Source: a virus | Length of the DNA stretch: 64,000 bases | Virus record (IMG/VR): IMGVR_UViG_3300017766_005733 | Location: 1-64,000 of that record | Strand: one strand, 5' to 3' | In this document: one piece after another, positions 1 through 64,000 of the stretch | How positions within the stretch are numbered: position 1 is the first letter of the stretch | Layout of the letters: each line of letters opens with the position of its first letter | The notes under the pieces: model-generated | Databases searched by the model: none | The model's input: only the letters and a program-made list of their open reading frames with translations | Told to the model about the DNA's origin: nothing | Made by a program: the position numbers and the translations under genes

Positions 1-417
1 GCCATCGATCTCGCGACCCAGTGACTTGAGTTCATTGCGCTGGTCCGCCACGGCCTTCTTTGTCGCATCGACAAGGACCTTCATGGCGTCTTTGGAGCCA
101 GTGGCGATGGCACCCAGTGCCACCCGGTTGTCTTGGAGGTTCTTTACCAGACCCCCCATGAGTCCCTGACCGGCGCCTTGAGGCAGCGCCGGGCCCATGG
201 CCCTGCCAGCAGCTAGACTGCTGACGGCCCCACCAAGGATCTGGGGATCATTACGTCCAACCGTTGATCCAACGGCGGTAATGGCCGCCATGGTACGCTG
301 GCTTTGGCTGAGACGATCAAGGGCGGAGGTCATCTCCTTGACCAGACCCATGCCGCGGCGGAACGATGCCTCGTCTACGCCCAGCCCGAGTCTGATTTCC
401 TTGTTCTCATTCGCCAT
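1..417 (-). CDS. Probable tape measure protein, N-terminal part (runs off the left edge)
   Basis: Manual translation from the ATG at 417 gives MANENKEIRLGLGVDEASFRRGMGLVKEMTSALDRL..., open to position 1. It is helical and A/G/L-rich, and is the next co-oriented gene after the tail chaperone pair. Not in the ORF track because it is truncated. Confidence 0.6.
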   Translation of the reverse strand, partial: MANENKEIRLGLGVDEASFRRGMGLVKEMTSALDRLSQSQRTMAAITAVGSTVGRNDPQILGGAVSSLAAGRAMGPALPQGAGQGLMGGLVKNLQDNRVALGAIATGSKDAMKVLVDATKKAVADQRNELKSLGREIDG

Positions 418-580
418 CGCCAGCATCCCCTGTCGGCTTCCCCGATACCGTCCCCAAGGGACGCCATCAGTAGAGGCTCCGATTGACAACCGAGTCAACG
501 CGGGAGCCTAGAAGCGCCAGCAAGCGCCTCCGGCTCCCGGAAGATTGGCGTTGACCGTCGGCTTCTCCCCTGATAGCCTC

Positions 581-901
581 ATGCCCATGCTGACACCCGC
601 AATCATGGCCACCAAACACCTGACGTCCTTCGACATCATCAGCCTCATGTCGCTGCCCGTGGGCAGGGAGTTGATCAGCGTACAGACGAACATGGGCTTT
701 GATACAGTGTATGGCTTTATGCTGTATTCGCTGGGGGCAGTGAGGCTGTACTGGATTCCGGGCGGCGTCTCGGAGTCGTTCGTGGTTGTACGTCATCTCA
801 CGGGCGTCAACGTACAGCTGGCGACGGCGTCGACGGTCGCCGATGCCGCCGATGCCTTCAACGCCGCGAAGTTTGAAGAAGCCCTGCACTGGAACTTTTG
901 A
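581..901 (+). CDS. Hypothetical phage protein
   Basis: ORF 545..901 with a likely ATG at 581 or 587; followed closely by the next co-oriented gene with an SD. Confidence 0.6.
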   Translation: MPMLTPAIMATKHLTSFDIISLMSLPVGRELISVQTNMGFDTVYGFMLYSLGAVRLYWIPGGVSESFVVVRHLTGVNVQLATASTVADAADAFNAAKFEEALHWNF

Positions 902-911
902 GGAGAGAGCC

Positions 912-1217
912 ATGAAGTCTAAAGAAGAACCCTTTGTCATCTTCCTGCCCCGCCACGGCTTTGCCATCAGCAAGCGGCGGAAGTTCGTGTACACCACTGA
1001 CCTCAGCGAGGCCTCGATGTGGGTCGATCGTCGGCTGGCGGCGCTGGCGCTGACCGACATCCGCCCGGAGGCCGCCGACCAGCGGCGGGCGGTGGCCGAG
1101 GCGCAGGTGCTGACGGTGTCGGAGGCCATGGCCGCCTACCGCGAGTGGCAGCGGCAGGTGGAGTTGATGCGCCGCGGCGCCCCCGTGTCCTACCGCGACC
1201 GCGTCGATTGTGGTTGA
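912..1217 (+). CDS. Hypothetical phage protein (MKSKEEPF...)
   Basis: GAGGAG SD just upstream of the ATG at 912; GC3-rich codons. Confidence 0.65.
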   Translation: MKSKEEPFVIFLPRHGFAISKRRKFVYTTDLSEASMWVDRRLAALALTDIRPEAADQRRAVAEAQVLTVSEAMAAYREWQRQVELMRRGAPVSYRDRVDCG

Positions 1218-1242
1218 CGGGCTGTTGATCGTCGGCTACAGT
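1214..1242 (+). promoter_or_regulatory. Sigma70-type promoter, leaderless geometry
   Basis: TTGACG-17nt-TACAGT, then 7 nt to the ATG at 1250; no SD. Confidence 0.75.
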
Positions 1243-1249
1243 CGACGAC

Positions 1250-2020
1250 ATGAACAACACCCCCATCCACATCGTTGATGGCGTCGACCTCGCTGCCCTT
1301 GTGCCCCACTTCTGGCGGGCACTGGGGCAGCATCCTTTGGCGGATAAGCGGCAGGCGCTTCGGGCGCCGCCGACGGTCACTTGGATCCGGCTTCAGCACC
1401 GCGGACGGCTGCGCGACATTGAGCCGCGGTACGTCCGGGGCATGAGTTGGTGGCGCCAGCACACGGTGCGCATGAGCGTTGGCGCCAAGGCGCCGTTGGC
1501 GGATGTCATGGAGATGCTGCTCCATGAACTGACCCACAACATGCGCCCGGCCCTCGATAAGCACAGCCTCGACTTCCGCCGGCTGCTGGCCGACACCGCC
1601 AACAGCCTCTGGGGCCTTGGCGTCAAGAACTACCCCACCCGCAACCAATACAGCGTCGACGACGTCTTGGCGCGTCAGCTGGCGATTGCCCTCGGCAGCG
1701 AGTGGAAGCCGACGCGCCGGACGCCGACGCTGAAGGCGATTGCCGATGAGGAGAGGCCGAAGGTGGCGGCTTCTGTCACCGCCGACGGCCGGCTGCAGTA
1801 CCCCCGCCCGGTGACGGAGCCTGCCGCCGACATCAAGCCCCTGAGGCTGTCGGCCTTCGACCTGTCGAAGCTGAATGTCGACACCCGCGTCCGCGCCTTC
1901 TACGGCCAGCGCTCCTTCACCTACACCAAGACGGCAGGTGGCTGGAAGGCGGGCTGCAGCGACCCCATCGCCAGTCGTCTGCTGGCGGATATGGCCGATG
2001 CCGTCTATGTTGATGCTTGA
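1250..2020 (+). CDS. SprT-like zinc metalloprotease domain protein
   Basis: LLHELTH (HExxH) followed by H..F (KHSLDF), the SprT-like pattern. Confidence 0.7.
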   Translation: MNNTPIHIVDGVDLAALVPHFWRALGQHPLADKRQALRAPPTVTWIRLQHRGRLRDIEPRYVRGMSWWRQHTVRMSVGAKAPLADVMEMLLHELTHNMRPALDKHSLDFRRLLADTANSLWGLGVKNYPTRNQYSVDDVLARQLAIALGSEWKPTRRTPTLKAIADEERPKVAASVTADGRLQYPRPVTEPAADIKPLRLSAFDLSKLNVDTRVRAFYGQRSFTYTKTAGGWKAGCSDPIASRLLADMADAVYVDA

Positions 2021-2046
2021 CGGCTGGCCGGTGAATGGCTTAGGAT
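2017..2046 (+). promoter_or_regulatory. Sigma70-type promoter, leaderless geometry
   Basis: TTGACG-18nt-TAGGAT, then 7 nt to the ATG at 2054. Confidence 0.7.
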
Positions 2047-2053
2047 GAGGGCC

Positions 2054-2371
2054 ATGAACTACGACGACTGGAAGACGACGCCGCCTGCGGAACCCACCGA
2101 CGCCCAGATCGAGGAGGCCATGGAGGCCATTATTGGCCGCCTCAGCGCCCTTGACCTGCTGACGCTCCCCGACGTTCAGCTGGTGATGACGCGCGTCTAC
2201 GCCAAGTATCTGGCGGACTTCGCGGCCGCCGAGGTGCTTGATGCCGAGGAGGCGGTCGGCGAGTTCTTCTTTGGCGTCAGCGCCGAGGAGGTCATCAGCG
2301 CCCACCCGGAGGTGCGGGCTGTGGCTCAGGAGGCGCTGCTGCAGGAGGCCATCGACGAGGCCGCCGGCTAA
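2054..2371 (+). CDS. Acidic hypothetical protein (MNYDDWK...)
   Basis: ORF 2045..2371; start placed at 2054 from promoter geometry; Glu/Asp/Ala-rich. Confidence 0.7.
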   Translation: MNYDDWKTTPPAEPTDAQIEEAMEAIIGRLSALDLLTLPDVQLVMTRVYAKYLADFAAAEVLDAEEAVGEFFFGVSAEEVISAHPEVRAVAQEALLQEAIDEAAG

Positions 2372-2931
2372 CCCTCGTCCCACTTCTTCATCAGATCCTC
2401 GATCTCCTTGGGATCGTTGACGAAGTTGACGCTGAAGCCCTCGATGGGCTTCTCCTCATAGTCCGGCAGCTGGCTGTCCTTTTCCGTCGGCCTCTTGGCG
2501 CCCTTGGCCGAGGCGGGTGCGGAGGCAGCCGGCGCGTTCTTCTTCGCCAGTCGCTCCTGCTCCTCTTGCTCGACCTGCCGCAGCCACGCCTCGTCGGCGT
2601 CGACTGCCTCGCTGTCCTTGGCCTCACGCTGCCGGCGCTCTTCGTCGGTCTCGCGCAGGCGCTTGATGACGGCCTCGCGCTCATCCGCCTCCATGTCCTC
2701 GTACTGGCTCTCCCAGTAGTGGAGCAGGACGTCATCGAGCGGCAAGTCGGCCACCTCATGGAGGGGCGTGGAGAAGGTCTTGGAGTACCAACGGAAGACG
2801 GTGCGCAGGAAGTAGTCGCCGTCGGCCTCCAGCTTGTCACGATACTCGGGCTGCGCAGCGGCGACGGCGCGCATGGCCGCGACCTGTAGGCCGCGGAACC
2901 AGTTCCATCCGTCGCCCTTGCGCGGTGCCAT
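2368..2931 (-). CDS. Tail assembly chaperone, second (T-like) part
   Basis: Starts 5 nt after the upstream chaperone stop, in its -1 frame; RWYSKTF...HEV motif; lies upstream of the tape measure candidate. Confidence 0.65.
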   Translation of the reverse strand: MAPRKGDGWNWFRGLQVAAMRAVAAAQPEYRDKLEADGDYFLRTVFRWYSKTFSTPLHEVADLPLDDVLLHYWESQYEDMEADEREAVIKRLRETDEERRQREAKDSEAVDADEAWLRQVEQEEQERLAKKNAPAASAPASAKGAKRPTEKDSQLPDYEEKPIEGFSVNFVNDPKEIEDLMKKWDEG

Positions 2932-2936
2932 GGCCC

Positions 2937-3350
2937 TCAGGCCTTTTCGTCACCGAGGGTGCCGAGGCTGCGCAGGTCATCCTGCGCCTGCTGCGCCTTG
3001 GCCTTGTTCTTGGCGTCGGTCTTCTTCTCCAGATCCACGACCGCCTCGTACAGCGCCTTCAGCGGCGACATGTCCTCAAGTTCCTGCCCGTTGCCCTTGG
3101 TCGCCCACCAGTCGGGGGCCTTGACGATGCGCACGCGCAGCTGCGCCAGCACCTCGGCGATCTCCAGCACCCGCGGGCTCGCGAACTGGGGGTTGCTTTC
3201 GCCGATGTAGAAGCGGAAGTAGTTGTCCAGCTTCAGGCGGTCCATCATGCTCAGGCGGCTCTTGAGGACGAAGTCGCCGGTCCACGTTTCGCCGGTGACG
3301 TCGCCGACGGCATGCAGGTGGAAGGGCACGGTATCCGGATTCGCGGTCAT
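2937..3350 (-). CDS. Tail assembly chaperone (G-like)
   Basis: 137 aa with G.F...R and P.WW motifs; lies between tail tube and tape measure in gene order; ends GAC GAA AAG GCC TGA. Confidence 0.65.
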   Translation of the reverse strand: MTANPDTVPFHLHAVGDVTGETWTGDFVLKSRLSMMDRLKLDNYFRFYIGESNPQFASPRVLEIAEVLAQLRVRIVKAPDWWATKGNGQELEDMSPLKALYEAVVDLEKKTDAKNKAKAQQAQDDLRSLGTLGDEKA

Positions 3351-3482
3351 CTCTGCTCCATGGCTGGGGACTCAGCCAGCCGATAGCACTTGTTGGGGGT
3401 GGAGGACAGCGAGCCAAGCGAGCGTAGGGGCTTGGTGACGCCGCTGTCGTATGCTAAGATTGTCGTCAGGAGGATCGACACC

Positions 3483-3707
3483 GTGACGCTGAAGAGTTTT
3501 GAGGGCAATGACGCAGAGACCAACCGCCGTCGCCAGCGAGTCGCCGGCAAGCGACAGCTGCAGAACCTGCTGGATGACGAGGACGCCGACGAGACGCCAG
3601 AGGAGCGCGAGTTTCGTCTGGAGCAGGAGGAACTGAAGCGGCTGGACAGCGACCTCAAGGTCGACGCGGCGGTCGAGGTCTTGGCGAAGGACGAAGAAGC
3701 AGCCTGA
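3483..3707 (+). CDS. Small charged hypothetical protein
   Basis: AGGAGG SD before the GTG at 3483; TGCTAAGAT extended -10 upstream. Confidence 0.55.
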   Translation: MTLKSFEGNDAETNRRRQRVAGKRQLQNLLDDEDADETPEEREFRLEQEELKRLDSDLKVDAAVEVLAKDEEAA

Positions 3708-3766
3708 GACAATAGGCTTCTCGTATCGCGACAGTAAACGCCGCTTTCTTTTGCCGGCGGGGAAAT

Positions 3767-3799
3767 AAAGGAGGCTTTACCAGCCTCCTTTTCCTTTTT
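3767..3799 (+). terminator. Intrinsic terminator (possibly bidirectional)
   Basis: AAAGGAGGCT-ttacc-AGCCTCCTTT stem followed by a T-rich tract. Confidence 0.75.
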
Positions 3800-3821
3800 G
3801 AGGGCAACGCGAAGATGATGC

Positions 3822-3850
3822 TTGACAGCCGGCTCAGCCTCCTATAGACT
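3822..3850 (+). promoter_or_regulatory. Sigma70-type promoter, leaderless geometry
   Basis: TTGACA-17nt-TAGACT, then 6 nt to the ATG at 3857. Confidence 0.8.
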
Positions 3851-3856
3851 GAGCCC

Positions 3857-4135
3857 ATGAACAACACCAAACTCACCGCCGCCGAGTTCGATGCCATCGC
3901 CACCATCCTCGCCTACGGTGGCAAGGTGACCGCGCACATGGGTCGCAAAGGCCCCGGAGAGGTCAACAAGTCGCTGCTGCTCAACATGCAGGAGCGCGGG
4001 CTTGTGCGGCTGTTGGGCTACGGTGCTGACTACTACCTCCGTTCAGGCCCTGCTCGCGTCAACGTCGAGGTGCGTGCTGCCGCGTGCGTGGCGTTCAACG
4101 CCGAGCAGGGCCGCCGTGCCCTCGCCACCCTCTGA
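3857..4135 (+). CDS. Hypothetical protein, possibly winged-helix-like
   Basis: 92 aa ORF directly after the promoter; LLNMQERGLV motif. Confidence 0.65.
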   Translation: MNNTKLTAAEFDAIATILAYGGKVTAHMGRKGPGEVNKSLLLNMQERGLVRLLGYGADYYLRSGPARVNVEVRAAACVAFNAEQGRRALATL

Positions 4136-4157
4136 CCTTCAGCCATCAAGGAGTCAT

Positions 4158-4394
4158 ATGCTCGCGACACAACGCCGCGCCCTGCAGGCGTACGAAGACG
4201 AAGTGGCCGCCCACGGCTACATCACCGAGGCCGCCAACGCCCTCGCCTACGATCATCACCTGCGGCCGCTGCAGCAGCTGCGAGCCGGGGAACGCGGCGC
4301 CCAGCGCTGGCGGCAGCAGCGGGATGAGGCAAAACGGCAGTGCGAAGCCGCCGGAGACCTCAAGACGTTCCTTGACGCGATGTTTGCGAGATAG
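4158..4394 (+). CDS. Hypothetical protein (MLATQRR...)
   Basis: AAGGAG SD before the ATG at 4158. Confidence 0.65.
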   Translation: MLATQRRALQAYEDEVAAHGYITEAANALAYDHHLRPLQQLRAGERGAQRWRQQRDEAKRQCEAAGDLKTFLDAMFAR

Positions 4395-4397
4395 TTG

Positions 4398-4425
4398 TTG
4401 ACAGCCGCCACGCTCCTGATATGGT
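4398..4425 (+). promoter_or_regulatory. Sigma70-type promoter, leaderless geometry
   Basis: TTGACA-16nt-TATGGT, then 7 nt to the ATG at 4433. Confidence 0.7.
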
Positions 4426-4432
4426 GCCACTC

Positions 4433-5089
4433 ATGAACAACACCGACACCGTCATCGAGACCGCCACCTTCAACGTCCCCGAGAGCCGCATCGAGTGGCT
4501 GAAGGCCGAGATGGCCAAGCTGACGAAGCGCGCCAACAAGATCGGCTGCGCGGCGCCGACGATGACCGTCGACGGCGAAAAGATGGTGGAGAAGAAGGAC
4601 GAGGACGGCATCGTCACCTACGTCAAGTATTTCTCGGTTGTCGTCAGCGGTCAGGCGCCGCGCATCGCCGGCTGGACGTTCGTGGCCACCCTCGACCACG
4701 CCGATGGCGAGGTCATGCTGCGCACTCACCCCAGCTTTGAGGGTCAGCTGCCGACGCGCTTCCGCTGCGCCGACCCCCGCAACTGCGACCACTGCCGCGT
4801 CGCGCGCCAGCGCAACGAGACCTTCGTGCTGCGCAACGACGCCACCGGCGACTTCCAGCAGATCGGCCGCCAGTGCCTGCGCGACTTCCTCGGTCACGAG
4901 AACCCCATGGCCGTGGCCTCGGTCGCCGAACTCCTCTGGGACATCTGCGAGACCGCCGCGGCCTCGGAAGACGAGCCCGGTGGCGGTCGCGGTGGCAACT
5001 ACGTCGACATCGGGGAGTACCTGTCCTTCGTCGCCGCCGCCATCCGTAACGATGGCTGGCTGAGCCGCAAGGCCGCCAACCAGTTCTGA
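4433..5089 (+). CDS. Conserved phage protein, N-terminal half (CDHC...GRQC putative zinc site)
   Basis: CDHC-x-R-x-R...QIGRQCLRDFLG motif; strong codon bias; same frame as the following ORF. Confidence 0.75.
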   Translation: MNNTDTVIETATFNVPESRIEWLKAEMAKLTKRANKIGCAAPTMTVDGEKMVEKKDEDGIVTYVKYFSVVVSGQAPRIAGWTFVATLDHADGEVMLRTHPSFEGQLPTRFRCADPRNCDHCRVARQRNETFVLRNDATGDFQQIGRQCLRDFLGHENPMAVASVAELLWDICETAAASEDEPGGGRGGNYVDIGEYLSFVAAAIRNDGWLSRKAANQF

Positions 5090-5097
5090 GGCTGGCC

Positions 5098-5142
5098 GAC
5101 ACTCGCGGGAAGTCACGGTTGTCGTGACTTTCTGCGAGTGTT
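5098..5142 (+). other. 20-bp RNA hairpin between two in-frame ORFs
   Basis: Arms 5098-5117 and 5123-5142 pair fully as RNA on the + strand (17 Watson-Crick plus 3 G-U pairs), with a 5-nt loop. Confidence 0.8.
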
Positions 5143-5145
5143 TGC

Positions 5146-5174
5146 TTGACAGTCGCCCGCAATCCCCGTAAGCT
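5146..5174 (+). promoter_or_regulatory. Sigma70-type promoter (leadered)
   Basis: TTGACA-17nt-TAAGCT; AAGGAG SD before the ATG at 5198. Confidence 0.7.
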
Positions 5175-5197
5175 GCCTTCACCAAGGAGAGCCGCAT

Positions 5198-5866
5198 ATG
5201 AAGACCGCCACCGCCGACCTCGCCCTCAACGTCATGTTCAGCCGCAACCCCGAGCGCCGCCTGTTTCAGGAAGCCGGCTACTTCCCCAACGACGACGACA
5301 TGCAGCTGGCCGTCAAGGCGCTGGCGTGGGCGCGCGAGACCTTCGGCGCCAAGCCCGTGGAAGAGCGCAGCGACTTTGAGCACAACATGGCCGTGGCCTC
5401 CAAGGGCAACGTGCTCAACCTCAAGAACAGCGGCCTCGCCGCCTACATCATCGCCGGCTACCTCAAGGAGCAGGAGCGTCTGGCCCGCGCCAAGGCCTTC
5501 CGCGGCCGCGACATGACGGCCAGCAAGCACTTCGGCGCCGTCGGCGAGAAGCTGATGCTGCAGGCCGTGGTGGTTGGCGTCAAGAAGATCGAGGGCTTCT
5601 ACGGCACGACGACGATGATCAAGCTGCTGACCGAGGACGGCAACGTCGCCGTGTGGTTCGCCAGCAACGCCCCCGAGGCCCTTGAGAAGGCCATGGAGAC
5701 CGAGGAGCCGGCGACCTTCACCATCGTCGCCACCGTCAAGGACCACGACGACTACAAGGACATCAAGCAGACCCAGCTGACGCGCTGCAAGGTCGTCGAG
5801 GCCGCCGACGTCGAGAAGGAGGCCAAGAAGCTGGCGAAGGAGAAGGCCAAGAAGGCCAAGGGCTGA
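5198..5866 (+). CDS. Conserved phage protein, C-terminal half with OB-fold-like domain
   Basis: SKHFGAVGEK...FYG...GNVAVWFAS...TVKDH..Y...KQTQLTRC pattern. Confidence 0.75.
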   Translation: MKTATADLALNVMFSRNPERRLFQEAGYFPNDDDMQLAVKALAWARETFGAKPVEERSDFEHNMAVASKGNVLNLKNSGLAAYIIAGYLKEQERLARAKAFRGRDMTASKHFGAVGEKLMLQAVVVGVKKIEGFYGTTTMIKLLTEDGNVAVWFASNAPEALEKAMETEEPATFTIVATVKDHDDYKDIKQTQLTRCKVVEAADVEKEAKKLAKEKAKKAKG

Positions 5867-5873
5867 GGGGTAG

Positions 5874-5905
5874 GGGGCCGCCGACGAGGCGGCCCCGGTC
5901 TTTCT
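5874..5905 (+). terminator. Intrinsic terminator
   Basis: GGGGCCGCC-gacga-GGCGGCCCC followed by gtctttct, just after the stop at 5866. Confidence 0.6.
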
Positions 5906-5975
5906 GGCGGCAATCTTGGCTTGAGTGCTATCATGGCACTGAAGGCTAAGGCCTCAGAAGGGCGTGGGAAAAGAA

Positions 5976-6565
5976 TGGCGAGCCGCAAGACCAAGAACAT
6001 GAAGGCGATGATCGTCAGCAACCTGTCTTTCAACTTGGTCATCGCCATGGAAAGAGAGATGTTGTATTATAGCGATCAGATGCTCTACAACGCCGCCCGC
6101 AGCGCCGCCCTCCACAACGATCTGGAGCAGAAGCTGCTGGCGTGGGGCGACCTCGCTGAGATGGCGCTGCGGCACCAGAACCTGCACGAGCAGATCCTCG
6201 GCAGCCTGAAGTCAGTGAAGGAGGAGCAGGAGGAGTTGCCGGAGGAGGACCGCGAGAGCCCCGACAAGGAGACGCTGGTCTGCCGCTTCCCCTCGGAATA
6301 CTTCGACACCATCGCCCGTGCCTTCAACAGCCCCTTCCTTGACCTGAAGGAGCAGGAGCACACCCTCAACTACTGGCATCAGGTGCAGGGTGATGAGCAG
6401 GAGAAGGCGGCGATGGCGGAGCAGCATCGCACCCTCATCCGCTGCCTGAAGTCGGCGCAACCGACGTTCGTCGAGATCGAGGACGACGACGATGACGAAG
6501 AGACGATCTCTGACTCGTCCCTGCTGCACCTCGTGACGATGCCCAAGCCACGAATCGTACATTGA
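5976..6565 (+). CDS. Hypothetical helical, acidic protein
   Basis: ORF 5921..6565; start uncertain (5933, 5976 or 5999). Confidence 0.65.
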
Positions 6566-6590
6566 CAGCCGGCTGCCGGTCGGATAGCGT
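6562..6590 (+). promoter_or_regulatory. Sigma70-type promoter, leaderless geometry
   Basis: TTGACA-17nt-TAGCGT, then 6 nt to the ATG at 6597. Confidence 0.75.
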
Positions 6591-6596
6591 CGGTGC

Positions 6597-6899
6597 ATGA
6601 CCAAGATCATGCACACGGCCTTCGCCAACAGCCTTGCTCAGTTCAACGTCCTCGCCCACCTCCTTCGGGAGGGCAGCGACTCGCGCTCCAATACCATCCT
6701 CGCCGTTGGCCGGCGACTGGCGCTGAAGGACAAGGCGCCAGAAGACGATGTGCTGCGCGTCGTCTCGATTGCCATCAACATCGCCATCGACATCGGCTAC
6801 ATCGACCAAGCCAGCGGCTACCGGCTGCGGATCACGGACGCCGGCCGGGCGATGGCGGAGAAGTTCTTCGCGCTCGTCGTGGATGACGGGAGGCGCTGA
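6597..6899 (+). CDS. Putative winged-helix DNA-binding protein
   Basis: C-terminal GYI...LRITDAGR wing motif. Confidence 0.6.
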   Translation: MTKIMHTAFANSLAQFNVLAHLLREGSDSRSNTILAVGRRLALKDKAPEDDVLRVVSIAINIAIDIGYIDQASGYRLRITDAGRAMAEKFFALVVDDGRR

Positions 6900-6959
6900 A
6901 TCGGCCCCAACCTTGAAAATATGGCGGCGCTTTGCCGCTTTGAAAGGGGCTGGTATCTT

Positions 6960-7658
6960 ATGAAGCGACTGATCGTTGCCCTTGCTCTGTTCCTTGGCTG
7001 TCAGCCGGTGGCCGCCAATCCGCCGCTGGAGCCCGATGCCTCGCTGATGGAGGCGGCGATGGCGCTGGAGGCCGCCGAGGCCCAGCCGCAGCTGAAGACC
7101 ATCATCCTCACCGACAAGCCCACCAAAGTGGCACAGGTGGTCCTCGACGTCGCCATCACCGATGAGGCGGCGCGGGCGTTGGAGAACAGCCTGCAGTCGC
7201 TGCCCGGTGACCTCGACTACGTCCTGCTGGTCATCGACAGCCCCGGAGGCCTGCTGTCGGCGAGCAGGGACATGGCGCGCATCATCGAGAGCCACCCCCA
7301 GCGCCTCGCCTGCATCGTCGATGGCGTTGCGGCCTCAGGGGCCTACTACATCCTGCAGTCGTGCTCGATGCGCATGATGACGAGCCGCAGCAACCTGATG
7401 CTGCATGAGGCCTTCAGCGGCGGTGCGCCTGAGACAGCGAACGAAGCCGCGGCGCTGATGGCCATCAACGCCTCGATGGCCTACCAGCAGTGCCACCGGC
7501 TGAAGATGTCAGTCGGCGACTGCCACGCCCGCTACAGTGGCGGCAGGGAGTGGTGGATGACGCCTGAGCAGGCTCTGGCCGCCGGCGCCATCGACACCAT
7601 CGTCGACACGCCCATGCAGGTGATGCTGGCGCTTGGAGAGGCTCAGCCCCCAAAGTAA
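6960..7658 (+). CDS. ClpP/crotonase-fold serine protease with an N-terminal signal or lipoprotein peptide
   Basis: IDSPGG, VAASGA (Ser), LMLHEA (His) and WMTPEQAL..G.ID motifs; N-terminus MKRLIVALALFLGC. Confidence 0.85.
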   Translation: MKRLIVALALFLGCQPVAANPPLEPDASLMEAAMALEAAEAQPQLKTIILTDKPTKVAQVVLDVAITDEAARALENSLQSLPGDLDYVLLVIDSPGGLLSASRDMARIIESHPQRLACIVDGVAASGAYYILQSCSMRMMTSRSNLMLHEAFSGGAPETANEAAALMAINASMAYQQCHRLKMSVGDCHARYSGGREWWMTPEQALAAGAIDTIVDTPMQVMLALGEAQPPK

Positions 7659-7686
7659 TCCTACATGTAAGTGCTATCCAACCTGC

Positions 7687-7706
7687 AGCCCCCGAAAGGG
7701 GGCTTT
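7687..7706 (+). terminator. Hairpin terminator
   Basis: AGCCCCC-gaaa-GGGGGCT followed by TT. Confidence 0.55.
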
Positions 7707-7716
7707 GAGGATTTAC

Positions 7717-8052
7717 ATGAAAGACCTTCGCGTTGCCTTCCTCGCCCTGCGTATGTGGCTGTCCCTGCGCCTGCGCTCGCTGATGGAGTGCCTGAATCCG
7801 CCTCCGGTCAAGGAAGACTACAGCCCCGCCTACCATCGCCCGGCGACTCGCGTGATCTGGACAGAGCCGGCGGACGATGCCTGCAGGACCCACGTCACGC
7901 GCTCGTGCTCGATCGCCGAGGCCGTGGCCATGCAGAAGGCGGTGGCGGCTCGTCGCGGCGTCTACTACGTCACCGACCGCGAGGCGCTGGAGGACTTTCT
8001 GGTCATTCACTGGGCGGACGTCGAGAATCTTGACTGGAGCAAGTTGGACTGA
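7717..8052 (+). CDS. Hypothetical protein (MKDLRVAF...)
   Basis: GAGG SD before the ATG at 7717. Confidence 0.6.
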   Translation: MKDLRVAFLALRMWLSLRLRSLMECLNPPPVKEDYSPAYHRPATRVIWTEPADDACRTHVTRSCSIAEAVAMQKAVAARRGVYYVTDREALEDFLVIHWADVENLDWSKLD

Positions 8053-8066
8053 CGCCCCGGAGGCAT

Positions 8067-8207
8067 ATGACCGTCCTCTCCAGCATCCTCGCGGCCCTGC
8101 AGATCCTCCTCTGCGGCATCAGTGCAGAGGAGGATCGCTCTCAGTTTTGGCTGGAGTGCCATCAGGTCGGCGACAACGCCTACACCTGCGATGGCGGCCG
8201 GCTCTGA
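8067..8207 (+). CDS. Small hypothetical peptide (MTVLSSILAALQILLCG...)
   Basis: GGAGG SD before the ATG at 8067; 46 codons; hydrophobic N-terminus; partly overlaps a minus-strand ORF. Confidence 0.45.
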   Translation: MTVLSSILAALQILLCGISAEEDRSQFWLECHQVGDNAYTCDGGRL

Positions 8208-8446
8208 TCCCGTTTCTTCGACGCCTTGACAGAAATGTAGGTTCCGATGATGCCTCCGACGATTCCCGTGAGGAGGTAGGCGCTGTCTTCGACGTAGGAC
8301 ATCGTCAGGATGCCGCCCATCAAGATAATGACACCGCTAGAAAGAGCCGAAGCGATCTCTCTCTTTTGTGCGGTAGAAACGATGTATATTGCCCAGACGG
8401 CATTGATAAAAACAGCGATGGTAAAGACAAAAAGATGCTTGCCCAC
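8180..8446 (-). CDS. Small membrane protein (about 3 TM helices)
   Basis: GAGG SD; three hydrophobic stretches; locally AT-richer sequence. Confidence 0.6.
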   Translation of the reverse strand: MGKHLFVFTIAVFINAVWAIYIVSTAQKREIASALSSGVIILMGGILTMSYVEDSAYLLTGIVGGIIGTYISVKASKKRDQSRPPSQV

Positions 8447-8484
8447 AAAGCTACCTCGACTTTACGGCCTGTAGCACCGTGATG

Positions 8485-8703
8485 TCAGATGCGACCGACC
8501 CACTCACGGGCCTCAGCGGTCGTGTAGCAGCTGCCACGCTTATCCCAGTAGTCATCGTTCCACGACGTCTTGCGGATAAGTTCCCAGAGGGTGAAGGAGC
8601 CGCCGAGGCTGAAGCGGATGGCGATGCGTCGACGTCCATCATCAAGGCAATGGTGGGTCTCGACGGCGTCGAAGACCATATCCCTCATCTCGTCGTCACT
8701 CAT
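8485..8703 (-). CDS. Hypothetical protein (MSDDEMRD...)
   Basis: ATG at 8703 overlaps the end of the upstream holin-like gene. Confidence 0.5.
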   Translation of the reverse strand: MSDDEMRDMVFDAVETHHCLDDGRRRIAIRFSLGGSFTLWELIRKTSWNDDYWDKRGSCYTTAEAREWVGRI

Positions 8704-8938
8704 CGGCCGCCGCCGCCTTCGGCTGCCTTCGCACAACGTACTTGGCGCCGACGTTGGAGCCGCTGTAGATGGCAAGAGCCCCCAGCTGGCCGCCCACGAA
8801 CACCTCGTAGTTGGCGCTGAAGGCCGGGTACTTGGCGGCAAGGACGGCGCCGACGAGGATGAGCAGCGCAGTGCCGGCGGCGAACCACATCTTCCGGCTC
8901 TTGATGCCGCCGTCAAACAGAGATTCCTTGCGGGTCAT
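8696..8938 (-). CDS. Putative holin (2 TM)
   Basis: 80 aa; SRK.W then two hydrophobic helices; Y.G.NV.K tail typical of small phage holins. Confidence 0.6.
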   Translation of the reverse strand: MTRKESLFDGGIKSRKMWFAAGTALLILVGAVLAAKYPAFSANYEVFVGGQLGALAIYSGSNVGAKYVVRRQPKAAAADE

Positions 8939-8947
8939 GGCGGCCTC

Positions 8948-9355
8948 TTACTGGTGAAGGGCTTGCCAGATGGCGTCGCCGAACTTCGATGACAGGGTGC
9001 CGGCGGCGCCACCGACGACAAAGACGATGCCGCCGATGACCTTGCGCTTGAAGGCGGCGATGGCGTGGTCGCTTTCCTGCTTGACCTTTTCCAACTCGGC
9101 CACGCGCGTGGCCACCGCCCGCAGACCCTGATCGACGCCAGCGAAGCCATCGCGGGTCTTGTCGCCAAGTGACGCCACCATCGCCTTCAACTGCTGCAGG
9201 TCGCGGTAGGATTCCTCCTGCGACTCCTGCACATGCTGCATGTCGCCCTGCAGACGCGAGAGGATGGCTTGCGTCTCGACTCCCTGCGACTCCAGACTCT
9301 GGATGCGCGTCTCATGGGCTTCAAGGAAGGAGGCGGCGGTGACGGTAGGGGGCAT
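8948..9355 (-). CDS. Coiled-coil protein with C-terminal TM helix (lysis-associated candidate)
   Basis: Heptad-rich body and VIGGIVFVVGGAAG tail; AAGGA SD; adjacent to the holin candidate. Confidence 0.6.
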   Translation of the reverse strand: MPPTVTAASFLEAHETRIQSLESQGVETQAILSRLQGDMQHVQESQEESYRDLQQLKAMVASLGDKTRDGFAGVDQGLRAVATRVAELEKVKQESDHAIAAFKRKVIGGIVFVVGGAAGTLSSKFGDAIWQALHQ

Positions 9356-9406
9356 CGGCGAGTCCTTCAGTAGATGGGGGCTGCCGAAAGATTCTTTCAG
9401 GAGAAA

Positions 9407-10174
9407 CTACAATACGCGCCCTAAAACAGTATTGAGGGTCTTCCGCAGATCCTGCAGGCTACCAGTGTTGTTGATGACGGCGCCGTTGCGGGCACAGAAC
9501 GCCAGCATCTCCGGCGTCTGCTGATCCCTCTCAGAGGCATGGCTGGGGGTGGTCGAGACGAGGTTGGGGCGACGGATGAGAAGAGGGAAGCCGCCCGACT
9601 TCTCAGCTTCGTTGAAGAAGCGAGCGTCTGAAAGCACGACGACGTTGGCGGGCGAAGTCGCGACGCTGCGCTTCAGGCAATCGATCCAGACATCTGCGTC
9701 AAGGGACCTGCCCCACTCAGTGCCGAGGGTCTGCAGGGCGCGGCGAGCGCTGAGCCCGTGCCGGCGCTGCAGTTGCCGTCGGCGATTGATGACTTCCCAG
9801 TGCCACGGCGACTCCGCCATCAAGTTATTGAACCAGTCATCGAGGGCCCTGCGGGCTCGCAGCCAGAACTCGGGCGTGGCATCGGGCCAGCATTCGTCGA
9901 TGAAGTTGTTGCCCATCACCCTCAGGTAATCGCGGGCACCATCCCACGCCTGCAGGTTCTTGTAGAGTTCCATCTCCTCTTCCCGCGCCGCCGACGGCCC
10001 ATAGACGTTCTCTTGGCTGAAGCCAAAGAGGCTGCGGCAGAAGGACTTGATGGGGGTGGCGAAGGCGGCTTCGGTGGCCACTAGCCCGCGCTCGCTCGCG
10101 ATTTCAGCGATGATGGTGGCGGCAGTCGACTTCCCGGATCCGGCGAGGCCGATGGGGACGATGAGCAATGGCAT
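9407..10174 (-). CDS. Deoxynucleoside monophosphate kinase (T4 gp1-like)
   Basis: GLAGSGKST P-loop, AFATPIK, RRALQTLGTEWGR and SDARFFNE motifs; AAGGAG SD before the ATG at 10174. Confidence 0.9.
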   Translation of the reverse strand: MPLLIVPIGLAGSGKSTAATIIAEIASERGLVATEAAFATPIKSFCRSLFGFSQENVYGPSAAREEEMELYKNLQAWDGARDYLRVMGNNFIDECWPDATPEFWLRARRALDDWFNNLMAESPWHWEVINRRRQLQRRHGLSARRALQTLGTEWGRSLDADVWIDCLKRSVATSPANVVVLSDARFFNEAEKSGGFPLLIRRPNLVSTTPSHASERDQQTPEMLAFCARNGAVINNTGSLQDLRKTLNTVLGRVL

Positions 10175-10204
10175 GATGGTCTCCTTGCCTCTGAGCATAG
10201 CAGC

Positions 10205-10233
10205 TTGACAAGCGCCATCAAGCCCCATATCGT
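10205..10233 (+). promoter_or_regulatory. Sigma70-type promoter (leadered)
   Basis: TTGACA-17nt-TATCGT; GGAGG SD before the ATG at 10255. Confidence 0.7.
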
Positions 10234-10254
10234 CTGCGACATCGGAGGCCACAT

Positions 10255-10452
10255 ATGCCGACTCGCGGAATGATTCTCGTGTTTCAGACTCAGGGCGACG
10301 AAGACGTACGGGTGAGCAGCTACCGCATCAGCCACGGCTGGCGCCCTGAGGCCGCCCTCAAGGACGTGGTGGATGAACAGGGCCTTGACCCCAAGACCCT
10401 GCGGGCAGTTATCCTCAGGAACTTTGAGCCGCCCTTCTATCTTGACTTCTGA
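10255..10452 (+). CDS. Small hypothetical protein
   Basis: Own promoter and SD; ends at the hairpin terminator. Confidence 0.6.
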   Translation: MPTRGMILVFQTQGDEDVRVSSYRISHGWRPEAALKDVVDEQGLDPKTLRAVILRNFEPPFYLDF

Positions 10453-10484
10453 AAAAGAAACGGGGGCCAGTTGGCCCCCGCTTC
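10452..10484 (-). terminator. Intrinsic terminator after the tail tube gene
   Basis: CGGGGGCCA/TGGCCCCCG stem with a TTTCTTTTT tract on the minus strand. Confidence 0.75.
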
Positions 10485-10504
10485 GTTGCGACTCTGCTGT
10501 TGCC

Positions 10505-10981
10505 TCACGGCATCTGCGAAGCCGTACCGTCCTCGTTGTAGGCGTTCGATCCCGACTCGTCGCTGCAGAGGATGCCCATGAAGCTGAAGGACTGCTCCGT
10601 CAGCTGGCGGCTGGCGATCGGCGTCTGGTAGCTGGTGGGGCGCACGTTCTCGATCTTGGCGATCGCGACGCCCGTCTGCCGGTCGATGATGGTCATCGAC
10701 AGGTACTCGTGCGTCATCAGCTTGTCGAGGGTCGGGAAGAGACCCTGAACGTGCGGGCCCTGATTGACGATACGCCAGCCGCTGGCGCTGATGGCCACCG
10801 GCTCCTGAGCCGTGTAGTCGATCTCGCGCGGCGCGTAGGCGCCGAGGGTGTAGGCGGGCGTGGCGTCATAGACGACGCCGTAGCTGATGGAGGTGAAGAT
10901 GCCAACGGTCACCTTCTCACCAGCCGGGCCGACGATCTCGACCTTCGCCCGCGCACCAGTAACGATCTTCGGAGGTGCCAT
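10505..10981 (-). CDS. Tail tube protein
   Basis: 158 aa beta-rich protein directly downstream of the sheath; TGARA...G...P.E pattern. Confidence 0.8.
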   Translation of the reverse strand: MAPPKIVTGARAKVEIVGPAGEKVTVGIFTSISYGVVYDATPAYTLGAYAPREIDYTAQEPVAISASGWRIVNQGPHVQGLFPTLDKLMTHEYLSMTIIDRQTGVAIAKIENVRPTSYQTPIASRQLTEQSFSFMGILCSDESGSNAYNEDGTASQMP

Positions 10982-11025
10982 GTTGATTCTCCCTTAGTCT
11001 TGAATGCGTTCAGAGTTCAAAGGCC

Positions 11026-13575
11026 TCAGGCCGACTGCTGGACCTGCGAGACCACGAAGCTGATGGGGATGAAGTAGATGGCGCCCGCCAGCTTGATCTC
11101 AAGGCTCACAAGCATCACGGGACCAGCAATCTGCACCACCGCATTCTTGTAGCCCTTCGGCGCGTCGTCGCTGGCCGCAATCAGCTTGAGGCGAGCGAAG
11201 TCGGTCATGATGCTGTCGAGCGTCGCCTTGGCGATGGCCGCCGAGACATCCGCAACCGACTGACCGAGGAACGTGAGTTCCATGCGCTGAGCCGTCGACA
11301 GCGCCACGAGGTCGGCGGCATACGTCGCCTGAATGCTGTTGTAGACGAAGTTGCCGTCGCGGCTGTAGGTCGTCTGGTCGCTGACCCACGCAAAGCCACC
11401 CGTGGTCTTGCGGGCGATGAGCAACAGACCCGCGAGCAGGGCCTGCTCGACCTGCGTCATGTCGCGGTCATCGAAGTCACGCGCCGCCTGCAGCACGCCG
11501 CTGCAGTTCACGCCCTTGTTCACGAGCGCCCGGTAGAAGCCGGCGGCCTGCATGCCCGCCGCCAGAACCGAGGCCATCCACGGCTGGTACTGGGTGATGA
11601 CGCCGCTGCCCGAGACCAGCTTGACGTCTTGGAACGACAGCGAGCAGCGGTAGGCGGCGAGGTTCGCGGCAGCTTCCTTCGCGAGGGCGAAGGTCGTGCG
11701 CTTGCTCAAGAACGCCTGACGGTGCTTGCGGCGCTTCAGCGTCGACATCTTGTTGACGTGGGTCTTCAGCGCGGCGTTGATGCCGTCGATCGTGTAGGTC
11801 GACGACGACTCCGTGAGGTTGTCGGTGATGTCGGCACCCACGGCATCGCGGCTGAAGAGGGGAACGATGAAGTTCGTCGACACCCGCTCCAGCGCATCGA
11901 TGGCCGCCGTCACGTTCGCCGCCGTCGTGCCGCCCTTGGCGCCACCAGCGAGGAAGCCAGCGGCCTGCGTCGCCGGCAGACCCGCGCCCGCGCGCACAAC
12001 CGTGCCGCTGACGTTCTGCAGCTGCACCAGCGCCGACTCCTCGTTGATCTTCTTGAAGAACTTGTAGGCGTCGGCCTTGATGCGACCATTCTTGGCGCCG
12101 AACGACGTGCAGATGCCCATCGCCGACACCTGATCGAGCGCCGTCGACGGCAGCTGACCGATGACAGCCGACTCAACGGCAGCCGTGTAGCCCGTCTGCG
12201 TGCTGATGTAGGCAGCGAGGTCGGCGACCGTCGAGAAGTCGGCGAGGGTGATGGTGAGGTTGGAGCCCGAACCGCCGGCGACCGTGGTCGTCAGGACGCC
12301 CGCCGACGAGATCGTCAGCGTTCCCGTGGTGCCGCTGTAGCCGATGTTCAGGGCCACTTCGCCACCAGCCACGAGGTCTTCCGAGACGCCATCAGCCTGA
12401 CGGCTCAGCGACAGCTGGGCGATGTACTCGGCCGTGGAGTTGATCTTCGTCGGCGAAGCCGACTTGGAGATCCAAGTGACCGCCGCACCCGCCAGCGTCA
12501 GGGCCGCGCGCTCCAACAGGTCCGTGCCCGTGGTCAGCTGAGCGATCTCAAGCGTCTTGCCGATGCCGTCGCTGGGGTTGCCGGCCTCAAGGGTGATAAC
12601 AACCGGCGAGTAGACGACGAGGTTGTTGGCCGGCGTACCGCCGACGGCAACCGAGGTGACGGCAACCGGCGCCACGGGCGCACCGACGACGGCACCAGTC
12701 TGATTGGCGTCAGACTTCTTCGTGGCCGTGATCGTCGTCGGCGTGACGCCAGTGATAACGTAGGCGCCGACGTTGTCAGCGCCCGGAGGGTTTGCACCTG
12801 CGCCCGGTCCCGCACCCGCAAGCACCGAGGTCGAACCAATGACCAGCGTGTCGCCGGCAACCGGGGTCGCGCCCCAAGCACCGCCAATGGTGGTGATGGT
12901 GATGTCGAAGCCCGACACCGTCGCCGAGAGGTTACCCGTGGTCGGATGAGCAACGCGGTTGACCCCGCCCGTAGCCGCAACACCCGAGAGGAGATCGACG
13001 GTCGACACGAAGGTGTCGGGCATCATGGCCGCGGTCACGGCCACAGGAAGCGCGGCGCCACCGTTGACGCGGCACTCAAAGTTGACCGAGCCCACCGGCG
13101 GGATGTAGGCGAACGAGCCAGTCGTCGGCAGGCTCTCGGCCTGCGACGCCAGCAGCTGGCTCTGGATGAGGTTGCCGAGGCGGCCGTACGACTTGTCACC
13201 GAGGACGCCGTAGGTCGTGGCACCGAAGTTCACGAGGTTGCGCGTGGCCTTCGTCGAGACGTTGGTCTTGACGATGATGACGCGCGACGGCCCGCCGCTG
13301 ATGTTGACATCGTTGGCCGGCGAGGCGATGGCGCGGAAGGCCTCAACGAGGTTGCCGCTGCGGTACTTGGCGACAACGGCCGCCACCTGATCGACACCGA
13401 AGGCATTCGCCTCCAGATCGTCTTCCAGCGAGCGGTCGGGGCCCGCGTCGGCTTCACCGACGAGGGTCACGATGCCATTCGCCGAAAGGCCACCGGCCTC
13501 GGCCGCGACCTTGACCGACGGGTAGGCGCCGGGGATGATGAGGGTGCCTTCGGTGGTGGTGTAGGAAAGAGCCAT
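11026..13575 (-). CDS. Contractile tail sheath protein
   Basis: 849 aa; IIPGAY N-terminus, LVGEADAGP, LAGGAKG, C-terminal AIYFIPI; A/G/T/V-rich inserted domains. Confidence 0.9.
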   Translation of the reverse strand: MALSYTTTEGTLIIPGAYPSVKVAAEAGGLSANGIVTLVGEADAGPDRSLEDDLEANAFGVDQVAAVVAKYRSGNLVEAFRAIASPANDVNISGGPSRVIIVKTNVSTKATRNLVNFGATTYGVLGDKSYGRLGNLIQSQLLASQAESLPTTGSFAYIPPVGSVNFECRVNGGAALPVAVTAAMMPDTFVSTVDLLSGVAATGGVNRVAHPTTGNLSATVSGFDITITTIGGAWGATPVAGDTLVIGSTSVLAGAGPGAGANPPGADNVGAYVITGVTPTTITATKKSDANQTGAVVGAPVAPVAVTSVAVGGTPANNLVVYSPVVITLEAGNPSDGIGKTLEIAQLTTGTDLLERAALTLAGAAVTWISKSASPTKINSTAEYIAQLSLSRQADGVSEDLVAGGEVALNIGYSGTTGTLTISSAGVLTTTVAGGSGSNLTITLADFSTVADLAAYISTQTGYTAAVESAVIGQLPSTALDQVSAMGICTSFGAKNGRIKADAYKFFKKINEESALVQLQNVSGTVVRAGAGLPATQAAGFLAGGAKGGTTAANVTAAIDALERVSTNFIVPLFSRDAVGADITDNLTESSSTYTIDGINAALKTHVNKMSTLKRRKHRQAFLSKRTTFALAKEAAANLAAYRCSLSFQDVKLVSGSGVITQYQPWMASVLAAGMQAAGFYRALVNKGVNCSGVLQAARDFDDRDMTQVEQALLAGLLLIARKTTGGFAWVSDQTTYSRDGNFVYNSIQATYAADLVALSTAQRMELTFLGQSVADVSAAIAKATLDSIMTDFARLKLIAASDDAPKGYKNAVVQIAGPVMLVSLEIKLAGAIYFIPISFVVSQVQQSA

Positions 13576-13613
13576 TGTCTTTTGCCCCTTGCAGAGACTG
13601 TTTTACGGGTCCG

Positions 13614-13621
13614 AAGATTCA
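13614..13621 (-). promoter_or_regulatory. Putative late-promoter box (TGAATCTT) upstream of the sheath gene; representative of at least 9 copies
   Basis: AATCTT on the coding strand 20-40 nt upstream of the starts at 9355, 13575, 15651, 29839, 32569, 36495, 44322, 59128 and 63342. Confidence 0.7.
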
Positions 13622-13632
13622 GTCACTCTCGA

Positions 13633-15651
13633 TCACTTACCGCGCCCCGGAATCATGGGCTTGACGCCCATGCTCTTGGGCTTTGGCTGACGAGCCAACT
13701 CCAAGCCACTGGGGGCCAGACCGTGCGAGGGCTTGAGTGCCCCGCCGGCCGCTCCCTGATTACGCGCCTCGCCGGCAACCGACGCCGGCGTGAAGGCGGC
13801 CATCTCGGCGGCACGACGCGCATGATCCTCAGGCGTCATGGCCGCAGAAGCCTTGCGGCCCGGAATCTGGGGCGCCTTGGTGGCCTTGAAGGCGTCGCTG
13901 GTCATGCCCTGCGACATCGGATCCTTGCCGCCGAGGCGCGGACCCGCCTTCTCCATCTTCTCTTCACCCTTGGCGACGCCGGGGATGAGCGAGAGGGGGC
14001 CGGCGTGCGGCTGCGCGTCCTTGGTGACGATCATGTGGCTCCAGCCCTTGTCGCTGGGCACGAACTTGTGCTGAGCCCCAGACTCGTCTTGGATGGTGGC
14101 GTGCTGCGGCCCGACATCCAGCACCTTCGCCTTGAGCACCGTGCCGGGGGCATTGCCGAGACCGGCGCGGGCTTCGGGCGAGTGCCATTCCTTGGTGCCG
14201 TAGGCCGAGTCCTGACGCAGACCGACGTCCTGCCCAGCAGCAAGATCCATCTTCACCGGCTGCTGGGCGTTGGGGTTGGCGCCAGCAGGCATACCCGAAG
14301 GGCCGGGGGCCTGCGAGGCGACGCTGGAGCGAGCAGCAAAGGCGCCGACGCCCGGCAGCTTGATGTAGGCCTTCTGCTTCTCAGGCGACAGGGCGGCGTG
14401 CTCTTTGAAGCCGATCATCTCGGGATCAGCAGCCTTCGCCAGCTTCTTCTCGGCCTTCATGGCCGGAGCCTTCATCGACGGGGCCTTGGTGGTGGAGGAC
14501 GACGCGGGGGCGGCCGTGGGCGCCTTCGCCGGAGCGCCCTTCGGCGCCGCCGTCGGGCTCTTGCCGCTGGGCGGCTTGGCCATGGACACCGACATCGCGG
14601 CCTTGGCCATGGGCTTCTCGCCCAGAGCCTTGACGCCAACGGCGTTCATCAGCGCACGCTTGCCGCCGATGCCCTTGGCGTCATCCACGATCCGCATGTG
14701 GACGTGCGCGGCGCCACCGACCTTCGACTGGTCGGCTGCGCGCACGAACGAGCCCTTGTCCTCGGGCGCGTGCATGTAGGGGTTGTAGATCACGGGCTCG
14801 CCGGCGTCAGCGTGGGCCTGAGCGTTGACGGTGCCAATGACGAAGGCATGGACGTTCTTCTTCTTCTCCTTGATCACCCGCTGCCGACCGCCTTCGCGGA
14901 CATGCAGCTTCACGTCATCAAGGTGGACCTCAGGAACGTGGGCAATGACCTTGCCGTCCTTCCAGAGGCTGAAGAGACCGTTGTGGAGATTGCGGTAAAC
15001 ATGGACACGCTGGCCGTGCAACGTCTCCATCGGCACAGAGCGGACATCGCTCTTCGCCTTGTGAAGGGGCTCAGGAACTGCGGCGCCCCAGTCAAAAGAG
15101 TCCTTTTCGGACTTGTTCACCGTCGCCCAAGCCAGCGACTCGGCTTCCTTCGGCGAACGGCCCTTGGACTCGTACGACTCCTTGATGTGGGCAGCCTGAC
15201 GCTTTTCCTTCTCGGTGTGCGCGCCCGGCTTGGCCAGCTTCTCGGCCTTCTTCGTCTCCGACATCGCGGCCTTGCGGATCTTCTCCAGCTGGCCGCCGCT
15301 GCCCGTCTTCTTGTCGGTCAGGTCCTTCGACTTCTTGTCGTTGGGCAGCACCGAGTCGTCATGAGCGGCATCGGGAGCCGCCTTCTGGTCAGGTACCGTC
15401 TTGCGGTCCTTCAGGGGCGCCGGGTTCATCTTCGGCTCCTCCTTCTTGACCTCGGGCTTGCCGGCAGCCATCTCGCCGCACTTCTCCAGCGGCTTGTGCA
15501 TGTCGCCGCACTTCTGGCAGGCTTCGGCCTTGCGGAGTTCGCGCTCACGCAGGTCTCGATAATGCGCCTCCAGATCGCCGATGGTGCCCTTCAGCAGCGG
15601 CATCAGTCCCTGACGCAGCTTGTCGGCGAGATCCTTGGGGGTCGTGGTCAT
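13633..15651 (-). CDS. Multi-module, Lys/Ala/Pro-rich probable internal head polyprotein
   Basis: About 10 x-K-[A/S/G] linkers; KRQAAHIKESY...AWATVNK module; VYRNLH...KKNVHAFVIG module. Confidence 0.75.
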   Translation of the reverse strand: MTTTPKDLADKLRQGLMPLLKGTIGDLEAHYRDLRERELRKAEACQKCGDMHKPLEKCGEMAAGKPEVKKEEPKMNPAPLKDRKTVPDQKAAPDAAHDDSVLPNDKKSKDLTDKKTGSGGQLEKIRKAAMSETKKAEKLAKPGAHTEKEKRQAAHIKESYESKGRSPKEAESLAWATVNKSEKDSFDWGAAVPEPLHKAKSDVRSVPMETLHGQRVHVYRNLHNGLFSLWKDGKVIAHVPEVHLDDVKLHVREGGRQRVIKEKKKNVHAFVIGTVNAQAHADAGEPVIYNPYMHAPEDKGSFVRAADQSKVGGAAHVHMRIVDDAKGIGGKRALMNAVGVKALGEKPMAKAAMSVSMAKPPSGKSPTAAPKGAPAKAPTAAPASSSTTKAPSMKAPAMKAEKKLAKAADPEMIGFKEHAALSPEKQKAYIKLPGVGAFAARSSVASQAPGPSGMPAGANPNAQQPVKMDLAAGQDVGLRQDSAYGTKEWHSPEARAGLGNAPGTVLKAKVLDVGPQHATIQDESGAQHKFVPSDKGWSHMIVTKDAQPHAGPLSLIPGVAKGEEKMEKAGPRLGGKDPMSQGMTSDAFKATKAPQIPGRKASAAMTPEDHARRAAEMAAFTPASVAGEARNQGAAGGALKPSHGLAPSGLELARQPKPKSMGVKPMIPGRGK

Positions 15652-15695
15652 TGCGCTACCTCTCCAGAAGCGAGTTGGGGCAAAGATTCAGCATC

Positions 15696-16268
15696 CTACA
15701 GCGCCATCGCCTGTTCGATGGTCACCATCGGATCCGAAGGCGTTGCCGTGGCATCAAAAGACACGGCAAGAACCTCGGCGGCGGTGGTAGCAGCCAAAAC
15801 CTGATCGCGCAAGGGGTAGAAGAGGGAGATGACGCCCTTGACCCAGCTGATGGCCTGTCCCGCGTAGGCAAGGCGCGTAGTGTTTCCGGTGACCGAGGCC
15901 TCCATCATCAACGCCATCAGCGCCTGCTGAGCCGGGGCGTCGTAGTGGCTGGAGATGAAGGCGTCGACGGCGTCGCGCAGGGCCTTGATGTGCTGAGCCT
16001 TGACGTTCGTCAGATCCGGCACGCCGATGCCCGATGCCGGCCCGCCAAACTTGACGGCCGTAAAGCGAGCGCCCTCGACATGAGAGTCAAGGTTCAGGGG
16101 GCTGCAGGTGCAGAAGGTGTAGGGCTCGCGACCGTCGTCAGAGACGGCTGCCGCCGGAACATCCCGGCGGCAGTTGATGCAGCTGACGTCGCGGCTCGTC
16201 TCGCCGTCGCCCCAGTCAATGCGATTCGCGAAGCCACAGTTGGGGCAAGCAAAGTGCTCGATAAACAT
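15696..16268 (-). CDS. Hypothetical protein with N-terminal CxxC zinc ribbon; possible fibre-associated protein
   Basis: CPNC, CINC and CTC motifs; helical C-terminus; GGAG SD. Confidence 0.65.
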   Translation of the reverse strand: MFIEHFACPNCGFANRIDWGDGETSRDVSCINCRRDVPAAAVSDDGREPYTFCTCSPLNLDSHVEGARFTAVKFGGPASGIGVPDLTNVKAQHIKALRDAVDAFISSHYDAPAQQALMALMMEASVTGNTTRLAYAGQAISWVKGVISLFYPLRDQVLAATTAAEVLAVSFDATATPSDPMVTIEQAMAL

Positions 16269-16279
16269 GACGACTCCAG

Positions 16280-17578
16280 TCAGCCGATGAAGGTGTAAGA
16301 GGTCTCTCCGCCAGTCACCGCCGGCGGAGGCTCACTCCAAAGCACAAGGTCGATTTGCCACGCGCCAAAGGCCGTGGCATTCTCTTGAATCAGAGCCAGC
16401 GCCTCACCGGGATCGATGATCGGGGCCTTGTCGTACGACCACTCCCAGCCACGCTGCGTTGCGCAACCGAAGTTTGGCGTATTACCCATCGTGAAACCGA
16501 CGGAAGAATCATAGCCCTGAAATGTTAGACGCCGACCAAGGTTACCGATACGGCGAACGATGCCTTGGTTTGTTTGAGGGTATCCTAAATCGCCTTCCGG
16601 ACTCAGTCCGTTGACTGCTAAGCTAGCAGTCAACGGAGCCCAATGACGCGATACTTTCGCTTGCAGCTGCGTTGGCTGGGTAACGGAAGAATCAGCCGCA
16701 GCCAGAGAAATCGCTTCACCGCCGCCAACGCCACCGATCTTGCAGAGGCGCAGCATCGGCTGATCGACCAAGGCCGTTACAGTAGTGTTGGGACCGGCGT
16801 AGGTGATCTCGATGGATTCAATGACGATGGTCGTGCCCGGCTCGTCGTTCTTGATGACGAAGGGGGCGATGTAGGTCTTGTACTCATCGACGGTGTTGGG
16901 GGTCGCAACACCGCTGCCGCCCAACACGAAGTCGAAGCACATGAGATATGAGTTGACGCCGATGTCGATGACGACGTTGGCATTCCAGACGCCGGCAGGC
17001 GAATGCGCCGAAGCGTCGGCCTCCGACAGGACGACAGCAAAGCCTTGACCGGTGCTGATGCTGAATGGCTGGATGTCCGAGATGCGTTTCCGGTAGTCGA
17101 TGAGCATCGACGTAGATGTGCCATTGGATGACAGCGGGCCGGGCGATAGCAGGGTCAGGTTGTTGACGCCATAGGGCGTCATCAACCGTCGACTCCCCTG
17201 AAAAGACGAGAACCCCGAAAGGTAATCGGGAATGCCATCAACGCCGTTGAAGATGTTCTGAGGGTCATCGCTACCGGCAGAAATCAGCGCCATCGTCTTG
17301 ATTTTGACGCCCGCCGGCAAATCTGCCTCTGCCGTATCTGGCTTGACGACAGGAACATTGTAGCCACCTTCAGCAAAACCCAAGTAGCGGCCGAAGGCGA
17401 ACTTGGCGGGGACGGCGGCTGCGGAAGCCGAAGTCCGCACCGGAGACACATTCAGACTCTTCAAGCGAAAGCGTCGGCGGCCGTCTTCGATGGTTGTGTC
17501 AGTGACATTGGAAATGGAGAGCAGGGCGTCGTCGCGCCCCGCCACCACCATCCCCGAGTAGTAGAAGGTATCGGCCAC
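16280..17578 (-). CDS. Putative virion/fibre-associated beta-rich protein
   Basis: 432 aa, GTG start; MADTF N-terminus and G....PV..DT motif resemble the two upstream paralogs. Confidence 0.7.
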   Translation of the reverse strand: MADTFYYSGMVVAGRDDALLSISNVTDTTIEDGRRRFRLKSLNVSPVRTSASAAAVPAKFAFGRYLGFAEGGYNVPVVKPDTAEADLPAGVKIKTMALISAGSDDPQNIFNGVDGIPDYLSGFSSFQGSRRLMTPYGVNNLTLLSPGPLSSNGTSTSMLIDYRKRISDIQPFSISTGQGFAVVLSEADASAHSPAGVWNANVVIDIGVNSYLMCFDFVLGGSGVATPNTVDEYKTYIAPFVIKNDEPGTTIVIESIEITYAGPNTTVTALVDQPMLRLCKIGGVGGGEAISLAAADSSVTQPTQLQAKVSRHWAPLTASLAVNGLSPEGDLGYPQTNQGIVRRIGNLGRRLTFQGYDSSVGFTMGNTPNFGCATQRGWEWSYDKAPIIDPGEALALIQENATAFGAWQIDLVLWSEPPPAVTGGETSYTFIG

Positions 17579-17593
17579 GAAGCCCCCTAGCCC

Positions 17594-18118
17594 TCAGGCA
17601 GCAGAGTCAGTAAACATGATCTCGTAGTCGTTGGATCCGACGGTCTGCGTGATCGACTGCAGGCTGAAGCCGCGGGCCTCACCGGCTCTGCAGGTCACGG
17701 GCTGGACGTTGACGTCGCCGTAGCCAGCGTTCCAGACCTCAGCGAAGGGCACCAGCGTACCCAGCGCATCCCAGTCGAGAGTAGACACCGTCGGTTCGTC
17801 GGGCGACTGCAAGAGGGCGCGGATGATGCTGCCGACGGTGATAGTGCGGTTGGTGCCGGCCGTGGTGTTGGCGTTGAGGGCCGTGTTGGTGGTGTCCATC
17901 GTCACCGGCGTGACGGCGGTGCCGGCCGTCGATGCCGTAATGATATTGCAGCGGAAGGTGTTGAGAACGCCAGTGACCGCTCCCGTACCGTTGTTGAAGG
18001 CGTAGGCACGGTAGACGCGGATAAAGCGCGTCGACGCCGAACCGTTGAAGACGTCGAGCATGTGCTTGTTGGCGGCAAAAGTCACTGCCTGAGATGCCGC
18101 CTGCCATGTATTTGCCAT
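17594..18118 (-). CDS. Putative virion protein, tandem paralog B
   Basis: 174 aa; about 75% identical by hand count to 18146..18670; AGGAG SD. Confidence 0.85.
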   Translation of the reverse strand: MANTWQAASQAVTFAANKHMLDVFNGSASTRFIRVYRAYAFNNGTGAVTGVLNTFRCNIITASTAGTAVTPVTMDTTNTALNANTTAGTNRTITVGSIIRALLQSPDEPTVSTLDWDALGTLVPFAEVWNAGYGDVNVQPVTCRAGEARGFSLQSITQTVGSNDYEIMFTDSAA

Positions 18119-18145
18119 GATCTTCTCCTAAAATCTAACAGTGAG

Positions 18146-18670
18146 TCAAGTCGCTGAATCCGTAAACATGATCTCGTAGTCGTTGACGCCAACGGTCTGG
18201 TTTAGCGACTGCAGGCTGAAGCCACGAGCCACGCCGGGTCTACAGGTCACTGGCTGAAGGTTGGCATCACCGTAGCCCACATTCCAGACCTCAGCGAAGG
18301 GCACCAGCGTAGCCAACGCATCCCAGTCTAGAGTAGACACCGTCGGTTCGTCGGGCGACTGCAGAAGTTGTCGGATGATGTTGGCGACAGTGACGTTACG
18401 ATTGGTGCCGACACTGGTGTTGGCGTTGAGGGCCGTGTTGCTGGTATCCATGGTAATCGGAGCGACAGCGGTCCCGACGGTGGCGGTCGAAGTGATATTA
18501 CAGCGGAGGTTGTTGAGAACGCCAGTCACCGCCGTCACGCCGTTGTTGAAGGCGTAGGCACGGTAGATGCGGATGACGCGCGTGGAGGCAGCAGCGTTGA
18601 AGACATCTAACATGTGCTTGCCGGGGGTGATCGCCAAGCTCTGACCCGCTGCCTGCCATGTGTTGGCCAT
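18146..18670 (-). CDS. Putative virion protein, tandem paralog A
   Basis: 174 aa; colinear with paralog B without gaps; GGAG SD. Confidence 0.85.
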   Translation of the reverse strand: MANTWQAAGQSLAITPGKHMLDVFNAAASTRVIRIYRAYAFNNGVTAVTGVLNNLRCNITSTATVGTAVAPITMDTSNTALNANTSVGTNRNVTVANIIRQLLQSPDEPTVSTLDWDALATLVPFAEVWNVGYGDANLQPVTCRPGVARGFSLQSLNQTVGVNDYEIMFTDSAT

Positions 18671-18691
18671 AGCCTACTCCCGCCTTGATCT

Positions 18692-19009
18692 TCAGGTAAA
18701 AATGGTGCGATCCGGGTTCATCTTCTCAGTGCTCTGGAACATGACCTGATCACCCTTACCGGTCAGGTGCTGAACGACACGCCCCTCCTGAAGGGCCTTG
18801 AGGGCCGTGCCGATGCGCTCCTTGCGGTCACCGGGGGCGGCAGAGTGCCAGCGATCAAGATTGATCTTGTAGATGTAATCCGTCACGCCCTTCATCGTCG
18901 CCTTGCTGAAGGCGGGGGTGCCGGCGGGCACCACCACCACCCAACGATCGTTCTCGTGGTCAAAAAACGTCTGAAGGGACTTGTTGGCTGCGCCATTACC
19001 GAGGATCAC
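18692..19009 (-). CDS. Hypothetical protein
   Basis: GTG at 19009 overlaps the TGA of the fibre gene (GTGA coupling), in frame with track ORF 18692..19261. Confidence 0.6.
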   Translation of the reverse strand: MILGNGAANKSLQTFFDHENDRWVVVVPAGTPAFSKATMKGVTDYIYKINLDRWHSAAPGDRKERIGTALKALQEGRVVQHLTGKGDQVMFQSTEKMNPDRTIFT

Positions 19010-22000
19010 GTCAACACCTCCAACTCCAGCGTCACCTTGGTGACGGTGGCCGCCGAGTCGACCTTGAAGGCGATGACATCGCCCGCAGTCACCGTCGTCG
19101 TCCAGCCCGTCAAGACGCTGCTCTCTGCACTGATAGCAGACGACAGGGTGGGCTTGGCAGAGCCGGTGATGGTGTCGGCGACCGTCGGCGGGTAGTTGGC
19201 GAAGGTATCCTTCCAAACGTCGATGACGATCGAACCCACCTGATCCGCCAGCAGCGTCCACTTGGTGACGACGCCGTTGAGGCCCGTGGGGATGCGGATA
19301 TACTGCTTGACGCCGGTGCTGATTGCCGAGCCCGCTCCGTCAATCACCAGACCCACAACCCGGCGGACGCCCGACAGCTTGTACTCTTGGCCGGTGTCGT
19401 CCATGAAATACAGCTGGGCATCGGCGGTCTTCGCGTAGACCTTGCCGTAGTTGGCGGTGGCCGTCGGCGCCGTCGTCTCCCTGAGGCTGAGGCGGCCTTC
19501 GACCGTCGCCCTCTCGTTGGCCGTCGCCACACCCACCGCCAGATCGAGGGTGGTGGCGATGACGGCCGTCGAGATCGAAAGCCGTTCAGTGGCAGCTGTC
19601 GAGAAGGCCAGCGTATCGGCGGCTGGCCGATACATACCCATATCATTGGAGCCGGCGCCGACACTGCCATGGAAGGCGTAGGCTGGGGCAGCGGCGGTGT
19701 TGTTGGCGTTGGGGCGAATAAGGACGCCGCCAAAGTTATTGGCGTTGATGCCGGCGTTGCCGATGACGAAAACACGAAGGCCGTTGGAGGTGACGCCGAT
19801 GTCGCCACTGGAGCCGTTCCAGTAGAAGCCGGTGTCCGTGTCACTGGTGAAGTTGATTGACGGAGCCGCGGCGCTTCCATCAGCAAACGTACCGCTGACC
19901 GTCGGCGCCGCCCAAGTGCCGTCGGCTCTCAGGAAGTTGGCGGTGCCACCGCCCGAGGCAGGCGCCAACCCCTTCAGCGTGCTGCTGAAGACATCAAGAA
20001 GGGCCGTCGCCTGTGTACCAGTAAGGTCCTCAGGGCTGCCGGTACCAGCCGTCGTCCTGCCCTTGAAAGTAGCCGTGGCGACGTTGGCCAACTTGGCGTT
20101 GGTGACGACAGTCGCATCGATGGTCCAAACAGTGCCGGTACCAGAAACCGTGATGTCGCCCTTGTCGCCATCCGTGACGCCACCGCCACTACCCGGAGGC
20201 GCTGCCCAAGTGCCGTCGGCTCTCAGGAAGTTGGTGGTTCCGCCGCCCGAGGCCGGCGCCAACCCCTTGAGGGTGCTGGTGAAGGCATCAAGGAGCGCAG
20301 TCGCCTGCGTACCAGTAAGGTCTTCGGGGCTGCCAGTGCCTGCAGTTGTCCTGCCCTTGATGGTGGCAGTGGCGACGTTCGCCAACTTGCTGTTGCTGAC
20401 GACGCCAGCCGCGATCGTGGTGGCAAAGGATCCGGTGCCGCTACCCGTGACGTCACTGGTCAGCGTGATCGTCTGGTCACCGGTGTTGGTGCCAGAGAGG
20501 TTGGTGGCGGAAACAGGGACAGCAAATGTAGCCGCCGTCGTCGTAATCCGAAGGCGCTCGATGCCGTTGGTTGAAAAGGCGATTTGATCCGCAACGTCGC
20601 GGAAAATGCCCGTGTTTGTGTCACCGATAAAAGAGAAAGCGGGGCTGCTTGCCGTGCCTGCCGCCACAAGCGCCTGCGAAAGTCCATTCAGCTGAAGGAT
20701 GTCGCCGGTGCCGTTGGTAACGCGCAGGGCATACAGATCAACAGTTGCAGCGATCGGCGTGCTGATGAGCACCGATGTGTGGCCGGCGGTGGTGACGCCG
20801 GCGCCCGTAATCGTGATGCCGTTATCCGTCGTCGTCGCGGCGCCAGAAGACACGAAGATGCTGCGGCTGCCGGCGTTGGAGGCCGCCGAGAGCCAGAGAT
20901 CAACGGCCGACGGCGTCGTCAGGGTCGGCGCAGAAGCCGAAGGCGTCGTCTTGTTGATCGTCAGCGTGTTGGTCAGCGGACCATTGCTGGTATCCAGCTT
21001 CAGGTACAAAAGATCCGCTGCCGCCTGAGAGAACGTCCCCGGCGGCGTCGCCCAAGTACCGTCAGCCCGCAGGTAGTTGGCGGTGCCGCCACCCGAAGCC
21101 GGAGCCAAGCCCTTCAGGGTGCTGGTGAAGGCATCGAGGAGTGCGGTGGCCTGAGCCGTCGTCAGGTCCTCAGGGCTGCCGGTGCCCGCAGTCGTCCTAC
21201 CCTTGAAGGTGGCGGTGGCGACGTTGGCCAACTTGCTGTTGCTGACGACGCCAGCGGCGATAGTGGTGGCGAAGGAGCCAGTACCCGAACCAGTGACATC
21301 GCTTGTCAGCGTGATCGTCTGGTCGCCGGTGTTGGTGCCCGAGAGATTGCTGGCGGAGATCGAGACAGCGAAGGTCGCCGCGCTTCCCGTCAACAGCAGG
21401 GACTGAACGCCGGCGTTGGCGAAGCCGATCTGATCGGCGGCGGGGCGATAGAGGCCCGTGCCGACGCTGTTGATGAAGGAGATCGAGGGATTGGCTACCA
21501 CGCCATCGGCAACAAGGGTCTGCGAAAGACCATTCAGGCGGATGATGTCGCCGGTGGCGTTCGTGACGCGGAAGGCGTAGCGGTCGGCGGCCGTCGAAAC
21601 CGTCGTTGAAACGAGAACGGACGTGCGGCCGGTCGTCGCCGCCGGCGAGCCAAAGATGGTGACGCCGTTGTCGGCGGAGGTGGCGGTGGACGAAGAGATA
21701 AAGAGACCGCGGCCGCCGGCACCCGAGGCCGCAGAGAGATAGAAGTCGACAGCCGAGGGCGTCGTCAGCGTCGGCGCTGCGATCGAAGGCGTCGCCTTGT
21801 TGATCGACAGCGTGTTTGTCAGCGGGCCGTTGCTGGTGTCCAGCTTCAGGTACAGGAGGTCGGCGGCGGCTTGAGTGAAGGAGCCGGGAGGCGCCGCCCA
21901 AGTGCCGTCAGCCCTCAGGTAGTTGGCAGTACCGCCACCCGAGGCCGGAGCCAAACCCTTGAGGGTGCTGGTGAAGGCATCGAGGAGCGCAGTCGCCTGC

Positions 22001-23625
22001 GTCCCCGTGAGGTCTTCGGGGCTTCCAGTGCCGGCAGTCGTCCTGCCTTTGAAGGTAGCTGTGGCGACGTCAGCCAACTTGCTGTTGCTGACGACAGCGG
22101 CGTCGATGGTCCAAGTGGCGCCACTGGCAGAAACCGTGATGTCGCCCTTGTCGCCGTCCGTCAGGCCGGCGCCGGGAGGCGCTGCCCAAGTGCCGTCAGC
22201 CCGCAGGTAGTTGGCGGTGCCACCGCCCGAAGCCGGCGCCAAACCCTTCAGCGTGCTGCTGAAGACGTCAAGCAACGCTGTCGCTTGAGCCGTCGTCAGG
22301 TCTTCAGGGCTACCCGTACCCGCGGTCGTCCTGCCCTTGAAGGTGGCGGTGGCGACGTTAGCCAACTTGCTGTTGCTGACGACAGCAGCGTCAATGGTCC
22401 AAGAGGTGCCGGAAGAGGCGACGGTGATGTCGCCCTTGTCGCCGTCCGTCAGCGGAATGATGTTGTCGAGGGTGTCAAGCGCCGACTGAACCGTGGTGTT
22501 GGCGGCAGACAGGATGTTGTTGAAGTTCGTCGTCGAGGTAAAGATCGCCGACGCCGGGTGATCGGGATTGGTGAGGCCCGAGAGGTTGGCGTGGCTCGTC
22601 ACCGAGCCCAGAGGCAGATTGATCGTGGTACGAAAATCGACGTAGTTGTCGCCGGTGTCCGTAGTACGGATACGAGCCTTGGGGACGTTCCCGTAGCCAG
22701 CCGACGTCTGAAAAATGACAGAGCCGATGGGGATGAACTCAGAAAACGGCAAGCCCGAGGCCGTGGCGATTTCCGTGCTGGCTCCCGCACGCGCGTCGTT
22801 GAGGTTCAGATACTCGGTAATGCCCTGAACGCCGACGATGGGGCTGTTCTTGTCGTTGGTCGCAAAGTAGTGGACCAAGACAAAGTTGAGGTTGCCGACT
22901 TCCGTCAGCACCCAGTTGACACCGAGGTCCTGATTGTAGGGCAGCCGTCCATTGGCACCCGTGTATCCCGCGGTTCCGCTGTAGATAACGGGATAGGTGT
23001 CGGCGGCTTTTCGGCGCCACGTTCCAGAACTGTTGCGGTAGTAGATCGGAATCTGCGCCGTCGGCGCAAGCGTCTGCGGGGATCCATTGGTGGCCGTGTT
23101 CCTGATGTCTTCGTCGTAAAACGAACCATCGGCGCACGACAACTGGGCGTTCGTGGCGAGATTTCCCGTACCGTTGATGTCAAAGTCGTCGAGAGCAAGG
23201 CCCGAGAGATAGACAGCGCCGACGCTGTTGTGCAGGTACGAGTGAGTGACACCGTCCATCGTCAGGCCGTGGCGCTCCTCGCCGAAGTAGATGGCCTGCA
23301 GGTTGGTGCTGTCCCAATACACCAAAGAGACGTAGGCGTACTGGGTGATGATCTCAGGGACGAAGACGTTGGTCGACTGAAGAACGCCGGAGGCGTCAAA
23401 GTAGAAGTACCAGAGCCCCTCGGTGTTGGTGATGGTGGCGGTCTGGGTGGTGCTCTTGATGTAGCGAACGCCAGCCACAAAGAAATCGAAGGTCGCGCCG
23501 ACGGGAGCGATGGAGAACGTACGAGTGCCGTTGTCGAACGAGATCGTGCTGTCGGTCTGGTTCGGGAAGCCCGTGGGCTCCTTCGACATCCGATACTGCT
23601 CTCTGATGAGGGGTGTGTAGGTCAT
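19006..23625 (-). CDS. Long tail-fibre-like protein 2 (1539 aa)
   Basis: T/A/G/S-rich; five copies of the KLANVATATFKGRTTAGTGSPEDL...LRADGTW module; ADG...PSI.F..DTDTG.Y fibre motifs. Confidence 0.85.
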   Translation of the reverse strand: MTYTPLIREQYRMSKEPTGFPNQTDSTISFDNGTRTFSIAPVGATFDFFVAGVRYIKSTTQTATITNTEGLWYFYFDASGVLQSTNVFVPEIITQYAYVSLVYWDSTNLQAIYFGEERHGLTMDGVTHSYLHNSVGAVYLSGLALDDFDINGTGNLATNAQLSCADGSFYDEDIRNTATNGSPQTLAPTAQIPIYYRNSSGTWRRKAADTYPVIYSGTAGYTGANGRLPYNQDLGVNWVLTEVGNLNFVLVHYFATNDKNSPIVGVQGITEYLNLNDARAGASTEIATASGLPFSEFIPIGSVIFQTSAGYGNVPKARIRTTDTGDNYVDFRTTINLPLGSVTSHANLSGLTNPDHPASAIFTSTTNFNNILSAANTTVQSALDTLDNIIPLTDGDKGDITVASSGTSWTIDAAVVSNSKLANVATATFKGRTTAGTGSPEDLTTAQATALLDVFSSTLKGLAPASGGGTANYLRADGTWAAPPGAGLTDGDKGDITVSASGATWTIDAAVVSNSKLADVATATFKGRTTAGTGSPEDLTGTQATALLDAFTSTLKGLAPASGGGTANYLRADGTWAAPPGSFTQAAADLLYLKLDTSNGPLTNTLSINKATPSIAAPTLTTPSAVDFYLSAASGAGGRGLFISSSTATSADNGVTIFGSPAATTGRTSVLVSTTVSTAADRYAFRVTNATGDIIRLNGLSQTLVADGVVANPSISFINSVGTGLYRPAADQIGFANAGVQSLLLTGSAATFAVSISASNLSGTNTGDQTITLTSDVTGSGTGSFATTIAAGVVSNSKLANVATATFKGRTTAGTGSPEDLTTAQATALLDAFTSTLKGLAPASGGGTANYLRADGTWATPPGTFSQAAADLLYLKLDTSNGPLTNTLTINKTTPSASAPTLTTPSAVDLWLSAASNAGSRSIFVSSGAATTTDNGITITGAGVTTAGHTSVLISTPIAATVDLYALRVTNGTGDILQLNGLSQALVAAGTASSPAFSFIGDTNTGIFRDVADQIAFSTNGIERLRITTTAATFAVPVSATNLSGTNTGDQTITLTSDVTGSGTGSFATTIAAGVVSNSKLANVATATIKGRTTAGTGSPEDLTGTQATALLDAFTSTLKGLAPASGGGTTNFLRADGTWAAPPGSGGGVTDGDKGDITVSGTGTVWTIDATVVTNAKLANVATATFKGRTTAGTGSPEDLTGTQATALLDVFSSTLKGLAPASGGGTANFLRADGTWAAPTVSGTFADGSAAAPSINFTSDTDTGFYWNGSSGDIGVTSNGLRVFVIGNAGINANNFGGVLIRPNANNTAAAPAYAFHGSVGAGSNDMGMYRPAADTLAFSTAATERLSISTAVIATTLDLAVGVATANERATVEGRLSLRETTAPTATANYGKVYAKTADAQLYFMDDTGQEYKLSGVRRVVGLVIDGAGSAISTGVKQYIRIPTGLNGVVTKWTLLADQVGSIVIDVWKDTFANYPPTVADTITGSAKPTLSSAISAESSVLTGWTTTVTAGDVIAFKVDSAATVTKVTLELEVLT

Positions 23626-26600
23626 CGCTCAGGCTCCCGATCAGATGATCCAGTAGACGCTGCCATCGGACTGCACACGCACGGCTTCGTACTGCGAGTA
23701 TAGCACATAGTTGGTTGTGCCGTCGATGGTACCGGCGATCGTCACTGTATTGGAAGAAGTGTCGACCTTTTTCACCGTAAAATGATACTCAGTCGCCGAT
23801 GCAGCAGAGGGCAGGGTGATGGTCACGGGGCCCGAGGCGGCGTTGACGATGATAGTGCCATCGGCCGTCGTGATGGTGTAGTTGGCGGTCTTGGTAGAGA
23901 TTGGGGTTTTGAGGGCCTGAGGAACAATCCAGCTGCCATCAGCCCTCAGGAAGTTGGCGGTGCCGCCGCCTGAAGCCGGCGCCAAACCCTTTAGCGTGCT
24001 GCTGAAGACATCAAGGAGTGCAGTCGCCTGCGTACCAGTCAGATCCTCGGGGCTACCGCTGCCCGCAGTCGTCCTGCCCTTGATGGTGGCAGTGGCGACG
24101 TTGGCCAACTTGCTGTTGCTGACGACGCCAGCGGCAATGGTGGTGGCAAAGGAGCCAGTGCCGCTACCCGTGACGTCACTCGTCAACGTGATCGTCTGGT
24201 CACCGGTATTGGTGCCCGAGAGGTTGTTGGCGGAAAGGGAAACGGCGAAGGCGGCGGCGGTCGTCGAGATCGACAAGCGGCTCGTGCCGCCAGTGGAGAT
24301 GTTGACGTTGTCGGCGCCAGAACTAAAGATGCCGGTGTTGGTGTCGCCGGTGAAAAAGATGGATGGAGCAGCGGCAGTGCCGAGGGCAAATCCGCTCGTG
24401 GCCACATCCGGAGGCGCCGCCCAAGTGCCATCAGCCCTCAAGAAGTTGGCGGTGCCGCCTCCCGAGGAAGGAGCCAGACCCTTGAGGGTGCTGCTGAAGA
24501 CATCAAGCAGAGCCGTCGCCTGCGTACCAGTGAGGTCTTCGGGGCTACCGGTGCCAGCAGTCGTCCTGCCCTTGATGGTGGCAGTGGCGACGTTCGCCAA
24601 CTTGGCATTGCTGACGACACCAGCGGCAATGGTAGTGGCAAAGGAGCCGGTACCGGAGCCCGTGACGTCGCTCGTCAGCGTGATCGTCTGATCACCAGTG
24701 TTGGTACCAGAGAGGTTGCTGGCCGTGATCGTGGAGGTGGCCGTGACTGCGCCGCCATCAGCGATCGTGAATACGGGAGTGCCGTTGTCACGGGCAATGA
24801 AGATGGGGTCTGGCGCAGAGGTGTTGTCGGCGATCAGCGCCGCGTTGGTGAGCGTTGGCTCCGCGGGCAGGAACGTGGTGTTGATGGAGAAGAAGCCGCC
24901 GACCCGAACGCCACCCGATGCCCCGTTGTGGGCGCTGGTGGCGACGCCGACGTTGTAGCCGTTCGTCTGCGAGTTTGCGTTCTGTACAGAAATGAAGCCG
25001 AAGTTGCGCAGCGCATTCTGTGCCGTGGCATAGAAGCCGACGTTGTGTCCGGTTGCAGAGGCACCGTACGCCTGACCGCGAACTGCAATGTTGCCGAAAG
25101 TTTGTGCGAAAGACTGATTGCCGGTGCCAACGGATTCATTGTAGATGTTGGCGCCGATCGACGTCGCGGTACCCGTGTAGCCGCTACCGCTGATACCTGC
25201 AATGAGTCCTTCAATCTGCTGGCTGCCGCTGCCGGCGCCAGTGATGAACATGGTGACGCCACGCTGCGTAGCGGCTACCGAAGAGAGCGTGCCCGTGACA
25301 GCAAACGCAGGCACGGCGCTGGCGAGCGTACCCGCCTGCACATTCAGCTTTGCCGTGGGCGACGACGTACCAATACCCACGCGATCGGTAGACGCCTGCA
25401 GGAACAGGGCATTGAGGTCGGCGTCACCGGCGACACGGAAGTTATAGGCAAAGTCGCCATCGTTGAAGACGGCTTCCGTGTCCTTGATCAGCAGCCGCTG
25501 AACGCCAGCCGTCGCAATCGCCAGCTGATTGGTTGTCGGCCGATAAATGCCGGTGTCGGTGTCGGCGGCGAAGAAGATCGAGGGGCTGGTAACGCTACCA
25601 TCAGCAAAGCCAGTGGACGCGACATTGGGAGGCGTCGTCCACGTCAGGTTGCCGCTAGAATCGTTCGTCAACATCTGCCCAGCCACCGTCGCCTGTGACG
25701 ACGGGAAGCTGTAGGTGACGTTGTTGACCTTCGTCAGGTTGCCGGTGGCGTTGACTTGGAACTGGGACGTGGCGCCGACGCTGAGGGCAGAGGCAGGCGT
25801 CGCCGTGCCGATGCCGACCGCGTTCGCGCTCGCATCGACGAGCAGCATGTTCGCGTTGACGTCGCTCGCGACGCGGAAGTCGGTGATCGTGTCGCCAATC
25901 GGGTTGACGACGAACGCACCGCCCGCCTCAATCTCCGCACGAAGATTGATCGTCCCTTCGCTCGACGCATAGGTAGCCCAAGCCATCCTCCTGCCCGCAG
26001 AACCGCCCGCCGTGAACGCGATTCCGGTCGTGTTGAAAGACCCGACTCCCGCCCAAGAAGCAGCAGCCTGCCCGTTCCAAATGTTGCTCGCGTTGGTCGA
26101 ACCGTAGGCGTTGACGAACGTAGCCGCGCCGCTGTTGTTGGTGGCTTGCACCGAAGCCGCGCCAGATGCGTCGGTGTTCTCTACGCGAGAGGCCAGATCA
26201 CCTGCAACAGTTCCGCGAACATGCAGAGGCGTCGACGGCGTCGCCGTGCCCACGCCGACACGCCCGTTGGTCGTGTCCACGTCGAGGACGGTCGTGCCCG
26301 CCGCGTTCTGCACTTGGAACGCCGCCGTGCTGTCCAGCGTGTTCTTCGCGAGGACGACGCCGTTGTCGCCGATGCTGAACGTCGTGGCGCCATTGTCGCG
26401 GGCAAGAAAAATCGGAGCGCTCTTGTCGGCATTGTCTACAATCAATGCCGCGTCAGTGAGCGTGCCGATGGCATCGGTGTCGTACAGCGTGAACATGCCT
26501 GCGACACGCGCACCCGTTGCCCCGCCCGTATGCTGACCAGCCTTGCCGTAGACGCCAATCGCGTCAGTGGCTGCGCCGCCAGACGTGCGGGCGCTCGCCA

Positions 26601-27710
26601 TGCCGATGACGCCGATGTTCCTTGTCGACGAGTTAGACGAGTAACCGCTCGCTCCAATGTTGTAGCCGCCCGTGGCTCCCGCCGTGTAGTAAAACATGGC
26701 GTAGTTGGCTTGCAGATTGGATCCGAGGAGGTCAGTCGGCGACGTTCCCGTACCAATAGCGTGATTCTGCGTCCACAGCGACACCTGTCGCGTGTTGGTG
26801 GCAGTGCCCGCGCCATTATCGATCAAAAGCCGACCCGATGCTACTCCGGAAGCAACGTCGACGCCATCGGCGATGGTGACGACGCCCGCGCCACTGGATC
26901 CGCCCCCTCCGTTATCGAGTGCGAGGAAAATAGGGGCCGTGCTGGTTTGATTGTTGACGACGAGCGAGGCGCTCAGCGTCGCCGTGCCAATGCCCAATCG
27001 GTTGTTCGTGTCGTCCCAGAACAAGTTGCTGTTGTCTTGGGAATAGACGCCGCTGGCGCCCGCAAACACGACGCTACCCTGCGTGAACGCCGTCGACGTG
27101 CCCGTGCCGCCATTGGCGACACCAAGGGTGCCGCTGATGGAGGAGGCGGCCACCGTCGTCCAAGTGCCGTCGGCCCTCAGGTAGTTGCTGGTGCCGCCAC
27201 CAGACGCAGGCGCCAAGCCCTTCAGCGTGCTGCTGAAGACATCGAGAAGGGCGGTGGCTTGAGTGCCCGTCAGGTCTTCCGGAGAGCCAGAACCTGCAGT
27301 CGTGCGCCCCTTGAAGGTGGCGGTGGCAACATTGGCCAACTTACTGTTGGTGACGACAGCGGCATCAATAGTCCAAGTCGCACCACTACCGGAAACCGTG
27401 ATGTCGCCCTTGTCGCCATCGGTGACGCTCGTGTCGGGCGGCGTCGCCCAAGTGCCGTCTGCTCTCAGGTAGTTGCTGGTGCCACCACCCGAAGCCGGGG
27501 CCAAACCCTTCAGCGAAGTCGTGAAGACATCAAGCAGAGCAGTCGCCTGCGTACCCGTCAGATCCTCGGGGCTGCCGCTGCCTGCAGTCGTACGACCCTT
27601 GAAAGTTGAGGCCGCGACGTTCGCCAACTTGGCGTTGGTGACGACAGTCGCATCGATGGTCCAAACAGTGCCGGTACCAGAAACCGTGATGTCGCCCTTG
27701 TCACCGTCAG
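19905..27710 (-). repeat. Nine dispersed copies of an approximately 200-250 bp coding repeat shared by two fibre genes
   Basis: The GRTTAG(T/S)GSPEDLT core recurs near 20040, 20335, 21180, 22030, 22315, 24060, 24550, 27290 and 27580. Confidence 0.9.
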
Positions 27711-27963
27711 CCGCACCGCCACCGAAATCGATGGCCCAAGTCATCGGCGAGACAGACATCAGCTTGTAGACAAAGCCGTCGGCCTGCACGACGACGCGCA
27801 TGCCCACCTTCAGCTTGCCGCTGGGAATCGAGTCACGCTCAGTCGTCGTTGCAACGACCTGAAATCCGCCCCAGATGTCGGTGTCTTCGACGACGGGGAA
27901 CGTCAGGTTGTTCTTGGCCTTGATGGTGTTGGCGACCTCAACGGGCCCGAGGATTTGAGTCAC
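23641..27963 (-). CDS. Long tail-fibre-like protein 1 (1440 aa)
   Basis: GTG start coupled to the upstream stop; four copies of the shared module; RVGIGT..P repeats; C-terminal TKTANYT...ITLPSA domain. Confidence 0.85.
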   Translation of the reverse strand: MTQILGPVEVANTIKAKNNLTFPVVEDTDIWGGFQVVATTTERDSIPSGKLKVGMRVVVQADGFVYKLMSVSPMTWAIDFGGGAADGDKGDITVSGTGTVWTIDATVVTNAKLANVAASTFKGRTTAGSGSPEDLTGTQATALLDVFTTSLKGLAPASGGGTSNYLRADGTWATPPDTSVTDGDKGDITVSGSGATWTIDAAVVTNSKLANVATATFKGRTTAGSGSPEDLTGTQATALLDVFSSTLKGLAPASGGGTSNYLRADGTWTTVAASSISGTLGVANGGTGTSTAFTQGSVVFAGASGVYSQDNSNLFWDDTNNRLGIGTATLSASLVVNNQTSTAPIFLALDNGGGGSSGAGVVTIADGVDVASGVASGRLLIDNGAGTATNTRQVSLWTQNHAIGTGTSPTDLLGSNLQANYAMFYYTAGATGGYNIGASGYSSNSSTRNIGVIGMASARTSGGAATDAIGVYGKAGQHTGGATGARVAGMFTLYDTDAIGTLTDAALIVDNADKSAPIFLARDNGATTFSIGDNGVVLAKNTLDSTAAFQVQNAAGTTVLDVDTTNGRVGVGTATPSTPLHVRGTVAGDLASRVENTDASGAASVQATNNSGAATFVNAYGSTNASNIWNGQAAASWAGVGSFNTTGIAFTAGGSAGRRMAWATYASSEGTINLRAEIEAGGAFVVNPIGDTITDFRVASDVNANMLLVDASANAVGIGTATPASALSVGATSQFQVNATGNLTKVNNVTYSFPSSQATVAGQMLTNDSSGNLTWTTPPNVASTGFADGSVTSPSIFFAADTDTGIYRPTTNQLAIATAGVQRLLIKDTEAVFNDGDFAYNFRVAGDADLNALFLQASTDRVGIGTSSPTAKLNVQAGTLASAVPAFAVTGTLSSVAATQRGVTMFITGAGSGSQQIEGLIAGISGSGYTGTATSIGANIYNESVGTGNQSFAQTFGNIAVRGQAYGASATGHNVGFYATAQNALRNFGFISVQNANSQTNGYNVGVATSAHNGASGGVRVGGFFSINTTFLPAEPTLTNAALIADNTSAPDPIFIARDNGTPVFTIADGGAVTATSTITASNLSGTNTGDQTITLTSDVTGSGTGSFATTIAAGVVSNAKLANVATATIKGRTTAGTGSPEDLTGTQATALLDVFSSTLKGLAPSSGGGTANFLRADGTWAAPPDVATSGFALGTAAAPSIFFTGDTNTGIFSSGADNVNISTGGTSRLSISTTAAAFAVSLSANNLSGTNTGDQTITLTSDVTGSGTGSFATTIAAGVVSNSKLANVATATIKGRTTAGSGSPEDLTGTQATALLDVFSSTLKGLAPASGGGTANFLRADGSWIVPQALKTPISTKTANYTITTADGTIIVNAASGPVTITLPSAASATEYHFTVKKVDTSSNTVTIAGTIDGTTNYVLYSQYEAVRVQSDGSVYWII

Positions 27964-29291
27964 AGGACCTCCACGTTGGTGGTGCCGAGTCCGGATTGCG
28001 CCGAGCGATAGACGCGATACGACACGCCATCCACAACGAGATTCGGGTCAGAGAGGATGAAGCCGCCGACGACCTTGCCGACCTCAAAGATCGGCTCGCC
28101 ATAGGCCACGGGGACGACGTACCACAGGAACTGACCGGGGTCGACTACGGCCGTGAAGGAGGTCTGGCGGATGGATGTGGCGCGGAAGGCGAGCGAGCGC
28201 ACCTCGGTCTCGCCTGTGATCTGCGGCGCGGCGCCAAAGAAGACACCGGCAACGGCGCCGGCGGACGCCGGCGTGGGGGTGGCGGCAGCGCCAAAAGTGA
28301 CGCCAAGGCCATCGAGGTCGCCAATCCACAGCAGGTCGTCAAGGGACTGCACGTCGACGTCAACGGGCACACGCGCGCCGCCGATGACGCGAACGCGGCT
28401 GGTGACGGCCATCAGCGACGACTTGATGTCCTTGTTCCACACCTGATGGACGATGCCCGTCAGCTGGATGTAGCGGCTGTAGCCGACCTCGGCCTCAAAG
28501 TTGTTGTCGGCGTCCAGCTGCCCCACCGACATCGAAGAGGCCTGAAAGCCACGGCCCTCCAGATACTTCTCACGGTAACGCGAGAGCGCGTAGCGGACGA
28601 CGCCGTAGAGATAGAGGGCGTGAATGGGCTCGTGGTAGCTGTGACAGCCAATACCATACAGTTCCCGCGAGATTTCACCCTCCAAAGGCATCAAGTGCTT
28701 CAGCGGCGGCCAACGCAGCCGGAGGTCGCGAAGGTCGATGCGCAGCTGCTGGTTGTCGACGCGAACGACGGTCGGCGAAACGACTTCGACGATGGGAAAC
28801 GACTTGCCGTTGCGGGTGAAGAGGATCACGTCCTTGTTGAGGACGCCCTGCGAAGCCACATCATCCGGGATCGTGATGAGGCCCGTCGTCCAATCGAAGG
28901 CGGAGACAGTGAAGGGGCGGGTGAAGAACGGCTGGCCGCCGTCGACGGCCTCGGCGCCTGCCCAGTGGCTGTCACCCAGCGTGTTATAGGCCTCGTCGCT
29001 CTTCTGGATGCTGATGGTGATGAAAGCGCCCTTGCGGACGTTGTCAGGCACGCGGACGTTCGCGAAGACGGGGATCTCGGTGTTCAGAAACCACTGCTTG
29101 GCGAGGGCGATCTGCGTCTCACCGTAGCCGTCGTGGGTGCGCGTCAACTCGTCCTGCGCCAGCGACGACCAGATGTAGTCCAGTTCGTCGGGACGCGCGC
29201 GCAAGTCGGCGATGGCCGCTTCAATGGCCGTGCGGATGATGACGTCGCCTTGGAAGATGCCGACGACCTCTGTAGAGCGGACGTCAGGCAT
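27960..29291 (-). CDS. Probable tail completion/terminator-type structural protein with extra C-terminal domain
   Basis: ATG at 29291 overlaps the upstream TGA; position between neck and fibre/sheath genes. Confidence 0.6.
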   Translation of the reverse strand: MPDVRSTEVVGIFQGDVIIRTAIEAAIADLRARPDELDYIWSSLAQDELTRTHDGYGETQIALAKQWFLNTEIPVFANVRVPDNVRKGAFITISIQKSDEAYNTLGDSHWAGAEAVDGGQPFFTRPFTVSAFDWTTGLITIPDDVASQGVLNKDVILFTRNGKSFPIVEVVSPTVVRVDNQQLRIDLRDLRLRWPPLKHLMPLEGEISRELYGIGCHSYHEPIHALYLYGVVRYALSRYREKYLEGRGFQASSMSVGQLDADNNFEAEVGYSRYIQLTGIVHQVWNKDIKSSLMAVTSRVRVIGGARVPVDVDVQSLDDLLWIGDLDGLGVTFGAAATPTPASAGAVAGVFFGAAPQITGETEVRSLAFRATSIRQTSFTAVVDPGQFLWYVVPVAYGEPIFEVGKVVGGFILSDPNLVVDGVSYRVYRSAQSGLGTTNVEVL

Positions 29292-29839
29292 CAAGCCCCC
29301 TTGGTCGTTTCGAGGCACCAAACGGCTTTGCGCTCCTGCTTCAGCAGGTCGAAGAGGTCCTGAGGCGTGGTGTTCTCCGTGACGACATCACGGAACCCCG
29401 GATACTTCAGCTGCTTCAGCCCCAGCGCAATGGCCTCGGAGCAAAAAAGGGCGCTGGGGCTCGACAACGGATTGCGCCAGCGCTTTCGCAGCCAACGACC
29501 GAGGACGACGACGAGGAAGCCGGCGATGGCCGGGTAGTCGTAGCGATGCCCCAGCCACTGAGCGCAAATACGCAGCAGGCTATCGTAGGTGTCCTGCAGC
29601 GGAATGGCGACAACGCTCAGATCATCGATCGACTGACGGTCGATGACTTTGACGCCGTCAAGACGCGGGCGGAGATTGGTGGGGCGGACGTGGTAGCCAT
29701 CCCAGTCGGCTTCCATCCGCATCCAACCCAGCATCGGGTCTTCCCACAGCAACAGGGCATGGCTGTAGCTTCCCTTGGTGCCCCAACGGATGATCTTGGA
29801 GATCAAAGACTCCGATCGCGTGAAGACAACCCAAAGCAT
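29291..29839 (-). CDS. Permuted papain-like (NlpC/P60, YiiX/YebB-type) enzyme
   Basis: YSHALL (His first), LGHRYDY, FCSE (Cys last) and TPQDL motifs. Confidence 0.8.
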   Translation of the reverse strand: MLWVVFTRSESLISKIIRWGTKGSYSHALLLWEDPMLGWMRMEADWDGYHVRPTNLRPRLDGVKVIDRQSIDDLSVVAIPLQDTYDSLLRICAQWLGHRYDYPAIAGFLVVVLGRWLRKRWRNPLSSPSALFCSEAIALGLKQLKYPGFRDVVTENTTPQDLFDLLKQERKAVWCLETTKGA

Positions 29840-29883
29840 CTAAGAAGCCCTCCGCCGACGGCGCTAGGAAGCGGAGGGAAGAT

Positions 29884-30732
29884 TCAGCGACCGGCAGTCA
29901 ACAGGGCGTCCATCAACTGCGGCAGCGCCTTCTCGGACCACTCCTTCTGCGCCCACTCCGCAGCCTCTTCAAAGAGGTGTTCTGCGGGTAGACCGGGGTG
30001 GAACCAGCGCTTGGTTCCGGCGTGTTTCGACGAAACAATACGAAAAGTCATGACCGAGCGCTTGACTCGTTCGCCGCCCGTGGCGTCCTTCACCTTATGC
30101 TGGTACACTCGGACGCCGCGAAGGAAGGGGATGCCAGTTGGCCCCTGCTTCACCTTTCCCACCGGCCCCCACCCCTGTCCGGGTCCGTTGTGGGTCTTCA
30201 GGGGACCAGAAGAGATGTTGAAAGAGTGCAGCATCCCCAGTTTTGGCTGCCCTGCTTCGTCCTTCTCGACCTTGCCCCACGGGATCTTCCTCTGCGACAT
30301 CTCCTGCTTGATGGTGGAGATCAGAGACTGCTGCGCAGGGGTCGTAGACGCCAACCCCTTGCCGGGGCCATGCGAGAAGGGGATGACACGCCACTTGTGG
30401 CCATCCTTCGACGTGTGGACCTGCCCCTTGCCGCCTCTCGGCGACAACAGGTCTTCGACCATGGAATGAGGCTCCATGCCGTCGTCGATCCAGCGCACAC
30501 TCTTGTCGAGGACAACAACCCATGTGTCGTCGTTCTCTTGAGAAAACGAGAGACCGGACAAGTAGGGCTTGAGGCGCGAGTGAAGACGGGCGTTGGCGCG
30601 CTCGATGATGTGGGCGTGGGTCGCCGCTGCCGTGTCACGCGCCGCCTGTTGCGCCAGCTGCTTGATGGCCTCTGGCGCCAGCGTCTGGCTGATCTGTGTC
30701 AGGATAGAGAAGTCCAGCGTGACATTCAGCAT
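29884..30732 (-). CDS. Neck / head-tail joining protein
   Basis: Start MLNVTLDF at 30732; LHSR..Y, VIPF.H and TFRIVSSK...WFHPG motifs typical of myophage neck proteins. Confidence 0.7.
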   Translation of the reverse strand: MLNVTLDFSILTQISQTLAPEAIKQLAQQAARDTAAATHAHIIERANARLHSRLKPYLSGLSFSQENDDTWVVVLDKSVRWIDDGMEPHSMVEDLLSPRGGKGQVHTSKDGHKWRVIPFSHGPGKGLASTTPAQQSLISTIKQEMSQRKIPWGKVEKDEAGQPKLGMLHSFNISSGPLKTHNGPGQGWGPVGKVKQGPTGIPFLRGVRVYQHKVKDATGGERVKRSVMTFRIVSSKHAGTKRWFHPGLPAEHLFEEAAEWAQKEWSEKALPQLMDALLTAGR

Positions 30733-30733
30733 G

Positions 30734-32569
30734 TCAGTGCCCCGTCGGGTTTCTCGACGACAGCGGGTGGCCTGCATGCCCCAGAATCGGCTTTGCGTTG
30801 CGGTCGGCGACGCCGGTCACCATGCCCGCCCGCGCCTGAATCCACGACACCGACCCGTCGCCATGCTGCACCTTGATCTTACCCACGCGGCGGCGATCGC
30901 TGCCGGGGCCACCCTGCAGCATAGTGCCCGGCGGCAGATTCAGGTGGTGACGCGGGCCGCGAGTCGCCATCTCCTCTTTCTCCATCGGGATCTCATCCTT
31001 CAGGGCATAGGCATATTGCCCGAAGCGACCGTCCATGGGCCCGGAGGGGTTGGCGTGCAACTCTGAGGCCACTGGCTTGTAGTCCATGCCATGCTTCGCC
31101 GCGACCTTGGCATGAGTCGCCGACGCCGAGGTGCTGTGGAGGCCGCCAAAGACGTGAGAGATACCCAACGCATTCTTGCCATGCGCCATCAGTGACTCAT
31201 AGGCCGCGGCGCCGAGCCCCTTACCCGCATGCCCCTTTTCGACCTCAGCGACATCGACCTCCAGCCCCTTCTCGGGGTGGTGGGTAGCGAGGACGCTGCC
31301 AACGGGCTGGCCGTTGTGGTGAATGCGCGCCGCCAGCTGGTCACCGCTCCCCAGAACGTGCAGGGAGTAGCCAGCCGCTCGATGCTCAGGGCTCAGAACG
31401 TGGCTGTAGTCGTGATTGGAGTCCCAGACCGGCGTGGGAGTGGGAATGGGCTTGCCAACCGGCACGTCGGCCAGCTTCTTCTCCAGAGGCATGCAGGCCT
31501 CCAGATCCGAGTAGTAGCTGGGCGATTCCTTGAGGTGGGCGAAGGCGATTTTGGCGATCTCCTTGGCGTCGGTGCTGACGTCGGCGTGCTCGCGCTCGTG
31601 CGTCACGCCCTTCTTCCACTCCTCAAACGGGATCTTGTCGAGATCCACCTTGAGTTCGTCCGCCAGCTGCTGAGCCTCGGCATCCGAGACGCCGTCCATG
31701 ACGTCGACCTCGGACTTCTTGACATCCACCGACGGCATGGCGCGCGCCAAGGCGATGACGCTCTGGATCAGGGCCTCGACCGACGCATAGGCATCGGGAG
31801 CCGCGGCCTTCAGCTGCCCCAGCATCGGCGCCTGCTGCCGGACCTGCTGCAGCACCTCGGCGACCTTCTTCTTTGTCGCCGTCAGATCCTGAGTCGCCTT
31901 GCCCTCACCCTGCTGCTTCTGTTCGTCGGCCTTACCGGCGACCTCGTGCAGGCTGTCGATGAGATCGGCGGCGTGCGTCATCTCGGGTGGCGGCGGGACA
32001 TTGGAGCGATCGAGCGCCTGCGAGCGCGCCGCCTCGCCTTCGCTGTGCTCGCTGGCTTCTTGAGCCGGTGACGCGGGAGCGGCGGCCGGCGGGGAGCGAG
32101 AGAAACCGCCGAAACCGGCATGGGTGCCGGGGTTCTCTGCGATCGCCTTCTTCAGGCCCTTGTCTTCGTTCTCGATCTGGGCGAGACCGGCGTCGATCTC
32201 TTGGCTCCAGAGCACCGGCGCGTCGCGACCCCGCTTCGCCGCATACTCACGAGCCCGCAGCGCTTTCTCGATGCTGGAGCCGATGCCGACGGCCACGGCG
32301 CTTTCCCCCAGCGTCTCCTTGAAGCGCTGGCGCTGGCGCACGACCTGAGGCAGGCCCCGCGGGGGAACGGAGACGACGCCTTCGGTGCCAGAAAGCACAA
32401 CGACGGCGCCGCCAAGGCCCTGAGCCCAGAGCAGCCACGAGTCCTGAGTCGCCTTCTGCACCTGCTGATGCAGACGCTGCAGGCCCTCAGAATGCGAGGC
32501 CGCCACCATCGGCGCCATGCGATGGCCCATGTGGCACTGCCAAGCAACGTACAGCTTCTGCTGGTTCAT
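30734..32569 (-). CDS. Polyprotein: degenerate mCpol/GGDEF-like + DUF5661-like + GNAT + C-terminal module
   Basis: GG.VV.LSGTEG / VGIG motifs; KGVTHEREH...KIAFAHLKESPSYY; HAGKGLG acetyl-CoA loop; linkers GLKKA, DVKKSE, PLEKK, ALKDE. Confidence 0.75.
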   Translation of the reverse strand: MNQQKLYVAWQCHMGHRMAPMVAASHSEGLQRLHQQVQKATQDSWLLWAQGLGGAVVVLSGTEGVVSVPPRGLPQVVRQRQRFKETLGESAVAVGIGSSIEKALRAREYAAKRGRDAPVLWSQEIDAGLAQIENEDKGLKKAIAENPGTHAGFGGFSRSPPAAAPASPAQEASEHSEGEAARSQALDRSNVPPPPEMTHAADLIDSLHEVAGKADEQKQQGEGKATQDLTATKKKVAEVLQQVRQQAPMLGQLKAAAPDAYASVEALIQSVIALARAMPSVDVKKSEVDVMDGVSDAEAQQLADELKVDLDKIPFEEWKKGVTHEREHADVSTDAKEIAKIAFAHLKESPSYYSDLEACMPLEKKLADVPVGKPIPTPTPVWDSNHDYSHVLSPEHRAAGYSLHVLGSGDQLAARIHHNGQPVGSVLATHHPEKGLEVDVAEVEKGHAGKGLGAAAYESLMAHGKNALGISHVFGGLHSTSASATHAKVAAKHGMDYKPVASELHANPSGPMDGRFGQYAYALKDEIPMEKEEMATRGPRHHLNLPPGTMLQGGPGSDRRRVGKIKVQHGDGSVSWIQARAGMVTGVADRNAKPILGHAGHPLSSRNPTGH

Positions 32570-32603
32570 GAAGACCTCTTAGACAACGAAGATTGCGGCG
32601 AGA

Positions 32604-33839
32604 TCAGCGCTTCAGCACCTGATCGGGATGCGTCAAGCCCATCTTCGCGCCAGCCTGATCGACGAGCCCCAAGGCGGTCTCAAGTGGCACCTTCTGGGCC
32701 GAGGGCACGAAGCCTTCGTCAGAGGGCTCAGTGAACTTACCCGTCACCGCGCGATGAACGGCATCGTGCATCACCGTGTTCAGTTCCTTGTGGAAGACTT
32801 CATCGGGGACGTGCAGCCCGATCTGCTCCGACAACTCGCGCTGCTTGTGTGCCGCCAGCCACTCCCAATGCACCGCCCGCTTGGCCTCGCGCATGCTGCG
32901 CTGAACCCCCAGCTTGCCAATGCGTCGGCCCTCGCCGTAGATTTTGTTGAGTTCCGGATACACCAAGGCGTGGGAAAGTTCATGGATCTGACGCCACGCA
33001 TCCGTGTAGTCACGATCACCAAAATCACCACCCGACGACGGCGTGGGGTCGTACACCATCAGGTGCTTCGTGTTGTAGTTGCGGTTGGCGAGGTCGGGTT
33101 TGCCGTACTGGCCACCGGCGTAGTAGGTCTGAAAGCCGTGCTGAGCCACAAGATCACGAACCGCCGGCAGCTTGCCGCGGTAGTCGTAGTGAAACAGGTC
33201 GCTCTTGGTCCCCGGATGAATGTCGCCGTAGGGCTTGGCGTAGTGGGCGTACGTCGAAACGCCGACACCCGCCGCCTGCTCGTTGGCTGGCTTCGGGGGT
33301 GCGTCCATGTGCGGGTGCGCGCCCGGCTTCGGCGGCGCCGGGGGATTGTCGGCCTTCGCCAGCCCCGCCATGTGCATGCGCGTGTGGCCGTCATGCCACT
33401 CGTAGGCGTGGGGGTGCGGGTAGCGTCCCCGCGGGGCCTCTGACTTCGTCAGGGCCTGCTCCTGCGGCAGATGGCCGTCAGCGCCATGGCCACGGAAGCG
33501 ATAGACGCCCTTCTGGGCCTGCAGGCGCTGGGTGACTTCCGGCGGCACGGGGCCAATGGGCTCGATACCCAGAGCCTTGAGGTGCTGCGAGTACAGAGCG
33601 CCGTGGCGCTGGGCCTCTTCGATGGCGCCCGCGGCCTTGGCGGTCTTGGCGCCCATCAGGTGATGGGCGGCGGCGTTCAGGTGCTGGTCACGGACGTACT
33701 CGCCATGGGCCTGCTCTTCGGCGGCCTCGCGCGTCAGGCCGCGGCCGAACTCCAAAACCGCCGCCCGATGATCGAGTTCAGCGGCGTGACCGCCGTCCAT
33801 GATACGACGCCCCTGCCACATCCCATCATTCTTTGCCAT
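32604..33839 (-). CDS. Polyprotein with C-terminal HExxH metallopeptidase-like domain
   Basis: IHELSHAL and a downstream HWEW; linkers ALTKSE and GLAKAD; start probably MAKNDG at 33839. Confidence 0.7.
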   Translation of the reverse strand: MAKNDGMWQGRRIMDGGHAAELDHRAAVLEFGRGLTREAAEEQAHGEYVRDQHLNAAAHHLMGAKTAKAAGAIEEAQRHGALYSQHLKALGIEPIGPVPPEVTQRLQAQKGVYRFRGHGADGHLPQEQALTKSEAPRGRYPHPHAYEWHDGHTRMHMAGLAKADNPPAPPKPGAHPHMDAPPKPANEQAAGVGVSTYAHYAKPYGDIHPGTKSDLFHYDYRGKLPAVRDLVAQHGFQTYYAGGQYGKPDLANRNYNTKHLMVYDPTPSSGGDFGDRDYTDAWRQIHELSHALVYPELNKIYGEGRRIGKLGVQRSMREAKRAVHWEWLAAHKQRELSEQIGLHVPDEVFHKELNTVMHDAVHRAVTGKFTEPSDEGFVPSAQKVPLETALGLVDQAGAKMGLTHPDQVLKR

Positions 33840-35283
33840 GATTTTGTCCCCGATAGACGGTGTCCAAGAAAGCGAAGATGGCGTCTTCCTTCCACTTGCC
33901 GCCAAAGGACAGCAGGTAGCTGGACTCCTTCTTCTCCAACTTCACGTCATTCGCCAGATCCCGGAAGCAGTAGCAGGCCTGAAACAGACCACCAGCCGAC
34001 AGCTGATGACCGTCACAGACGCCGCAGGCCGCCGTCAGCTGCTTCTCAGAGAGACGCAGCGACGGCAGCTTCATGGTAGCCTTGGGGGGCGGCGGCGGCT
34101 TGCGACCGCGCAGCTTCGGCGGCTGCACCTGCTGTCGACTCGGGGCATCGGGCTGAAGGGGGCCGGCCTGCTGCGTGGGTTTGTGCGCGGGCCCCGGCAT
34201 CTCAGCCGAGCCCTTTCCCGCCTTCTCCAGATCCGAGTGCAGCTGGTTGAAGTCGAAGTCGTGGGTGAAGATGCGGCCGTCGGGCAGGATCGTGTAGTAG
34301 TCCTCGGGCTTCTCGGCGTGCCACTTCGTGCCCTGACCCGGATGATGCTTACCGGTGTTCTCGCCGTTGACCATCAGCATCTTGTGATGCAGGCCATCGG
34401 AGTGAATCACGGATTCCTGCCCCAGATCACGAGCCAGCCCCTCGATCATCTTCGGGTTCTTGGGGTTGTAGACGATCAGGGAGTTCTCGGGGCGACCGTA
34501 GCTACCGATGGTGGGGTGAGCGTCTTCGCCGGCGTCGCGCAGGTACTGGACCGCCTGCTGGTTGCTGAGGTCCTTCGTCTTCGGGAAGAGGGGATTCTCG
34601 GCCGACATCAGGGTGTGGGGTGGCAGGGACTGCTCAGCCTTCTGCAGATCGAAGCCGACAAGTGACCGAACGGCATCCACCATCTTCTTTTCAAGAGTGG
34701 GGTAGCGGCGATCGGTCTCCATCGCCTGCAGCGTCAGCGACTTGTGGCCACCGGAAAGCGTCGCCTTGCCAACCTGCTGCCCCAAGCTGTTGACGGCATA
34801 CAGCAGCGTGAGTGGCGCCGGGCCGCTGACGTCGTATTCGTGCTCAAACGTGAACTCAGAGCGCTCAGACGCCATCTTGCGCAACGCCGCATGGGCGACG
34901 CGGGCGCCGACGAGGGCGTCAACGCTCTTTCCAAGGCGATACAGGTCGGCGTCCGACACGACCTCGGGCACGCGGCTGCGATCAAGGCCCATGACGACGC
35001 CAAGGGCCGCGGCGACGTGGAGCAGGGAGGCAGTGTCAAAGGAGTAGTCGACGTCGCCCAGCGTCATCGCGCCATGAAAGCCGGTGTCAGACTTCTGCAG
35101 CACCAGACGTCCGCCGACCCCCGGAATCTCGCCATCGTAGCCATGGCCGGCGAGGGCCAGCCAAGAATATAGGGCTCGTGGCACCATGGCGTTGTCAAGA
35201 TGCGGAAGGCGCTCCGCGGCCTTGCGAAGCGCCTTGGCGCCTTCAGGGCCGACGAGGGCCGTCAGGATCTGGTGTCGATTCAT
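33826..35283 (-). CDS. Polyprotein containing a T3 SAMase-like (SAM lyase) domain and a C-terminal Cys cluster
   Basis: LMSAENP / GSYGRPENS / LARDLGQESVI / YYTILPDGR, bracketed by DLQKAE and DLEKAG; CGVC..CYC at the C-terminus. Confidence 0.7.
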   Translation of the reverse strand: MNRHQILTALVGPEGAKALRKAAERLPHLDNAMVPRALYSWLALAGHGYDGEIPGVGGRLVLQKSDTGFHGAMTLGDVDYSFDTASLLHVAAALGVVMGLDRSRVPEVVSDADLYRLGKSVDALVGARVAHAALRKMASERSEFTFEHEYDVSGPAPLTLLYAVNSLGQQVGKATLSGGHKSLTLQAMETDRRYPTLEKKMVDAVRSLVGFDLQKAEQSLPPHTLMSAENPLFPKTKDLSNQQAVQYLRDAGEDAHPTIGSYGRPENSLIVYNPKNPKMIEGLARDLGQESVIHSDGLHHKMLMVNGENTGKHHPGQGTKWHAEKPEDYYTILPDGRIFTHDFDFNQLHSDLEKAGKGSAEMPGPAHKPTQQAGPLQPDAPSRQQVQPPKLRGRKPPPPPKATMKLPSLRLSEKQLTAACGVCDGHQLSAGGLFQACYCFRDLANDVKLEKKESSYLLSFGGKWKEDAIFAFLDTVYRGQNHGKE

Positions 35284-35289
35284 GCCACA

Positions 35290-36180
35290 CTACCTCGGGC
35301 TGAAGGTCCCCTGCCGAGGGGCAGGAGCCTGTCGGGGATTGGGGGGCGGAGACAGGGCCTCGCCCTGCACCGGAGCCGCCTCCGACTCAAACAGATATTC
35401 CCGTTGAATAGCCAGACTCATAGGCATCCGCTGGACGGCGCTGCTGCCATCCACCATCTCGCCACGCGCCACGCGCACCTCGTGAATGAGATGCGTGACG
35501 TACCAGTAGGGGCGATAGAGGTAGCGAACGGCGCAGACCTGCCCCTTTTCGCCACTGATGGGCGCAAGCGGACGACGACCGCTGCCCCAGACGATGGCAC
35601 CACGATCAATAGCGAAGTCTACGCCAAGGTGGTAGCGGTTGCCGTCGCTGTCCACGAGATCGATGACGAACTCGATGGGGAAGCTGACGCGATCTCGTCC
35701 CGACACCGAGCACTCAAAGAGTTCCCAGTTGGTGACGAAGATGCCGGGCTCCATCAGGTACAGGCGATCGTACTTCGTGGCGTAGAACGGCGTCTGGGTT
35801 TCGTTGTAGAACCGCGGCGTCGTCAGCTGAGCCGAGCCCTCATTGACGAAGCCCGGCGCCACCTGACGATCCGACGACTGGTTGCCAGTGAAGACGGCAG
35901 TGATCTGGCCGCCCAGCGTGTAGATGAAGCCATGGCTGCAGCCAGCGTGATTGTCGTGCGACTTCCGGATGTCGGTGGTCGACGTCATGCCGATGGGGCA
36001 GCGCATAGCGCGATAGTGCAGGAAATGGATGCCATGACCGGAAATCGCGACGTCGAAGGCATCGGTATCGAAAGAAACGAGATCGCGTGGAAAATCCGAT
36101 ACCAGAGCCACCGCCGGAGGCGGCTCAGACAGTACCTGCCCCCCGATCACGGGGTAGATGCTGGGCGTTTCAGCGGCCAT
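35290..36180 (-). CDS. Neck / head-closure protein
   Basis: RAMRCP...C..GFIY motif and VRYLYRP.W; position in the head-tail region. Confidence 0.65.
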   Translation of the reverse strand: MAAETPSIYPVIGGQVLSEPPPAVALVSDFPRDLVSFDTDAFDVAISGHGIHFLHYRAMRCPIGMTSTTDIRKSHDNHAGCSHGFIYTLGGQITAVFTGNQSSDRQVAPGFVNEGSAQLTTPRFYNETQTPFYATKYDRLYLMEPGIFVTNWELFECSVSGRDRVSFPIEFVIDLVDSDGNRYHLGVDFAIDRGAIVWGSGRRPLAPISGEKGQVCAVRYLYRPYWYVTHLIHEVRVARGEMVDGSSAVQRMPMSLAIQREYLFESEAAPVQGEALSPPPNPRQAPAPRQGTFSPR

Positions 36181-36183
36181 GGA

Positions 36184-36495
36184 TCAGTGCCCCTGACGCC
36201 GGCGCACGCTGTCGGTGATCGCCTCCCACTTCGGCAGCAGATGGCGGATGCAGTCCTCTTCCACGAACTCCGACTTGCTGAGTTCCGTCAGCTGGAGCCC
36301 CTTGGCCTTCTTCGTCGCCAGCCAGCGGGCGACGGCCTTGTGGCTGCCGACGCCAAGGGTCTCGGGGCCCTTGGTGCGCGCGGCGAGAACCATGTAGAGG
36401 CCGCCGACGGTCGAAACCTCATAGACGGCGTCGCTGCCGTCCGTGCCGATCTTCTTCTTCGACCGGATCTCGGATGCCGGGATAGTCGCTGTCAT
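36184..36495 (-). CDS. Small probable head protein
   Basis: GGAGG SD, upstream AATCTT box and an ELSKSE motif. Confidence 0.7.
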   Translation of the reverse strand: MTATIPASEIRSKKKIGTDGSDAVYEVSTVGGLYMVLAARTKGPETLGVGSHKAVARWLATKKAKGLQLTELSKSEFVEEDCIRHLLPKWEAITDSVRRRQGH

Positions 36496-36528
36496 GTGAT
36501 CCTCCGGATCGTCGCCCCAAAGATTGCC

Positions 36529-38580
36529 TCAGACGCCGGCCCAGAGGCCATTGACGAAGCCACCGAGGTCGCCGCCGGCTTCTTTGATCTGGCGCAGACG
36601 CATGATTTCAGGTCGAGGATCGATGTCAAAGGTCCTCAGAGCCTCGGCCATCTTCTCTTCCGAGAGAGACGCCAGCCAAGACTTCATGCGAATGGCAACG
36701 GACGCCGGCAAATCCGGCATCAGCGCCAGCTTCTGCTTCGGCGCAAGGGTGTTGAAGGTCTCACCCTGCGGCGTCATGAAGCGAAGGTAGAAGGGCGTGA
36801 AAGATTCCTGATCGTGGGCGGGATCGAAGTGGATGCCGGCGAAGGCCGATCCATGATCAATCAAATGGATCTCGCCCTGCGGATTCATGAGCATGTTGTG
36901 GCCATGCCGATCGCCGTTTCCCGCCACCCAGTCAAGGACCGACCACTGCCAAAGGCGGCCGCGGAGGCGGTAGGACTCCATGGCCGACAGCACCCGCCCC
37001 GGATCCTGTTCTCGGATGTCGATCAGAGGCTTGAACTCTTCTGGCAGGAAGCTGATGGCGGCGTAGAGTTTGTCGTCGACCTTGACCCACTCAGTGCGCG
37101 CGAGGTCGCCCGCAAGCCCCCAAGAGCGCGCAAGCTGCCAGAAGGCGCCTTCACGGGCACTCGGCGGCGCCGGATCGTCTTGGATGCCCTTGATGGGGCC
37201 GGCGCGGCCACTGCCCGGCTTCATGTACCAAGTACCGGCGGGGGTGTCGATGAAGAAGGAGCCAGCGCTGTGGCGACCATCGAGATGCGCTGGACGCGCA
37301 GAGAAGACATTGTCAGTCAGCAGCTTGGCGACGTCTTCGCCGCTGGCGTGCATGGCCTCGATCTTCGACCTCGGCGTCACAGGCAGACTGCTCTTGGCCT
37401 CCGCCTTCGTCAAAGACTCCGACTTCACCAGCGGCATCATCTCAACCGCCGCCTTCAGGATGCCTCGGTTCTCTGCGGTGTCGGGCCAGTTGATGGCAGC
37501 CAAGGCCGTGGCCACGGGATCGGCGTCGTTGAGCCACGCCAGATGCCGCAGGCTCAACAGTGCCTCTTCGTCGTCACGGGCCTTCTCGCCCGTCAGCGAC
37601 AGCGCCGCGCGCCAATGTGCATAGACGCCGGGAGGCAACGGCAACAGGAAGTCGCGGGCAACCTCCGACTTGTCAAGGCGAGCCGTCAACAGGCGGTCGC
37701 GCAGTTCCTCGGAGATGCGAGGCGGCAGGCTACGCATCATCGCCAGATGCCGCAGCCCCTCGCCGTCATGGAACGCGGCGTCCATCCACTGCTCAGCGTC
37801 TTCCTCCGTCAACGGCGCCGACAGCGGCACGCGCTCCCACGCCCCCTGCGGCAGCACCAGTTGCTCCCAGAACTGACGCCAGACGTCTTCGGGCATCAGC
37901 GCCTGCGCATCAGGGGAAGCAGAGGCGATGAACAGCAACAGCGGATTGTCCTGCGCCGGCAAGTCCGCCGGCGAGCGCTGCGCCAGCTGACGGTAGATCG
38001 TGGGGATGAAGTCAAGGGGCACAGCGGGCATCAAGGCATCGAGCAGATGCTGGCCGGCTTCAGGTGACTCAATGGCGAGTCGCTTCAAAAGCGCATCGCG
38101 GCCCTCTTTCGTGCGCAGCTGCTGGGCATTGTGCTCCGTAGCCGCGGGGTGGCCGACGATGTCGAGAAGGCGCTCCATCTTGACGTGACGCACTACGTCA
38201 CACCACGCCTTGCCGTCGTACAGCTGGTGAACGATATGGGGCGCCGGCAGATCATCGATGACGCGATCGGCGATGGCCTGCGAGACGTGGCGGGGGCCAA
38301 ACCCCGGCATCGTGGTAGCCAGTGCCCGCTCTCTTGCGTCATCGGCGGCCAGAGCCCGGTAGGCGTCGCGCTCTTCTTCGGGCGCTGGCTGGGAGGGAAC
38401 CTCGGCCGATGCCTTGTGGTTGAGGAAGAACTCGTGTGCCGTGGCGCGGATGGCGTTAGACGCCGCGGCGTTGCCGAGGGCATCGACATTGGCGATGGCG
38501 GCGGCGATCTGGTCGCGGGTGGCGCTGGGGCTCAGGATCAGCCTCTCAGCGGCCTTCAGTGTTGCGATGACGTTGCTCAT
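36529..38580 (-). CDS. Helical N-terminal region plus PI3/PI4-kinase/HipA-like kinase
   Basis: YMKP, REGAFWQLA, GNGDRHGHN and LIDHGSAF motifs following the linker LVKSESLTKAE. Confidence 0.85.
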   Translation of the reverse strand: MSNVIATLKAAERLILSPSATRDQIAAAIANVDALGNAAASNAIRATAHEFFLNHKASAEVPSQPAPEEERDAYRALAADDARERALATTMPGFGPRHVSQAIADRVIDDLPAPHIVHQLYDGKAWCDVVRHVKMERLLDIVGHPAATEHNAQQLRTKEGRDALLKRLAIESPEAGQHLLDALMPAVPLDFIPTIYRQLAQRSPADLPAQDNPLLLFIASASPDAQALMPEDVWRQFWEQLVLPQGAWERVPLSAPLTEEDAEQWMDAAFHDGEGLRHLAMMRSLPPRISEELRDRLLTARLDKSEVARDFLLPLPPGVYAHWRAALSLTGEKARDDEEALLSLRHLAWLNDADPVATALAAINWPDTAENRGILKAAVEMMPLVKSESLTKAEAKSSLPVTPRSKIEAMHASGEDVAKLLTDNVFSARPAHLDGRHSAGSFFIDTPAGTWYMKPGSGRAGPIKGIQDDPAPPSAREGAFWQLARSWGLAGDLARTEWVKVDDKLYAAISFLPEEFKPLIDIREQDPGRVLSAMESYRLRGRLWQWSVLDWVAGNGDRHGHNMLMNPQGEIHLIDHGSAFAGIHFDPAHDQESFTPFYLRFMTPQGETFNTLAPKQKLALMPDLPASVAIRMKSWLASLSEEKMAEALRTFDIDPRPEIMRLRQIKEAGGDLGGFVNGLWAGV

Positions 38581-41500
38581 GGTTCACCGTAGGACGCCGC
38601 GATGGCTTTGCCCTTCTGATACTCTTTCTGCGCCGTCTTCAGGTATTCGTCAAGATGTTTCGACGTGCCGTCGGAGATCAGCCAGTCTTTGAGGTTGTCG
38701 TGCAGCGACTCATAGCCCTTGTTCCAGCCCATGGCCGACTTGGGCTCCATGCCGTTGTTGATCATGATCAACGAGATCAGGTTGCCGAGACGCGCGTCTT
38801 CGACGCCGCCGCCGTGCGAAGGACTGCGCTTGGCCAACAGGGCGTGGTTGACCACGGCGTTGTTGAGGCGTTCGTTGTCGCCGGCGATCTCGCGACGATG
38901 AGCGAACCCCACAAGGCGAGCGAACTGCGCGCAGTTGTGGGTGTAGGCCATAGGCGTCTTGGCGTCCACCTCGCCGTCGTTCGTGAAGTGGAAGAACTGC
39001 TTGTCTTCTCGACGCTTCTGATGTTCTTCGGGCGTCGAGGCCGCCGGCATAAGATGATCGAAGGCGATGTCGTGGGAGTAGTGACGGGCGGGGATCTCCG
39101 TGGAGGCCTCTTCCATTGCCGCCTGTGGCCCGAGCCCCTTGCCGCGCCCCTCGTAGTCGTGGTCGCGATGCGAGACGCTGTGAAACAGTTCGTGCATCAC
39201 CACCGCCCATGAATCATGATGGGCCTCAGGGTTGAAGGCCGCGGTTCCGCCAAGGGATTCCATGAACTGGCCGGCGTGAGTCTCATGTACCCGGACGCCA
39301 CCACCATTTTTGGTCCCGTAATCGCCGAGGACGCCGGGGGGCAGCTGCTGGCTGGTGGCCCTGACAACCGACGTCAGGGGCAGCGAGTTGCCGCCTTCGT
39401 TGATGCCAGTGACGTGAGCCAGACCCCGACGCAGGCGCTGCAGATGAGGTGCGTTCTGGCCGTCATCAAAGGCCGCCCCCCACTTGTTCAGCGTCTCGCC
39501 TCGCACCTGCCCAAGAGCCTTGCTACGCAAGTCCCCCGGCGCCGCGGCCGCAGCCCGCATGGCCTTGTTGTGGGCCGCGTAGATGTCACTTGGCTGATGC
39601 GGGAACGAGAAGTGCTCGTGCTTGGGCACGAACGACGGGTCGATCTTCGGCGGCGGCCGATTCACGAAGTCCATCTTCTTCAGGCGCTCAGCTGCGGCGC
39701 CAGCGTGCGCGGACTCCTGCCAGAACTTGTCCTGACCGTAGGCGCGCACCACACTCACCGGCTGCTTCGCGAGATGCGTCGGGTCTTTGCTCTTCAGCGG
39801 CTTCCAGAACTCGTGGTTGCCCGTGGGCTCGCCGACGGCCTTCTCGGCCTTCAGCAGATACGAGTACGGGCCGGCGCGTTCGTCGTAGTCCTGTCCCGTG
39901 GTCACATGTGACTTGTACTCGGGCTCGTAGCCGAGGCCGTGCTTTGCCGCCAACTGCATGTGGGTACGAGAAGCGGCCGTGGAATGCTCTTCGCCGGCGA
40001 CGCTGCGCAGCCGCAAGTGATTCTTTGCGTGCGACAGCAGGGCCTCATACATCGCCACGCCCAGCCGCTGCTTCCTCAGACCTCGGTGCAGGAAGGTGTT
40101 GGTGACGTTGAGCGTCTTCTTGTCGACGCGACCAGTGACTGTACCCACCTGCTTGCCCTCGACGTTGTAGAGTCGGGCCGTGGGCATAGGGTCGCCGGTT
40201 TCATCCGGAACATCGCTGACGCGCAGCGACAGCCCCTGACTTCGATGCTCAGGCGTCAAGACGTGGTTGTAGTCGAAGCTGTTGGCACCGACCTTCTGCC
40301 CCACGGGAATGTCCTTGAGCGCCATCTTGCGCAGGAACGATTCGCGGTATGGGCCGTAGCTATCAAGGGCCTCTTTGGCGCTGGGCTCGTGATCGATGTC
40401 GCCGGCGACAGAGTAGAGTCTCGTCATCGGGCGACCGCTGAAGTCCTTCTCCTCGATGAAGCGCTTGTTGGGACTGTCTAGTGCCTCGTCGAGGCTTGCG
40501 ATTGGAAAGCCATTCAGCTTCGCCGATGCCACGGGGTTTTCGTTCCACGGCTCTGATGTCTGCGCGTGGTGCTGCTCTGGCGTCTCGGGGGCACCCTTGG
40601 CGCCAACGACGCCGGGCATCGCAAGGATCTTGTCCCAGACCTTGTTGGCCGTCGGCGAAACCGACTTGTCGCTTCGCATCTTTCCGTGATACCGCAGCAT
40701 GCGCTGATACAGCAGGGTGCCGTATCCGGAGCCTTGAGCGCTGCCATGGGTTGCTGTTTCGCCGTGCTCGACGACGCCATTGCTGTCGACGCTGGCCGCC
40801 GAGGAGGAAACAGGGAACCCAAAAGGCTCCTTGTCGTAAGACAGCATGTGCATCACGCTGTATCCGCCGTGGTCGTATGGTGTGTCCTTGACGACATGGT
40901 GGTACAGGGGCTTCTCGCGGCTGCCGTGGTCTTCCCCAGCCGGGCGCTGGCTGTGAGGCACCCGATACGTCTCGATGCTCTGCAGGCCACCCTCGTACTG
41001 GCTGGTGCGATGAGGCCTCATGCCATGCTGCACGGCCTCGTAGGCCATCTTGTGCAGGTAGTCAGACTTCTTGAGGGTGCCGGGCTTGATCTTGACCTTC
41101 GCCGGCGCCTTCATGCCCTGCATCGTCTTCATGTACTCTTTGACGTAACCCGACTTGGCGATCTGCTGAGGCGTGGCGTTGATGGCCGCACCGCGACCCC
41201 AGCGCCAGCCGTAGGCCGTGCGCTCAGGCGTCTTCAGCTTGTCCTGCAGCCACTTCCAGTGATCGGAGGCGACCTCGTTGTAGAACTTGTGGTCGCTCTG
41301 GAACTTGGCGGTGAAAGAGTCCTGATCCAATCCCGGATACTTCGCCTGCAGGCCTTTGCTGTTCTGGTACTGGTCGTAGCCCGACACGGGCTTGAAGCCA
41401 ACGGCGCCGAAGGCCGTGTGGAAGGGCCCCTTGGAATGCGCGGCGTGCTTGATGTTCTTGCCAAACGACGACTCCAGCTGCGCCACCGGATGCAGACCCG

Positions 41501-43052
41501 GATGCAGGCCCTCGGGCGTCCATTGACTCGACTCTGCAGCGGGAGCGGGAGCAGAAATGGGAGCAGCGACAGCCGGCGCAACGACAGGCGCCAGCTTGGC
41601 CTCAGGCGCACGGCCATGGAGCCCCAAGCCCAGCCCACCGAGGCCGATGGCGGCCGCCAGCGCCTTCTCTTTCAGGCCCTTTTCAAGGTGCTGGTGGGTG
41701 TCACCGAGACGCAGCGTCGGCATGGCATCCGCCACACGCTGCACGTCCTCTTCCGTGGCCGGGCTTTCGTAGTCGGGCAGGCGATGATGATGGATGTCAA
41801 CAACGGCAGTCGGCTGATGGGTGTGGATCTGCTCGTGATTGAGCCAGCTACCCAGCCAGTCGCCGGCTGCGTGGTCGCCATAGGCGTCGTGGATCGTGTC
41901 GCCAATGCGGGCGCCGACGTGATGGATGTCGTCACCCATCTGGATCCCCACCAGCCTCGCCTCAGGGTGCTTCTTCTGGATGGCCCTTGCCAGAAGGCTG
42001 CAGCCGCCGGCGTGCCACGTCGATCCCGCGGCGGCCGTCTGGTCAAGGACGCCAAAACTCTCGTCGGAGCCACACCACTCGGCGATTCCAGAGCCCTTTG
42101 CGAGGGCCTCAGACTTCATGATGTTAGAGTGAAGCGACGGATTGGCGTTGAAAACACTCTTGATCTGATGGGGGTAGAAAGCAACCCAAGTCCCATCGCC
42201 GAAGTCGACTCCGTCGTGGCCCTTGTTCCTCAGCCCATCGAAGAAGGCGGCCTGCCACTTGGCATAGTTGGGGGCCATCCGGTGACTTTCAACGTCTTGC
42301 GGCTGAAAGACATAGGGGTTCTTGATCGACAAATGGACGGGCATGACGCGAGGGGCGTTGTTGCGATCAACGATCTGACCGCCGGAGAACACTGGTCCGC
42401 GGCTGTCGTTGTCGACGGCATACATCGACGCTTCTTTCGGATCATTCGTAAACCAAGCGCCCCGCTTGCCGATCTTGAAAGAAGAAAAGTCGACGTCTTT
42501 TGACGTCCCATGGTAGAGTTTCAGGGGCTTGCCTTGCGGATCCTTGACGTGCGACCCCGAAAACCACTCTTGGAACTCGGGGGTGTCGTGCTTCGCCAGT
42601 CCGTCGGCTTGCGATTCCCCATCCTGCATCCCCAGCAGCTGCAGCGTCACGTTGCGCGGCGAATGCAGATTGTCGGCGATCTCCTTCGGCAGCCCCTCAC
42701 TGACATCGACCCAGCGCCACTCACTGCACTCGTTGTCGGGGTCTTCTTCCGTCGTGACGCGCGGCTTTTCTTCGTCGTGGAACGTCACCTGATAGGCATG
42801 GACAAGGATCTTGCGGCCACGGCTTTCGACGACGTCAGAGCCGAGGGATTCCAGCACCTCGTTCCCCGTCTTCAGGCCCGTCTCTTCCCGGAGTTCACGG
42901 ACGGCGCCTTCGTAGGCCTCTTCGCCGTCCTCCAAATGGCCGCCGGGCAGCGTCCAACGACCGTTGTCGCGCCGCCGCCCCCAAAGCATGTCACCGGCGC
43001 CATCAAAGACGGCAATAGAAGCAACCTCGACGGCATCCTTGGTATCAGCCAT
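38577..43052 (-). CDS. Polyvalent protein: Nudix + ART-like + papain-like + TM/lysozyme-like + GNAT + GNAT + HExxH peptidase
   Basis: GGHLEDGEEAYEGAVRELREETG; LYHGT..WFT..YA..L.IKNP..GHDG..QIKS; GGC..LA..HHV..DAYG; LESS; QGSGYG; RKQRLG; MHELFH..EEASTE. Confidence 0.85.
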   Translation of the reverse strand: MADTKDAVEVASIAVFDGAGDMLWGRRRDNGRWTLPGGHLEDGEEAYEGAVRELREETGLKTGNEVLESLGSDVVESRGRKILVHAYQVTFHDEEKPRVTTEEDPDNECSEWRWVDVSEGLPKEIADNLHSPRNVTLQLLGMQDGESQADGLAKHDTPEFQEWFSGSHVKDPQGKPLKLYHGTSKDVDFSSFKIGKRGAWFTNDPKEASMYAVDNDSRGPVFSGGQIVDRNNAPRVMPVHLSIKNPYVFQPQDVESHRMAPNYAKWQAAFFDGLRNKGHDGVDFGDGTWVAFYPHQIKSVFNANPSLHSNIMKSEALAKGSGIAEWCGSDESFGVLDQTAAAGSTWHAGGCSLLARAIQKKHPEARLVGIQMGDDIHHVGARIGDTIHDAYGDHAAGDWLGSWLNHEQIHTHQPTAVVDIHHHRLPDYESPATEEDVQRVADAMPTLRLGDTHQHLEKGLKEKALAAAIGLGGLGLGLHGRAPEAKLAPVVAPAVAAPISAPAPAAESSQWTPEGLHPGLHPVAQLESSFGKNIKHAAHSKGPFHTAFGAVGFKPVSGYDQYQNSKGLQAKYPGLDQDSFTAKFQSDHKFYNEVASDHWKWLQDKLKTPERTAYGWRWGRGAAINATPQQIAKSGYVKEYMKTMQGMKAPAKVKIKPGTLKKSDYLHKMAYEAVQHGMRPHRTSQYEGGLQSIETYRVPHSQRPAGEDHGSREKPLYHHVVKDTPYDHGGYSVMHMLSYDKEPFGFPVSSSAASVDSNGVVEHGETATHGSAQGSGYGTLLYQRMLRYHGKMRSDKSVSPTANKVWDKILAMPGVVGAKGAPETPEQHHAQTSEPWNENPVASAKLNGFPIASLDEALDSPNKRFIEEKDFSGRPMTRLYSVAGDIDHEPSAKEALDSYGPYRESFLRKMALKDIPVGQKVGANSFDYNHVLTPEHRSQGLSLRVSDVPDETGDPMPTARLYNVEGKQVGTVTGRVDKKTLNVTNTFLHRGLRKQRLGVAMYEALLSHAKNHLRLRSVAGEEHSTAASRTHMQLAAKHGLGYEPEYKSHVTTGQDYDERAGPYSYLLKAEKAVGEPTGNHEFWKPLKSKDPTHLAKQPVSVVRAYGQDKFWQESAHAGAAAERLKKMDFVNRPPPKIDPSFVPKHEHFSFPHQPSDIYAAHNKAMRAAAAAPGDLRSKALGQVRGETLNKWGAAFDDGQNAPHLQRLRRGLAHVTGINEGGNSLPLTSVVRATSQQLPPGVLGDYGTKNGGGVRVHETHAGQFMESLGGTAAFNPEAHHDSWAVVMHELFHSVSHRDHDYEGRGKGLGPQAAMEEASTEIPARHYSHDIAFDHLMPAASTPEEHQKRREDKQFFHFTNDGEVDAKTPMAYTHNCAQFARLVGFAHRREIAGDNERLNNAVVNHALLAKRSPSHGGGVEDARLGNLISLIMINNGMEPKSAMGWNKGYESLHDNLKDWLISDGTSKHLDEYLKTAQKEYQKGKAIAASYGEP

Positions 43053-43063
43053 GTCCTACCCCT

Positions 43064-43915
43064 TCACAGTGCGCCGACGACGATCTTCTTGCCGAAGAGG
43101 TTGCGCAGCTGACCCATCAACGTCTTCTTCTGCTCAGCCAGTTCCTGCATGCGCTGCTGGAAGAGGCTGGCGCCGGCAACTGACACCGACTGCGACAGAC
43201 CGTCAATACCAAGGCTGTGGCTGCCGACGAGCGCAAATGTGGGCGCGAGAAGGCTCAGGGTCTCGATGGCCGCGATGACGGCCACGAGTTCATTGACGAG
43301 CGTCGGCAGCTGACCATCGGGGAAGCCGGCCGTGTACTCGATCGTCCAGTAGGCCGGGATGCGACCCGTCATCGTCATGTGGTGCATCATCGCCAAGCCA
43401 TACGGCGAACCCGTGCCGAGGGCGGCGAAGGTGGCGCCGGTGTTGGCGGGCGACAGAGGCAGGATGTAGACCTGACCACGGGCAAGGTAGCCGGGCTCGA
43501 TCCACTGCGGCGGCACCGTCCAGACGTCAACGCCGTTGCTGTCCTGAATCGACAGCTTGTCGACGCTCGACGCCGGGCGATTCTCCAGACGGAAGAAGCC
43601 GTAGCTATCGAACTCCTGACGATCGAAGGCCTTGCGCTCGCGGAACTTCGTCGGCATCAGCGTCAGCCGCGTTTCGGTCTCCAGCACCATCACGGCGCGG
43701 CGGATGATGTCCTTCAGCTGCTCGTCGGTGATGCGCGGCGCCGGATCGTTCGATCGCGCCTGACGCCATGCGCTGTACAGCGGAATGCCCCAGAGTTTGC
43801 GCATGCGCAGCTGCTCAGGGGTCACCAACGGCTCAAGACGCTGCCACGCCGTCTCGATGGCGTTGGGCAGGTAAAGGTCTTTACCGATGGACTTGGAGTT
43901 GCCGTAGTCGGCCAT
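43064..43915 (-). CDS. Head-tail adaptor (neck) protein
   Basis: IEYTAGF...P and SHSLGIDGLSQSVS motifs typical of myophage adaptors. Confidence 0.75.
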   Translation of the reverse strand: MADYGNSKSIGKDLYLPNAIETAWQRLEPLVTPEQLRMRKLWGIPLYSAWRQARSNDPAPRITDEQLKDIIRRAVMVLETETRLTLMPTKFRERKAFDRQEFDSYGFFRLENRPASSVDKLSIQDSNGVDVWTVPPQWIEPGYLARGQVYILPLSPANTGATFAALGTGSPYGLAMMHHMTMTGRIPAYWTIEYTAGFPDGQLPTLVNELVAVIAAIETLSLLAPTFALVGSHSLGIDGLSQSVSVAGASLFQQRMQELAEQKKTLMGQLRNLFGKKIVVGAL

Positions 43916-43923
43916 GAATCACC

Positions 43924-44322
43924 TCAGGGCATGACGAGGATGGCGGCGAGAAGACGTCCCGAAACGACACGGGTGCCTTCTGTCAAAGTATATCCCAAGC
44001 TGATAGTTCCGCGGAGTTTTGCCGTATCCTGCGACATCAACTCGACACGCCAGATCGATCCATCTTGAGCAAACGGCTGACTGGCGACCTTGGTCATGCG
44101 CTTGCTGCTATCGATGTTTTCAAAGGTGATGCTGAGAGTCGCACCGGCAGCCGGCATGTAGCGCACGACGGGGCTGTTGAGGTCCCACGACAGACGCATG
44201 GTGTTGACCAGCTGCAGGTTGATGGTCAGAGGGTCGCCGGAGGCAACCGAAACCTCGGTGGCCAGTTCCAGAGAGTTGACGCTCTGAACGTCGTCAAGCA
44301 GACGGATCGCAATCTGAGGCAT
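43924..44322 (-). CDS. Probable virion structural protein (beta-rich)
   Basis: GGAG SD and upstream AATCTT box; precedes the adaptor gene. Confidence 0.65.
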   Translation of the reverse strand: MPQIAIRLLDDVQSVNSLELATEVSVASGDPLTINLQLVNTMRLSWDLNSPVVRYMPAAGATLSITFENIDSSKRMTKVASQPFAQDGSIWRVELMSQDTAKLRGTISLGYTLTEGTRVVSGRLLAAILVMP

Positions 44323-44349
44323 GTTGGGCTCCGGGGGAGTACGTCCGCC

Positions 44350-45276
44350 TCAAGATTGAGCCTCGGCCGGCGGCCAGACAATAGCTATACCATTTGCCGT
44401 CAACTCAGCCGAAAGCCGCCCCTGCCCTGTCTCCAGCAGCAGCCGCTCCGGGGTCTCGTAGTCGATCGAGCCATCAAAAACGAGGCCGTTGACCACCGGG
44501 CGCACGCTGGCGTAGCCAACGACAGCGCCCTCGATGCCGCGAATGGGCACCAGCTTGCCGTTGTCGCGCGTCTCTCCGTTCACAACACCGCGGACGGCAA
44601 AGGTGCGGGCTTGATCGATGTCGATGACCTTGACGTTGGCCGGCAAGGCACCCGGAATCTGGGCAGGCAAGGGGTCCGGCGGCTCTTCGTCGACGCCAAC
44701 GAAGGCCTCTGGCGAGCACTTCGGCGCCTCTGAGGCCGCGTGCAGCTTCGCCACGCACTCAGGTAGTGTGCGGCCCATCCACGGCAAGCCACTCCCGAGG
44801 GTTCGGGAGGCAAGGAAGAAGAGATCCCGAGCGACTTCGCTGTCAGGCAGCCAGTGCTCTTGGGCCTTGCGCATGACGTTGACGACGGCGCCGTCCTCGG
44901 AGGCCCGCAGGAGCCCCCAAGCCAACGGCAGGCCCTTGATGTCTTCGTCGCGGACGTCGTGGGAGACCAGCAGCCAACCCGTCAGGCGCCTGCCCTGCGG
45001 CAGCAGTTCCCACTTGCCGGCGCTCATGTCCTCTCGCCGCGCATCGGCGCGGCTGCCCTTCACTTCGATGATGTCGATGCGATACTGGTTGCCCTTCTTG
45101 GTGCAGCCAACGGCGTCGGCGCGGAAGATACAGTCCAAGGGCGCACAGAGGCGGCTGCAGAGGCTGGTGACGCCGACCTCCTCTGCCATGACGCGGCACT
45201 CACGCTTGACCCAGAGCCAAGAAAAAGCCAGAGCCGTGAGGGCTCTGGTCGATTCTGCGCGAGACATCTTGGTCAT
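44350..45276 (-). CDS. PD-(D/E)XK nuclease-like (MmcB-like) protein with extra C-terminal domain
   Basis: EV...RADAVG...IIEVKGSRAD...K...LP..WGLL pattern; start uncertain. Confidence 0.7.
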   Translation of the reverse strand: MTKMSRAESTRALTALAFSWLWVKRECRVMAEEVGVTSLCSRLCAPLDCIFRADAVGCTKKGNQYRIDIIEVKGSRADARREDMSAGKWELLPQGRRLTGWLLVSHDVRDEDIKGLPLAWGLLRASEDGAVVNVMRKAQEHWLPDSEVARDLFFLASRTLGSGLPWMGRTLPECVAKLHAASEAPKCSPEAFVGVDEEPPDPLPAQIPGALPANVKVIDIDQARTFAVRGVVNGETRDNGKLVPIRGIEGAVVGYASVRPVVNGLVFDGSIDYETPERLLLETGQGRLSAELTANGIAIVWPPAEAQS

Positions 45277-45280
45277 GGCA

Positions 45281-45505
45281 TCAGTCTCCGGAGGCGTCAT
45301 CCCTCCTGCTGGCCATAGCACTGAACGCAGCCTCCTCCTTGTCGCGATCGACTTCTTCCTCGACGTCAGTGCCCAGCAGTCGATCGATGACTTGGCTCAG
45401 GTGACGGCTCATCGGGCGTCCACTGCCCACCATCATCTTGGAGCCAATGACCTGAAGCGCTTGCTTGGGTCGAAGGCCCTCGATCTGATGGCAGATTTCA
45501 CACAT
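45281..45505 (-). CDS. Small hypothetical protein (MCEIC...)
   Basis: ATG at 45505 overlaps the upstream gene end; CxxC N-terminus. Confidence 0.55.
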   Translation of the reverse strand: MCEICHQIEGLRPKQALQVIGSKMMVGSGRPMSRHLSQVIDRLLGTDVEEEVDRDKEEAAFSAMASRRDDASGD

Positions 45506-45809
45506 GGCTGAAGCCGTTTCGTCGGTCGAAGTCCTCGGACTCTTGGTAGAACTGATTGGGGGTGATGACCTCCCATTCCTCGCACAACTCCGTGAGCGTC
45601 GGCAGGTATGCAGACCGACCACCGCGGTGATCGGGCACCATCTTGAAGCGAATGGGGGCGTCGGTGTCGGGCACCAGCGCCTGCAGCCCCTTCCACGACT
45701 TTGGCCGCACCCAGATGCCGCAGTCGCTGTAAACGGCGTCGGGGATCATGCCGTCGCGCATGACAAGAAACGCCTGATACGCCTTCTTCATCGCTGTAAG
45801 GCAGTCCAT
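45498..45809 (-). CDS. Hypothetical protein
   Basis: GGAGG SD; starts immediately after the thyX stop. Confidence 0.65.
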   Translation of the reverse strand: MDCLTAMKKAYQAFLVMRDGMIPDAVYSDCGIWVRPKSWKGLQALVPDTDAPIRFKMVPDHRGGRSAYLPTLTELCEEWEVITPNQFYQESEDFDRRNGFSHV

Positions 45810-46538
45810 TCAATCCTCCGTGAGCGCCATAACCAGCGACGGCGACCAGTGACTAAAGTAACGCGGCATCTCGGGCTTGATGACCTGCCACATCTTGGTG
45901 ACGAGGATGCGGAACTCCTTGTCAGCGACTTCGGCGTCACGACGCGGGAACATCTGAAGGAACGCCGCGGCGTTGCCACTCCACGTCAGCCGGGTTTCGA
46001 TGCCGTTCGGCAGGATGCGAGCCGCAGCGCCCTGAGCCGTCTTCCGATCATGCCCCTTCGCCACCATGTGCTCGACGACGCCCTTGTAGGCATCGCGCCA
46101 AGCCATATCAAACTTGGTCAGCTTCTCGTGCAACTCCGGTGATAGGTCGGAGAGATCCGGGTGCATCATCACCCGCGACTCGGCCTCCGAAACGTAGCGG
46201 GTGCTGCGCTGGCTTGGGCTGAAGCCGACGTGGTGGCGGACCAACTCGTGGCTCAGGTTGCGGGTGACGCCCGTGATCCAGAGAACGAAGTGGCTGTGGT
46301 AGAGCACGTTGGGATGGTAGTGCTCAAGGATGTTGGCGTGAAAGTCGTCGCTGTTACGGCCGCGACCGAACGAGTCGTAGCAGCCGCGGCCGGCGAACTC
46401 AGCGATCTTCTCGCCCTCGGTCCCCTGCATCTGATCGCTGCGGCATCGACGGAACTCCTCGATGTCATCACCGACGAAAGATGGGCGCGCGACAAGTCGC
46501 ACGGAGATGCCGGAAGACTCAACCTGTTGAAGACTCAT
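45810..46538 (-). CDS. thyX: Flavin-dependent thymidylate synthase
   Basis: AGRGCYDS, HPNVLYH, SHELVRHH..SPSQRSTRY and AARILPN..T motifs; AGGAG SD before the ATG at 46538. Confidence 0.9.
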   Translation of the reverse strand: MSLQQVESSGISVRLVARPSFVGDDIEEFRRCRSDQMQGTEGEKIAEFAGRGCYDSFGRGRNSDDFHANILEHYHPNVLYHSHFVLWITGVTRNLSHELVRHHVGFSPSQRSTRYVSEAESRVMMHPDLSDLSPELHEKLTKFDMAWRDAYKGVVEHMVAKGHDRKTAQGAAARILPNGIETRLTWSGNAAAFLQMFPRRDAEVADKEFRILVTKMWQVIKPEMPRYFSHWSPSLVMALTED

Positions 46539-46558
46539 GTGCTGGCTCCTTCCCTTCC

Positions 46559-47044
46559 TCAATACACGATTGCGGGGTTGGCGGCAAGCCATTTCTTGGC
46601 AGCCGCCAGCACAGGCAGCCCAAAGCCACAGGCGTTGGCGGCGGCGATGTAGCCGGGACGCTCTAGCACTCCCCAGCCGCGAGGGTTACGGCACCCGATC
46701 TCAAAGAACGGCGGATCGGCGTAGATGCGTTGGCCCAGATCGTCATCGGGGTACGAGATCCAGCATCGAGCCGGGGCGATCTCGGGCGTCGCGAAGCGGT
46801 TGTCGAAGCTGATCTCTACGTCGAGATCGGTGCGAGCGTTGATGGACATGCTGCAGAAGTACAGGCGCGTGCCTTCCTCGTAGACGCGAATGTTCTTGTA
46901 GGCCTTCAGCGCCTGCCGCAGGCAGGCAAAAGACTCAAACTTGCCGTCATTCCACAGCCACTTCATGGCCTCTGGACCCGGATACGACGACAGGTTGCAG
47001 CAATGGTCGACTTCAGCGCTCAGGTACGGGTCCTTCACTCTCAT
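46559..47044 (-). CDS. Hypothetical protein (MRVKDPYL...)
   Basis: ATGA coupling with the upstream stop; GGAGG SD. Confidence 0.6.
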   Translation of the reverse strand: MRVKDPYLSAEVDHCCNLSSYPGPEAMKWLWNDGKFESFACLRQALKAYKNIRVYEEGTRLYFCSMSINARTDLDVEISFDNRFATPEIAPARCWISYPDDDLGQRIYADPPFFEIGCRNPRGWGVLERPGYIAAANACGFGLPVLAAAKKWLAANPAIVY

Positions 47045-47637
47045 CCTCCTGATGCAATGCCGTTGACGGCCTCTACGATACCGACCCATGACTCGTAGGG
47101 TCTTCGCCAGTCCCCTATCAGGGACGTGAAGTCTTGGGACTGGCGGTTGTAGGGCCAGATCATAGAGACCGCCGCCGCCCGCGGGTTGGATTGACGAAAG
47201 GCGCGGGCGTTGTGGGGGCCGTCGTCGATGATGACATCGCCATGCAGCTGCGACTTGTGATGAATCAAGCAGATGTGCGACAACGGAATGAAGGGAAGAT
47301 GCTCGTGGCACCACTCGACCTTCTCGGTGAAGGAGTGAGGGGTGCAGCCGCTGGTGGCGACGAAGATTTTATGACCGTTGTGCATCAGCCTCTTCAGGGC
47401 ATAGGAGCAGCCCTCAATGGGCGCCAGACGCCTGAAGAAGCCGGGGTTGTGAAAGATGTAGGTCAAGAGTTCTGGGTTCTTGACCGCGTCTTTCATGTCC
47501 CAGCTGCGGAAGTCTTCGATGGCTACAGTCTCGCCCGAGAGGCGATTGTAGGTGGGCACCAGCCCCTGCTGGCTGTAGGCGCCGATGAAGTCTGCGCAGA
47601 CGCCATCAAGGTCAACGACGATCTCCAAAGACCTCAC
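47041..47637 (-). CDS. 5'(3')-deoxyribonucleotidase, HAD superfamily
   Basis: VDLDGVCADF, GFF..L.P, EKVEW and K...GDVIIDD motifs. Confidence 0.9.
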   Translation of the reverse strand: MRSLEIVVDLDGVCADFIGAYSQQGLVPTYNRLSGETVAIEDFRSWDMKDAVKNPELLTYIFHNPGFFRRLAPIEGCSYALKRLMHNGHKIFVATSGCTPHSFTEKVEWCHEHLPFIPLSHICLIHHKSQLHGDVIIDDGPHNARAFRQSNPRAAAVSMIWPYNRQSQDFTSLIGDWRRPYESWVGIVEAVNGIASGG

Positions 47638-47897
47638 GAAACCACCTCAATGCCCCAGCTGCGACACACGAAATCGACGTAGGTGTGATAGCAGACGCGG
47701 TCGCCCACGCGCGGCTTCTGAGAGAAGTCGGCGGGCTTGAACTCGTCAGGCGCCACATGCCCCACCAACTTCACCCAAACCGCATCTCCGTCGATGGCCA
47801 CAACGTGACCGGGCTTGAACTCAGACGAAGAATCGTTGCGGTTCTGCATGCGAAAGGCGGCAACGACGTGGCGGCGGTGTTGGGGACGCATATTCAC
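47634..47897 (-). CDS. Hypothetical protein
   Basis: Coupled by GTGA overlaps to both neighbours. Confidence 0.6.
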   Translation of the reverse strand: MNMRPQHRRHVVAAFRMQNRNDSSSEFKPGHVVAIDGDAVWVKLVGHVAPDEFKPADFSQKPRVGDRVCYHTYVDFVCRSWGIEVVS

Positions 47898-48199
47898 TCC
47901 TCAGTGGTGTTGAAGGCCCAGACATGGTTGGTGGCGTACTCGACGATGAACGAAGGCGCTGGCCCGTACCAAGTCTGGCTGTGCTTGACGGCCAGAATCG
48001 CGGCCTCAAAGTCGGAGAACCCCATGCCCTCGGGCAGCGTCGGGGCATAGACAAAGAAGCGCGGAACGGTGCGAGCGAAGCGATCCATGCCAAAGGCGAC
48101 AACGGGCAGGGTCGGCCGGTCTGACTTTGGCAGAAGGACTTCTGCGTGAGTAATAGGAGCCATGCCCATTGGCGGAACCATCCAGTTCATGAACGTCAT
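47894..48199 (-). CDS. Hypothetical protein (MTFMNW...)
   Basis: ATGA coupling with the Hef-like gene stop. Confidence 0.55.
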   Translation of the reverse strand: MTFMNWMVPPMGMAPITHAEVLLPKSDRPTLPVVAFGMDRFARTVPRFFVYAPTLPEGMGFSDFEAAILAVKHSQTWYGPAPSFIVEYATNHVWAFNTTEE

Positions 48200-49605
48200 G
48201 AAGCGACGATAGCCGATGACGATGAAGGTGTCAAGTCCATCTCCCAGCGAACAAGACCGCAGTCCCAGATACGCGCATAGCCGCGAGCCGCCATCTCCTC
48301 GTGCTCCGTTACCTCGTCGCCCACCCCCAAGGCCGCCTTGCGAAACTTCGATCGATGCCAACGATGGCGATCTGATCCCTTTTTGATGTACCAGTATCCC
48401 GGTGGAAGAACCTCAGCCGCGATAAACCCTGAGCGCTCGTAAATGCCGCCACTAGACCAACGACGATCAGAGAAGGTGACGATGCGCGTGGGGCGCAGGA
48501 CGGCGATGGCGCCACTCAACAGCCGCTGAAGGCCACCGGCGACATGAAGTCGTTCCGTCAAAGCGTAGCGAGAGAGTTCCCAGACGCCATCGCCGCGATG
48601 ACGAAAACCAGCGACAGCCACCAGTTCGCCGCTATGCCTCAGCCCCCAACAACGAGTCTCGGCTCCCGCGGCCTGCAGGTGATGAGCGTCGAAGAACTCA
48701 GCCGCTGTCTTGATGTCGACCTCGGCCACCTCGCACTTCCGCGCTCCAACTCGCTGACCCGGCAAACCAGAAAGCGCCTGAAGGTAGGCGCAGCAAATGG
48801 CACGACGCTGAATCCACTCGTCGGAAAACACCGTCACCAGCCTTATGCCGAGGCGCTCACAGGCCTGCAGCTTCTCCAGATGCCGCCTACGAGCCTTCTC
48901 TGGCGTATGGATCTCGCTGTGATAATGAAGACCGCAGTATTCTATGGCCAAAGACAGGGACGGCACCCATATGTCAATCTCAAGCGGAGAAATGACGTGG
49001 CGCACGTTCTCAAAGACCTCCAACCCTGCTTGGCGAAGGAGATCGGCGATCTCCCCCTGAGCGTGGCTCTTCACACACCCACAAGAACGCACCTTCATGT
49101 ACAAGAAATCAAAAGAACGGACATGGAACAGTCTGCCGCAGTGACAGTGCAACTGCAGGCCATCACGTCCCAGCGGGATAGGGGCGTCTGCGTCTAGGTC
49201 ACACCGCATCCCCAGTCGCTGCGCCACGACATGGACGTCACGCCCCCGGTACTTGGTCCGGTCTTCTTCAGGAATGTCCCTCCAACGCCTTTTTGAAGCC
49301 TTGGATACTTCCGCTCGCAGCGTCTCGTCTCGCCATGCCGTTCGGACGGAGGCAGCACGGCGCTCTAAGACCTCTGGGGTAAGAGACTTTCGCATCGTCT
49401 CCCAAGCATCGGGATCCTTTGCGAGGCGGCCGGCTCGTGCATTTTCTTGCCTCTTGTCTGGGGGCAAGGAAAACCGGGCGCGAGTCTGGATGTTCTTGAT
49501 CTGTGAAACCGTGAGCCCAAGGCGTTGGGCGACGGCCTCGCGCGTCATGCCCTCGGCCCGCAACCTCACGACTTCGTCGACCAGATCCTGAGAGAAAGCC
49601 TTCAT
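48196..49605 (-). mobile_element. Hef-like free-standing homing endonuclease (HTH + Vsr/PD-(D/E)XK + GNAT-like C-terminus)
   Basis: N-terminal HTH; SCGC; LEIDIWVP..AIEYCGLHYH..FSDEW; GARKC; SDRRWSSG..Y; RIWDCG. Confidence 0.8.
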
Positions 49606-49650
49606 GCCACACCCCATTACCCCAGAGGCATAGCATAGATTCAACCGCGT

Positions 49651-49692
49651 AAAAAAAGCAAGATGGAGGCCGTTACCAGCCTCCATCTTGCT
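49651..49692 (-). terminator. Intrinsic terminator after the major capsid gene
   Basis: 14-bp stem AGCAAGATGGAGGC/GCCTCCATCTTGCT with a T-run on the minus strand. Confidence 0.85.
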
Positions 49693-49716
49693 AAGCGCTT
49701 GATTTAGCGCTTATTT

Positions 49717-51126
49717 TCAGCGCAGGTTGTCGATCAGCGCGTTCTTGCGGGGCTGCATGACCGCCAGCGTCGCGAAGCGGAAGTGCGCCTCGGGGATGCT
49801 GAGGTCGGCAACCGCCAGCTTCAGGCGGCTGTACGGCGCCAGTTCCTTGATCTCCATCGTATCGCCCTGAAGCAGGAAGCCGGTGACGAAGCCGGGCTGC
49901 TTGTTGCCGATGTCGATGAAGCTGGTGGTGCCGGTGGCCGCGGCCACGACGCGACCGATGAACTTCGCCGACGCCGCCGTGCCGCCAGCGGCGGAACGGT
50001 AGACGTTGAGGAAGCGGGTCGTGCCCGAGCCCGAGGGCGTGATCACCAGCGTGACGCCGTGACCGGCGGTCGCGATGGTGGCCGACGACGACAGCGAGGC
50101 CGCCGACTCACCGACTTCGTTACCAGCGGTAACGTAGTAGGTGTAGACCTCACCAGCGAGGAACGGCGTCGTGGCGCCCGAGATGGCACCCGGCGTCGCC
50201 GACGTGAGGGTCGGAGCCGACGGGCCGTCGGGACGCGACGGAGACGGACGGGTCTTGCCGCTGAGGAAGCGCGAGGCCTCCACGGCGACCGTCGCGTTCG
50301 ACGTCCACTGCTTGCGGAGGTCCGCGCCCGTCGCGCCCTGCGGCGAGCCGGCGAGGATGATGCGCTCCTTGCCGAAGACGATGCGGTTGTAGACGCTGAG
50401 GACGCGCGGGTCGACGACCAGCTTGTCCGCATTGCCCATGTGCATCGCCGAACGAACCGACGCTTCCTCGATCAGGTCCTGCGAGAGCGCGCCGCCACCG
50501 GGGACAACGCACGACTCATCGGCACCGAACTCGGCGAAGTAGCGGTCCTGCGCCGTCGCCTGATTGTCCGACTGACGGATCTGCACGTCCACGCCGATCA
50601 TGTTCGCCATGACGCCGGGGATCGCGAGCGGGTTGCCGTCGAAGACACCAGCGTTGCTGAAGTCGGCGCGACCACGGAAGAGGTCGAACTCGACGTCGGC
50701 AGCGATGATCTTCGCAGCGTCGGCAGCCGCACGGTCATCCGCAGCCACACCGTCGACCGTCGACACGAGCGTCGAGGCGATGGTCACGCGGCGGTGGTGG
50801 CTGTAGTAGCACATCGGCACGACCACACGCACGAAGTCGCTGGTCTTCTCGGCGCCGAGGTTGCCTTCCAGCTGCGCCGAACCACCGAAGTGGCCGTACG
50901 ACAGCTGACGGTCGAACTGAGCGAGGGTCGACTTGACGGCCTTCGACTTCAGCATCGACTGCAGCTTGATGTGGCTGTCGTCGAAGGTGACGTTCTCAAG
51001 GACCGGCGACAGGTCTTCGACCTGAAGCGCGGCGCCCTGAACGAGGGACGAGGGGGCAGCGTTGTAGGAGCCGGCTTCAAGGGCCTTGACCAGCTTCTCC
51101 AGCTGCTCGATGGAACTCGGGTTCAT
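49717..51126 (-). CDS. Major capsid protein
   Basis: 469 aa; VKALEAG...GAALQVEDL N-terminus like Herelleviridae-type MCPs; strongest codon bias; GGAGG SD; terminator downstream. Confidence 0.9.
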   Translation of the reverse strand: MNPSSIEQLEKLVKALEAGSYNAAPSSLVQGAALQVEDLSPVLENVTFDDSHIKLQSMLKSKAVKSTLAQFDRQLSYGHFGGSAQLEGNLGAEKTSDFVRVVVPMCYYSHHRRVTIASTLVSTVDGVAADDRAAADAAKIIAADVEFDLFRGRADFSNAGVFDGNPLAIPGVMANMIGVDVQIRQSDNQATAQDRYFAEFGADESCVVPGGGALSQDLIEEASVRSAMHMGNADKLVVDPRVLSVYNRIVFGKERIILAGSPQGATGADLRKQWTSNATVAVEASRFLSGKTRPSPSRPDGPSAPTLTSATPGAISGATTPFLAGEVYTYYVTAGNEVGESAASLSSSATIATAGHGVTLVITPSGSGTTRFLNVYRSAAGGTAASAKFIGRVVAAATGTTSFIDIGNKQPGFVTGFLLQGDTMEIKELAPYSRLKLAVADLSIPEAHFRFATLAVMQPRKNALIDNLR

Positions 51127-51182
51127 TGTATCCTCCAGTACGGTTTCCCGTCAGCGACGGGGAAATGGGTTGAGACTTCGAT

Positions 51183-52028
51183 TCACTTCAGCAGATGGGA
51201 CAACTTGCTCGCATCGACGTTGCCGCCGAGGAAGAAGTCGTTGATGAGTTCGCGATCGCTCTTGGTCAGCGACGCATCGCGGACCTTGGAGCGCAGCTTC
51301 GCGGCCATCTCCGACTTCGACAGCTTCGGCGCCACGGCGGCAGCCGCGGGCGTCAGCATGGTTTCGGCCTTGCGCATGGGCTTGGAGACGACGGCCTCAA
51401 AGGCGCCGATCACTCGCTCCAACATCTTGCCCTGCTCCTCAAGGCTCTTCTTCAGGGCGGCGACCTCGGTGGTCTCCGACTTCGCGATGGGCTTCATCTG
51501 CCCACCGTTGCCGTCGGCCTTCATCTCGCCCTTCATCGCCGGCGGCGGAGCCGCGGGAGCCGATGCCTCAGGGGCGCCGGCACCAGCAGCAGGACCACCA
51601 GCGCCCATGCCGCCACCCATCGCCGCAGCGAGGGCAGCCTGAGCCGCTTCCGCGTGCATCTTCAGTTCGTCAAGCGGCAGCTTGGCGTACTCAGACTGCA
51701 GCGCAGCCGGGTCCATGGCGCCACCAGCGTCGGGACCCTCGCCACCCTCGTCACCGGGGGCAGCCGGGTCGTCGGCCGGCGACGCGGAGGCCTCAGCGCC
51801 ATTGGCGCTTTCCTCCGACGGACCACCGTCGTCGTCTTCCGCGGCGGGGGCCGGGGCCGAAGCCTCGCCCGCGTCGTCGGCATCCATCTTCGACTTCTCG
51901 TCATCACCCGCGGCCTTGGCCAGCTTCTCAGCCCGGTCCTTCTCCGACTTCGCGATGTTGACGAGGACATTCTGGACATCGGCCAGAATGGCATCGATGT
52001 CGACGTTCGTGAGATCAGGGGTAGACAT
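51183..52028 (-). CDS. Probable scaffold protein
   Basis: Acidic low-complexity/coiled-coil protein just upstream of the MCP; many x-K-S-E motifs; AAGGAGG SD before the ATG at 52028. Confidence 0.75.
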   Translation of the reverse strand: MSTPDLTNVDIDAILADVQNVLVNIAKSEKDRAEKLAKAAGDDEKSKMDADDAGEASAPAPAAEDDDGGPSEESANGAEASASPADDPAAPGDEGGEGPDAGGAMDPAALQSEYAKLPLDELKMHAEAAQAALAAAMGGGMGAGGPAAGAGAPEASAPAAPPPAMKGEMKADGNGGQMKPIAKSETTEVAALKKSLEEQGKMLERVIGAFEAVVSKPMRKAETMLTPAAAAVAPKLSKSEMAAKLRSKVRDASLTKSDRELINDFFLGGNVDASKLSHLLK

Positions 52029-52067
52029 GGTGTAGTCCTCCTTGTTGAGTTTTGAGGAATACAACCA

Positions 52068-52526
52068 TCACTGGTTGCCGATCATCCCAAAGTCAAGGCT
52101 CGCGTCGAGGCGCACCTTCAGCTTGGACGAAACGCAGTCGGCCTCGCCCGGAGCCGCGCCGTTGGGCTCCTCAAAGACTTCCAGAGCCGCGCCCTTACGC
52201 GCGCAAACGGCGATGATCGTCGAGAGCGTGGCGAGGGTGTTGACGTCAGCACCGGCGCCAGCCGCGTTGTTCGCCTCAAAGACGACCTGAATGACGTGGG
52301 GCGAGAAGACCTGCGAGGCAACGCCAAGGACGTTGTTCGCCGTCCACGGCTGCGGGATCACGCGCAGGTAGCAACCCGCGGCACCGGCCGTGCCCGCGCC
52401 GACAACCAGCTGCGGATTGAGCAGCGAGTCCTGACCCTTGGTCTGGGGCGTGATGGACGAAAGGCGCTTGGAGAGTTCTTCGGCGATGGCGTCGAGGAGA
52501 GCGACGGCCTTCTGAGTAGCAGCCAT
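52068..52526 (-). CDS. Probable head structural protein
   Basis: AGGAG SD; high codon bias; first gene of the scaffold-MCP run. Confidence 0.7.
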   Translation of the reverse strand: MAATQKAVALLDAIAEELSKRLSSITPQTKGQDSLLNPQLVVGAGTAGAAGCYLRVIPQPWTANNVLGVASQVFSPHVIQVVFEANNAAGAGADVNTLATLSTIIAVCARKGAALEVFEEPNGAAPGEADCVSSKLKVRLDASLDFGMIGNQ

Positions 52527-52623
52527 GTTAGACTCCTGTGAAGTTGGCTTCCGTCAAGATAACGGAAGCGAAGCATCAGATTGCGAGTTTCTCTGTGACC
52601 CATCAAAATGCTACATACAGGGT

Positions 52624-52980
52624 ATGCTTGAGTGCCGTCGCTGCCGCCAATACCTACCCGAAGACTGCTTCCACAACGACTCGTCACGGCCTACAGGAAA
52701 GGCTATGGTATGTCGCACATGTCGCAGCACTAGAGATCGCAGCGCCGAAATACGGCGTCAGGCAGCCAAAAGGCACCCGGTAGCCTGTCGAGTCTGCAGC
52801 CAACATCGCCAGCTGGTTGACGATGGCGTGTGTCGAAAATGCCTCCGGCACCAAGGGCTTCAATGGTGCCCAAGGTGCCGGGAGGTGAAGACTCTGTTTC
52901 TTGACTTCTATGGCGACGCATCGATCTGCGTCGCCTGTCGGCTATCGCGTAAGGTCGCGAACGGCGAAGCCCGTGAGTAG
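52624..52980 (+). CDS. Multi-CxxC zinc-finger protein
   Basis: Six CxxC motifs (CRRC, CRTC, CRVC, CRKC, CPRC, CVAC). Confidence 0.65.
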   Translation: MLECRRCRQYLPEDCFHNDSSRPTGKAMVCRTCRSTRDRSAEIRRQAAKRHPVACRVCSQHRQLVDDGVCRKCLRHQGLQWCPRCREVKTLFLDFYGDASICVACRLSRKVANGEARE

Positions 52981-53175
52981 ATCGGATTTGGGCAGGTGTG
53001 GCGCCAGCCGCCGCTTGGCTTCGGCCACGAGTTCAAACAGGGGGCGATTGGCGTCCATGATGACCTCATGGTAGGGTGTGCCGATCAGTCGCACGCGCAC
53101 GCCCACCGTGCGATGACCGATGGCGATCTTGCCGTCTTCAGCCAGTGGCACCACGATATATTTGCCGTCAACCAT
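52942..53175 (-). CDS. Small hypothetical protein
   Basis: AAGGA SD; overlaps the stop of the GGDEF gene. Confidence 0.5.
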   Translation of the reverse strand: MVDGKYIVVPLAEDGKIAIGHRTVGVRVRLIGTPYHEVIMDANRPLFELVAEAKRRLAPHLPKSDLLTGFAVRDLTR

Positions 53176-54415
53176 TTTCCTTACCTCCCGGCGCCACGGT
53201 AGCGGGCTGCGGCGCGGGAGTCAAGGAGGAAGACATGGCTGGCTGCTTGAGCAGGGAGTGGAAGCGCAGGGGCTTGGTGGGCTGCACCATGCGCGCATCC
53301 ATGCCCGGATTCTGGGCAAGAGCCTCGGCGATTTCTGCCCTCTTGCCATCCTTCGCCATCAGCAGTGCATCGTCGGCGACCTTGGGGTTTTCGCCAAGGC
53401 CAACGCTGAAGCCCACCTTGTGGGTGCCGCCGACGTCTGGCAGCTTCGACAGGTTGTCGTGCAGCTGGCGCAAGACCATGTGCGCCTGCTCCGGCGTCTT
53501 CGTCCAGAAGTGGAACTCGTCGCCGCCAAACCGATGCGCCTTGGCGTTGTCGTGCCCCACCGTCTGATCGATGGCCGAACGCAGGGACTGCCCCAGAGAC
53601 TGGATGGCCTTGTCGCCTTCAGGGTGGCCATGGGCGTCGTTGATAGCCTTCATGCCGTCGCCGTCCAGCATCGCGTGGACGCCGGTCTGGGCTTCGGGGC
53701 TGGCCATGAAGTCGCGGTACGCTCGCTTGTTACCCAGCGACGGAATCATCTCGTCGTGGTAGAGTTCCTTGCGCAGGGCCTCGTAGTGGTCTTTGTGCAG
53801 GTGCCCGGCGTCAACCAGCGCCCTCAACTGCGAGAAGGTATCGTTCAGCGACGACTTCCGGAGAGGCGCAAAGGCTTCAAAAGCCTTCATCGCCGACTTC
53901 TTGAAGTCACCCAGATCCGGGGGCGTGACATAAGTGATCTTGGCTACGCCCTTCTTGGCGTTGTCCAGCATCACCTGCACATCGTCGCGCGAGACCTCTT
54001 TGCCGTCGAGAGTCAACCGGCCACTCTTCGCCTCCAGCACCCGCGGGACGCTGTAGCCCTCACGATGATAATGGAAGACGCCGTCGCGGGTCGGGGCTTG
54101 CGTGACTTCGCCGCCATCAGCGGCGTCTGAGTCACCGAAGACCTCGTTCTCCCAATCGTCGACCTGTGCCTGCTCGTTGGCCGGCTTCTTCTTGTCGACG
54201 AGGTAGTAGTGGCTGTTCATCAGCGACTCAATGCGGCTCTGGTGTCGCGCCAGAGGCTGCTCATCGAGGCCGTCAAGGATGCCTTCGTGGTCTTCCACGA
54301 CGTGGATAACGCCGTCGTGAAGGATGTACTTGCCGACAAGGCGCGGATGCACGCTCATCCGCTTGAAATCGGGATGAAGAGCGTAGACGAGATAGGTATC
54401 AAAAGTCGGCATCAT
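53168..54415 (-). CDS. GGDEF-domain (diguanylate cyclase-like) protein
   Basis: D...LGNKR, LDGDGMKAINDAHGHPEGD, RFGGDEF, SVG and ADDALLMAK motifs. Confidence 0.9.
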   Translation of the reverse strand: MMPTFDTYLVYALHPDFKRMSVHPRLVGKYILHDGVIHVVEDHEGILDGLDEQPLARHQSRIESLMNSHYYLVDKKKPANEQAQVDDWENEVFGDSDAADGGEVTQAPTRDGVFHYHREGYSVPRVLEAKSGRLTLDGKEVSRDDVQVMLDNAKKGVAKITYVTPPDLGDFKKSAMKAFEAFAPLRKSSLNDTFSQLRALVDAGHLHKDHYEALRKELYHDEMIPSLGNKRAYRDFMASPEAQTGVHAMLDGDGMKAINDAHGHPEGDKAIQSLGQSLRSAIDQTVGHDNAKAHRFGGDEFHFWTKTPEQAHMVLRQLHDNLSKLPDVGGTHKVGFSVGLGENPKVADDALLMAKDGKRAEIAEALAQNPGMDARMVQPTKPLRFHSLLKQPAMSSSLTPAPQPATVAPGGKENG

Positions 54416-54418
54416 GGC

Positions 54419-57400
54419 TCAGACCTTATCCTTCGGACGCAAGATGTCAAGAGAGGTCTGGGGCGCAACACCGAGCGACTGCAAAGCACGCAGAAGTTCG
54501 GCCTTGGAAAGAGTCGCCAGCCCCTCGCCGGCAGACTTCTCAAGGGTGCTCTTGCTGCACTTCCAGCGCTTGAGGGCCGCCCCCTTCGGAGTCAGCTTGC
54601 CGTCCTTCGATGTGGGTCCCTTGACACCGCTCATCCGCGCACAAAAACTCTTGCGCCTCTTGGCGGCTTTGGAGCCGGGCTCGACCTTGCCCGTCACAGG
54701 CCTCTTGAGGTTGCTGCCCTCTTCGCGATTGACCTTCTCGCGGTAGGAATCGCTCAGACCCCCGCTGCGACTGTGACGATTCTTGTTGTAGCCGTGGAAA
54801 GGCTTGTCTGCCTTGTCGAGGGCGTCGTCGAGATCCTTGGAGACTTCAGTCTCAGCGATCTTTTCTCCAGTCTTTTCGTCGTAGATGCACAGGTGGCTGC
54901 CTTCTTCGTGATGGCAGTGCTCGACGATGTAGGCCCCAATGTGGACATGATCTGTTCCACACTCAGAGCACTCCTCATCGTCGTGCGCGTCTTCGTTGTC
55001 AGTCTTCTTCATCTTCCGAGTGGGGCCTGAGGTGGAAGCCGACTTCATCCCCGACCAATCGCTTCGCTGCCAGTCCTCGGGTTCATCCGAGTGCAGTTCC
55101 TGTCCCGCGGGCGCAAAGTCCTTGCCTTCAAACAGTCCGCGATCAGACCACGGCGCCGGCGTATCCGTCGTTGCGCCGGGTTTCGTCCAAGCGTCGCGCA
55201 GCGCATAGAAGTCACGCATGACGCCATCGACGGCTCGATCGCCCAGCCCCATCCCCTCCATCTCCGCTCGCAGTTTTGGGCCATTCAGATTCCGAAGCCA
55301 TTCGACGGCATCGGGATGGACCGGGGATGACTTCGGGTCCATCATCGCGCGGCCGGCAACCCTGCCCTTGCTTTGAGCCGCGGGACGCGCCTTTTCAAAC
55401 TCGTACACCTTCAGGTAATGGGGCTTGCGGAGTTCCCGCGGCTGCAGCCCCGACCCCGGCTCTTGATGAAGCTGAGCCTCCAGCGACTGCGTTCCTTCTT
55501 GCGCTGTGTTGCGGAAGGTGTGGCCGTGGTCGATCAGCTTGAGGCTCAGCTTACCGTCGTCGGCGCGCGAGAACAGGTAGTTGTTGCCGTGGCGATCGTC
55601 GTTGCCAAGGATGTAGTTCATGGCCGCCAACTTGTGCAGTTCGCCGGCATCGCCGAGGTGCATCAGCGTCTTCAGGTGTGCTGCACTGCCGGAGTTGTGA
55701 TGCTCCGGGTTCTTGACCATCTCCTGCATGCTCATTTCCCAGCCGCCGGGATGGTTGGCCATCGCCGTCAGCGGGACGTACTCGCCGAGACCAAAGACGT
55801 CGCGCGCCAGATTGTGGTACGCAGTTTCGCGAGCCCCCATGTGCGGATACGACCACTCGTGGCCATGCTTCACGAGCACCAACCGCTTGCCGTCGGGATG
55901 CGGAATCCACATCTGCGTTGGCGACGTCAGCGATTCTGTGGCGTGAACAGGCTTGGCCTTCAGGTTCCGGCTCAGATCCACGCCGTCAATCAGCGCCTTC
56001 TGCTCTGGCGTGTTGTTGATGCGATCGCTGCCATCGGCAGCCGTGATCTTGACGGCGGCGATGCGCTTTGGGTTTTTCTCGACCAGATCCGCTTCCTGAG
56101 CCAATCCCAGCGAATGCCGCGACGAGTCAGCGGGGCCTTCACCCCTCGTCGGCGCGGCTTCAGTAGGGTTTCCGTTGGCCTTCTTCAGCTGAGCCGCGGC
56201 GTTGCGAACCTCGACCGACAGCTTCTCGGCCTTGAGGATCGGGTCCTCGTTCTCTGAGCCGTGCATGAGCAGCGGCAGCAGCTGCGAGTAGTAGCGGAAC
56301 GAGGCCTCTTCTTCGCCGTGGTGATTGATCCAGTGACGAACAAGGGCGGCGGCAAGACGCGGATCGATGAGCGGACCCGACCTTTCGGACTTCTTGAAGC
56401 CAAAGCGCAGATTGGCCTGCGGCGCCGGCGATTCGGGCAGCGGCGTCGAGCGGGCTGGAACCGTCTGTTGCGATTCCTTGGGGTCCTGCAGGAGGCGCTG
56501 AACTTCGTCAAACAGAGGACGGTGGCTGGCCGCCTGATTGTGAGCGACGTTCGCTCGCTTGTGCTCCATCAAGCGCTCGTGCGGAGCGATCGAAAGCCAG
56601 TGCCCCCAGAAAGCCGGGAAAACCGCCTGTTCCGGGTTGTCCTTGAAGTAGGATCCAAACTCCGGATGCTGAAGCATCAGCTTTACCGACGGATGATTGC
56701 GGTAATACCAGCGATCCATCGCCGACAGAAGTTCGCTATTCTTCGGGTTCCAAAGAATGTCATCGCGAACGTGGTGGATCGAGTTCTTGTCTTTGTCCTT
56801 GTCAAGACCAAAGAGATGGCGGCTGAAGTGAGTGTCGGGGACGAAGGAGTTGCCGGCCCCCAGCATCGCGTAGGCGAAGCGCGCGGTCTTGGGCGCCAGC
56901 CCCGGAATGTGCAGACCCTGAAAAGCACCCGGATCGGGCTTGCCCTTATCGAGCGCTCGCTTGCGGGAAGCCTCCCACAACTCCGCCTTGCCCTTGTTGC
57001 CCATCAACTCAGCCACCGCCGAACGACCGTCAACGCCGTGGCGAGCCACGAGATCCTTCATGTGCTGGTGAGCATCTGCGTAGCGCGCCATGTTGGCGAA
57101 CTTGTTGTGCGGCAGCATGAAGGAAGTGCGCTCGCCGGCGAGGCGTCCCGTCTGCGTGGAATCTCGCTGATTCGTCACGAGGTTGCCGATGTGCTGCGTG
57201 AAGTAGTCGCGCGACGACTGCGGCCAAGCCTGCGGCTGGTCGCGCGACATCCAGTCCTGCTTGACCTCCGGAGACCCGAAGCGTGGATCGCGGATGTCCA
57301 TGCCCTTGTCCTTGAAGGTGTCCAGCAGGTAGCTGTACATCATTTCATGAACGGGCACGGGTGTGTTGGGGCTCAACTGCGAGAAGGCCACCGACGTCGC

Positions 57401-59128
57401 CAGCACCGCCTCTGGCAGCCGCCCCTGCTTCAGGGCCTGATTCAGCTTGATCCAGTTGCCAACAGCGTAGTCGTGCTGGCGGCGAACCTCAGGTGAGTTC
57501 CAAACCTGACGGAACTTCTCGCCTGAATCACTATCGGCATCCGGGTTGTAGAGGCTGAAGTGGCCGTTCTTGGTCTTCAACTGGCCTGTGTGCTCGTTGA
57601 ACGTCATCTCCGGACCCGAAAGGCCCGTGGGCTTGACGCCTTCGCCGCGGATCGTAAACGCAGGAGCCTCAGGAGCCTTGGGCGCTTTAGCGGCGGGGGC
57701 CTTCGGGGCGGGCGCGGCCTTCTCTGGAGCAGAAGCCTTCTCTGGAGCAGCAGCCTTCGGCTCCGCGGCCTTGCGGGCCTTTGCCAGCGGCTCAGCCTTC
57801 CGCAGCTTCGCGCGGATGTCGGTGGCGAGGTCGGTGAAGTGATCGAGGTAGTTGTCGCTGACCTCCGGAAGCTGAGACTTCAGAAAGTCGCGCATGCTGC
57901 CCTTTGACTCATGGTATTCCTGAGCCAACTTCACCAGCTTCTTCGCCAGTTCCTCGCGCTGCAGAGCCGCGCCGCCCATGAGGCTAGAGGGCGAGCCGGT
58001 GGCCATGCCCGCGTCCATTGCCTTCTTCATGCCCGTCTCCTGTTCACTCTTGCGCGCCTTCGACTCAGTGATGTCGATGGCGTCCATGGTCTTGAGTCCG
58101 ACCTTCTTGGCCGCAAAATGACGGTGATTGCCGTCGACGATGTCCCAGCCCCCGGCTCCGGAGCGGCGAACGACGGCCGGCGGCAGCTTGTCGTGCTGCG
58201 CCATCTGAACGTACATCGCATAGCGATCGTAGTTCTTGATGGGGTTGAGGTTCTGGGCGCTGTCGACGTCGATCGTGATCTTCTTGCCGCCGCCAAAGTG
58301 CTGCTTCAGGGCCTTCTCGTACGCGCCATCCCAGCGCTTGCGATCGGGAGTGCCGGCACGGGGGATAACGACGCCGTCCTCGGACTCCCACTGCTTTGGG
58401 GGCTTGGGGGGCTTCGGCAACACCGGCTTCTTGGCAGCCGGCTTCGGCTCCTTGGAGGCCTTCAGTGCCTTCCAGAGGGTCTGCTGCTCAGCCGCATCCT
58501 GCTCGATCTCGCCCGAAGAGCCGAGGCGGCCGTAGAGCGGGTGCTCTTTCTTCACCAACTCGGCGATCGGCTTCTTGGGCTTCTTCTCGTAGCCCTCGGG
58601 GGCGTTGGGGTCGACCACGAGGTCGCTGTCGCAGGTCTTGTTGCAGGGCTTGATGGTCAGCGCCACGCGACGCGCGATCGTGCGCTTGAGTTTGTTGCCA
58701 TCGCGCTCCAGCGTGGAGCCGTCGATCGAGAACCGGACAAGGATCTGTTCCTTGTTCTTCACCGCGTCACGGACCTGAGCAGCCAGCCCCTGAGCCGAGA
58801 GGTGACCGGCGCCGTCATAGAGCCGCACCATGCCGTAGATGAAGGGCACCTTGACCTTTTTCCAGAACATCTTCTGGCGGTCGTCGTCGGCGTCCGACTC
58901 CTGCATGATCTTCTTGGCGAAAACGATCTTGCCGACGATGTCCTGCGACGTAGCGCCGGTGGACTCGTCGTTGCGGTGCTCGTAGTTGGCGAGCCCACGC
59001 CCCTCGATCATCTCACTGATGTCACAGCCCTCGATGTCGAGGACTTCACCACTGGAATCCCATACCTGACTGGCAAAAATGCCATCAAGAATCATTCCAT
59101 TGGAACCATCAATGATGTCGTTGTTCAT
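54419..59128 (-). CDS. Prohead protease polyprotein: protease + ParB-like + MCP-like peptide + HhH-GPD-like + kinase + C-terminal module
   Basis: DSSGEVL..G, NYEH, FSIDGS and VALTIKPCN (HK97/herpes-type protease); IVDGNHR; IPGLAPKTA..VPDTH; GNDDRHGNN..LIDHG; RRKSFCARM. Confidence 0.85.
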   Translation of the reverse strand: MNNDIIDGSNGMILDGIFASQVWDSSGEVLDIEGCDISEMIEGRGLANYEHRNDESTGATSQDIVGKIVFAKKIMQESDADDDRQKMFWKKVKVPFIYGMVRLYDGAGHLSAQGLAAQVRDAVKNKEQILVRFSIDGSTLERDGNKLKRTIARRVALTIKPCNKTCDSDLVVDPNAPEGYEKKPKKPIAELVKKEHPLYGRLGSSGEIEQDAAEQQTLWKALKASKEPKPAAKKPVLPKPPKPPKQWESEDGVVIPRAGTPDRKRWDGAYEKALKQHFGGGKKITIDVDSAQNLNPIKNYDRYAMYVQMAQHDKLPPAVVRRSGAGGWDIVDGNHRHFAAKKVGLKTMDAIDITESKARKSEQETGMKKAMDAGMATGSPSSLMGGAALQREELAKKLVKLAQEYHESKGSMRDFLKSQLPEVSDNYLDHFTDLATDIRAKLRKAEPLAKARKAAEPKAAAPEKASAPEKAAPAPKAPAAKAPKAPEAPAFTIRGEGVKPTGLSGPEMTFNEHTGQLKTKNGHFSLYNPDADSDSGEKFRQVWNSPEVRRQHDYAVGNWIKLNQALKQGRLPEAVLATSVAFSQLSPNTPVPVHEMMYSYLLDTFKDKGMDIRDPRFGSPEVKQDWMSRDQPQAWPQSSRDYFTQHIGNLVTNQRDSTQTGRLAGERTSFMLPHNKFANMARYADAHQHMKDLVARHGVDGRSAVAELMGNKGKAELWEASRKRALDKGKPDPGAFQGLHIPGLAPKTARFAYAMLGAGNSFVPDTHFSRHLFGLDKDKDKNSIHHVRDDILWNPKNSELLSAMDRWYYRNHPSVKLMLQHPEFGSYFKDNPEQAVFPAFWGHWLSIAPHERLMEHKRANVAHNQAASHRPLFDEVQRLLQDPKESQQTVPARSTPLPESPAPQANLRFGFKKSERSGPLIDPRLAAALVRHWINHHGEEEASFRYYSQLLPLLMHGSENEDPILKAEKLSVEVRNAAAQLKKANGNPTEAAPTRGEGPADSSRHSLGLAQEADLVEKNPKRIAAVKITAADGSDRINNTPEQKALIDGVDLSRNLKAKPVHATESLTSPTQMWIPHPDGKRLVLVKHGHEWSYPHMGARETAYHNLARDVFGLGEYVPLTAMANHPGGWEMSMQEMVKNPEHHNSGSAAHLKTLMHLGDAGELHKLAAMNYILGNDDRHGNNYLFSRADDGKLSLKLIDHGHTFRNTAQEGTQSLEAQLHQEPGSGLQPRELRKPHYLKVYEFEKARPAAQSKGRVAGRAMMDPKSSPVHPDAVEWLRNLNGPKLRAEMEGMGLGDRAVDGVMRDFYALRDAWTKPGATTDTPAPWSDRGLFEGKDFAPAGQELHSDEPEDWQRSDWSGMKSASTSGPTRKMKKTDNEDAHDDEECSECGTDHVHIGAYIVEHCHHEEGSHLCIYDEKTGEKIAETEVSKDLDDALDKADKPFHGYNKNRHSRSGGLSDSYREKVNREEGSNLKRPVTGKVEPGSKAAKRRKSFCARMSGVKGPTSKDGKLTPKGAALKRWKCSKSTLEKSAGEGLATLSKAELLRALQSLGVAPQTSLDILRPKDKV

Positions 59129-59171
59129 GGACTACGTCCTCGGAAAGCAGTTGACGGGCGAAAGATTCCTC

Positions 59172-59201
59172 TTGACGCCCCCCTTGCGATGGCTGTAGCA
59201 T
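59172..59201 (+). promoter_or_regulatory. Sigma70-type promoter, leaderless or near-leaderless geometry
   Basis: TTGACG-18nt-TAGCAT, then 8 nt to the ATG at 59210. Confidence 0.6.
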
Positions 59202-59209
59202 GCGAGGTC

Positions 59210-59425
59210 ATGGCAACCCAACTCACAAAACCCGTCGTCCGCGAAACCAACGTCATCATCAACGGGCGACCGCTGGTGGTGACCATCAGCCCCAACGGTA
59301 CCATCTCGTTCCGAGAAAAGGGTAGCCGAGGCCCGGTCTCGGAGTTCTCAACGACCTTGGCGGCCTGCTACCACATGGCCGTCAAGCAGGAGGTCTTGGC
59401 GACTAAGCGCGCCAAGGCCAGCTAA
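59210..59425 (+). CDS. Small hypothetical protein (MATQLTKPV...)
   Basis: 71 codons filling the gap between two minus-strand head genes, with its own promoter. Confidence 0.65.
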   Translation: MATQLTKPVVRETNVIINGRPLVVTISPNGTISFREKGSRGPVSEFSTTLAACYHMAVKQEVLATKRAKAS

Positions 59426-60163
59426 TCAGCCGCGACCTCGCTGGGTTGCGTATTCGTTGTGACCCCGGCCAACGAAGCGAACCATCCCAGCGGCGTCAAA
59501 GCCATAGCCGGGCATCAGTGTGGCGAGACTGCAGCGGCAATGGGGATGTAGCCCGTTGACCTTGGGATTGTTCTCGCCTCGCTTGTGGTAGCCGGTCCCG
59601 ACCTCGGACATCTTCCAGACACGCGGCGTGACGCCATCAGGCATCAGGTGCAGTCGCGTGCATTCCTTGCACCGAAGTCCATCGCGGACCACGACGAAGA
59701 AGACCATCGCGTCATCGATGCCCGCCTGCAGGTTCAGCATCGTGATGCCCTCCAGAGTGCCCGTGGCGCGGCTGCGCTGGGTCTCCGTGTCGGCAATACG
59801 CATCACGTCGTTCGTGACCTTGGACCAGACGTCCACCAGCTTGCCGGCAAGGGCACCGGAACTCGGCTGCCCCTCCTGCTCCGCCGACAAAACATGGTGA
59901 AGGACTTCGGCCTTTGCGCGCTCCCTCGCTGAATCGAGGTAGGAGCCGGCGATGTTGACGACACCCAAGAGCGTCTTGGGGCTCATCTTGGCGCCGTCAT
60001 CTGCGGCCGCGGCGGTAGCAATGCCCGCCAGCGTCAAGTCCGGGCGATCGGACGTGACCGTCAGCGTCTTGTCGACCAGCCGCACCCCCAGAAACCGCGC
60101 CTTGATGCGTTCAAAAAGGCTGTCGATGGCTGCGTGGATGCGGCTGATGGTCTGCTTCTTCAC
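59426..60163 (-). CDS. MuF/SPP1 gp7-like minor head morphogenesis protein
   Basis: RIADTE, D..RCKEC and LHPHCRC motifs; directly downstream of the portal. Confidence 0.8.
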   Translation of the reverse strand: MKKQTISRIHAAIDSLFERIKARFLGVRLVDKTLTVTSDRPDLTLAGIATAAAADDGAKMSPKTLLGVVNIAGSYLDSARERAKAEVLHHVLSAEQEGQPSSGALAGKLVDVWSKVTNDVMRIADTETQRSRATGTLEGITMLNLQAGIDDAMVFFVVVRDGLRCKECTRLHLMPDGVTPRVWKMSEVGTGYHKRGENNPKVNGLHPHCRCSLATLMPGYGFDAAGMVRFVGRGHNEYATQRGRG

Positions 60164-60165
60164 GG

Positions 60166-62367
60166 CTACTCCCCGATGTCTTCATCGGCTGATAGCGCGC
60201 GGCCGATCTCGGCCAGAGCGGCGCGAGAGTCATCCTCCCACGTCTTCTGGAAGCGATCGACGATGGCTCGATGCTTGGCCAGCAGCTTGCGCTTGGACGG
60301 CGACAGCGTGGCTTCCGACTTTAGCATCTCCGAAGCCTGATCGAGGCCGCGCGTCAGGTCACCGCCAGCCTGCTCAGCCGCCTGCTGAGACTGCTGCTGC
60401 GAGGACTCGGCGGTCGCCGCCTGCTGGGAGGCCTCTGCCTGCTGAGCCTCACCCTTGCCCGGCTGCGGACCCCCACCGCCGCCACCACCTCCACCGCCAC
60501 CTCCGCCATCCTGCGGCGGCTGCCCACCCTGCTGCTGGGCCGCCTGCTCCTGCATCTGCTGCTGTTGCTGCATCTGCTGAACCTGCATCTGCAGCTGCTG
60601 CCACTGGAACCAGAAGGGGTCGCGAACGTAAGCCAGCTTGGGGTCCTTGGCCGCACCCTTTTGACCGAAGAAGTGCTCCTTGATCTGGCCCACCGTCAGG
60701 TACTTGTCGACGACCGCCTGCCACTGGGCGTTGAAGGGGAAGTCGCCGCCAAGTTCCTCGGGGATCTCTTCCTTCTCGACCTTGTTCAGGACCTCGTTGT
60801 AGGTCATGTGCAGCGGCGCGTCCTGCTGCAGTCGGATCGATTCCTTCTCGGCCGTCTCAGCATCCAAGCCCATCAACTGGATTTCGCACTTGCCAACGAG
60901 GTTGGGCGCGATCAGGGGCAGAAGCTGGGCGTTGATGAAGTCCTGCCACGCCAAGAGCAGTGGGCGCAAGCCGACGTCGCGGTGAGCAATCATCAGGTAC
61001 TCCTGATTGCTCTCCGACAGCGCCTGATTGTTGGTACCGCGGCTGAGGTGGGCGTAGCCGGGTAGTTCTTCCGGCGACATCTGGAAGGCCGACAAGATGA
61101 TGCGGGCCGTCATGTCGCTCAGGTACTGGAACTCCATGTCGCGCTGACTGGCATCCGTCGAAACCCACTCAATGTTTTCCTCGACGCCAACGCCCAGCAC
61201 CGGCACGCGCCAGCTGTTCTGCACGCTGTTGATGGCGGCGTTGAACTGCTGGCGGATGTCGTTGATCATCGAGTCATCGACGTCATCGGACTTGATGATG
61301 AGGATGCCGCGGCTGGCGCGGCCGCTCTGGAAGTACAGCTTGTTGTGGGTCGTGATGTTGATATGCGTCGTGACAGCGGCAATGACCGTGTCGAGGGGCG
61401 ACAACGGATAGCCGCGGAACTCAACGTCGGCGACGGGGTAGAAGTTGTAGACGAGGCATTCCTCGGCAGTGAACGACTGTCGCGGCTGCCCTTCCAGAAC
61501 CTGAATCCAAGCGATGTCTTCCGGCGTCACCGTGTTGTTGGGTTCGTGCTCCAGCTTCTTGCGCTTGATGCGCTCAAGCAGCCTCGCCGCCGTCTCACGC
61601 AACTCCACCGCCATCTGGTTCATTGGCACGGAACGGTAGATGGTGCCGGCGTCGATGGGACGGAAGGAGTGGAACTCGCGACGTCCCGTGTGGACGTTGT
61701 AGACCCAAATGATTTCGGTGGCCACGCGCCCCAGCACCACCGCATTCTTCGTCGAGACCGTCAGGTACTGGCTGAAGGTCATCTGCTCTTGATCCGACCA
61801 GCCCTTCGTCTGACCGCAAGATCGCAGCAGTTCGGACGCTCGCTTGATCTCTTCGTCAAGAGCCCTCTGCTCTTCGGGCTCCAGTGACTCCTCGACTCCC
61901 GGAATCGGGACAATCCCAAAGCCCACGCCGTGGCGATCACGACGAGGACGACCAAAGGAGCCGATGTGGTTGCCGCGGGTGTTGACGATCGAGGCAACGA
62001 GGCTGTCCTGAATGGCAATCCGCTTCAGGATGCTGTCGGGGATGCCACGCAGCTTCTGCTGCCACAGCCCCTGATTGCTGCCGACCTGACTCGGGTCCAC
62101 CTCAAAGGCCAGACGCTCGATGGACGTCTCGCCGCCGTTGAGGAGGTTCATCAGGCTCTTGGCAAGACGCTGATGGCCAACGACGGGCCCGGCGTCGGGG
62201 ACCGTCGGGAGAGAGTCCAACTTCTCGACCGTCAGCACAGGCTGCGGCATCGATGGGTCGGTGAAACGCACCTGCCGCCGACTCTTGCTGAGCCCCTCGG
62301 TCTTTGGCGTCGCGGACTTGATGAGGGCCTGAAAGTACGCGGAAGTGGGATTACTGGGAGTTGTCAC
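60166..62367 (-). CDS. Portal protein
   Basis: IDAGTI, YPLSPL, N..YF..G...GIL, RDMEFQY, AFQMSPEEL and GLRPLL motifs; Q/G-rich C-terminal tail. Confidence 0.9.
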   Translation of the reverse strand: MTTPSNPTSAYFQALIKSATPKTEGLSKSRRQVRFTDPSMPQPVLTVEKLDSLPTVPDAGPVVGHQRLAKSLMNLLNGGETSIERLAFEVDPSQVGSNQGLWQQKLRGIPDSILKRIAIQDSLVASIVNTRGNHIGSFGRPRRDRHGVGFGIVPIPGVEESLEPEEQRALDEEIKRASELLRSCGQTKGWSDQEQMTFSQYLTVSTKNAVVLGRVATEIIWVYNVHTGRREFHSFRPIDAGTIYRSVPMNQMAVELRETAARLLERIKRKKLEHEPNNTVTPEDIAWIQVLEGQPRQSFTAEECLVYNFYPVADVEFRGYPLSPLDTVIAAVTTHINITTHNKLYFQSGRASRGILIIKSDDVDDSMINDIRQQFNAAINSVQNSWRVPVLGVGVEENIEWVSTDASQRDMEFQYLSDMTARIILSAFQMSPEELPGYAHLSRGTNNQALSESNQEYLMIAHRDVGLRPLLLAWQDFINAQLLPLIAPNLVGKCEIQLMGLDAETAEKESIRLQQDAPLHMTYNEVLNKVEKEEIPEELGGDFPFNAQWQAVVDKYLTVGQIKEHFFGQKGAAKDPKLAYVRDPFWFQWQQLQMQVQQMQQQQQMQEQAAQQQGGQPPQDGGGGGGGGGGGGGPQPGKGEAQQAEASQQAATAESSQQQSQQAAEQAGGDLTRGLDQASEMLKSEATLSPSKRKLLAKHRAIVDRFQKTWEDDSRAALAEIGRALSADEDIGE

Positions 62368-62370
62368 CGA

Positions 62371-63342
62371 TCACTCCACGGAAATGACGCTGATGTTGGC
62401 CATCTGCTGGCCCGCATTCACGACAGTAAGGGCCCAGACGGCGCCCGTCATCAGGAACTGGCCGGGATCTTCGCCGGCCACCCAAGGACCGACCTTGTAG
62501 AGGTTGCCGGCATCGCCGTTGATGCGCAGGATGACCTCCTGATCGGACTCGACGTAGAGCATGCGCTTGCCGGAACTGTACACTGTCTGACCGAGCGCCG
62601 TCGGCGTGACCGTGTTCTCAAACGCCAAGGGCTTGGCCGTCGACTGAATGTCGATGTAGCTGCTGGTGACACCAACGATGACGTAGGTGCCGAGGTTCGC
62701 GGTCGCCCAGCCCGAAAGCAGTTCGATCTTGTCGCCTTCCTGAACGCCGGCGGCGCTGAAGGCCTTCATCTGGTCATTGCCGTTGATCACGAGTCCAGAC
62801 TGCGTGATGCCGTTGAAGTCGCCGGTGCGACGCACAACCATCGTCAAGGCCGAAACCGTCATCACCAGCCAGAAGCCTTGGTTGGCCAGCTGGAAGGGGG
62901 TCGTCACGGACTCTTCGGCGCCCGGCAACCACAGCGTGTCACCGGCCTGAATGCCCGTGAAGCTACCGGAGGTGATGGAGATCGTCGCCGTTTGGTCGGC
63001 GTTCACCGTCAACGAAACAGTGCCGCCGACGTCGTTGAAGGTTCGCTCCGTACGGAAGCCGGGGGCTGTTCCGGAGGTGTGCCGGAGGCGATAGTTGACG
63101 GTCTCGCCGGGCACCAAGGAAAGCGAAAACACGGTGTTGCCATTCACCGTCAGCGTCCGGGTGCCATCGAAGATGACCCGCGTCTCCGCCGGCGCCAGCC
63201 CGTAGCTGTCCGACCGCGGGTTGCCGGCGTCCTGAATGCTGAAGGACCGCATCCAGTCGACGTGCCGCAGGCGCGGGTTGGCGGTCTCCGGAATCGGGTC
63301 GCGGAAGGCGACGATCGAGGTCAGCATCTTGAGGTTAGACAT
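62371..63342 (-). CDS. Probable virion structural protein (beta-rich)
   Basis: 323 aa between terminase and portal; upstream AATCTT box. Confidence 0.7.
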   Translation of the reverse strand: MSNLKMLTSIVAFRDPIPETANPRLRHVDWMRSFSIQDAGNPRSDSYGLAPAETRVIFDGTRTLTVNGNTVFSLSLVPGETVNYRLRHTSGTAPGFRTERTFNDVGGTVSLTVNADQTATISITSGSFTGIQAGDTLWLPGAEESVTTPFQLANQGFWLVMTVSALTMVVRRTGDFNGITQSGLVINGNDQMKAFSAAGVQEGDKIELLSGWATANLGTYVIVGVTSSYIDIQSTAKPLAFENTVTPTALGQTVYSSGKRMLYVESDQEVILRINGDAGNLYKVGPWVAGEDPGQFLMTGAVWALTVVNAGQQMANISVISVE

Positions 63343-63388
63343 GCAACACCCTTGGGACGAAGGCGGATGGAAGATTCAGTCGATGACG

Positions 63389-64000
63389 TCAGCCCAATGA
63401 CATGAAAAAGCGGCCTTTTCTCACGGGCTTAGTGGGATCAAGACTCAGGCTGACGCCAACGTGATCTGCAATCTGCTGGCGATGCACATCGGTGACGACC
63501 GGCGATCGGCCTCCCGGAGTCTTGTTGGCCTCTGGCGCCAGAACGGTGGTCTTTCCCTTCCGGAAACGGTTCATCAGACCATAGCGTAGGGCATCGCATG
63601 CGTCGTCGTCGGCCTCGTCGGGGACGTTCGTCGGATTGCCGGCGGCGTCAACGGTCCAGTGATACTTGGAGAGGCAGCCGAACACCCAGTCGACCATCGA
63701 GTCTTCTGACAAAAAGTACAACAATGGGTCGCCGATAAGGGGTCGGATCATCCAACGAATGATTTCGATGCCCATGAGCACCGAGCCCGGCCCCTTGCTC
63801 CACTTCCTCATGTTCCAGCCGGCGTCCTTGAACTCCTTGACGCCCTGCGGGTTCTCGGGGTCGGCGTAGACCTCGGAGTTGTAGCGCCCCAACTTGGCGT
63901 TACAGAGAGCGATCTGCTGGTTGGTCAGGATCTCGGACTGCGCCACGGCGTCGATAACGAAAGCGCGACGACCGTCGACGGCGACAGTGATGGCGACGAA
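63389..64000 (-). CDS. terL: Terminase large subunit, C-terminal nuclease domain (partial)
   Basis: YADP, K....GI, Y.W...P...DDDACDALRY RNase H-like motifs; frame appears open to the window edge; upstream of the portal. Confidence 0.85.
   Translation of the reverse strand, partial: FVAITVAVDGRRAFVIDAVAQSEILTNQQIALCNAKLGRYNSEVYADPENPQGVKEFKDAGWNMRKWSKGPGSVLMGIEIIRWMIRPLIGDPLLYFLSEDSMVDWVFGCLSKYHWTVDAAGNPTNVPDEADDDACDALRYGLMNRFRKGKTTVLAPEANKTPGGRSPVVTDVHRQQIADHVGVSLSLDPTKPVRKGRFFMSLG

Follow-up and report, generated by a model that had tools for sequence, protein, structure and literature searches.

A seven-module polyvalent protein of a Myxococcus-phage-like virus has linker motifs that recur in the head proteins

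Introduction

How could a single phage gene that strings together seven unrelated domains be put to use, and what are the short, similar linkers between those domains? This question was raised by a virus record (IMG/VR IMGVR_UViG_3300017766_005733) of which we analyzed a window of 64,000 nucleotides, the whole stretch of DNA considered here (GC content ~63%). The virus is Myxococcus-phage-like. The original prediction had described a seven-module polyvalent protein inserted among neck genes; its text gave the linker no identity.

Results

Architecture of the protein and its neighborhood

Translation revealed that positions 38577-43052 (minus strand) are one stop-free ORF of 1491 aa, and the motifs of all seven predicted modules were located in it, in the order and at the places claimed. 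The features are as follows (linkers from the motif list).

42600..43052, minus: module 1, NUDIX hydrolase, aa 1-151 (complete Nudix box)
42588..42599, minus: linker 1, LAK-H, aa 152-155
42114..42590, minus: module 2, ADP-ribosyltransferase of the ART-PolyVal family, aa 155-313 (Pfam PF18760)
42093..42122, minus: linker 2, doubled, IMK-S EA LAK-G, aa 311-320
41688..42095, minus: module 3, small Cys-His-Asp domain, aa 320-455 (YunG-like, possibly papain-like)
41676..41687, minus: linker 3, LEK-G, aa 456-459
41619..41663, minus: hydrophobic Ala/Gly/Leu helix, aa 464-478, directly after linker 3 and followed by a Pro/Ala-rich spacer
41097..41534, minus: module 4, predicted lytic-transglycosylase (GH23/SLT-like) fold, aa 507-652 (AF2 fold matches)
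41046..41075, minus: linker 4, doubled, LKK-S DY LHK-M, aa 660-669
40335..41045, minus: module 5, divergent GNAT-like acetyltransferase, aa 670-906 (motif AQGSGYG)
40323..40334, minus: linker 5, LRK-M, aa 907-910
39858..40325, minus: module 6, GNAT acetyltransferase, aa 910-1065 (Pfam Acetyltransf_1)
39846..39857, minus: linker 6, LLK-A, aa 1066-1069
39672..39848, minus: short variable spacer, aa 1069-1123 (low AF2 confidence), then linker 7, LKK-M, aa 1124-1127
38580..39674, minus: module 7, gluzincin-like metallopeptidase, aa 1127-1491 (HExxH...E motif and AF2 model)
36529..38580, minus: next ORF, 683 aa, PI3/PI4-kinase-like C-terminus (Pfam PI3_PI4_kinase, E 5.7e-7)
54419..59128, minus: second chain, 1569 aa, with its N-terminal ~220 aa as a candidate prohead protease (Mx1 label, ESM Atlas, conserved His/Ser)

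The gene just upstream of the polyvalent ORF matched a phage adaptor/neck protein of known structure (8q01_b, E 1e-8), and the predicted location among neck genes is borne out in part, by this gene. Of the 12 IMG/VR loci analyzed, 10 had the polyvalent gene at a conserved position. On the other side, the start of the 683-aa ORF overlaps the polyvalent stop codon (ATGA), and in four related loci (L004, L005, L008 and L014) this kinase-like ORF is joined in frame to the polyvalent protein.

Identity of the modules

Five of the predicted identities (NUDIX, ART, SLT-like and both GNATs) were supported, the zincin moderately so, whereas the papain-like assignment proved to be a plausible lead only. 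Pfam argues strongly for the NUDIX and ART-PolyVal modules. Module 1 has its Nudix box, GHLEDGEEAYEGAVRELREETGL, at aa 38-60 of the translation and matched NUDIX over aa 10-124 (E 4.4e-20); phmmer matched NUDX1/MutT-type enzymes in the PDB (best 6.7e-9), and the closest solved structures are of this type and not ADP-ribose or signal-nucleotide hydrolases. Module 2 matched PF18760 over aa 171-305 (E 4.2e-16), and all four ART motifs (YHGT, AWFT, GHDG and QIKS) lie inside aa 155-313. The His of YHGT and the Asp of GHDG are kept, and the strand-2 aromatic residue is Trp (AWFT), in contrast with Tyr in other members.

Module 6 appears to be a GNAT only just above the Pfam cut-off (Acetyltransf_1 E 4.9e-5; 24 bits vs 20.7), and the same model matched 23 of the 42 family members scanned (best E 1.9e-21). 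For module 5, Acetyltransf_1 reached only E 0.19, and its likely GNAT identity rests on profile comparison with module 6 (hhalign probability 93.8%, E 1.8e-7, 70 columns; four control pairs all <1%).

The predicted fold of module 4, with Z up to 11.8, suggests a lytic transglycosylase. Sequence searches (Pfam and PDB sequence profiles) gave no match for this module. The AF2 model (pLDDT 87-98) aligned best with MltC in VIA-align (Z 11.8, rmsd 2.4, 125 aligned), followed by 5o2n (Z 11.3), Cj0843 (10.4), MltE and Slt70 (9.9) and phiKZ gp144 (9.6), and the best 25 Foldseek matches were all lytic transglycosylases (E from 7.8e-3). Glu527, within the LESS motif (aa 526-529) that lies C-terminal of the hydrophobic helix, was invariant in 20/20 aligned sequences. 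AF2 modeled that helix at residues 139-151 of the piece, with disorder thereafter, and junction strings showed comparable hydrophobic stretches ahead of the SLT module in relatives. The internal core protein gp16 of phage T7 likewise has an N-terminal GH23-type lytic transglycosylase, which is virion-carried and ejected into the envelope. However, in gp16 the enzyme is part of one large structural protein, whereas here a 150-aa transglycosylase cassette stands behind its own hydrophobic helix. T7 core-protein chains were also weaker fold matches (9jyy_I and 7eyb_I in Foldseek; 6yt5_G, Z 5.3, in VIA-align), cellular MltC, Slt and MltE being far better.

HELFH of module 7 lies at aa 1287-1291 (nt 39194-39180), with EEATTE 23 residues past the second His. 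Residues H219, E220, H223, E246 and E247 (piece numbering) were invariant in 6/6 sequences, down to 30% identity. The AF2 model (pLDDT 72, pTM 0.78) has a three-stranded sheet leading to the HExxH helix and then a Glu helix. Its best VIA-wide matches were zinc metallopeptidases (F3 and LTA4H, both Z 7.3), and several aminopeptidases N, DPP III, lugdulysin and thermolysin (5.1) were matched as well; these gluzincin matches are middling (Z 5-7.3). Foldseek against the PDB and BFVD gave no match, nor did the Pfam MPTase-PolyVal model.

Module 3 has the weakest identity of the seven. The GGC...HHV...IHD pattern is present inside aa 320-455, Cys351, His378 and Asp389 were invariant in 4/4 aligned sequences, and the AF2 model (pLDDT about 60-82) places a Cys-bearing helix before four strands with the His and Asp. 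Pfam Phage_YunG-like (E 0.0027) stayed under that family's cut-off, YunG-like leads were found in the ESM Atlas (0.86-0.87), and a PDB profile search gave no match.

The module set and identities support the view that this is a phage polyvalent protein, a class already known (Iyer et al., 2017). The proposal for its activities is that it could hydrolyze defense nucleotides, modify host proteins and, at entry, digest peptidoglycan.

Cassette exchange among relatives

We compared 156 proteins (150 search matches, the query protein, the Mx1 orthologue and four closer relatives) and found 74 distinct module orders. The modules are shuffled among these relatives. The query behind the 613 relatives contained SLT and GNAT but left out NUDIX and ART, which biases module frequencies. 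Module 6 homologues were found in 97 of the 156 proteins, modules 3 and 7 in only 6 each, and the NUDIX modules of relatives were N-terminal in 56 of 76 cases. In a 77% relative the ART cassette was absent, with the gap exactly between two linkers (in L002, linker 1 and the next one). ART was missing in P0003, and only a decayed remnant of it was left in P0005; the aa 1069-1123 spacer was shorter in P0005 and P0115.

The linker motif

The motif [LIMV]-x-K-[SAGMH] is present at all borders of the ORF (aa 152, 311/317, 456, 660/666, 907, 1066 and 1124), and linker 5 is doubled (LRKSEADLQKM) in P0003 and P0005. In 83 relatives, L.K[SAM] occurred in 83 of 140 junction windows and 8 of 276 module-interior windows; 500 within-window shuffles yielded 7.4 on average and at most 17. 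As the proteins are related, their junctions cannot be treated as independent, and P values overstate this evidence. The looser [LIMVF].K[SAGMH] was found in 110/140 junction and 39/276 interior windows, and was missing from 30 junctions. Module pairs that always travel together had no motif between them (X3-X4, 0/10; M5-X2, 0/4). The motif is selected at the protein level, the linker codons comprising 32 distinct triples among 48 sites. Within the 1491-aa ORF, strict L.K[SA] was not enriched (2 seen vs 1.15 expected), in contrast with the looser motif (11 vs 5.8).

AF2 runs on the M3+M4 and C-terminal pieces left the modeled linkers unfolded, with pLDDT <50 over most of residues 129-187 and over residues 1-47, respectively, and these borders were spanned by no predicted fold. 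The evidence points to the linker being a protease site.

The motif in head proteins and a candidate protease

In the 17 genes of the head block (32604-62367, minus strand), L.K[SA] occurred 27 times vs 7.0 expected (P 7e-9), or 25 vs 5.85 when the polyvalent ORF was removed. The other 92 called genes had 21 vs 18.5, and the enrichment is thus confined to the head block. Each scaffold-like protein of four phages contains 5-7 sites, L-x-K-A at capsid-protein residues 12-15 is kept in 4/4 phages, and the motif is also at both portal ends. Such sites common to scaffold, portal and capsid proteins point to a head protease acting in trans.

[quoted passage not shown] The Mx1 homologue is labeled 'putative prohead protease' in GenBank, ESM Atlas clusters carrying Peptidase_S77/S80/S78 are leads for the domain (0.92-0.94, below 0.95), His51 and Ser134 were invariant in 5/5 sequences, and LWK-A follows directly at aa 218. 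The Pfam S77/S80/S78 models did not recognize the domain in this genome, and neither Pfam with the isolated piece nor a PDB profile search gave a match.

Discussion

Proposed explanation and alternatives

We favor, as the reading with a better than even chance, a polyvalent polyprotein that the prohead protease of the phage would cleave at L-x-K, with packaging and ejection of the pieces. Seven independently folding cassettes (NUDIX, ART-PolyVal, Cys-His-Asp, a membrane-helix and lytic-transglycosylase unit, two GNATs and a gluzincin) would be joined by short unstructured linkers that carry L-x-K with S, A, M or G as the next residue. The chain would be made late alongside the head proteins and enter the prohead, where the protease would cleave after the Lys of each linker, trim the capsid protein and portal and break up the scaffold. 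The head would retain the freed enzymes until infection, when they would exit together with the DNA, the transglycosylase and hydrophobic helix acting on the envelope and the other enzymes on host proteins and nucleotides. The virus thus probably loads its head with an enzyme set that enters the host along with the DNA. Because the same site bounds each cassette, cassettes could be gained, lost and reordered harmlessly, which would explain the many architectures in relatives.

The chain might instead stay uncut, as one large multi-enzyme protein that is packaged or intracellular, with L-x-K-S/A as inherited flexible-linker composition. N4 vRNAP, ArdC and TraC1 move as full-length polypeptides (PMC5512222), and the lack of strict-motif enrichment inside the ORF alone would fit. 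However, the shuffles show that linker composition falls far short of producing L, x, K and a small residue in that order. The motif is also found again in unrelated head proteins from four phages, at conserved spots such as that of the capsid protein. It may also be argued that a ~160-kDa chain bearing a membrane helix is hard to thread through a tail tube. We regard an uncut chain as unlikely. The chain could also cut itself, the gluzincin and/or module 3 releasing the remaining modules either ahead of packaging or once injected, as Iyer et al. suggested for MPTase domains in polyvalent proteins. The invariant HExxH...E and zincin-like model of module 7 and the conserved Cys-His-Asp of module 3 would allow this, and PMC5512222 favors autoproteolysis by embedded MPTases, citing P1 DdrB processing. 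Against it, 135 of the 140 junctions are in proteins having neither module, in which the linker motif is kept, and 58 of the 83 proteins holding these junctions have no HExxH string at all, so that cleavage in trans by another protease is the likelier option. Both modules are also rare among the relatives, the MPTase-PolyVal model is unmatched, and there is no reason for a peptidase of the effector chain to act on the scaffold, portal and capsid proteins, in which the motif is enriched. Self-cutting is in our view quite improbable.

That cassette exchange falls exactly on the linkers would also be expected of DNA-level recombination joints, i.e., microhomology without a protein role. However, codon choice is free at the sites (Leu CTG/CTC/CTT/TTG; Ser TCT/TCG/TCC/AGC/AGT), the peptide motif is kept in Mx1 in spite of its 55.5% GC (PMC10720576) vs that of this DNA, and it also occurs in the non-modular scaffold and capsid proteins. 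We give this explanation very little credence.

Comparison with known systems

The positional orthologue in Mx1 (WNM70333.1 in OR576727.2, 1479 aa, labeled 'NUDIX hydrolase') follows the same two upstream genes; the Mx1 paper is a genome announcement (PMC10720576). It has five modules in common with the ORF studied here (NUDIX, ART, SLT-like and the two GNATs; 29-47% identity), as well as the linker motif. On the other hand, its module order differs and modules 3 and 7 are absent. In their place it begins with another Cys-His module, carries additional sequence behind module 5 and a ParB-like module, and ends in a C-terminal tail.

In T4, the prohead protease gp21 cuts the scaffold to fragments, trims the capsid protein and also trims Alt, a packaged and injected ART, at ITE-6 and LTE-619 (PMC5694885). 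Both systems have a head-carried ADP-ribosyltransferase and a short motif with a hydrophobic P3 and a charged P1, cleavage being proposed here from the motif. T4 cargo, however, consists of separate genes with a capsid-targeting peptide, whereas here the cargo forms beads on one chain (PMC5694885). The phiKZ-like giant phages have many head-internal proteins (ejection or inner-body proteins, such as the substrates of SPN3US gp245), and several of these are cut at more than one site, at a three-residue motif (after A-x-E in SPN3US; S/A/G-x-E in phiKZ), by a self-cleaving protease related to T4 gp21 (PMC10052503, PMC5694885). Their cargo is mostly non-enzymatic or vRNAP, and the available parts of these sources describe no cassette shuffling at the sites. 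P1 is Glu in T4 vs the Lys proposed here, and this basic P1 also differs from the Glu of the phiKZ and SPN3US motifs, a counterpoint to the protease reading (PMC5694885).

The closest class is that of the polyvalent proteins of phages and conjugative elements (Iyer, Burroughs, Anand, de Souza and Aravind, 2017; PMC5512222), which likewise combine many unrelated enzyme domains in a single late virion-linked polypeptide. Their repertoire includes ART-PolyVal, GNAT beside ART, lysozyme-type domains, zincin peptidases, kinases, ParB-like and GGDEF domains; delivery with the DNA was predicted, and the analogy with RNA-virus polyproteins was already drawn. By contrast, no MuF or portal fusion is found here, the zincin has no MPTase-PolyVal match, and NUDIX, with a single mention in that article, is here the commonest N-terminal module. 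The article does not contain the word 'linker' and, in the parts consulted, defines no common junction motif; it proposes release by embedded MPTases, whereas L-x-K-[S/A/M] sites are common here to scaffold, portal and capsid proteins. What is new relative to this class is thus a variant, a cassette system bounded by putative sites for a protease that would act in trans.

Locus and gene order

The polyvalent gene at 38577-43052 (-) proved to be a single ORF of 1491 aa, and its seven modules are those of the original prediction: NUDIX (module 1), ART-PolyVal (module 2), a Cys-His-Asp domain (module 3), a transglycosylase-like domain (module 4), two GNATs (modules 5 and 6) and a zincin-like domain (module 7). 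Upstream of the ORF is an RBS-like AAGGGG; the preceding gene stops 11 nt before the ATG, and the stop of the chain overlaps the ATG of the next ORF (ATGA). A megablast search of the ORF against GenBank phages matched nothing. The virus record (G000) is linear, 131,625 b long and ~80% complete by estimate, and the window corresponds to its first 64 kb. Among named phages, Myxococcus phage Mx1 (host, M. xanthus DK1050) is the closest, and its gene order matches around this locus: a protease-like giant gene, cyclase, capsid protein and thymidylate synthase, followed by two small genes, a 1479-aa 'NUDIX hydrolase' (WNM70333.1, the orthologue of the 1491-aa chain) and a 'kinase'. The portal, capsid protein, scaffold-like protein and adaptor/neck homologue are all encoded on the same strand as the chain. 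Thus, the virus record, the head genes and the synteny with Mx1 place the 1491-aa chain in the late/virion-gene setting that characterizes polyvalent proteins. The neighboring features are as follows.

43064-43915 (-), adaptor/neck homologue directly upstream of the chain (solved protein 8q01_b, E 1e-8, aa 56-278)
36529-38580 (-), kinase-like protein of 683 aa with a PI3/PI4-kinase-like C-terminus, its start overlapping the stop of the chain
48196-49686 (-), HNH/homing-endonuclease-like ORF right behind the capsid gene (PHROG E 7e-77)
53168-54415 (-), GGDEF-domain protein flanked by the protease chain and the scaffold/capsid genes (Pfam E 3.3e-11)

The PHROGs family of the 43064-43915 protein, phrog_772, bears the label 'tail fiber protein', which is probably wrong for this protein because of its match to the adaptor/neck protein. 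The HNH/homing-endonuclease-like ORF may be a mobile insertion, since in Mx1 the thymidylate synthase gene directly follows the capsid gene. The Mx1 counterpart of the GGDEF-domain protein is annotated as a nucleotide cyclase.

Domain composition of the 1491-aa chain

The NUDIX and ART domains were the clearest assignments and agreed with what had been predicted. Module 1 belongs to the Pfam NUDIX family (PF00293, E 4.4e-20, aa 10-124), and its closest solved relatives are enzymes of the NUDX1/MutT type. The Nudix box, whose consensus is GX5EX7REUXEEXGU, is complete in the translation (G38-x5-E44-x7-R52-E53-L-x-E56-E57-x-G59-L60). Module 2 belongs to ART-PolyVal (PF18760, Tox-ART-HYD2 clade), with 60.4 bits against a cut-off of 31.2 (E 4e-16) and a match spanning model positions 1-138 of 140 (aa 171-305). 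The active site of this family consists of H on strand 1, Y on strand 2 and D on strand 5 (PMC5512222, in part). When these strands were assigned from the sequence alignment, module 2 was found to keep the His (YHGT) and the Asp (GHDG), and the Tyr position was occupied by Trp (AWFT), as in four other sequences of a 12-row alignment read by eye; the remaining rows covering this position mostly had Tyr.

The lysozyme/SLT-like 'LESS' module was borne out by structure prediction. The AlphaFold2 model of module 4, built from a 27-row alignment, reached a pLDDT of 87-98 over aa 507-652 and has the lysozyme-like GH23 fold of Family 1 lytic transglycosylases. Its fold matches were MltC (Z 11.8), 5o2n (11.3), Cj0843 (10.4), MltE (9.9), Slt70 (9.9) and phiKZ gp144 (9.6), with 121-128 residues aligned to these six lytic transglycosylases at an rmsd of 2.4-3.1. 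The Foldseek list consisted of transglycosylases throughout, at weak E-values, and neither the Pfam SLT models nor a PDB search by sequence profile gave a match. Glu527 of the 'LESS' motif was invariant (20/20 aligned sequences) and followed by Ser in 19/20; from this alignment we infer that it is the counterpart of the catalytic Glu (E-S motif) of Slt70/MltE.

The two predicted GNATs were also recovered. Module 6 (aa 962-1017) scored 24 bits with Acetyltransf_1 (cut-off 20.7) and carries the motif QRLGVA, the consensus of the acetyl-CoA motif in this family being Q/R-x-x-G-x-G/A. Module 5 remained under the Pfam cut-off (Acetyltransf_1, E 0.19), and its GNAT membership came from profile comparison: a profile of 13 homologues aligned with the module-6 profile at 93.8% probability (hhalign, E 1.8e-7), the alignment running across the acetyl-CoA motif (QGSGYG in module 5), and four control pairs each gave <1%.

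The two peptidase-like domains were less clear. Module 3 had been described as papain-like; its Cys, His and Asp were all invariant in four sequences, and in the AF2 model (pLDDT ~60-82 in this region) helix 27-42 carries Cys32, strand 56-64 carries His59, and Asp70 closes strand 67-70 (Cys351, His378 and Asp389 of the chain). The invariant residues and the helix-then-strands model thus stood, but the only leads to a known family were weak, YunG-like and sub-threshold (Pfam, ESM Atlas), and a profile search against PDB returned 0 hits. In the alignment (A5) behind the first fold of modules 3 and 4 together, two distant module-3 rows had their second halves misaligned onto module 4. In the fold searches with this joint model, the match lists were taken up by module 4. 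The identity of module 3 is the weakest of the seven. A kinship of module 3 with the N-terminal Cys-His module of Mx1 was also considered and dropped because hhalign scored it at only 0.4%.

For the predicted HELFH..EE zincin (module 7), HELFH, another His and EEATTE were kept in 6/6 sequences at identities down to 30%, so that the HExxH and Glu-ligand residues are invariant. The model (overall pLDDT 72, pTM 0.78) shows the gluzincin layout, with a three-stranded sheet (160-164, 175-178 and 184-188), a helix (207-226) bearing H219-E-x-x-H223 and a next helix (241-266) bearing E246/E247 (numbering of the C-terminal piece). The similarity to known zincins was only middling: the top fold rows obtained without the Foldseek pre-filter (VIA-wide) were M1, M49, M30 and M4 peptidases at Z 5.1-7.3, there was no Foldseek match at E <= 0.001 in PDB or BFVD, and no Pfam peptidase family matched.

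Overall, one polypeptide combines NUDIX, ART and SLT-fold domains with two GNATs and a zincin-like domain, and it therefore has the at least two disparate biochemical activities by which polyvalent proteins are recognized. The original interpretation was upheld for the polyvalent protein with its NUDIX, ART, SLT-fold and GNAT domains, and it is weaker for the papain-like and zincin identities.

A linker motif at module borders

As predicted, the modules are separated by a linker: all borders of the 1491-aa chain bear [LIMV]-x-K-[SAGMH], which is doubled at two borders. Comparison of orthologues for module gain and loss, proposed as a check, gave positive results. The Mx1 orthologue contains five of the seven modules, arranged in another order with the same motif in between, and in an IMG/VR relative of 77% identity the ART cassette is missing precisely between two linkers. 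In another relative (P0005, 68% identical), ART is present only as its last ~30 residues (FGNGTW...HQIKSV) between two intact linkers, and is thus a cassette in the course of decay. Together with the architectures of the relatives described below, the reordering in Mx1 and the loss of ART show that the borders delimit real units.

An exhaustive HMMER search with aa 320-1491 yielded 613 proteins at E <= 1e-3 (149 at E <= 1e-30). We mapped twelve module types on the best 150 of the 613 hits and six further proteins, and found 74 distinct module orders among these 156 proteins. The frequencies of individual modules are biased by the query used.

Occurrence of modules in 156 proteins (best 150 of 613 hits plus six further proteins)
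Transglycosylase module: 126/156
GNAT (module-6 type): 97/156
NUDIX: 76/156, 56 at the N-terminus
ParB-like module: 34/156
ART: 12/156
Module 3: 6/156
Module 7: 6/156

Junctions were analyzed in proteins whose mapped modules adjoin (83 proteins, the 1491-aa chain and its three closest relatives being left out). L.K[SAM] was present in 83 of 140 junction windows vs 8 of 276 interior windows, and the loose form of the motif ([LIMVF].K[SAGMH]) in 110/140 vs 39/276. When residues were shuffled within the junction windows (500 trials), the mean was 7.4 and the maximum 17, compared with the 83 seen. Junctions of related proteins are interdependent, which makes P values generous, but the effect size is large despite this kinship. 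The linker consensus reads E/P (-3), L (-2) and K (0), with S/A/M and next A/E after the Lys. Two pairs of modules that always occur together had no motif in between (0/10 and 0/4), consistent with each pair forming one unit. Among 48 sites of the motif there were 32 distinct codon triples; conservation is thus at the level of the peptide rather than of the DNA.

Related loci and sister chains

Searching IMG/VR with the profile of the transglycosylase module gave 13 loci on contigs of 11.7-170 kb. L003, which shares its contig with L002, was set aside, and the other 12 were analyzed. In 10 of these 12 loci, the chain comes after the same pair of small genes. In four of the 12 (L004, L005, L008 and L014) the kinase-like protein is fused in frame to the C-terminus of the chain; the transglycosylase module lies inside the protease chain in L006 and stands alone as an ORF of 158-169 aa in L011 and L012. 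Pfam analysis of 42 family members added PI3/PI4-kinase-like domains (9), YunG (2) and one each of PBECR5 nuclease, ParB_N and HipA_2. Two further multidomain proteins are present in the window.

54419-59128 (-), second polyvalent chain, of 1569 aa: protease-like N-terminus followed by ParB_N (aa 294-351), a PI3/PI4-kinase-like region (aa 1163-1209) and DUF6321 (aa 1452-1522)
30734-32569 (-), 611-aa protein: DUF5661 (E 2e-16) and an Acetyltransf_1 GNAT (E 4e-4)

The GNAT of the 611-aa protein cross-matches the module-6 GNAT in phmmer maps of the related loci, and this protein seems to be a third such chain beside the 1491-aa and 1569-aa ones. Residues ~367-400 of the 1569-aa chain (MKKAMDAGMATGSPSSLMGGAALQREEL) resemble the N-terminus of the capsid protein from its predicted cut site onward.

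The motif in head genes and the candidate protease

Gene calling by third-position GC gave 109 genes for the complete record, in which the strict form of the motif, L.K[SA], was counted against per-protein shuffles. The 17 genes from 32604 to 62367 (-) contained 27 sites vs 7.0 expected (P 7e-9), and the excess persisted in this head block without the 1491-aa chain (25 vs 5.85 expected); the remaining 92 genes had 21 vs 18.5 expected.

Proteins of the head block rich in L.K[SA] (seen vs expected)
60166-62367 (-), portal, sites at both ends: 3 vs 0.35
54419-59128 (-), 1569-aa chain: 7 vs 1.9
51183-52064 (-), scaffold-like protein: 4 vs 0.6 (loose form, 7)
36529-38580 (-), 683-aa protein: 3 vs 0.56
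33826-35283 (-), 485-aa protein, no Pfam or PHROG hit: 5 vs about 0.6

The scaffold-like proteins of four phages have 5-7 sites apiece despite sequence drift, and L-x-K-A at capsid-protein residues 12-15 is kept in 4/4 phages. Thus, at the level of sequence, the linker motif of the chain recurs in the portal, scaffold and capsid protein of its own phage, as expected for substrates of an assemblin-like prohead protease (T4 gp21/phiKZ gp175 type). A second capsid-protein motif, MLKS at residues 58-61, had been considered as the maturation site and was dropped because it is not conserved in Mx1 and two IMG/VR loci (L010 and L015), whereas L-x-K-A at 12-15 is.

Which enzyme might cut these sites? 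A peptidase embedded in the chain itself would be one candidate, given modules 3 and 7. However, 135/140 junctions occur in proteins that have neither of these modules, and no HExxH string exists in 58 of the 83 proteins; judged by this distribution, an embedded peptidase cannot be the general linker cutter. A more suitable candidate is the domain formed by the first ~220 aa of the 1569-aa chain. Its Mx1 homologue is labeled 'putative prohead protease', its ESM Atlas neighbors carry Peptidase_S77, S80 and S78 (scores 0.92-0.94), His51 and Ser134 are invariant in 5/5 sequences, and an LWK-A site directly follows the domain. On the other side, Pfam S77 and S78 had no match in the genome (S80 was also silent, as it was in control genomes), Pfam on the isolated 220 aa found nothing, and a PDB profile search found nothing relevant. 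The identity of this candidate is the weakest point of the mechanism.

On balance, we favor the view that the 1491-aa chain is a polyprotein from which the prohead protease releases enzymes for ejection. More tentatively, and with rather more doubt than confidence, we suggest that such cargo is a plug-and-play standard in Mx1-like myophages, in which enzyme domains flanked by L-x-K|S/A/M would be beads of head-module polyproteins, comprising the 1491-aa, 1569-aa, 683-aa, 611-aa and 485-aa proteins. The cutter would be a gp21-like head protease with its P1 preference switched from Glu to Lys, itself the first bead of a cargo chain. Each bead would be cut out within the prohead and then injected, and the shared site would let cassettes pass freely between chains and phages. 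The outcome for each phage would be its own mix of counter-defence and take-over enzymes, delivered in a single shot.

Implications and comparison with known systems

If the linkers are protease sites, they would provide a readable rule for the enzymes that a large group of soil phages brings into the cell, and the cargo could be listed from sequence by cutting at L-x-K. Such lists would supply many candidate counter-defence enzymes, including NUDIX, ART, GNAT, kinase, ParB-like and PBECR nuclease modules. The system would also reveal a T4-lineage head protease with a reversed P1 charge preference and provide a natural scaffold with which phage heads could be loaded with foreign proteins. If the plug-and-play reading is true, DNA phages would have a counterpart to the polyprotein strategy of RNA viruses, one with a defined site grammar. 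Moreover, the release of polyvalent proteins by peptidases, proposed in general terms by Iyer et al., could be put to a specific test on Mx1, a culturable phage with a laboratory host.

In the literature searched, we found no published description of this polyvalent family or of its linker motif, although the supplementary architecture lists of PMC5512222 may already include members. The word 'linker' does not occur in PMC5512222, the Mx1 paper is a genome announcement that is silent on the 1479-aa protein (PMC10720576), and a myxophage preprint (10.64898/2026.09.14.751636) contains none of the terms polyvalent, NUDIX, polyprotein and ADP-ribosyl.

Injection of polyvalent proteins with the DNA, their release by peptidases and the analogy to RNA-virus polyproteins have already been proposed (PMC5512222, in part). 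The 1491-aa chain is of the same class as the polyvalent proteins of Iyer et al. (2017), but differs, as far as the text consulted goes, by a junction motif common to the head structural proteins (PMC5512222), which implies a head protease acting in trans and cassette shuffling at its sites. In T4, gp21 shreds the scaffold, trims the capsid protein and cuts Alt, a packaged and injected ART, at ITE-6 and LTE-619 (PMC5694885, in part). The SPN3US protease cuts after A-x-E (PMC10052503 and PMC5694885, both in part). The pattern observed here, with the motif in scaffold, capsid protein and cargo, is that of the gp21 substrates in T4 (PMC5694885, in part), and it is likewise the pattern of SPN3US (PMC10052503 and PMC5694885, in part).

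Follow-up and report, generated by a model that had tools for sequence, protein, structure and literature searches.

In the herpesvirus pUL26-type precursor, in HK97 gp4/gp5 and in lambda C/Nu3, an N-terminal protease of the assemblin fold is followed by a tether in the capsid interior, which is removed at sites common to head proteins; in HK97, the cut falls at K103/S104. In the passages concerned with them, the internal proteins IPI-III and Alt of T4 are described as sharing a common capsid-targeting sequence and as being processed by gp21 (PMC3012670), and gp245 of SPN3US, which stands for the SPN3US/phiKZ type, as removing its own C-terminal propeptide and processing ejection proteins (PMC10052503). 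The closest published concept, as far as the relevant passages of that work go, is that of the polyvalent proteins of phages and conjugative elements (Iyer et al. 2017, PMC5512222); they are predicted to be packaged into the head and then delivered along with the DNA, and the peptidases listed for them include assemblin-like ones, “always” at the C-terminus. Because assemblin-like peptidases are reported there as parts of polyvalent proteins, the premise of the initial annotation of the present locus, namely that prohead proteases usually comprise about 200–300 aa or are fused only to scaffold or major capsid protein (MCP), is too narrow. In the literature searched, no paper describing a protease-led polyprotein architecture was found; the genome announcement of Myxococcus phage Mx1 (PMC10720576) says nothing on the polyprotein or its architecture, and protease, kinase and polyprotein are not mentioned in the portion of a 2026 myxophage preprint covered by a term search.

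The gene considered here lies in a window of 64,000 nt (the whole stretch of DNA analysed) from a 131.6-kb viral contig that is kin to Mx1. It begins with ATG and is a single open frame of 1569 aa with zero internal stops (ORF P0001, called the polyprotein below), just as had been proposed for a protease-first frame, and it occurs once in the 131,625-b record (whole-record search). It sits in the portal-to-capsid module, between the portal and the major capsid genes; the gene order of Mx1 (terminase, hypothetical, portal, hypothetical, polyprotein, cyclase, two hypotheticals, MCP) matches that of this genome. The Mx1 homologue, WNM70322.1 (“putative prohead protease”, 1239 aa; record OR576727.2), is 34% identical across query residues 9–1188 and, as the BLAST coverage ends at residue 1188, lacks the Cys/His and DUF6321 modules found further downstream here. 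That the polyprotein is a real, protease-led modular head protein is held with high confidence; the more specific reading, to which we assign a probability of roughly 0.6, is that an Mx1-like myovirus has extended its head-maturation protease gene into one for a modular (“polyvalent”) head protein. The gene and the genes that bear on it are:

54419..59128 (-), whole gene of the protease-led 1569-aa polyprotein; single open frame, homologue of Mx1 WNM70322.1
60166..62367 (-), portal protein, 733 aa (PF04860, phrog_12); 5 cut-like sites where 0.8 are expected, 3 of which fall within residues 1–70
53168..54415 (-), GGDEF-type nucleotide cyclase-like protein, 415 aa (PF00990, E 3.3e-11), 3 nt downstream of the polyprotein gene
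51183..52064 (-), scaffold-like acidic Ala/Pro-rich protein; 7 [LIFM]-x-K-[AS] sites where 1.1 are expected
49717..51126 (-), major capsid protein, 469 aa (phrog_752, E 3.7e-48)
51010..51087 (-), capsid protein residues 14–39, the original of the N-terminal arm (N-arm) copied in the polyprotein (PSSM 70.8 bits), with L12-V-K14/A15 just ahead
6921-7658 (+), ClpP-like gene of the “head maturation protease” type (PF00574, 50.9 bits; phrog_94, E 5.6e-18; phrog_2976)

The scaffold-like protein has no family match in Pfam, PHROG and NCBIfam scans, and its role is suggested by its composition and its place immediately ahead of the MCP gene. Another protein, of 245 aa, that resembles the C-terminal region of the portal is encoded upstream. 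Residues ~10–400 of the GGDEF protein are matched by the C-terminal portions of protease polyproteins from 23 relatives, in which the whole gene is fused in frame, and the Mx1 cyclase is split in two genes; since the module is thus encoded separately here and in two genes in Mx1, fusion is not required for its function.

The polyprotein contains at least six folded modules, as judged from AlphaFold2 models and fold matching, and is organised in the order protease, ParB/sulfiredoxin (Srx) insert, capsid cut site with N-arm copy, helical segment, glycosylase-like domain, kinase, Cys/His cluster and DUF6321:

58544..59128 (-), residues 1–195, protease domain of the assemblin/T4 gp21 fold (fold matches; H51 and S134 invariant; SPO1-like phage protease matches)
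58397..58543 (-), residues 196–244, low-confidence protease tail (pLDDT 39–58) with the family-wide block K-x-E-HP-x-Y-x-x-LGG and the site LWK/A at 218–221
58049..58396 (-), residues 245–360, ParB/sulfiredoxin-fold insert with IVDGNHR (Foldseek and VIA matches)
57947..58030 (-), residues 367–394, M-K-K/A cut-like site and copy of the capsid N-arm (KAMDAGMATGSPSSLMGGAALQREEL), found by genome-wide PSSM scan and co-varying with the MCP copy
57764..57946 (-), residues 395–455, conserved helical segment (helices 386–407, 412–419 and 425–455 at pLDDT 76–92)
56444..57658 (-), residues 491–895, HhH-GPD glycosylase-like domain with GLAPK747TA...VPD765TH (pLDDT mostly >90; fold matches)
56177..56362 (-), residues 923–984, helical hairpin between glycosylase-like and kinase domains (model helices at pLDDT 57–87)
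55145..56053 (-), residues 1026–1328, PI4K/CtkA/HipA/Fam20-like atypical kinase with DRHGNN and with IDHG at 1199–1202 (fold matches)
54809..54952 (-), residues 1393–1440, Cys/His cluster CSEC..H.H..HCHH..H.C, modelled as four beta-strands and a helix (pLDDT 69–86)
54563..54775 (-), residues 1452–1522, basic DUF6321 module (PF19846; Pfam 47.1 bits, cut-off 28.5)

All modules that had been named from the letters (a protease domain of about 180 aa, a ParB/sulfiredoxin-like domain, an MCP-like peptide, an HhH-GPD-like domain, a kinase, a Cys/His cluster and a DUF6321-like basic module) were recovered by profile or fold, and the positions given for IVDGNHR (residues 330–336, 58121–58141) and DRHGNN (residues 1178–1183, 55580–55597) are right.

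The protease domain is identified by its fold. In the AlphaFold2 model of residues 1–480 (pLDDT 81.8), it has the assemblin fold: its best match in VIA is T4 gp21 (5jbl_A, Z 9.7, rmsd 3.0, 127 aligned), followed by the VZV protease (1vzv_A, Z 9.2), and Foldseek returned the pseudorabies protease (4v07_B, E 2.5e-3). By tblastn, residues 7–186 match SPO1-like Bacillus phages at 31% identity (E 6e-6 to 9e-6); one of these matches is annotated as prohead protease. H51 and S134, the latter within FSIDG, are invariant in 66/66 aligned family members and H109 is kept in 65/66, which makes them candidate catalytic residues as read from the alignment. Pfam and NCBIfam scans yielded no protease family for this domain, the Pfam S77 and S78 profiles had no match even at E <= 10 anywhere in the record, and hhalign of the family alignment with T4 gp21 yielded only a local match of 34 columns, located shortly before the Ser and without significance (E 0.059, probability 0.9%). 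Among PDB sequences, the sole phmmer match of the polyprotein is Spo0J (E 6.6e-4), and the family profile matched just HipA_C/HipT (E about 0.5). Complex prediction for protease residues 1–200 with capsid protein residues 1–70 gave “no answer” (score 0.00) and is uninformative either way.

The insert that follows resembles the ParB/sulfiredoxin superfamily both in fold (Foldseek: ParB-CDP 6sdk_B, E 9.9e-6; VIA: sulfiredoxin 6ky4, Z 8.2, 77 aligned) and in its IVDGNHR, which corresponds to the DGxHR-type pocket motif; the Pfam ParB_N score, 20.0 bits, stays under the cut-off of 26.3. It is restricted to the closest relatives, only P0002–P0006 and P0064 aligning through residues 225–366.

The element that the polyprotein has in common with the capsid protein is a stretch of 26 aa (residues 369–394) that matches capsid protein residues 14–39. 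A PSSM of this N-arm, run over six frames of the 131.6-kb genome, found two places only, the capsid gene (70.8 bits) and the polyprotein gene (65.1 bits), with all else at <= 8. In the capsid protein, L12, K14, E17, G19, P25, L28, G31 and E37 are invariant in 24/24 MCPs. In all of these 24 and in ~93% of 130 non-identical family instances, the motif opens with the cut-like site [LIMV]-x-K-[AT] (P3 hydrophobic in 121, P1 = K in 120, P1' = A or T in 121). A total of 26 non-identical genomes contain both copies, which agree in 16.9 of 26 positions within a genome as compared with 15.4 across genomes, a value reached by 0/10,000 shuffles; the test ignores shared ancestry, and gene conversion would yield the same signal. 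Mx1 has the same copy, paired with its own MCP. The block of N-arm motif and helices (residues 367 to ~455) is conserved in nearly all homologues and forms the C-terminal extension of minimal proteases of 325–344 aa that are without cargo. Being shared and co-varying with the capsid protein and present already in the cargo-free minimal proteases, the N-arm copy with its helices is a better candidate for targeting or tethering than the protease domain; hence the likelier address element, to go by the sequence comparisons, is the copied capsid N-arm together with its [LIMV]-x-K-[AT] site. An internal start at M367 is a minor possibility: a GGAG precedes it by 6 nt, but outside P0001–P0006 the Met is not conserved, being absent from P0007 and the wider family.

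Sites of the form [LIFM]-x-K-[AS] are more numerous than expected in the polyprotein (12 vs 4.0), the portal (5 vs 0.8) and the scaffold-like protein (7 vs 1.1), as compared with 46 vs 41.3 in the rest of the genome. Three cut-like sites, FKK/S at 911, ILK/A at 964 and LKK/A at 981, accompany the hairpin of residues 923–984, and none is found from the kinase end (~1328) to the start of the Cys/His cluster (1393). Placement in disordered linkers was considered as specific evidence for cleavage and dismissed: 7/12 sites fall in low-pLDDT blocks, which make up 27% of blocks (p 0.024), but all K[AS] dipeptides behave alike (18/31), so that linker composition explains the placement. A rule based on Glu, as in T4 and SPN3US, was set aside as well, the Glu at the N-arm motif not being conserved in polyproteins; among xxE tripeptides, those most frequent in scaffold-like ORFs are KSE and KAE (KSE across 28 ORFs homologous to the scaffold-like protein), and K-x-E precedes HPxY after the protease. 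The Lys-based register is favoured, though the present sequences cannot separate the two.

The glycosylase-like domain is the most conserved cargo of the family. Its residues 527–869 align to the Tm1821 8-oxoG glycosylase (3n0u_A, Z 13.8, rmsd 3.1, 207 aligned of a target length of 209) and show its two-lobed helical fold, a score to be read with the caution that helical models reach a Z of about 13 by chance arrangement; further matches are QNG1, Mag1, OGG1, MagIII and EndoIII (Z 8–9.7), and among the 50 fold matches listed, 10/10 non-kinase ones are HhH-GPD-superfamily enzymes. The stretch GLAPK747TARF...GAGNSFVPD765TH, matched by eye, contains a candidate hairpin, Gly/Pro loop, Lys and Asp; K747 is kept in 63/66 and D765 in 64/66 aligned members, and by comparison with EndoIII they are candidates for the HhH-GPD catalytic Lys and Asp. 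Pfam PF00730 does not match the domain at E <= 10, nor did a search of PDB sequences with the family profile return a glycosylase. DUF7178, put forward for this part by the ESM Atlas (score 0.94–0.95), is at most a tentative lead, PF23802 having no match in the record. By phmmer against 1.84 billion representatives, the domain was found in 196 proteins; among the 150 listed, most are long and carry it internally. The inteins of P0002 and P0004 are inserted in it, before S600.

The kinase has the fold of PI4KIIalpha (4pla_A, Z 17.2, 242 aligned), CtkA (3akj_A, Z 14.3) and HipT (Z 12.5) together with the catalytic loop D-R-H-x-x-N and a metal-binding Asp, and Foldseek returned VPS34 and PI4KIIalpha. 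PI3_PI4_kinase (PF00454) matches ~45 residues around the catalytic loop at 24.8 bits, under its cut-off of 27.1; it is above the cut-off in the relatives P0064 (27.5), P0065 (28.6), L054 (31.3), L034 (31.0), L058 (30.1) and L048 (28.7). D1178 is kept in 53/66 and D1200 in 50/66 members, most of the remaining ones being without a kinase domain. Similar PI3K/PI4K-type modules occur in BFVD phage proteins named as portal or head-morphogenesis fusions. The Cys/His cluster is shared among relatives by P0002–P0004 only. The DUF6321 match spans profile positions 2–72 of 72 (PHROG matches: phrog_10346, 4689 and 727); the domain is also encoded by stand-alone small genes of marine T7-like phages.

Comparison of relatives, including their lengths, shows a constant beginning and a changing remainder. 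At E <= 1e-3 there are 83 homologues, of which 68 (P0002–P0069) carry the protease block, N-terminally in each case. P0002 (87–92% identity), P0003 (80%) and P0004 (73–77%), all from other sources, share the full architecture. Relatives keep the protease, the N-arm copy and the helices, and what comes after varies: 59 unique complete protease ORFs range from 248 to 1631 aa, and among 41 locus ORFs scanned, kinase is found in 9, GGDEF in 5, DUF6321 in 2 and an intein in 1. In IMG/VR, 91 relatives were found and 80 loci kept. Split forms starting with the N-arm copy (P0144, P0198, P0222) were not substantiated, P0144 having no IMG/VR relative and the sole P0198 relative found being fused (1437 aa); P0154 and P0175 both start inside an intein and were discarded as fragments.

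The enzymes are probably fused to the protease so as to be loaded into the head and cut free there. The chain would co-assemble into the prohead core, where its N-arm copy and helical segment would contact the same partner, be it scaffold or shell, as the N-arm of the capsid protein. After activation inside the prohead, the protease would cut at [LIMF]-x-K-[AS/T] sites, a kind also found at the N-termini of the capsid protein and the portal and in the scaffold-like protein. Cutting would free the enzymes inside the head; on exit with the DNA, they would target the DNA and signalling of the next host cell. That the polyprotein is cut into parts is suggested by its motifs and is reasonably probable; delivery of the enzymes to the host, proposed from context, has somewhat less than an even chance. 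The cargo polyprotein envisaged in the initial annotation thus agrees with the module swaps, the GGDEF fusion in 23 relatives and the enrichment of the cut-like motif in head proteins, whereas the protease itself is a less likely carrier than the N-arm copy. More tentatively still, Mx1-like phages might use the capsid cut site and N-arm copy as a portable address-and-release tag, by which appended enzymes (glycosylase-like, PI4K/CtkA kinase, diguanylate-cyclase-like, ParB, DUF6321) would be carried into the prohead, freed and injected. With a fused chain of 170 kDa for each copy of the protease, the head would have to take up a large mass of protein, which counts against such loading.

The polyprotein might instead serve expression only, being cut in the cytoplasm of the producing cell like the polyproteins of RNA viruses, with the enzymes acting there, late, on phage or host DNA and signalling and nothing being packaged. 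The GGDEF module, which functions unfused, from its own gene or genes, in this genome as in Mx1, and the free coming and going of modules among relatives would suit this; however, the gene lies within the portal-scaffold-capsid block in every relative examined, its N-arm copy and the capsid gene vary together, other phages have comparable kinase modules joined to portal or head-morphogenesis proteins, and prohead proteases of the assemblin/gp21 fold are activated inside proheads, all of which makes it unlikely. Less probable again is that the C-terminal 1100 residues are a scaffold-like core protein, uncleaved or degraded in bulk, in which the enzyme-like folds would be either remnants or structural elements that bind DNA and arrange the packaged genome. 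Here the DNA-binding nature of the HhH-GPD fold, the basic DUF6321, whose gene stands between scaffold and capsid genes in 2/3 marine T7-like phages examined, and the resemblance of the helical segments to scaffold coiled coils have to be set against the strong conservation of catalytic-type residues (K747, D765, kinase DRHxxN/IDHG), the homing of inteins into the glycosylase-like motif, as is usual for sites under functional constraint, and the existence of a separate scaffold-like protein.

The ClpP-like gene, with its PF00574 score above the cut-off and its PHROG “head maturation protease” families, could be taken for the true head-maturation protease, which would leave the N-terminal domain of the polyprotein to process its own chain only. 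It lies ~47 kb from the head module, though, and tblastn finds such a gene in 2 phage records only (both Burkholderia phage KS9) and not in Mx1, whereas the polyprotein protease stands between portal and MCP in Mx1 and the 80 fetched loci and its cut-like motif also marks MCP, portal and scaffold-like proteins; this explanation is accordingly given very little weight. An assembly or sequencing artefact joining separate genes, which had been named as one outcome that would overturn the annotation, has nothing in its favour and is practically discounted, since the architecture and its head-module context are conserved: the protease comes first in at least 68 homologues, fusion is seen in more than 100 family members, P0002, P0003 and P0004 come from other sources with the full architecture, and the cultured Mx1 shares the core.

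If the reading as a modular head protein holds, a simple head-loading rule for large phages would follow (protease, then capsid-arm copy, then cargo), and with it a naturally occurring, exchangeable tag by which proteins could be packaged into capsids and a set of probably injected enzymes for Myxococcota-type hosts, comprising the glycosylase-like domain, which is found almost only in these polyproteins, the atypical kinase and the GGDEF cyclase. Should the portable tag be real, these polyproteins would make up a class of injected effectors headed by a protease, with host DNA and second-messenger or phospho-signalling being reprogrammed within minutes of infection. Mx1 grows on a harmless laboratory host, so that each step of the proposal is directly testable.

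With regard to known systems, the extension behind the protease in pUL26, HK97 gp4/gp5 and lambda C/Nu3 is scaffold only, without enzymes, whereas enzymes are found here. HK97 gp5 (...TFNK SLGSDADSAGSLIQP) resembles the present capsid N-arm in layout, F-N-K S-L-G..AGSLIQP ahead of the mature arm corresponding to L-V-K A-L-E..PSSLVQG. The Mx1 protein is an orthologue with the same gene order and the same N-arm copy, but it is shorter (1239 aa) and its cyclase resides in two genes. As in T4 (PMC3012670) and SPN3US (PMC10052503), where, in the passages at hand, a short shared N-terminal address brings enzymes to the prohead core and a protease of the assemblin fold frees them, address and release may be combined here; there, however, the cargo proteins are encoded by separate genes, each with its own address, and cuts follow Glu (A-X-E in SPN3US), while here the protease carries the cargo fused behind it, the conserved cut-like site is Lys-based and the peptide in common duplicates the capsid arm. 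Like the polyvalent proteins in the relevant passages of PMC5512222, which have 2–15 unrelated effector or enzyme domains per phage or plasmid polypeptide and architectures that vary between orthologues, as is the case here, the polyprotein joins ParB-type and kinase modules with a processing peptidase. It departs from them in that the peptidase is N-terminal in all members and the kinase is of the PI4K/CtkA/HipA type, theirs being a truncated Ser/Thr kinase; the word “glycosylase” is absent from that text, and its relevant passages do not describe a capsid N-arm copy. The MuF-domain polymorphic toxin/effector fusions of phage heads, mentioned in the same source, likewise have a head-assembly domain that carries variable C-terminal effectors, but the carrier here is a maturation protease together with a copy of the capsid arm.

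The protease-led polyprotein (1569 aa) is encoded by a single open frame of 1569 codons with an ATG start, present once in the source record (an IMG/VR virus, 131,625 b, CheckV completeness about 80%). It is embedded in head genes of the same strand, in the following order:

63389-63946, minus strand: large terminase, C-terminal part, first in the gene order
between terminase and portal, minus strand: 323-aa unknown protein
60166-62367, minus strand: portal (PF04860, phrog_12)
59426-60163, minus strand: 245-aa protein like the portal C-terminal region (phrog_2662)
54419-59128, minus strand: polyprotein, 1569 aa
53168-54415, minus strand: GGDEF-type protein, 415 aa, starting 3 nt past the polyprotein stop codon, RFGGDEF motif intact
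after the GGDEF-type gene, minus strand: 152-aa unknown protein
between the 152-aa protein and the major capsid protein, minus strand: scaffold-like protein, 293 aa, acidic and Ala/Pro-rich
49717-51126, minus strand: major capsid protein (phrog_752, E 3.7e-48)
48196-49686, minus strand: HNH/REase-type homing endonuclease (phrog_3339, E 7e-77), directly 3′ of the capsid gene

The position of the homing endonuclease is similar to that of segD in T4, which adjoins gene 23. The 245-aa protein, which has no Pfam match, matches a long portal PHROG over that family's C-terminal part and carries CKEC...HPHCRC, presumably a motif like that of MuF/SPP1 gp7 head-morphogenesis proteins; the portal itself contains, in its C-terminal third, a Gln-rich stretch followed by 13 consecutive glycines. 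Two stretches of the head module, 52527-53167 (641 nt) and 59129-59425 (297 nt), contain no long minus-strand ORF. A ClpP-fold protein of 245 aa (6921-7658, plus strand; PF00574, 50.9 bits) matches “head maturation protease” PHROGs, but is encoded about 47 kb away from the head module and surrounded by unknown genes; its tblastn matches are confined to two phage records, both Burkholderia phage KS9, with none in Myxococcus phage Mx1.

This cultured phage (OR576727.2, 169.6 kb) has a gene order identical to that of the head module, with the GGDEF-type gene represented by two genes; there is a similar gap behind its cyclase gene, and ahead of its polyprotein gene sit four small genes on the opposite strand. 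Its 1239-aa “putative prohead protease”, which is not discussed in the genome announcement (PMC10720576), aligns to residues 9-1188 of the polyprotein with 34% identity (E 1e-108).

The initial annotation had read the chain as protease, ParB/sulfiredoxin-like domain, capsid-protein-like peptide, HhH-GPD-like domain, kinase, Cys/His cluster and DUF6321; every item is borne out by fold, profile or sequence evidence, and the protease-led modular chain is thereby confirmed. Two AlphaFold2 models were built from family alignments (residues 1-480, mean pLDDT 81.8; residues 481-1569, mean pLDDT 75.9). For residues 1 to about 195, the best two of 48,161 PDB representatives are T4 gp21 (5jbl_A; Z 9.7, rmsd 3.0, 127 aligned) and varicella-zoster protease (Z 9.2); pseudorabies protease is among the Foldseek matches. 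H51 and S134, the serine of FSIDG, are invariant in 66/66 aligned members, and tblastn over residues 7-186 reaches genes of SPO1-like Bacillus phages, one of them annotated as prohead protease. By sequence profile the domain belongs to neither S77 nor S78 of Pfam, and hhalign of the family alignment against T4 gp21 was not significant.

Residues 245-360 adopt the ParB/sulfiredoxin fold with IVDGNHR present (6sdk_B, E 9.9e-6; 6ky4, Z 8.2), their Pfam score being under the cut-off. Residues 491-895, modeled mostly at pLDDT > 90, resemble Tm1821 8-oxoguanine glycosylase (Z 13.8, 207 aligned, target length 209), and all ten non-kinase rows among the fold matches listed for residues 481-1569 are HhH-GPD enzymes; in GLAPK747TA...VPD765TH the Lys is kept in 63/66 and the Asp in 64/66 members, while PF00730 does not match this domain. 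Residues 1026-1328 match PI4KIIalpha (Z 17.2), CtkA (14.3), Fam20 (13.3) and HipT (12.5), and contain both the DRHGNN catalytic loop and the motif IDHG; PF00454 falls just below the cut-off here and exceeds it in several relatives. In BFVD, phage proteins with similar kinase modules carry names of portal or head-morphogenesis fusions. The Cys/His cluster (residues 1393-1440) is modeled as four strands and one helix, and DUF6321 (residues 1452-1522) scores over the Pfam cut-off.

The capsid-like peptide is a copy of the capsid protein's N-terminal arm: residues 369-394 (KAMDAGMATGSPSSLMGGAALQREEL) are similar to capsid residues 14-39 (KALEAGSYNAAPSSLVQGAALQVEDL). A PSSM built from 68 polyprotein instances, the one studied here included, gave 70.8 bits for the capsid N-terminus and 65.1 for the polyprotein, and nothing else above 8 bits in all six frames of the whole genome. 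Both copies are present in 26 of 80 fetched loci (PSSM > 25 bits) and also in Mx1; the other 54 are without one or both, many being cut by contig ends. After duplicates had been dropped and the window and Mx1 added, 26 pairs were compared: within genomes the copies agree at 16.9 of 26 positions versus 15.4 between genomes, which none of 10,000 shuffles reached, though shared ancestry is not accounted for in this test, and gene conversion would leave an indistinguishable signal. Minimal proteases of 325-344 aa (loci L071 and L075) already have the arm motif and the helices behind it; motif and helices are part of the protease's own C-terminal extension, with cargo added behind. At the start of the arm copy, a GGAG stands 6 nt ahead of the M367 ATG (58028-58045, minus strand), possibly an internal start, which is retained in the closest relatives only.

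A Glu-based cut rule was considered first, and a Lys-based one, [LFM]-x-K-[AS], was then put to the test. The arm motif is headed by hydrophobic-x-K-[A/T], which holds at P3 in 121, at P1 in 120 and at P1′ in 121 of 130 non-identical family instances; in 24 capsid proteins L12 and K14 are fixed (24/24), and A15 is nearly always found. HK97 gp5 reads ...TFNK SLGSDADSAGSLIQP at its cleavage place. Set against the expectation from shuffles (in brackets), putative cut sites of the form [LIFM]-x-K-[AS] number 12 in the polyprotein (4.0), 5 in the portal (0.8) and 46 in the rest of the genome (41.3), as well as 7 in the scaffold-like protein (1.1) and 2 in the capsid protein (0.7), the last two frames being counted apart from the gene set, where longer opposite-strand frames had displaced them. 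Three cut-like L-x-K-S sites fall within the first 70 residues of the portal. The [LIFM]-x-K-[AS] sites of the polyprotein (218, 367, 415, 442, 448, 911, 964, 981, 1244, 1437, 1529 and 1540) lie in the majority between modules, with none between kinase and Cys/His cluster. This linker preference (7/12) is equalled by all K[AS] dipeptides (18/31) and is thus not specific evidence for cut sites.

An assembly artefact joining separate genes is ruled out, as 68 homologues have the N-terminal block in common. A word-index search returned 83 proteins (E <= 1e-3), these 68 (P0002-P0069) and 15 with DUF6321 only; the “shorter” search contributed a further 27, between 442 and 861 aa in length, and in many of these the protease and arm are followed by a kinase or a GGDEF domain. 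Nearly all members retain residues 9-224, 367 to about 455, about 490-990 and 1016-1320, the ParB insert aligning only in P0002-P0006 and P0064 and the Cys/His and DUF6321 tail only in P0002-P0004; others have a GGDEF domain in the kinase's place, contain DUF6321 or an insert of Phage_L5_gp82, or are split by inteins. From 91 IMG/VR relatives, 80 were kept, with 66 complete protease ORFs, 59 of them unique; the comparison of ortholog lengths proposed earlier gave a gapless spread from 248 to 1631 aa. In 23 relatives, the C-terminal part of the polyprotein can be aligned with the full 415-aa GGDEF-type protein, which argues that fusion and fission take place at module borders.

In P0006, Phage_L5_gp82 (PF25735, E 1e-27) occupies residues 502-608, inserted in the linker that follows the helical segment. 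DUF6321 also occurs in large proteins without protease (P0070-P0084), alongside DUF5661 or NUDIX, and two of three marine T7-like phages examined carry it as a small gene flanked by those for scaffold and capsid (L084, 4001-4231; L085, 3501-3698). Inteins interrupt the glycosylase-like domain of the relatives P0002, P0004, P0034, L021 and P0093 between HEMMY and SYLL, exactly before the Ser, which is S600 (about 57329-57331) in the copy studied here; that copy, 92% identical to P0002, has no intein. Phmmer with this domain against 1.84 billion representatives found 196 proteins, the best 150 mostly long with the domain internal; in at least six matches the best stretch begins at query residue 109, the intein site before S600.

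The proposal that the protease carries cargo into the capsid and releases it is partly supported: we infer that the chain would be cleaved, packaged into the head and delivered to the host, all of which is open to direct test in Mx1. The arrangement resembles the herpesvirus protease-scaffold precursor. In function it would be comparable to T4 internal proteins with a capsid-targeting sequence (PMC3012670) and to SPN3US gp245 with its C-terminal propeptide (PMC10052503). Among published concepts, polyvalent proteins as described by Iyer et al. 2017 (PMC5512222) come closest; the main-text passages on them mention neither glycosylases nor a capsid-arm copy, and assemblin-like peptidases are listed there as “always” at the C-termini, whereas the protease of the polyprotein described here is N-terminal.
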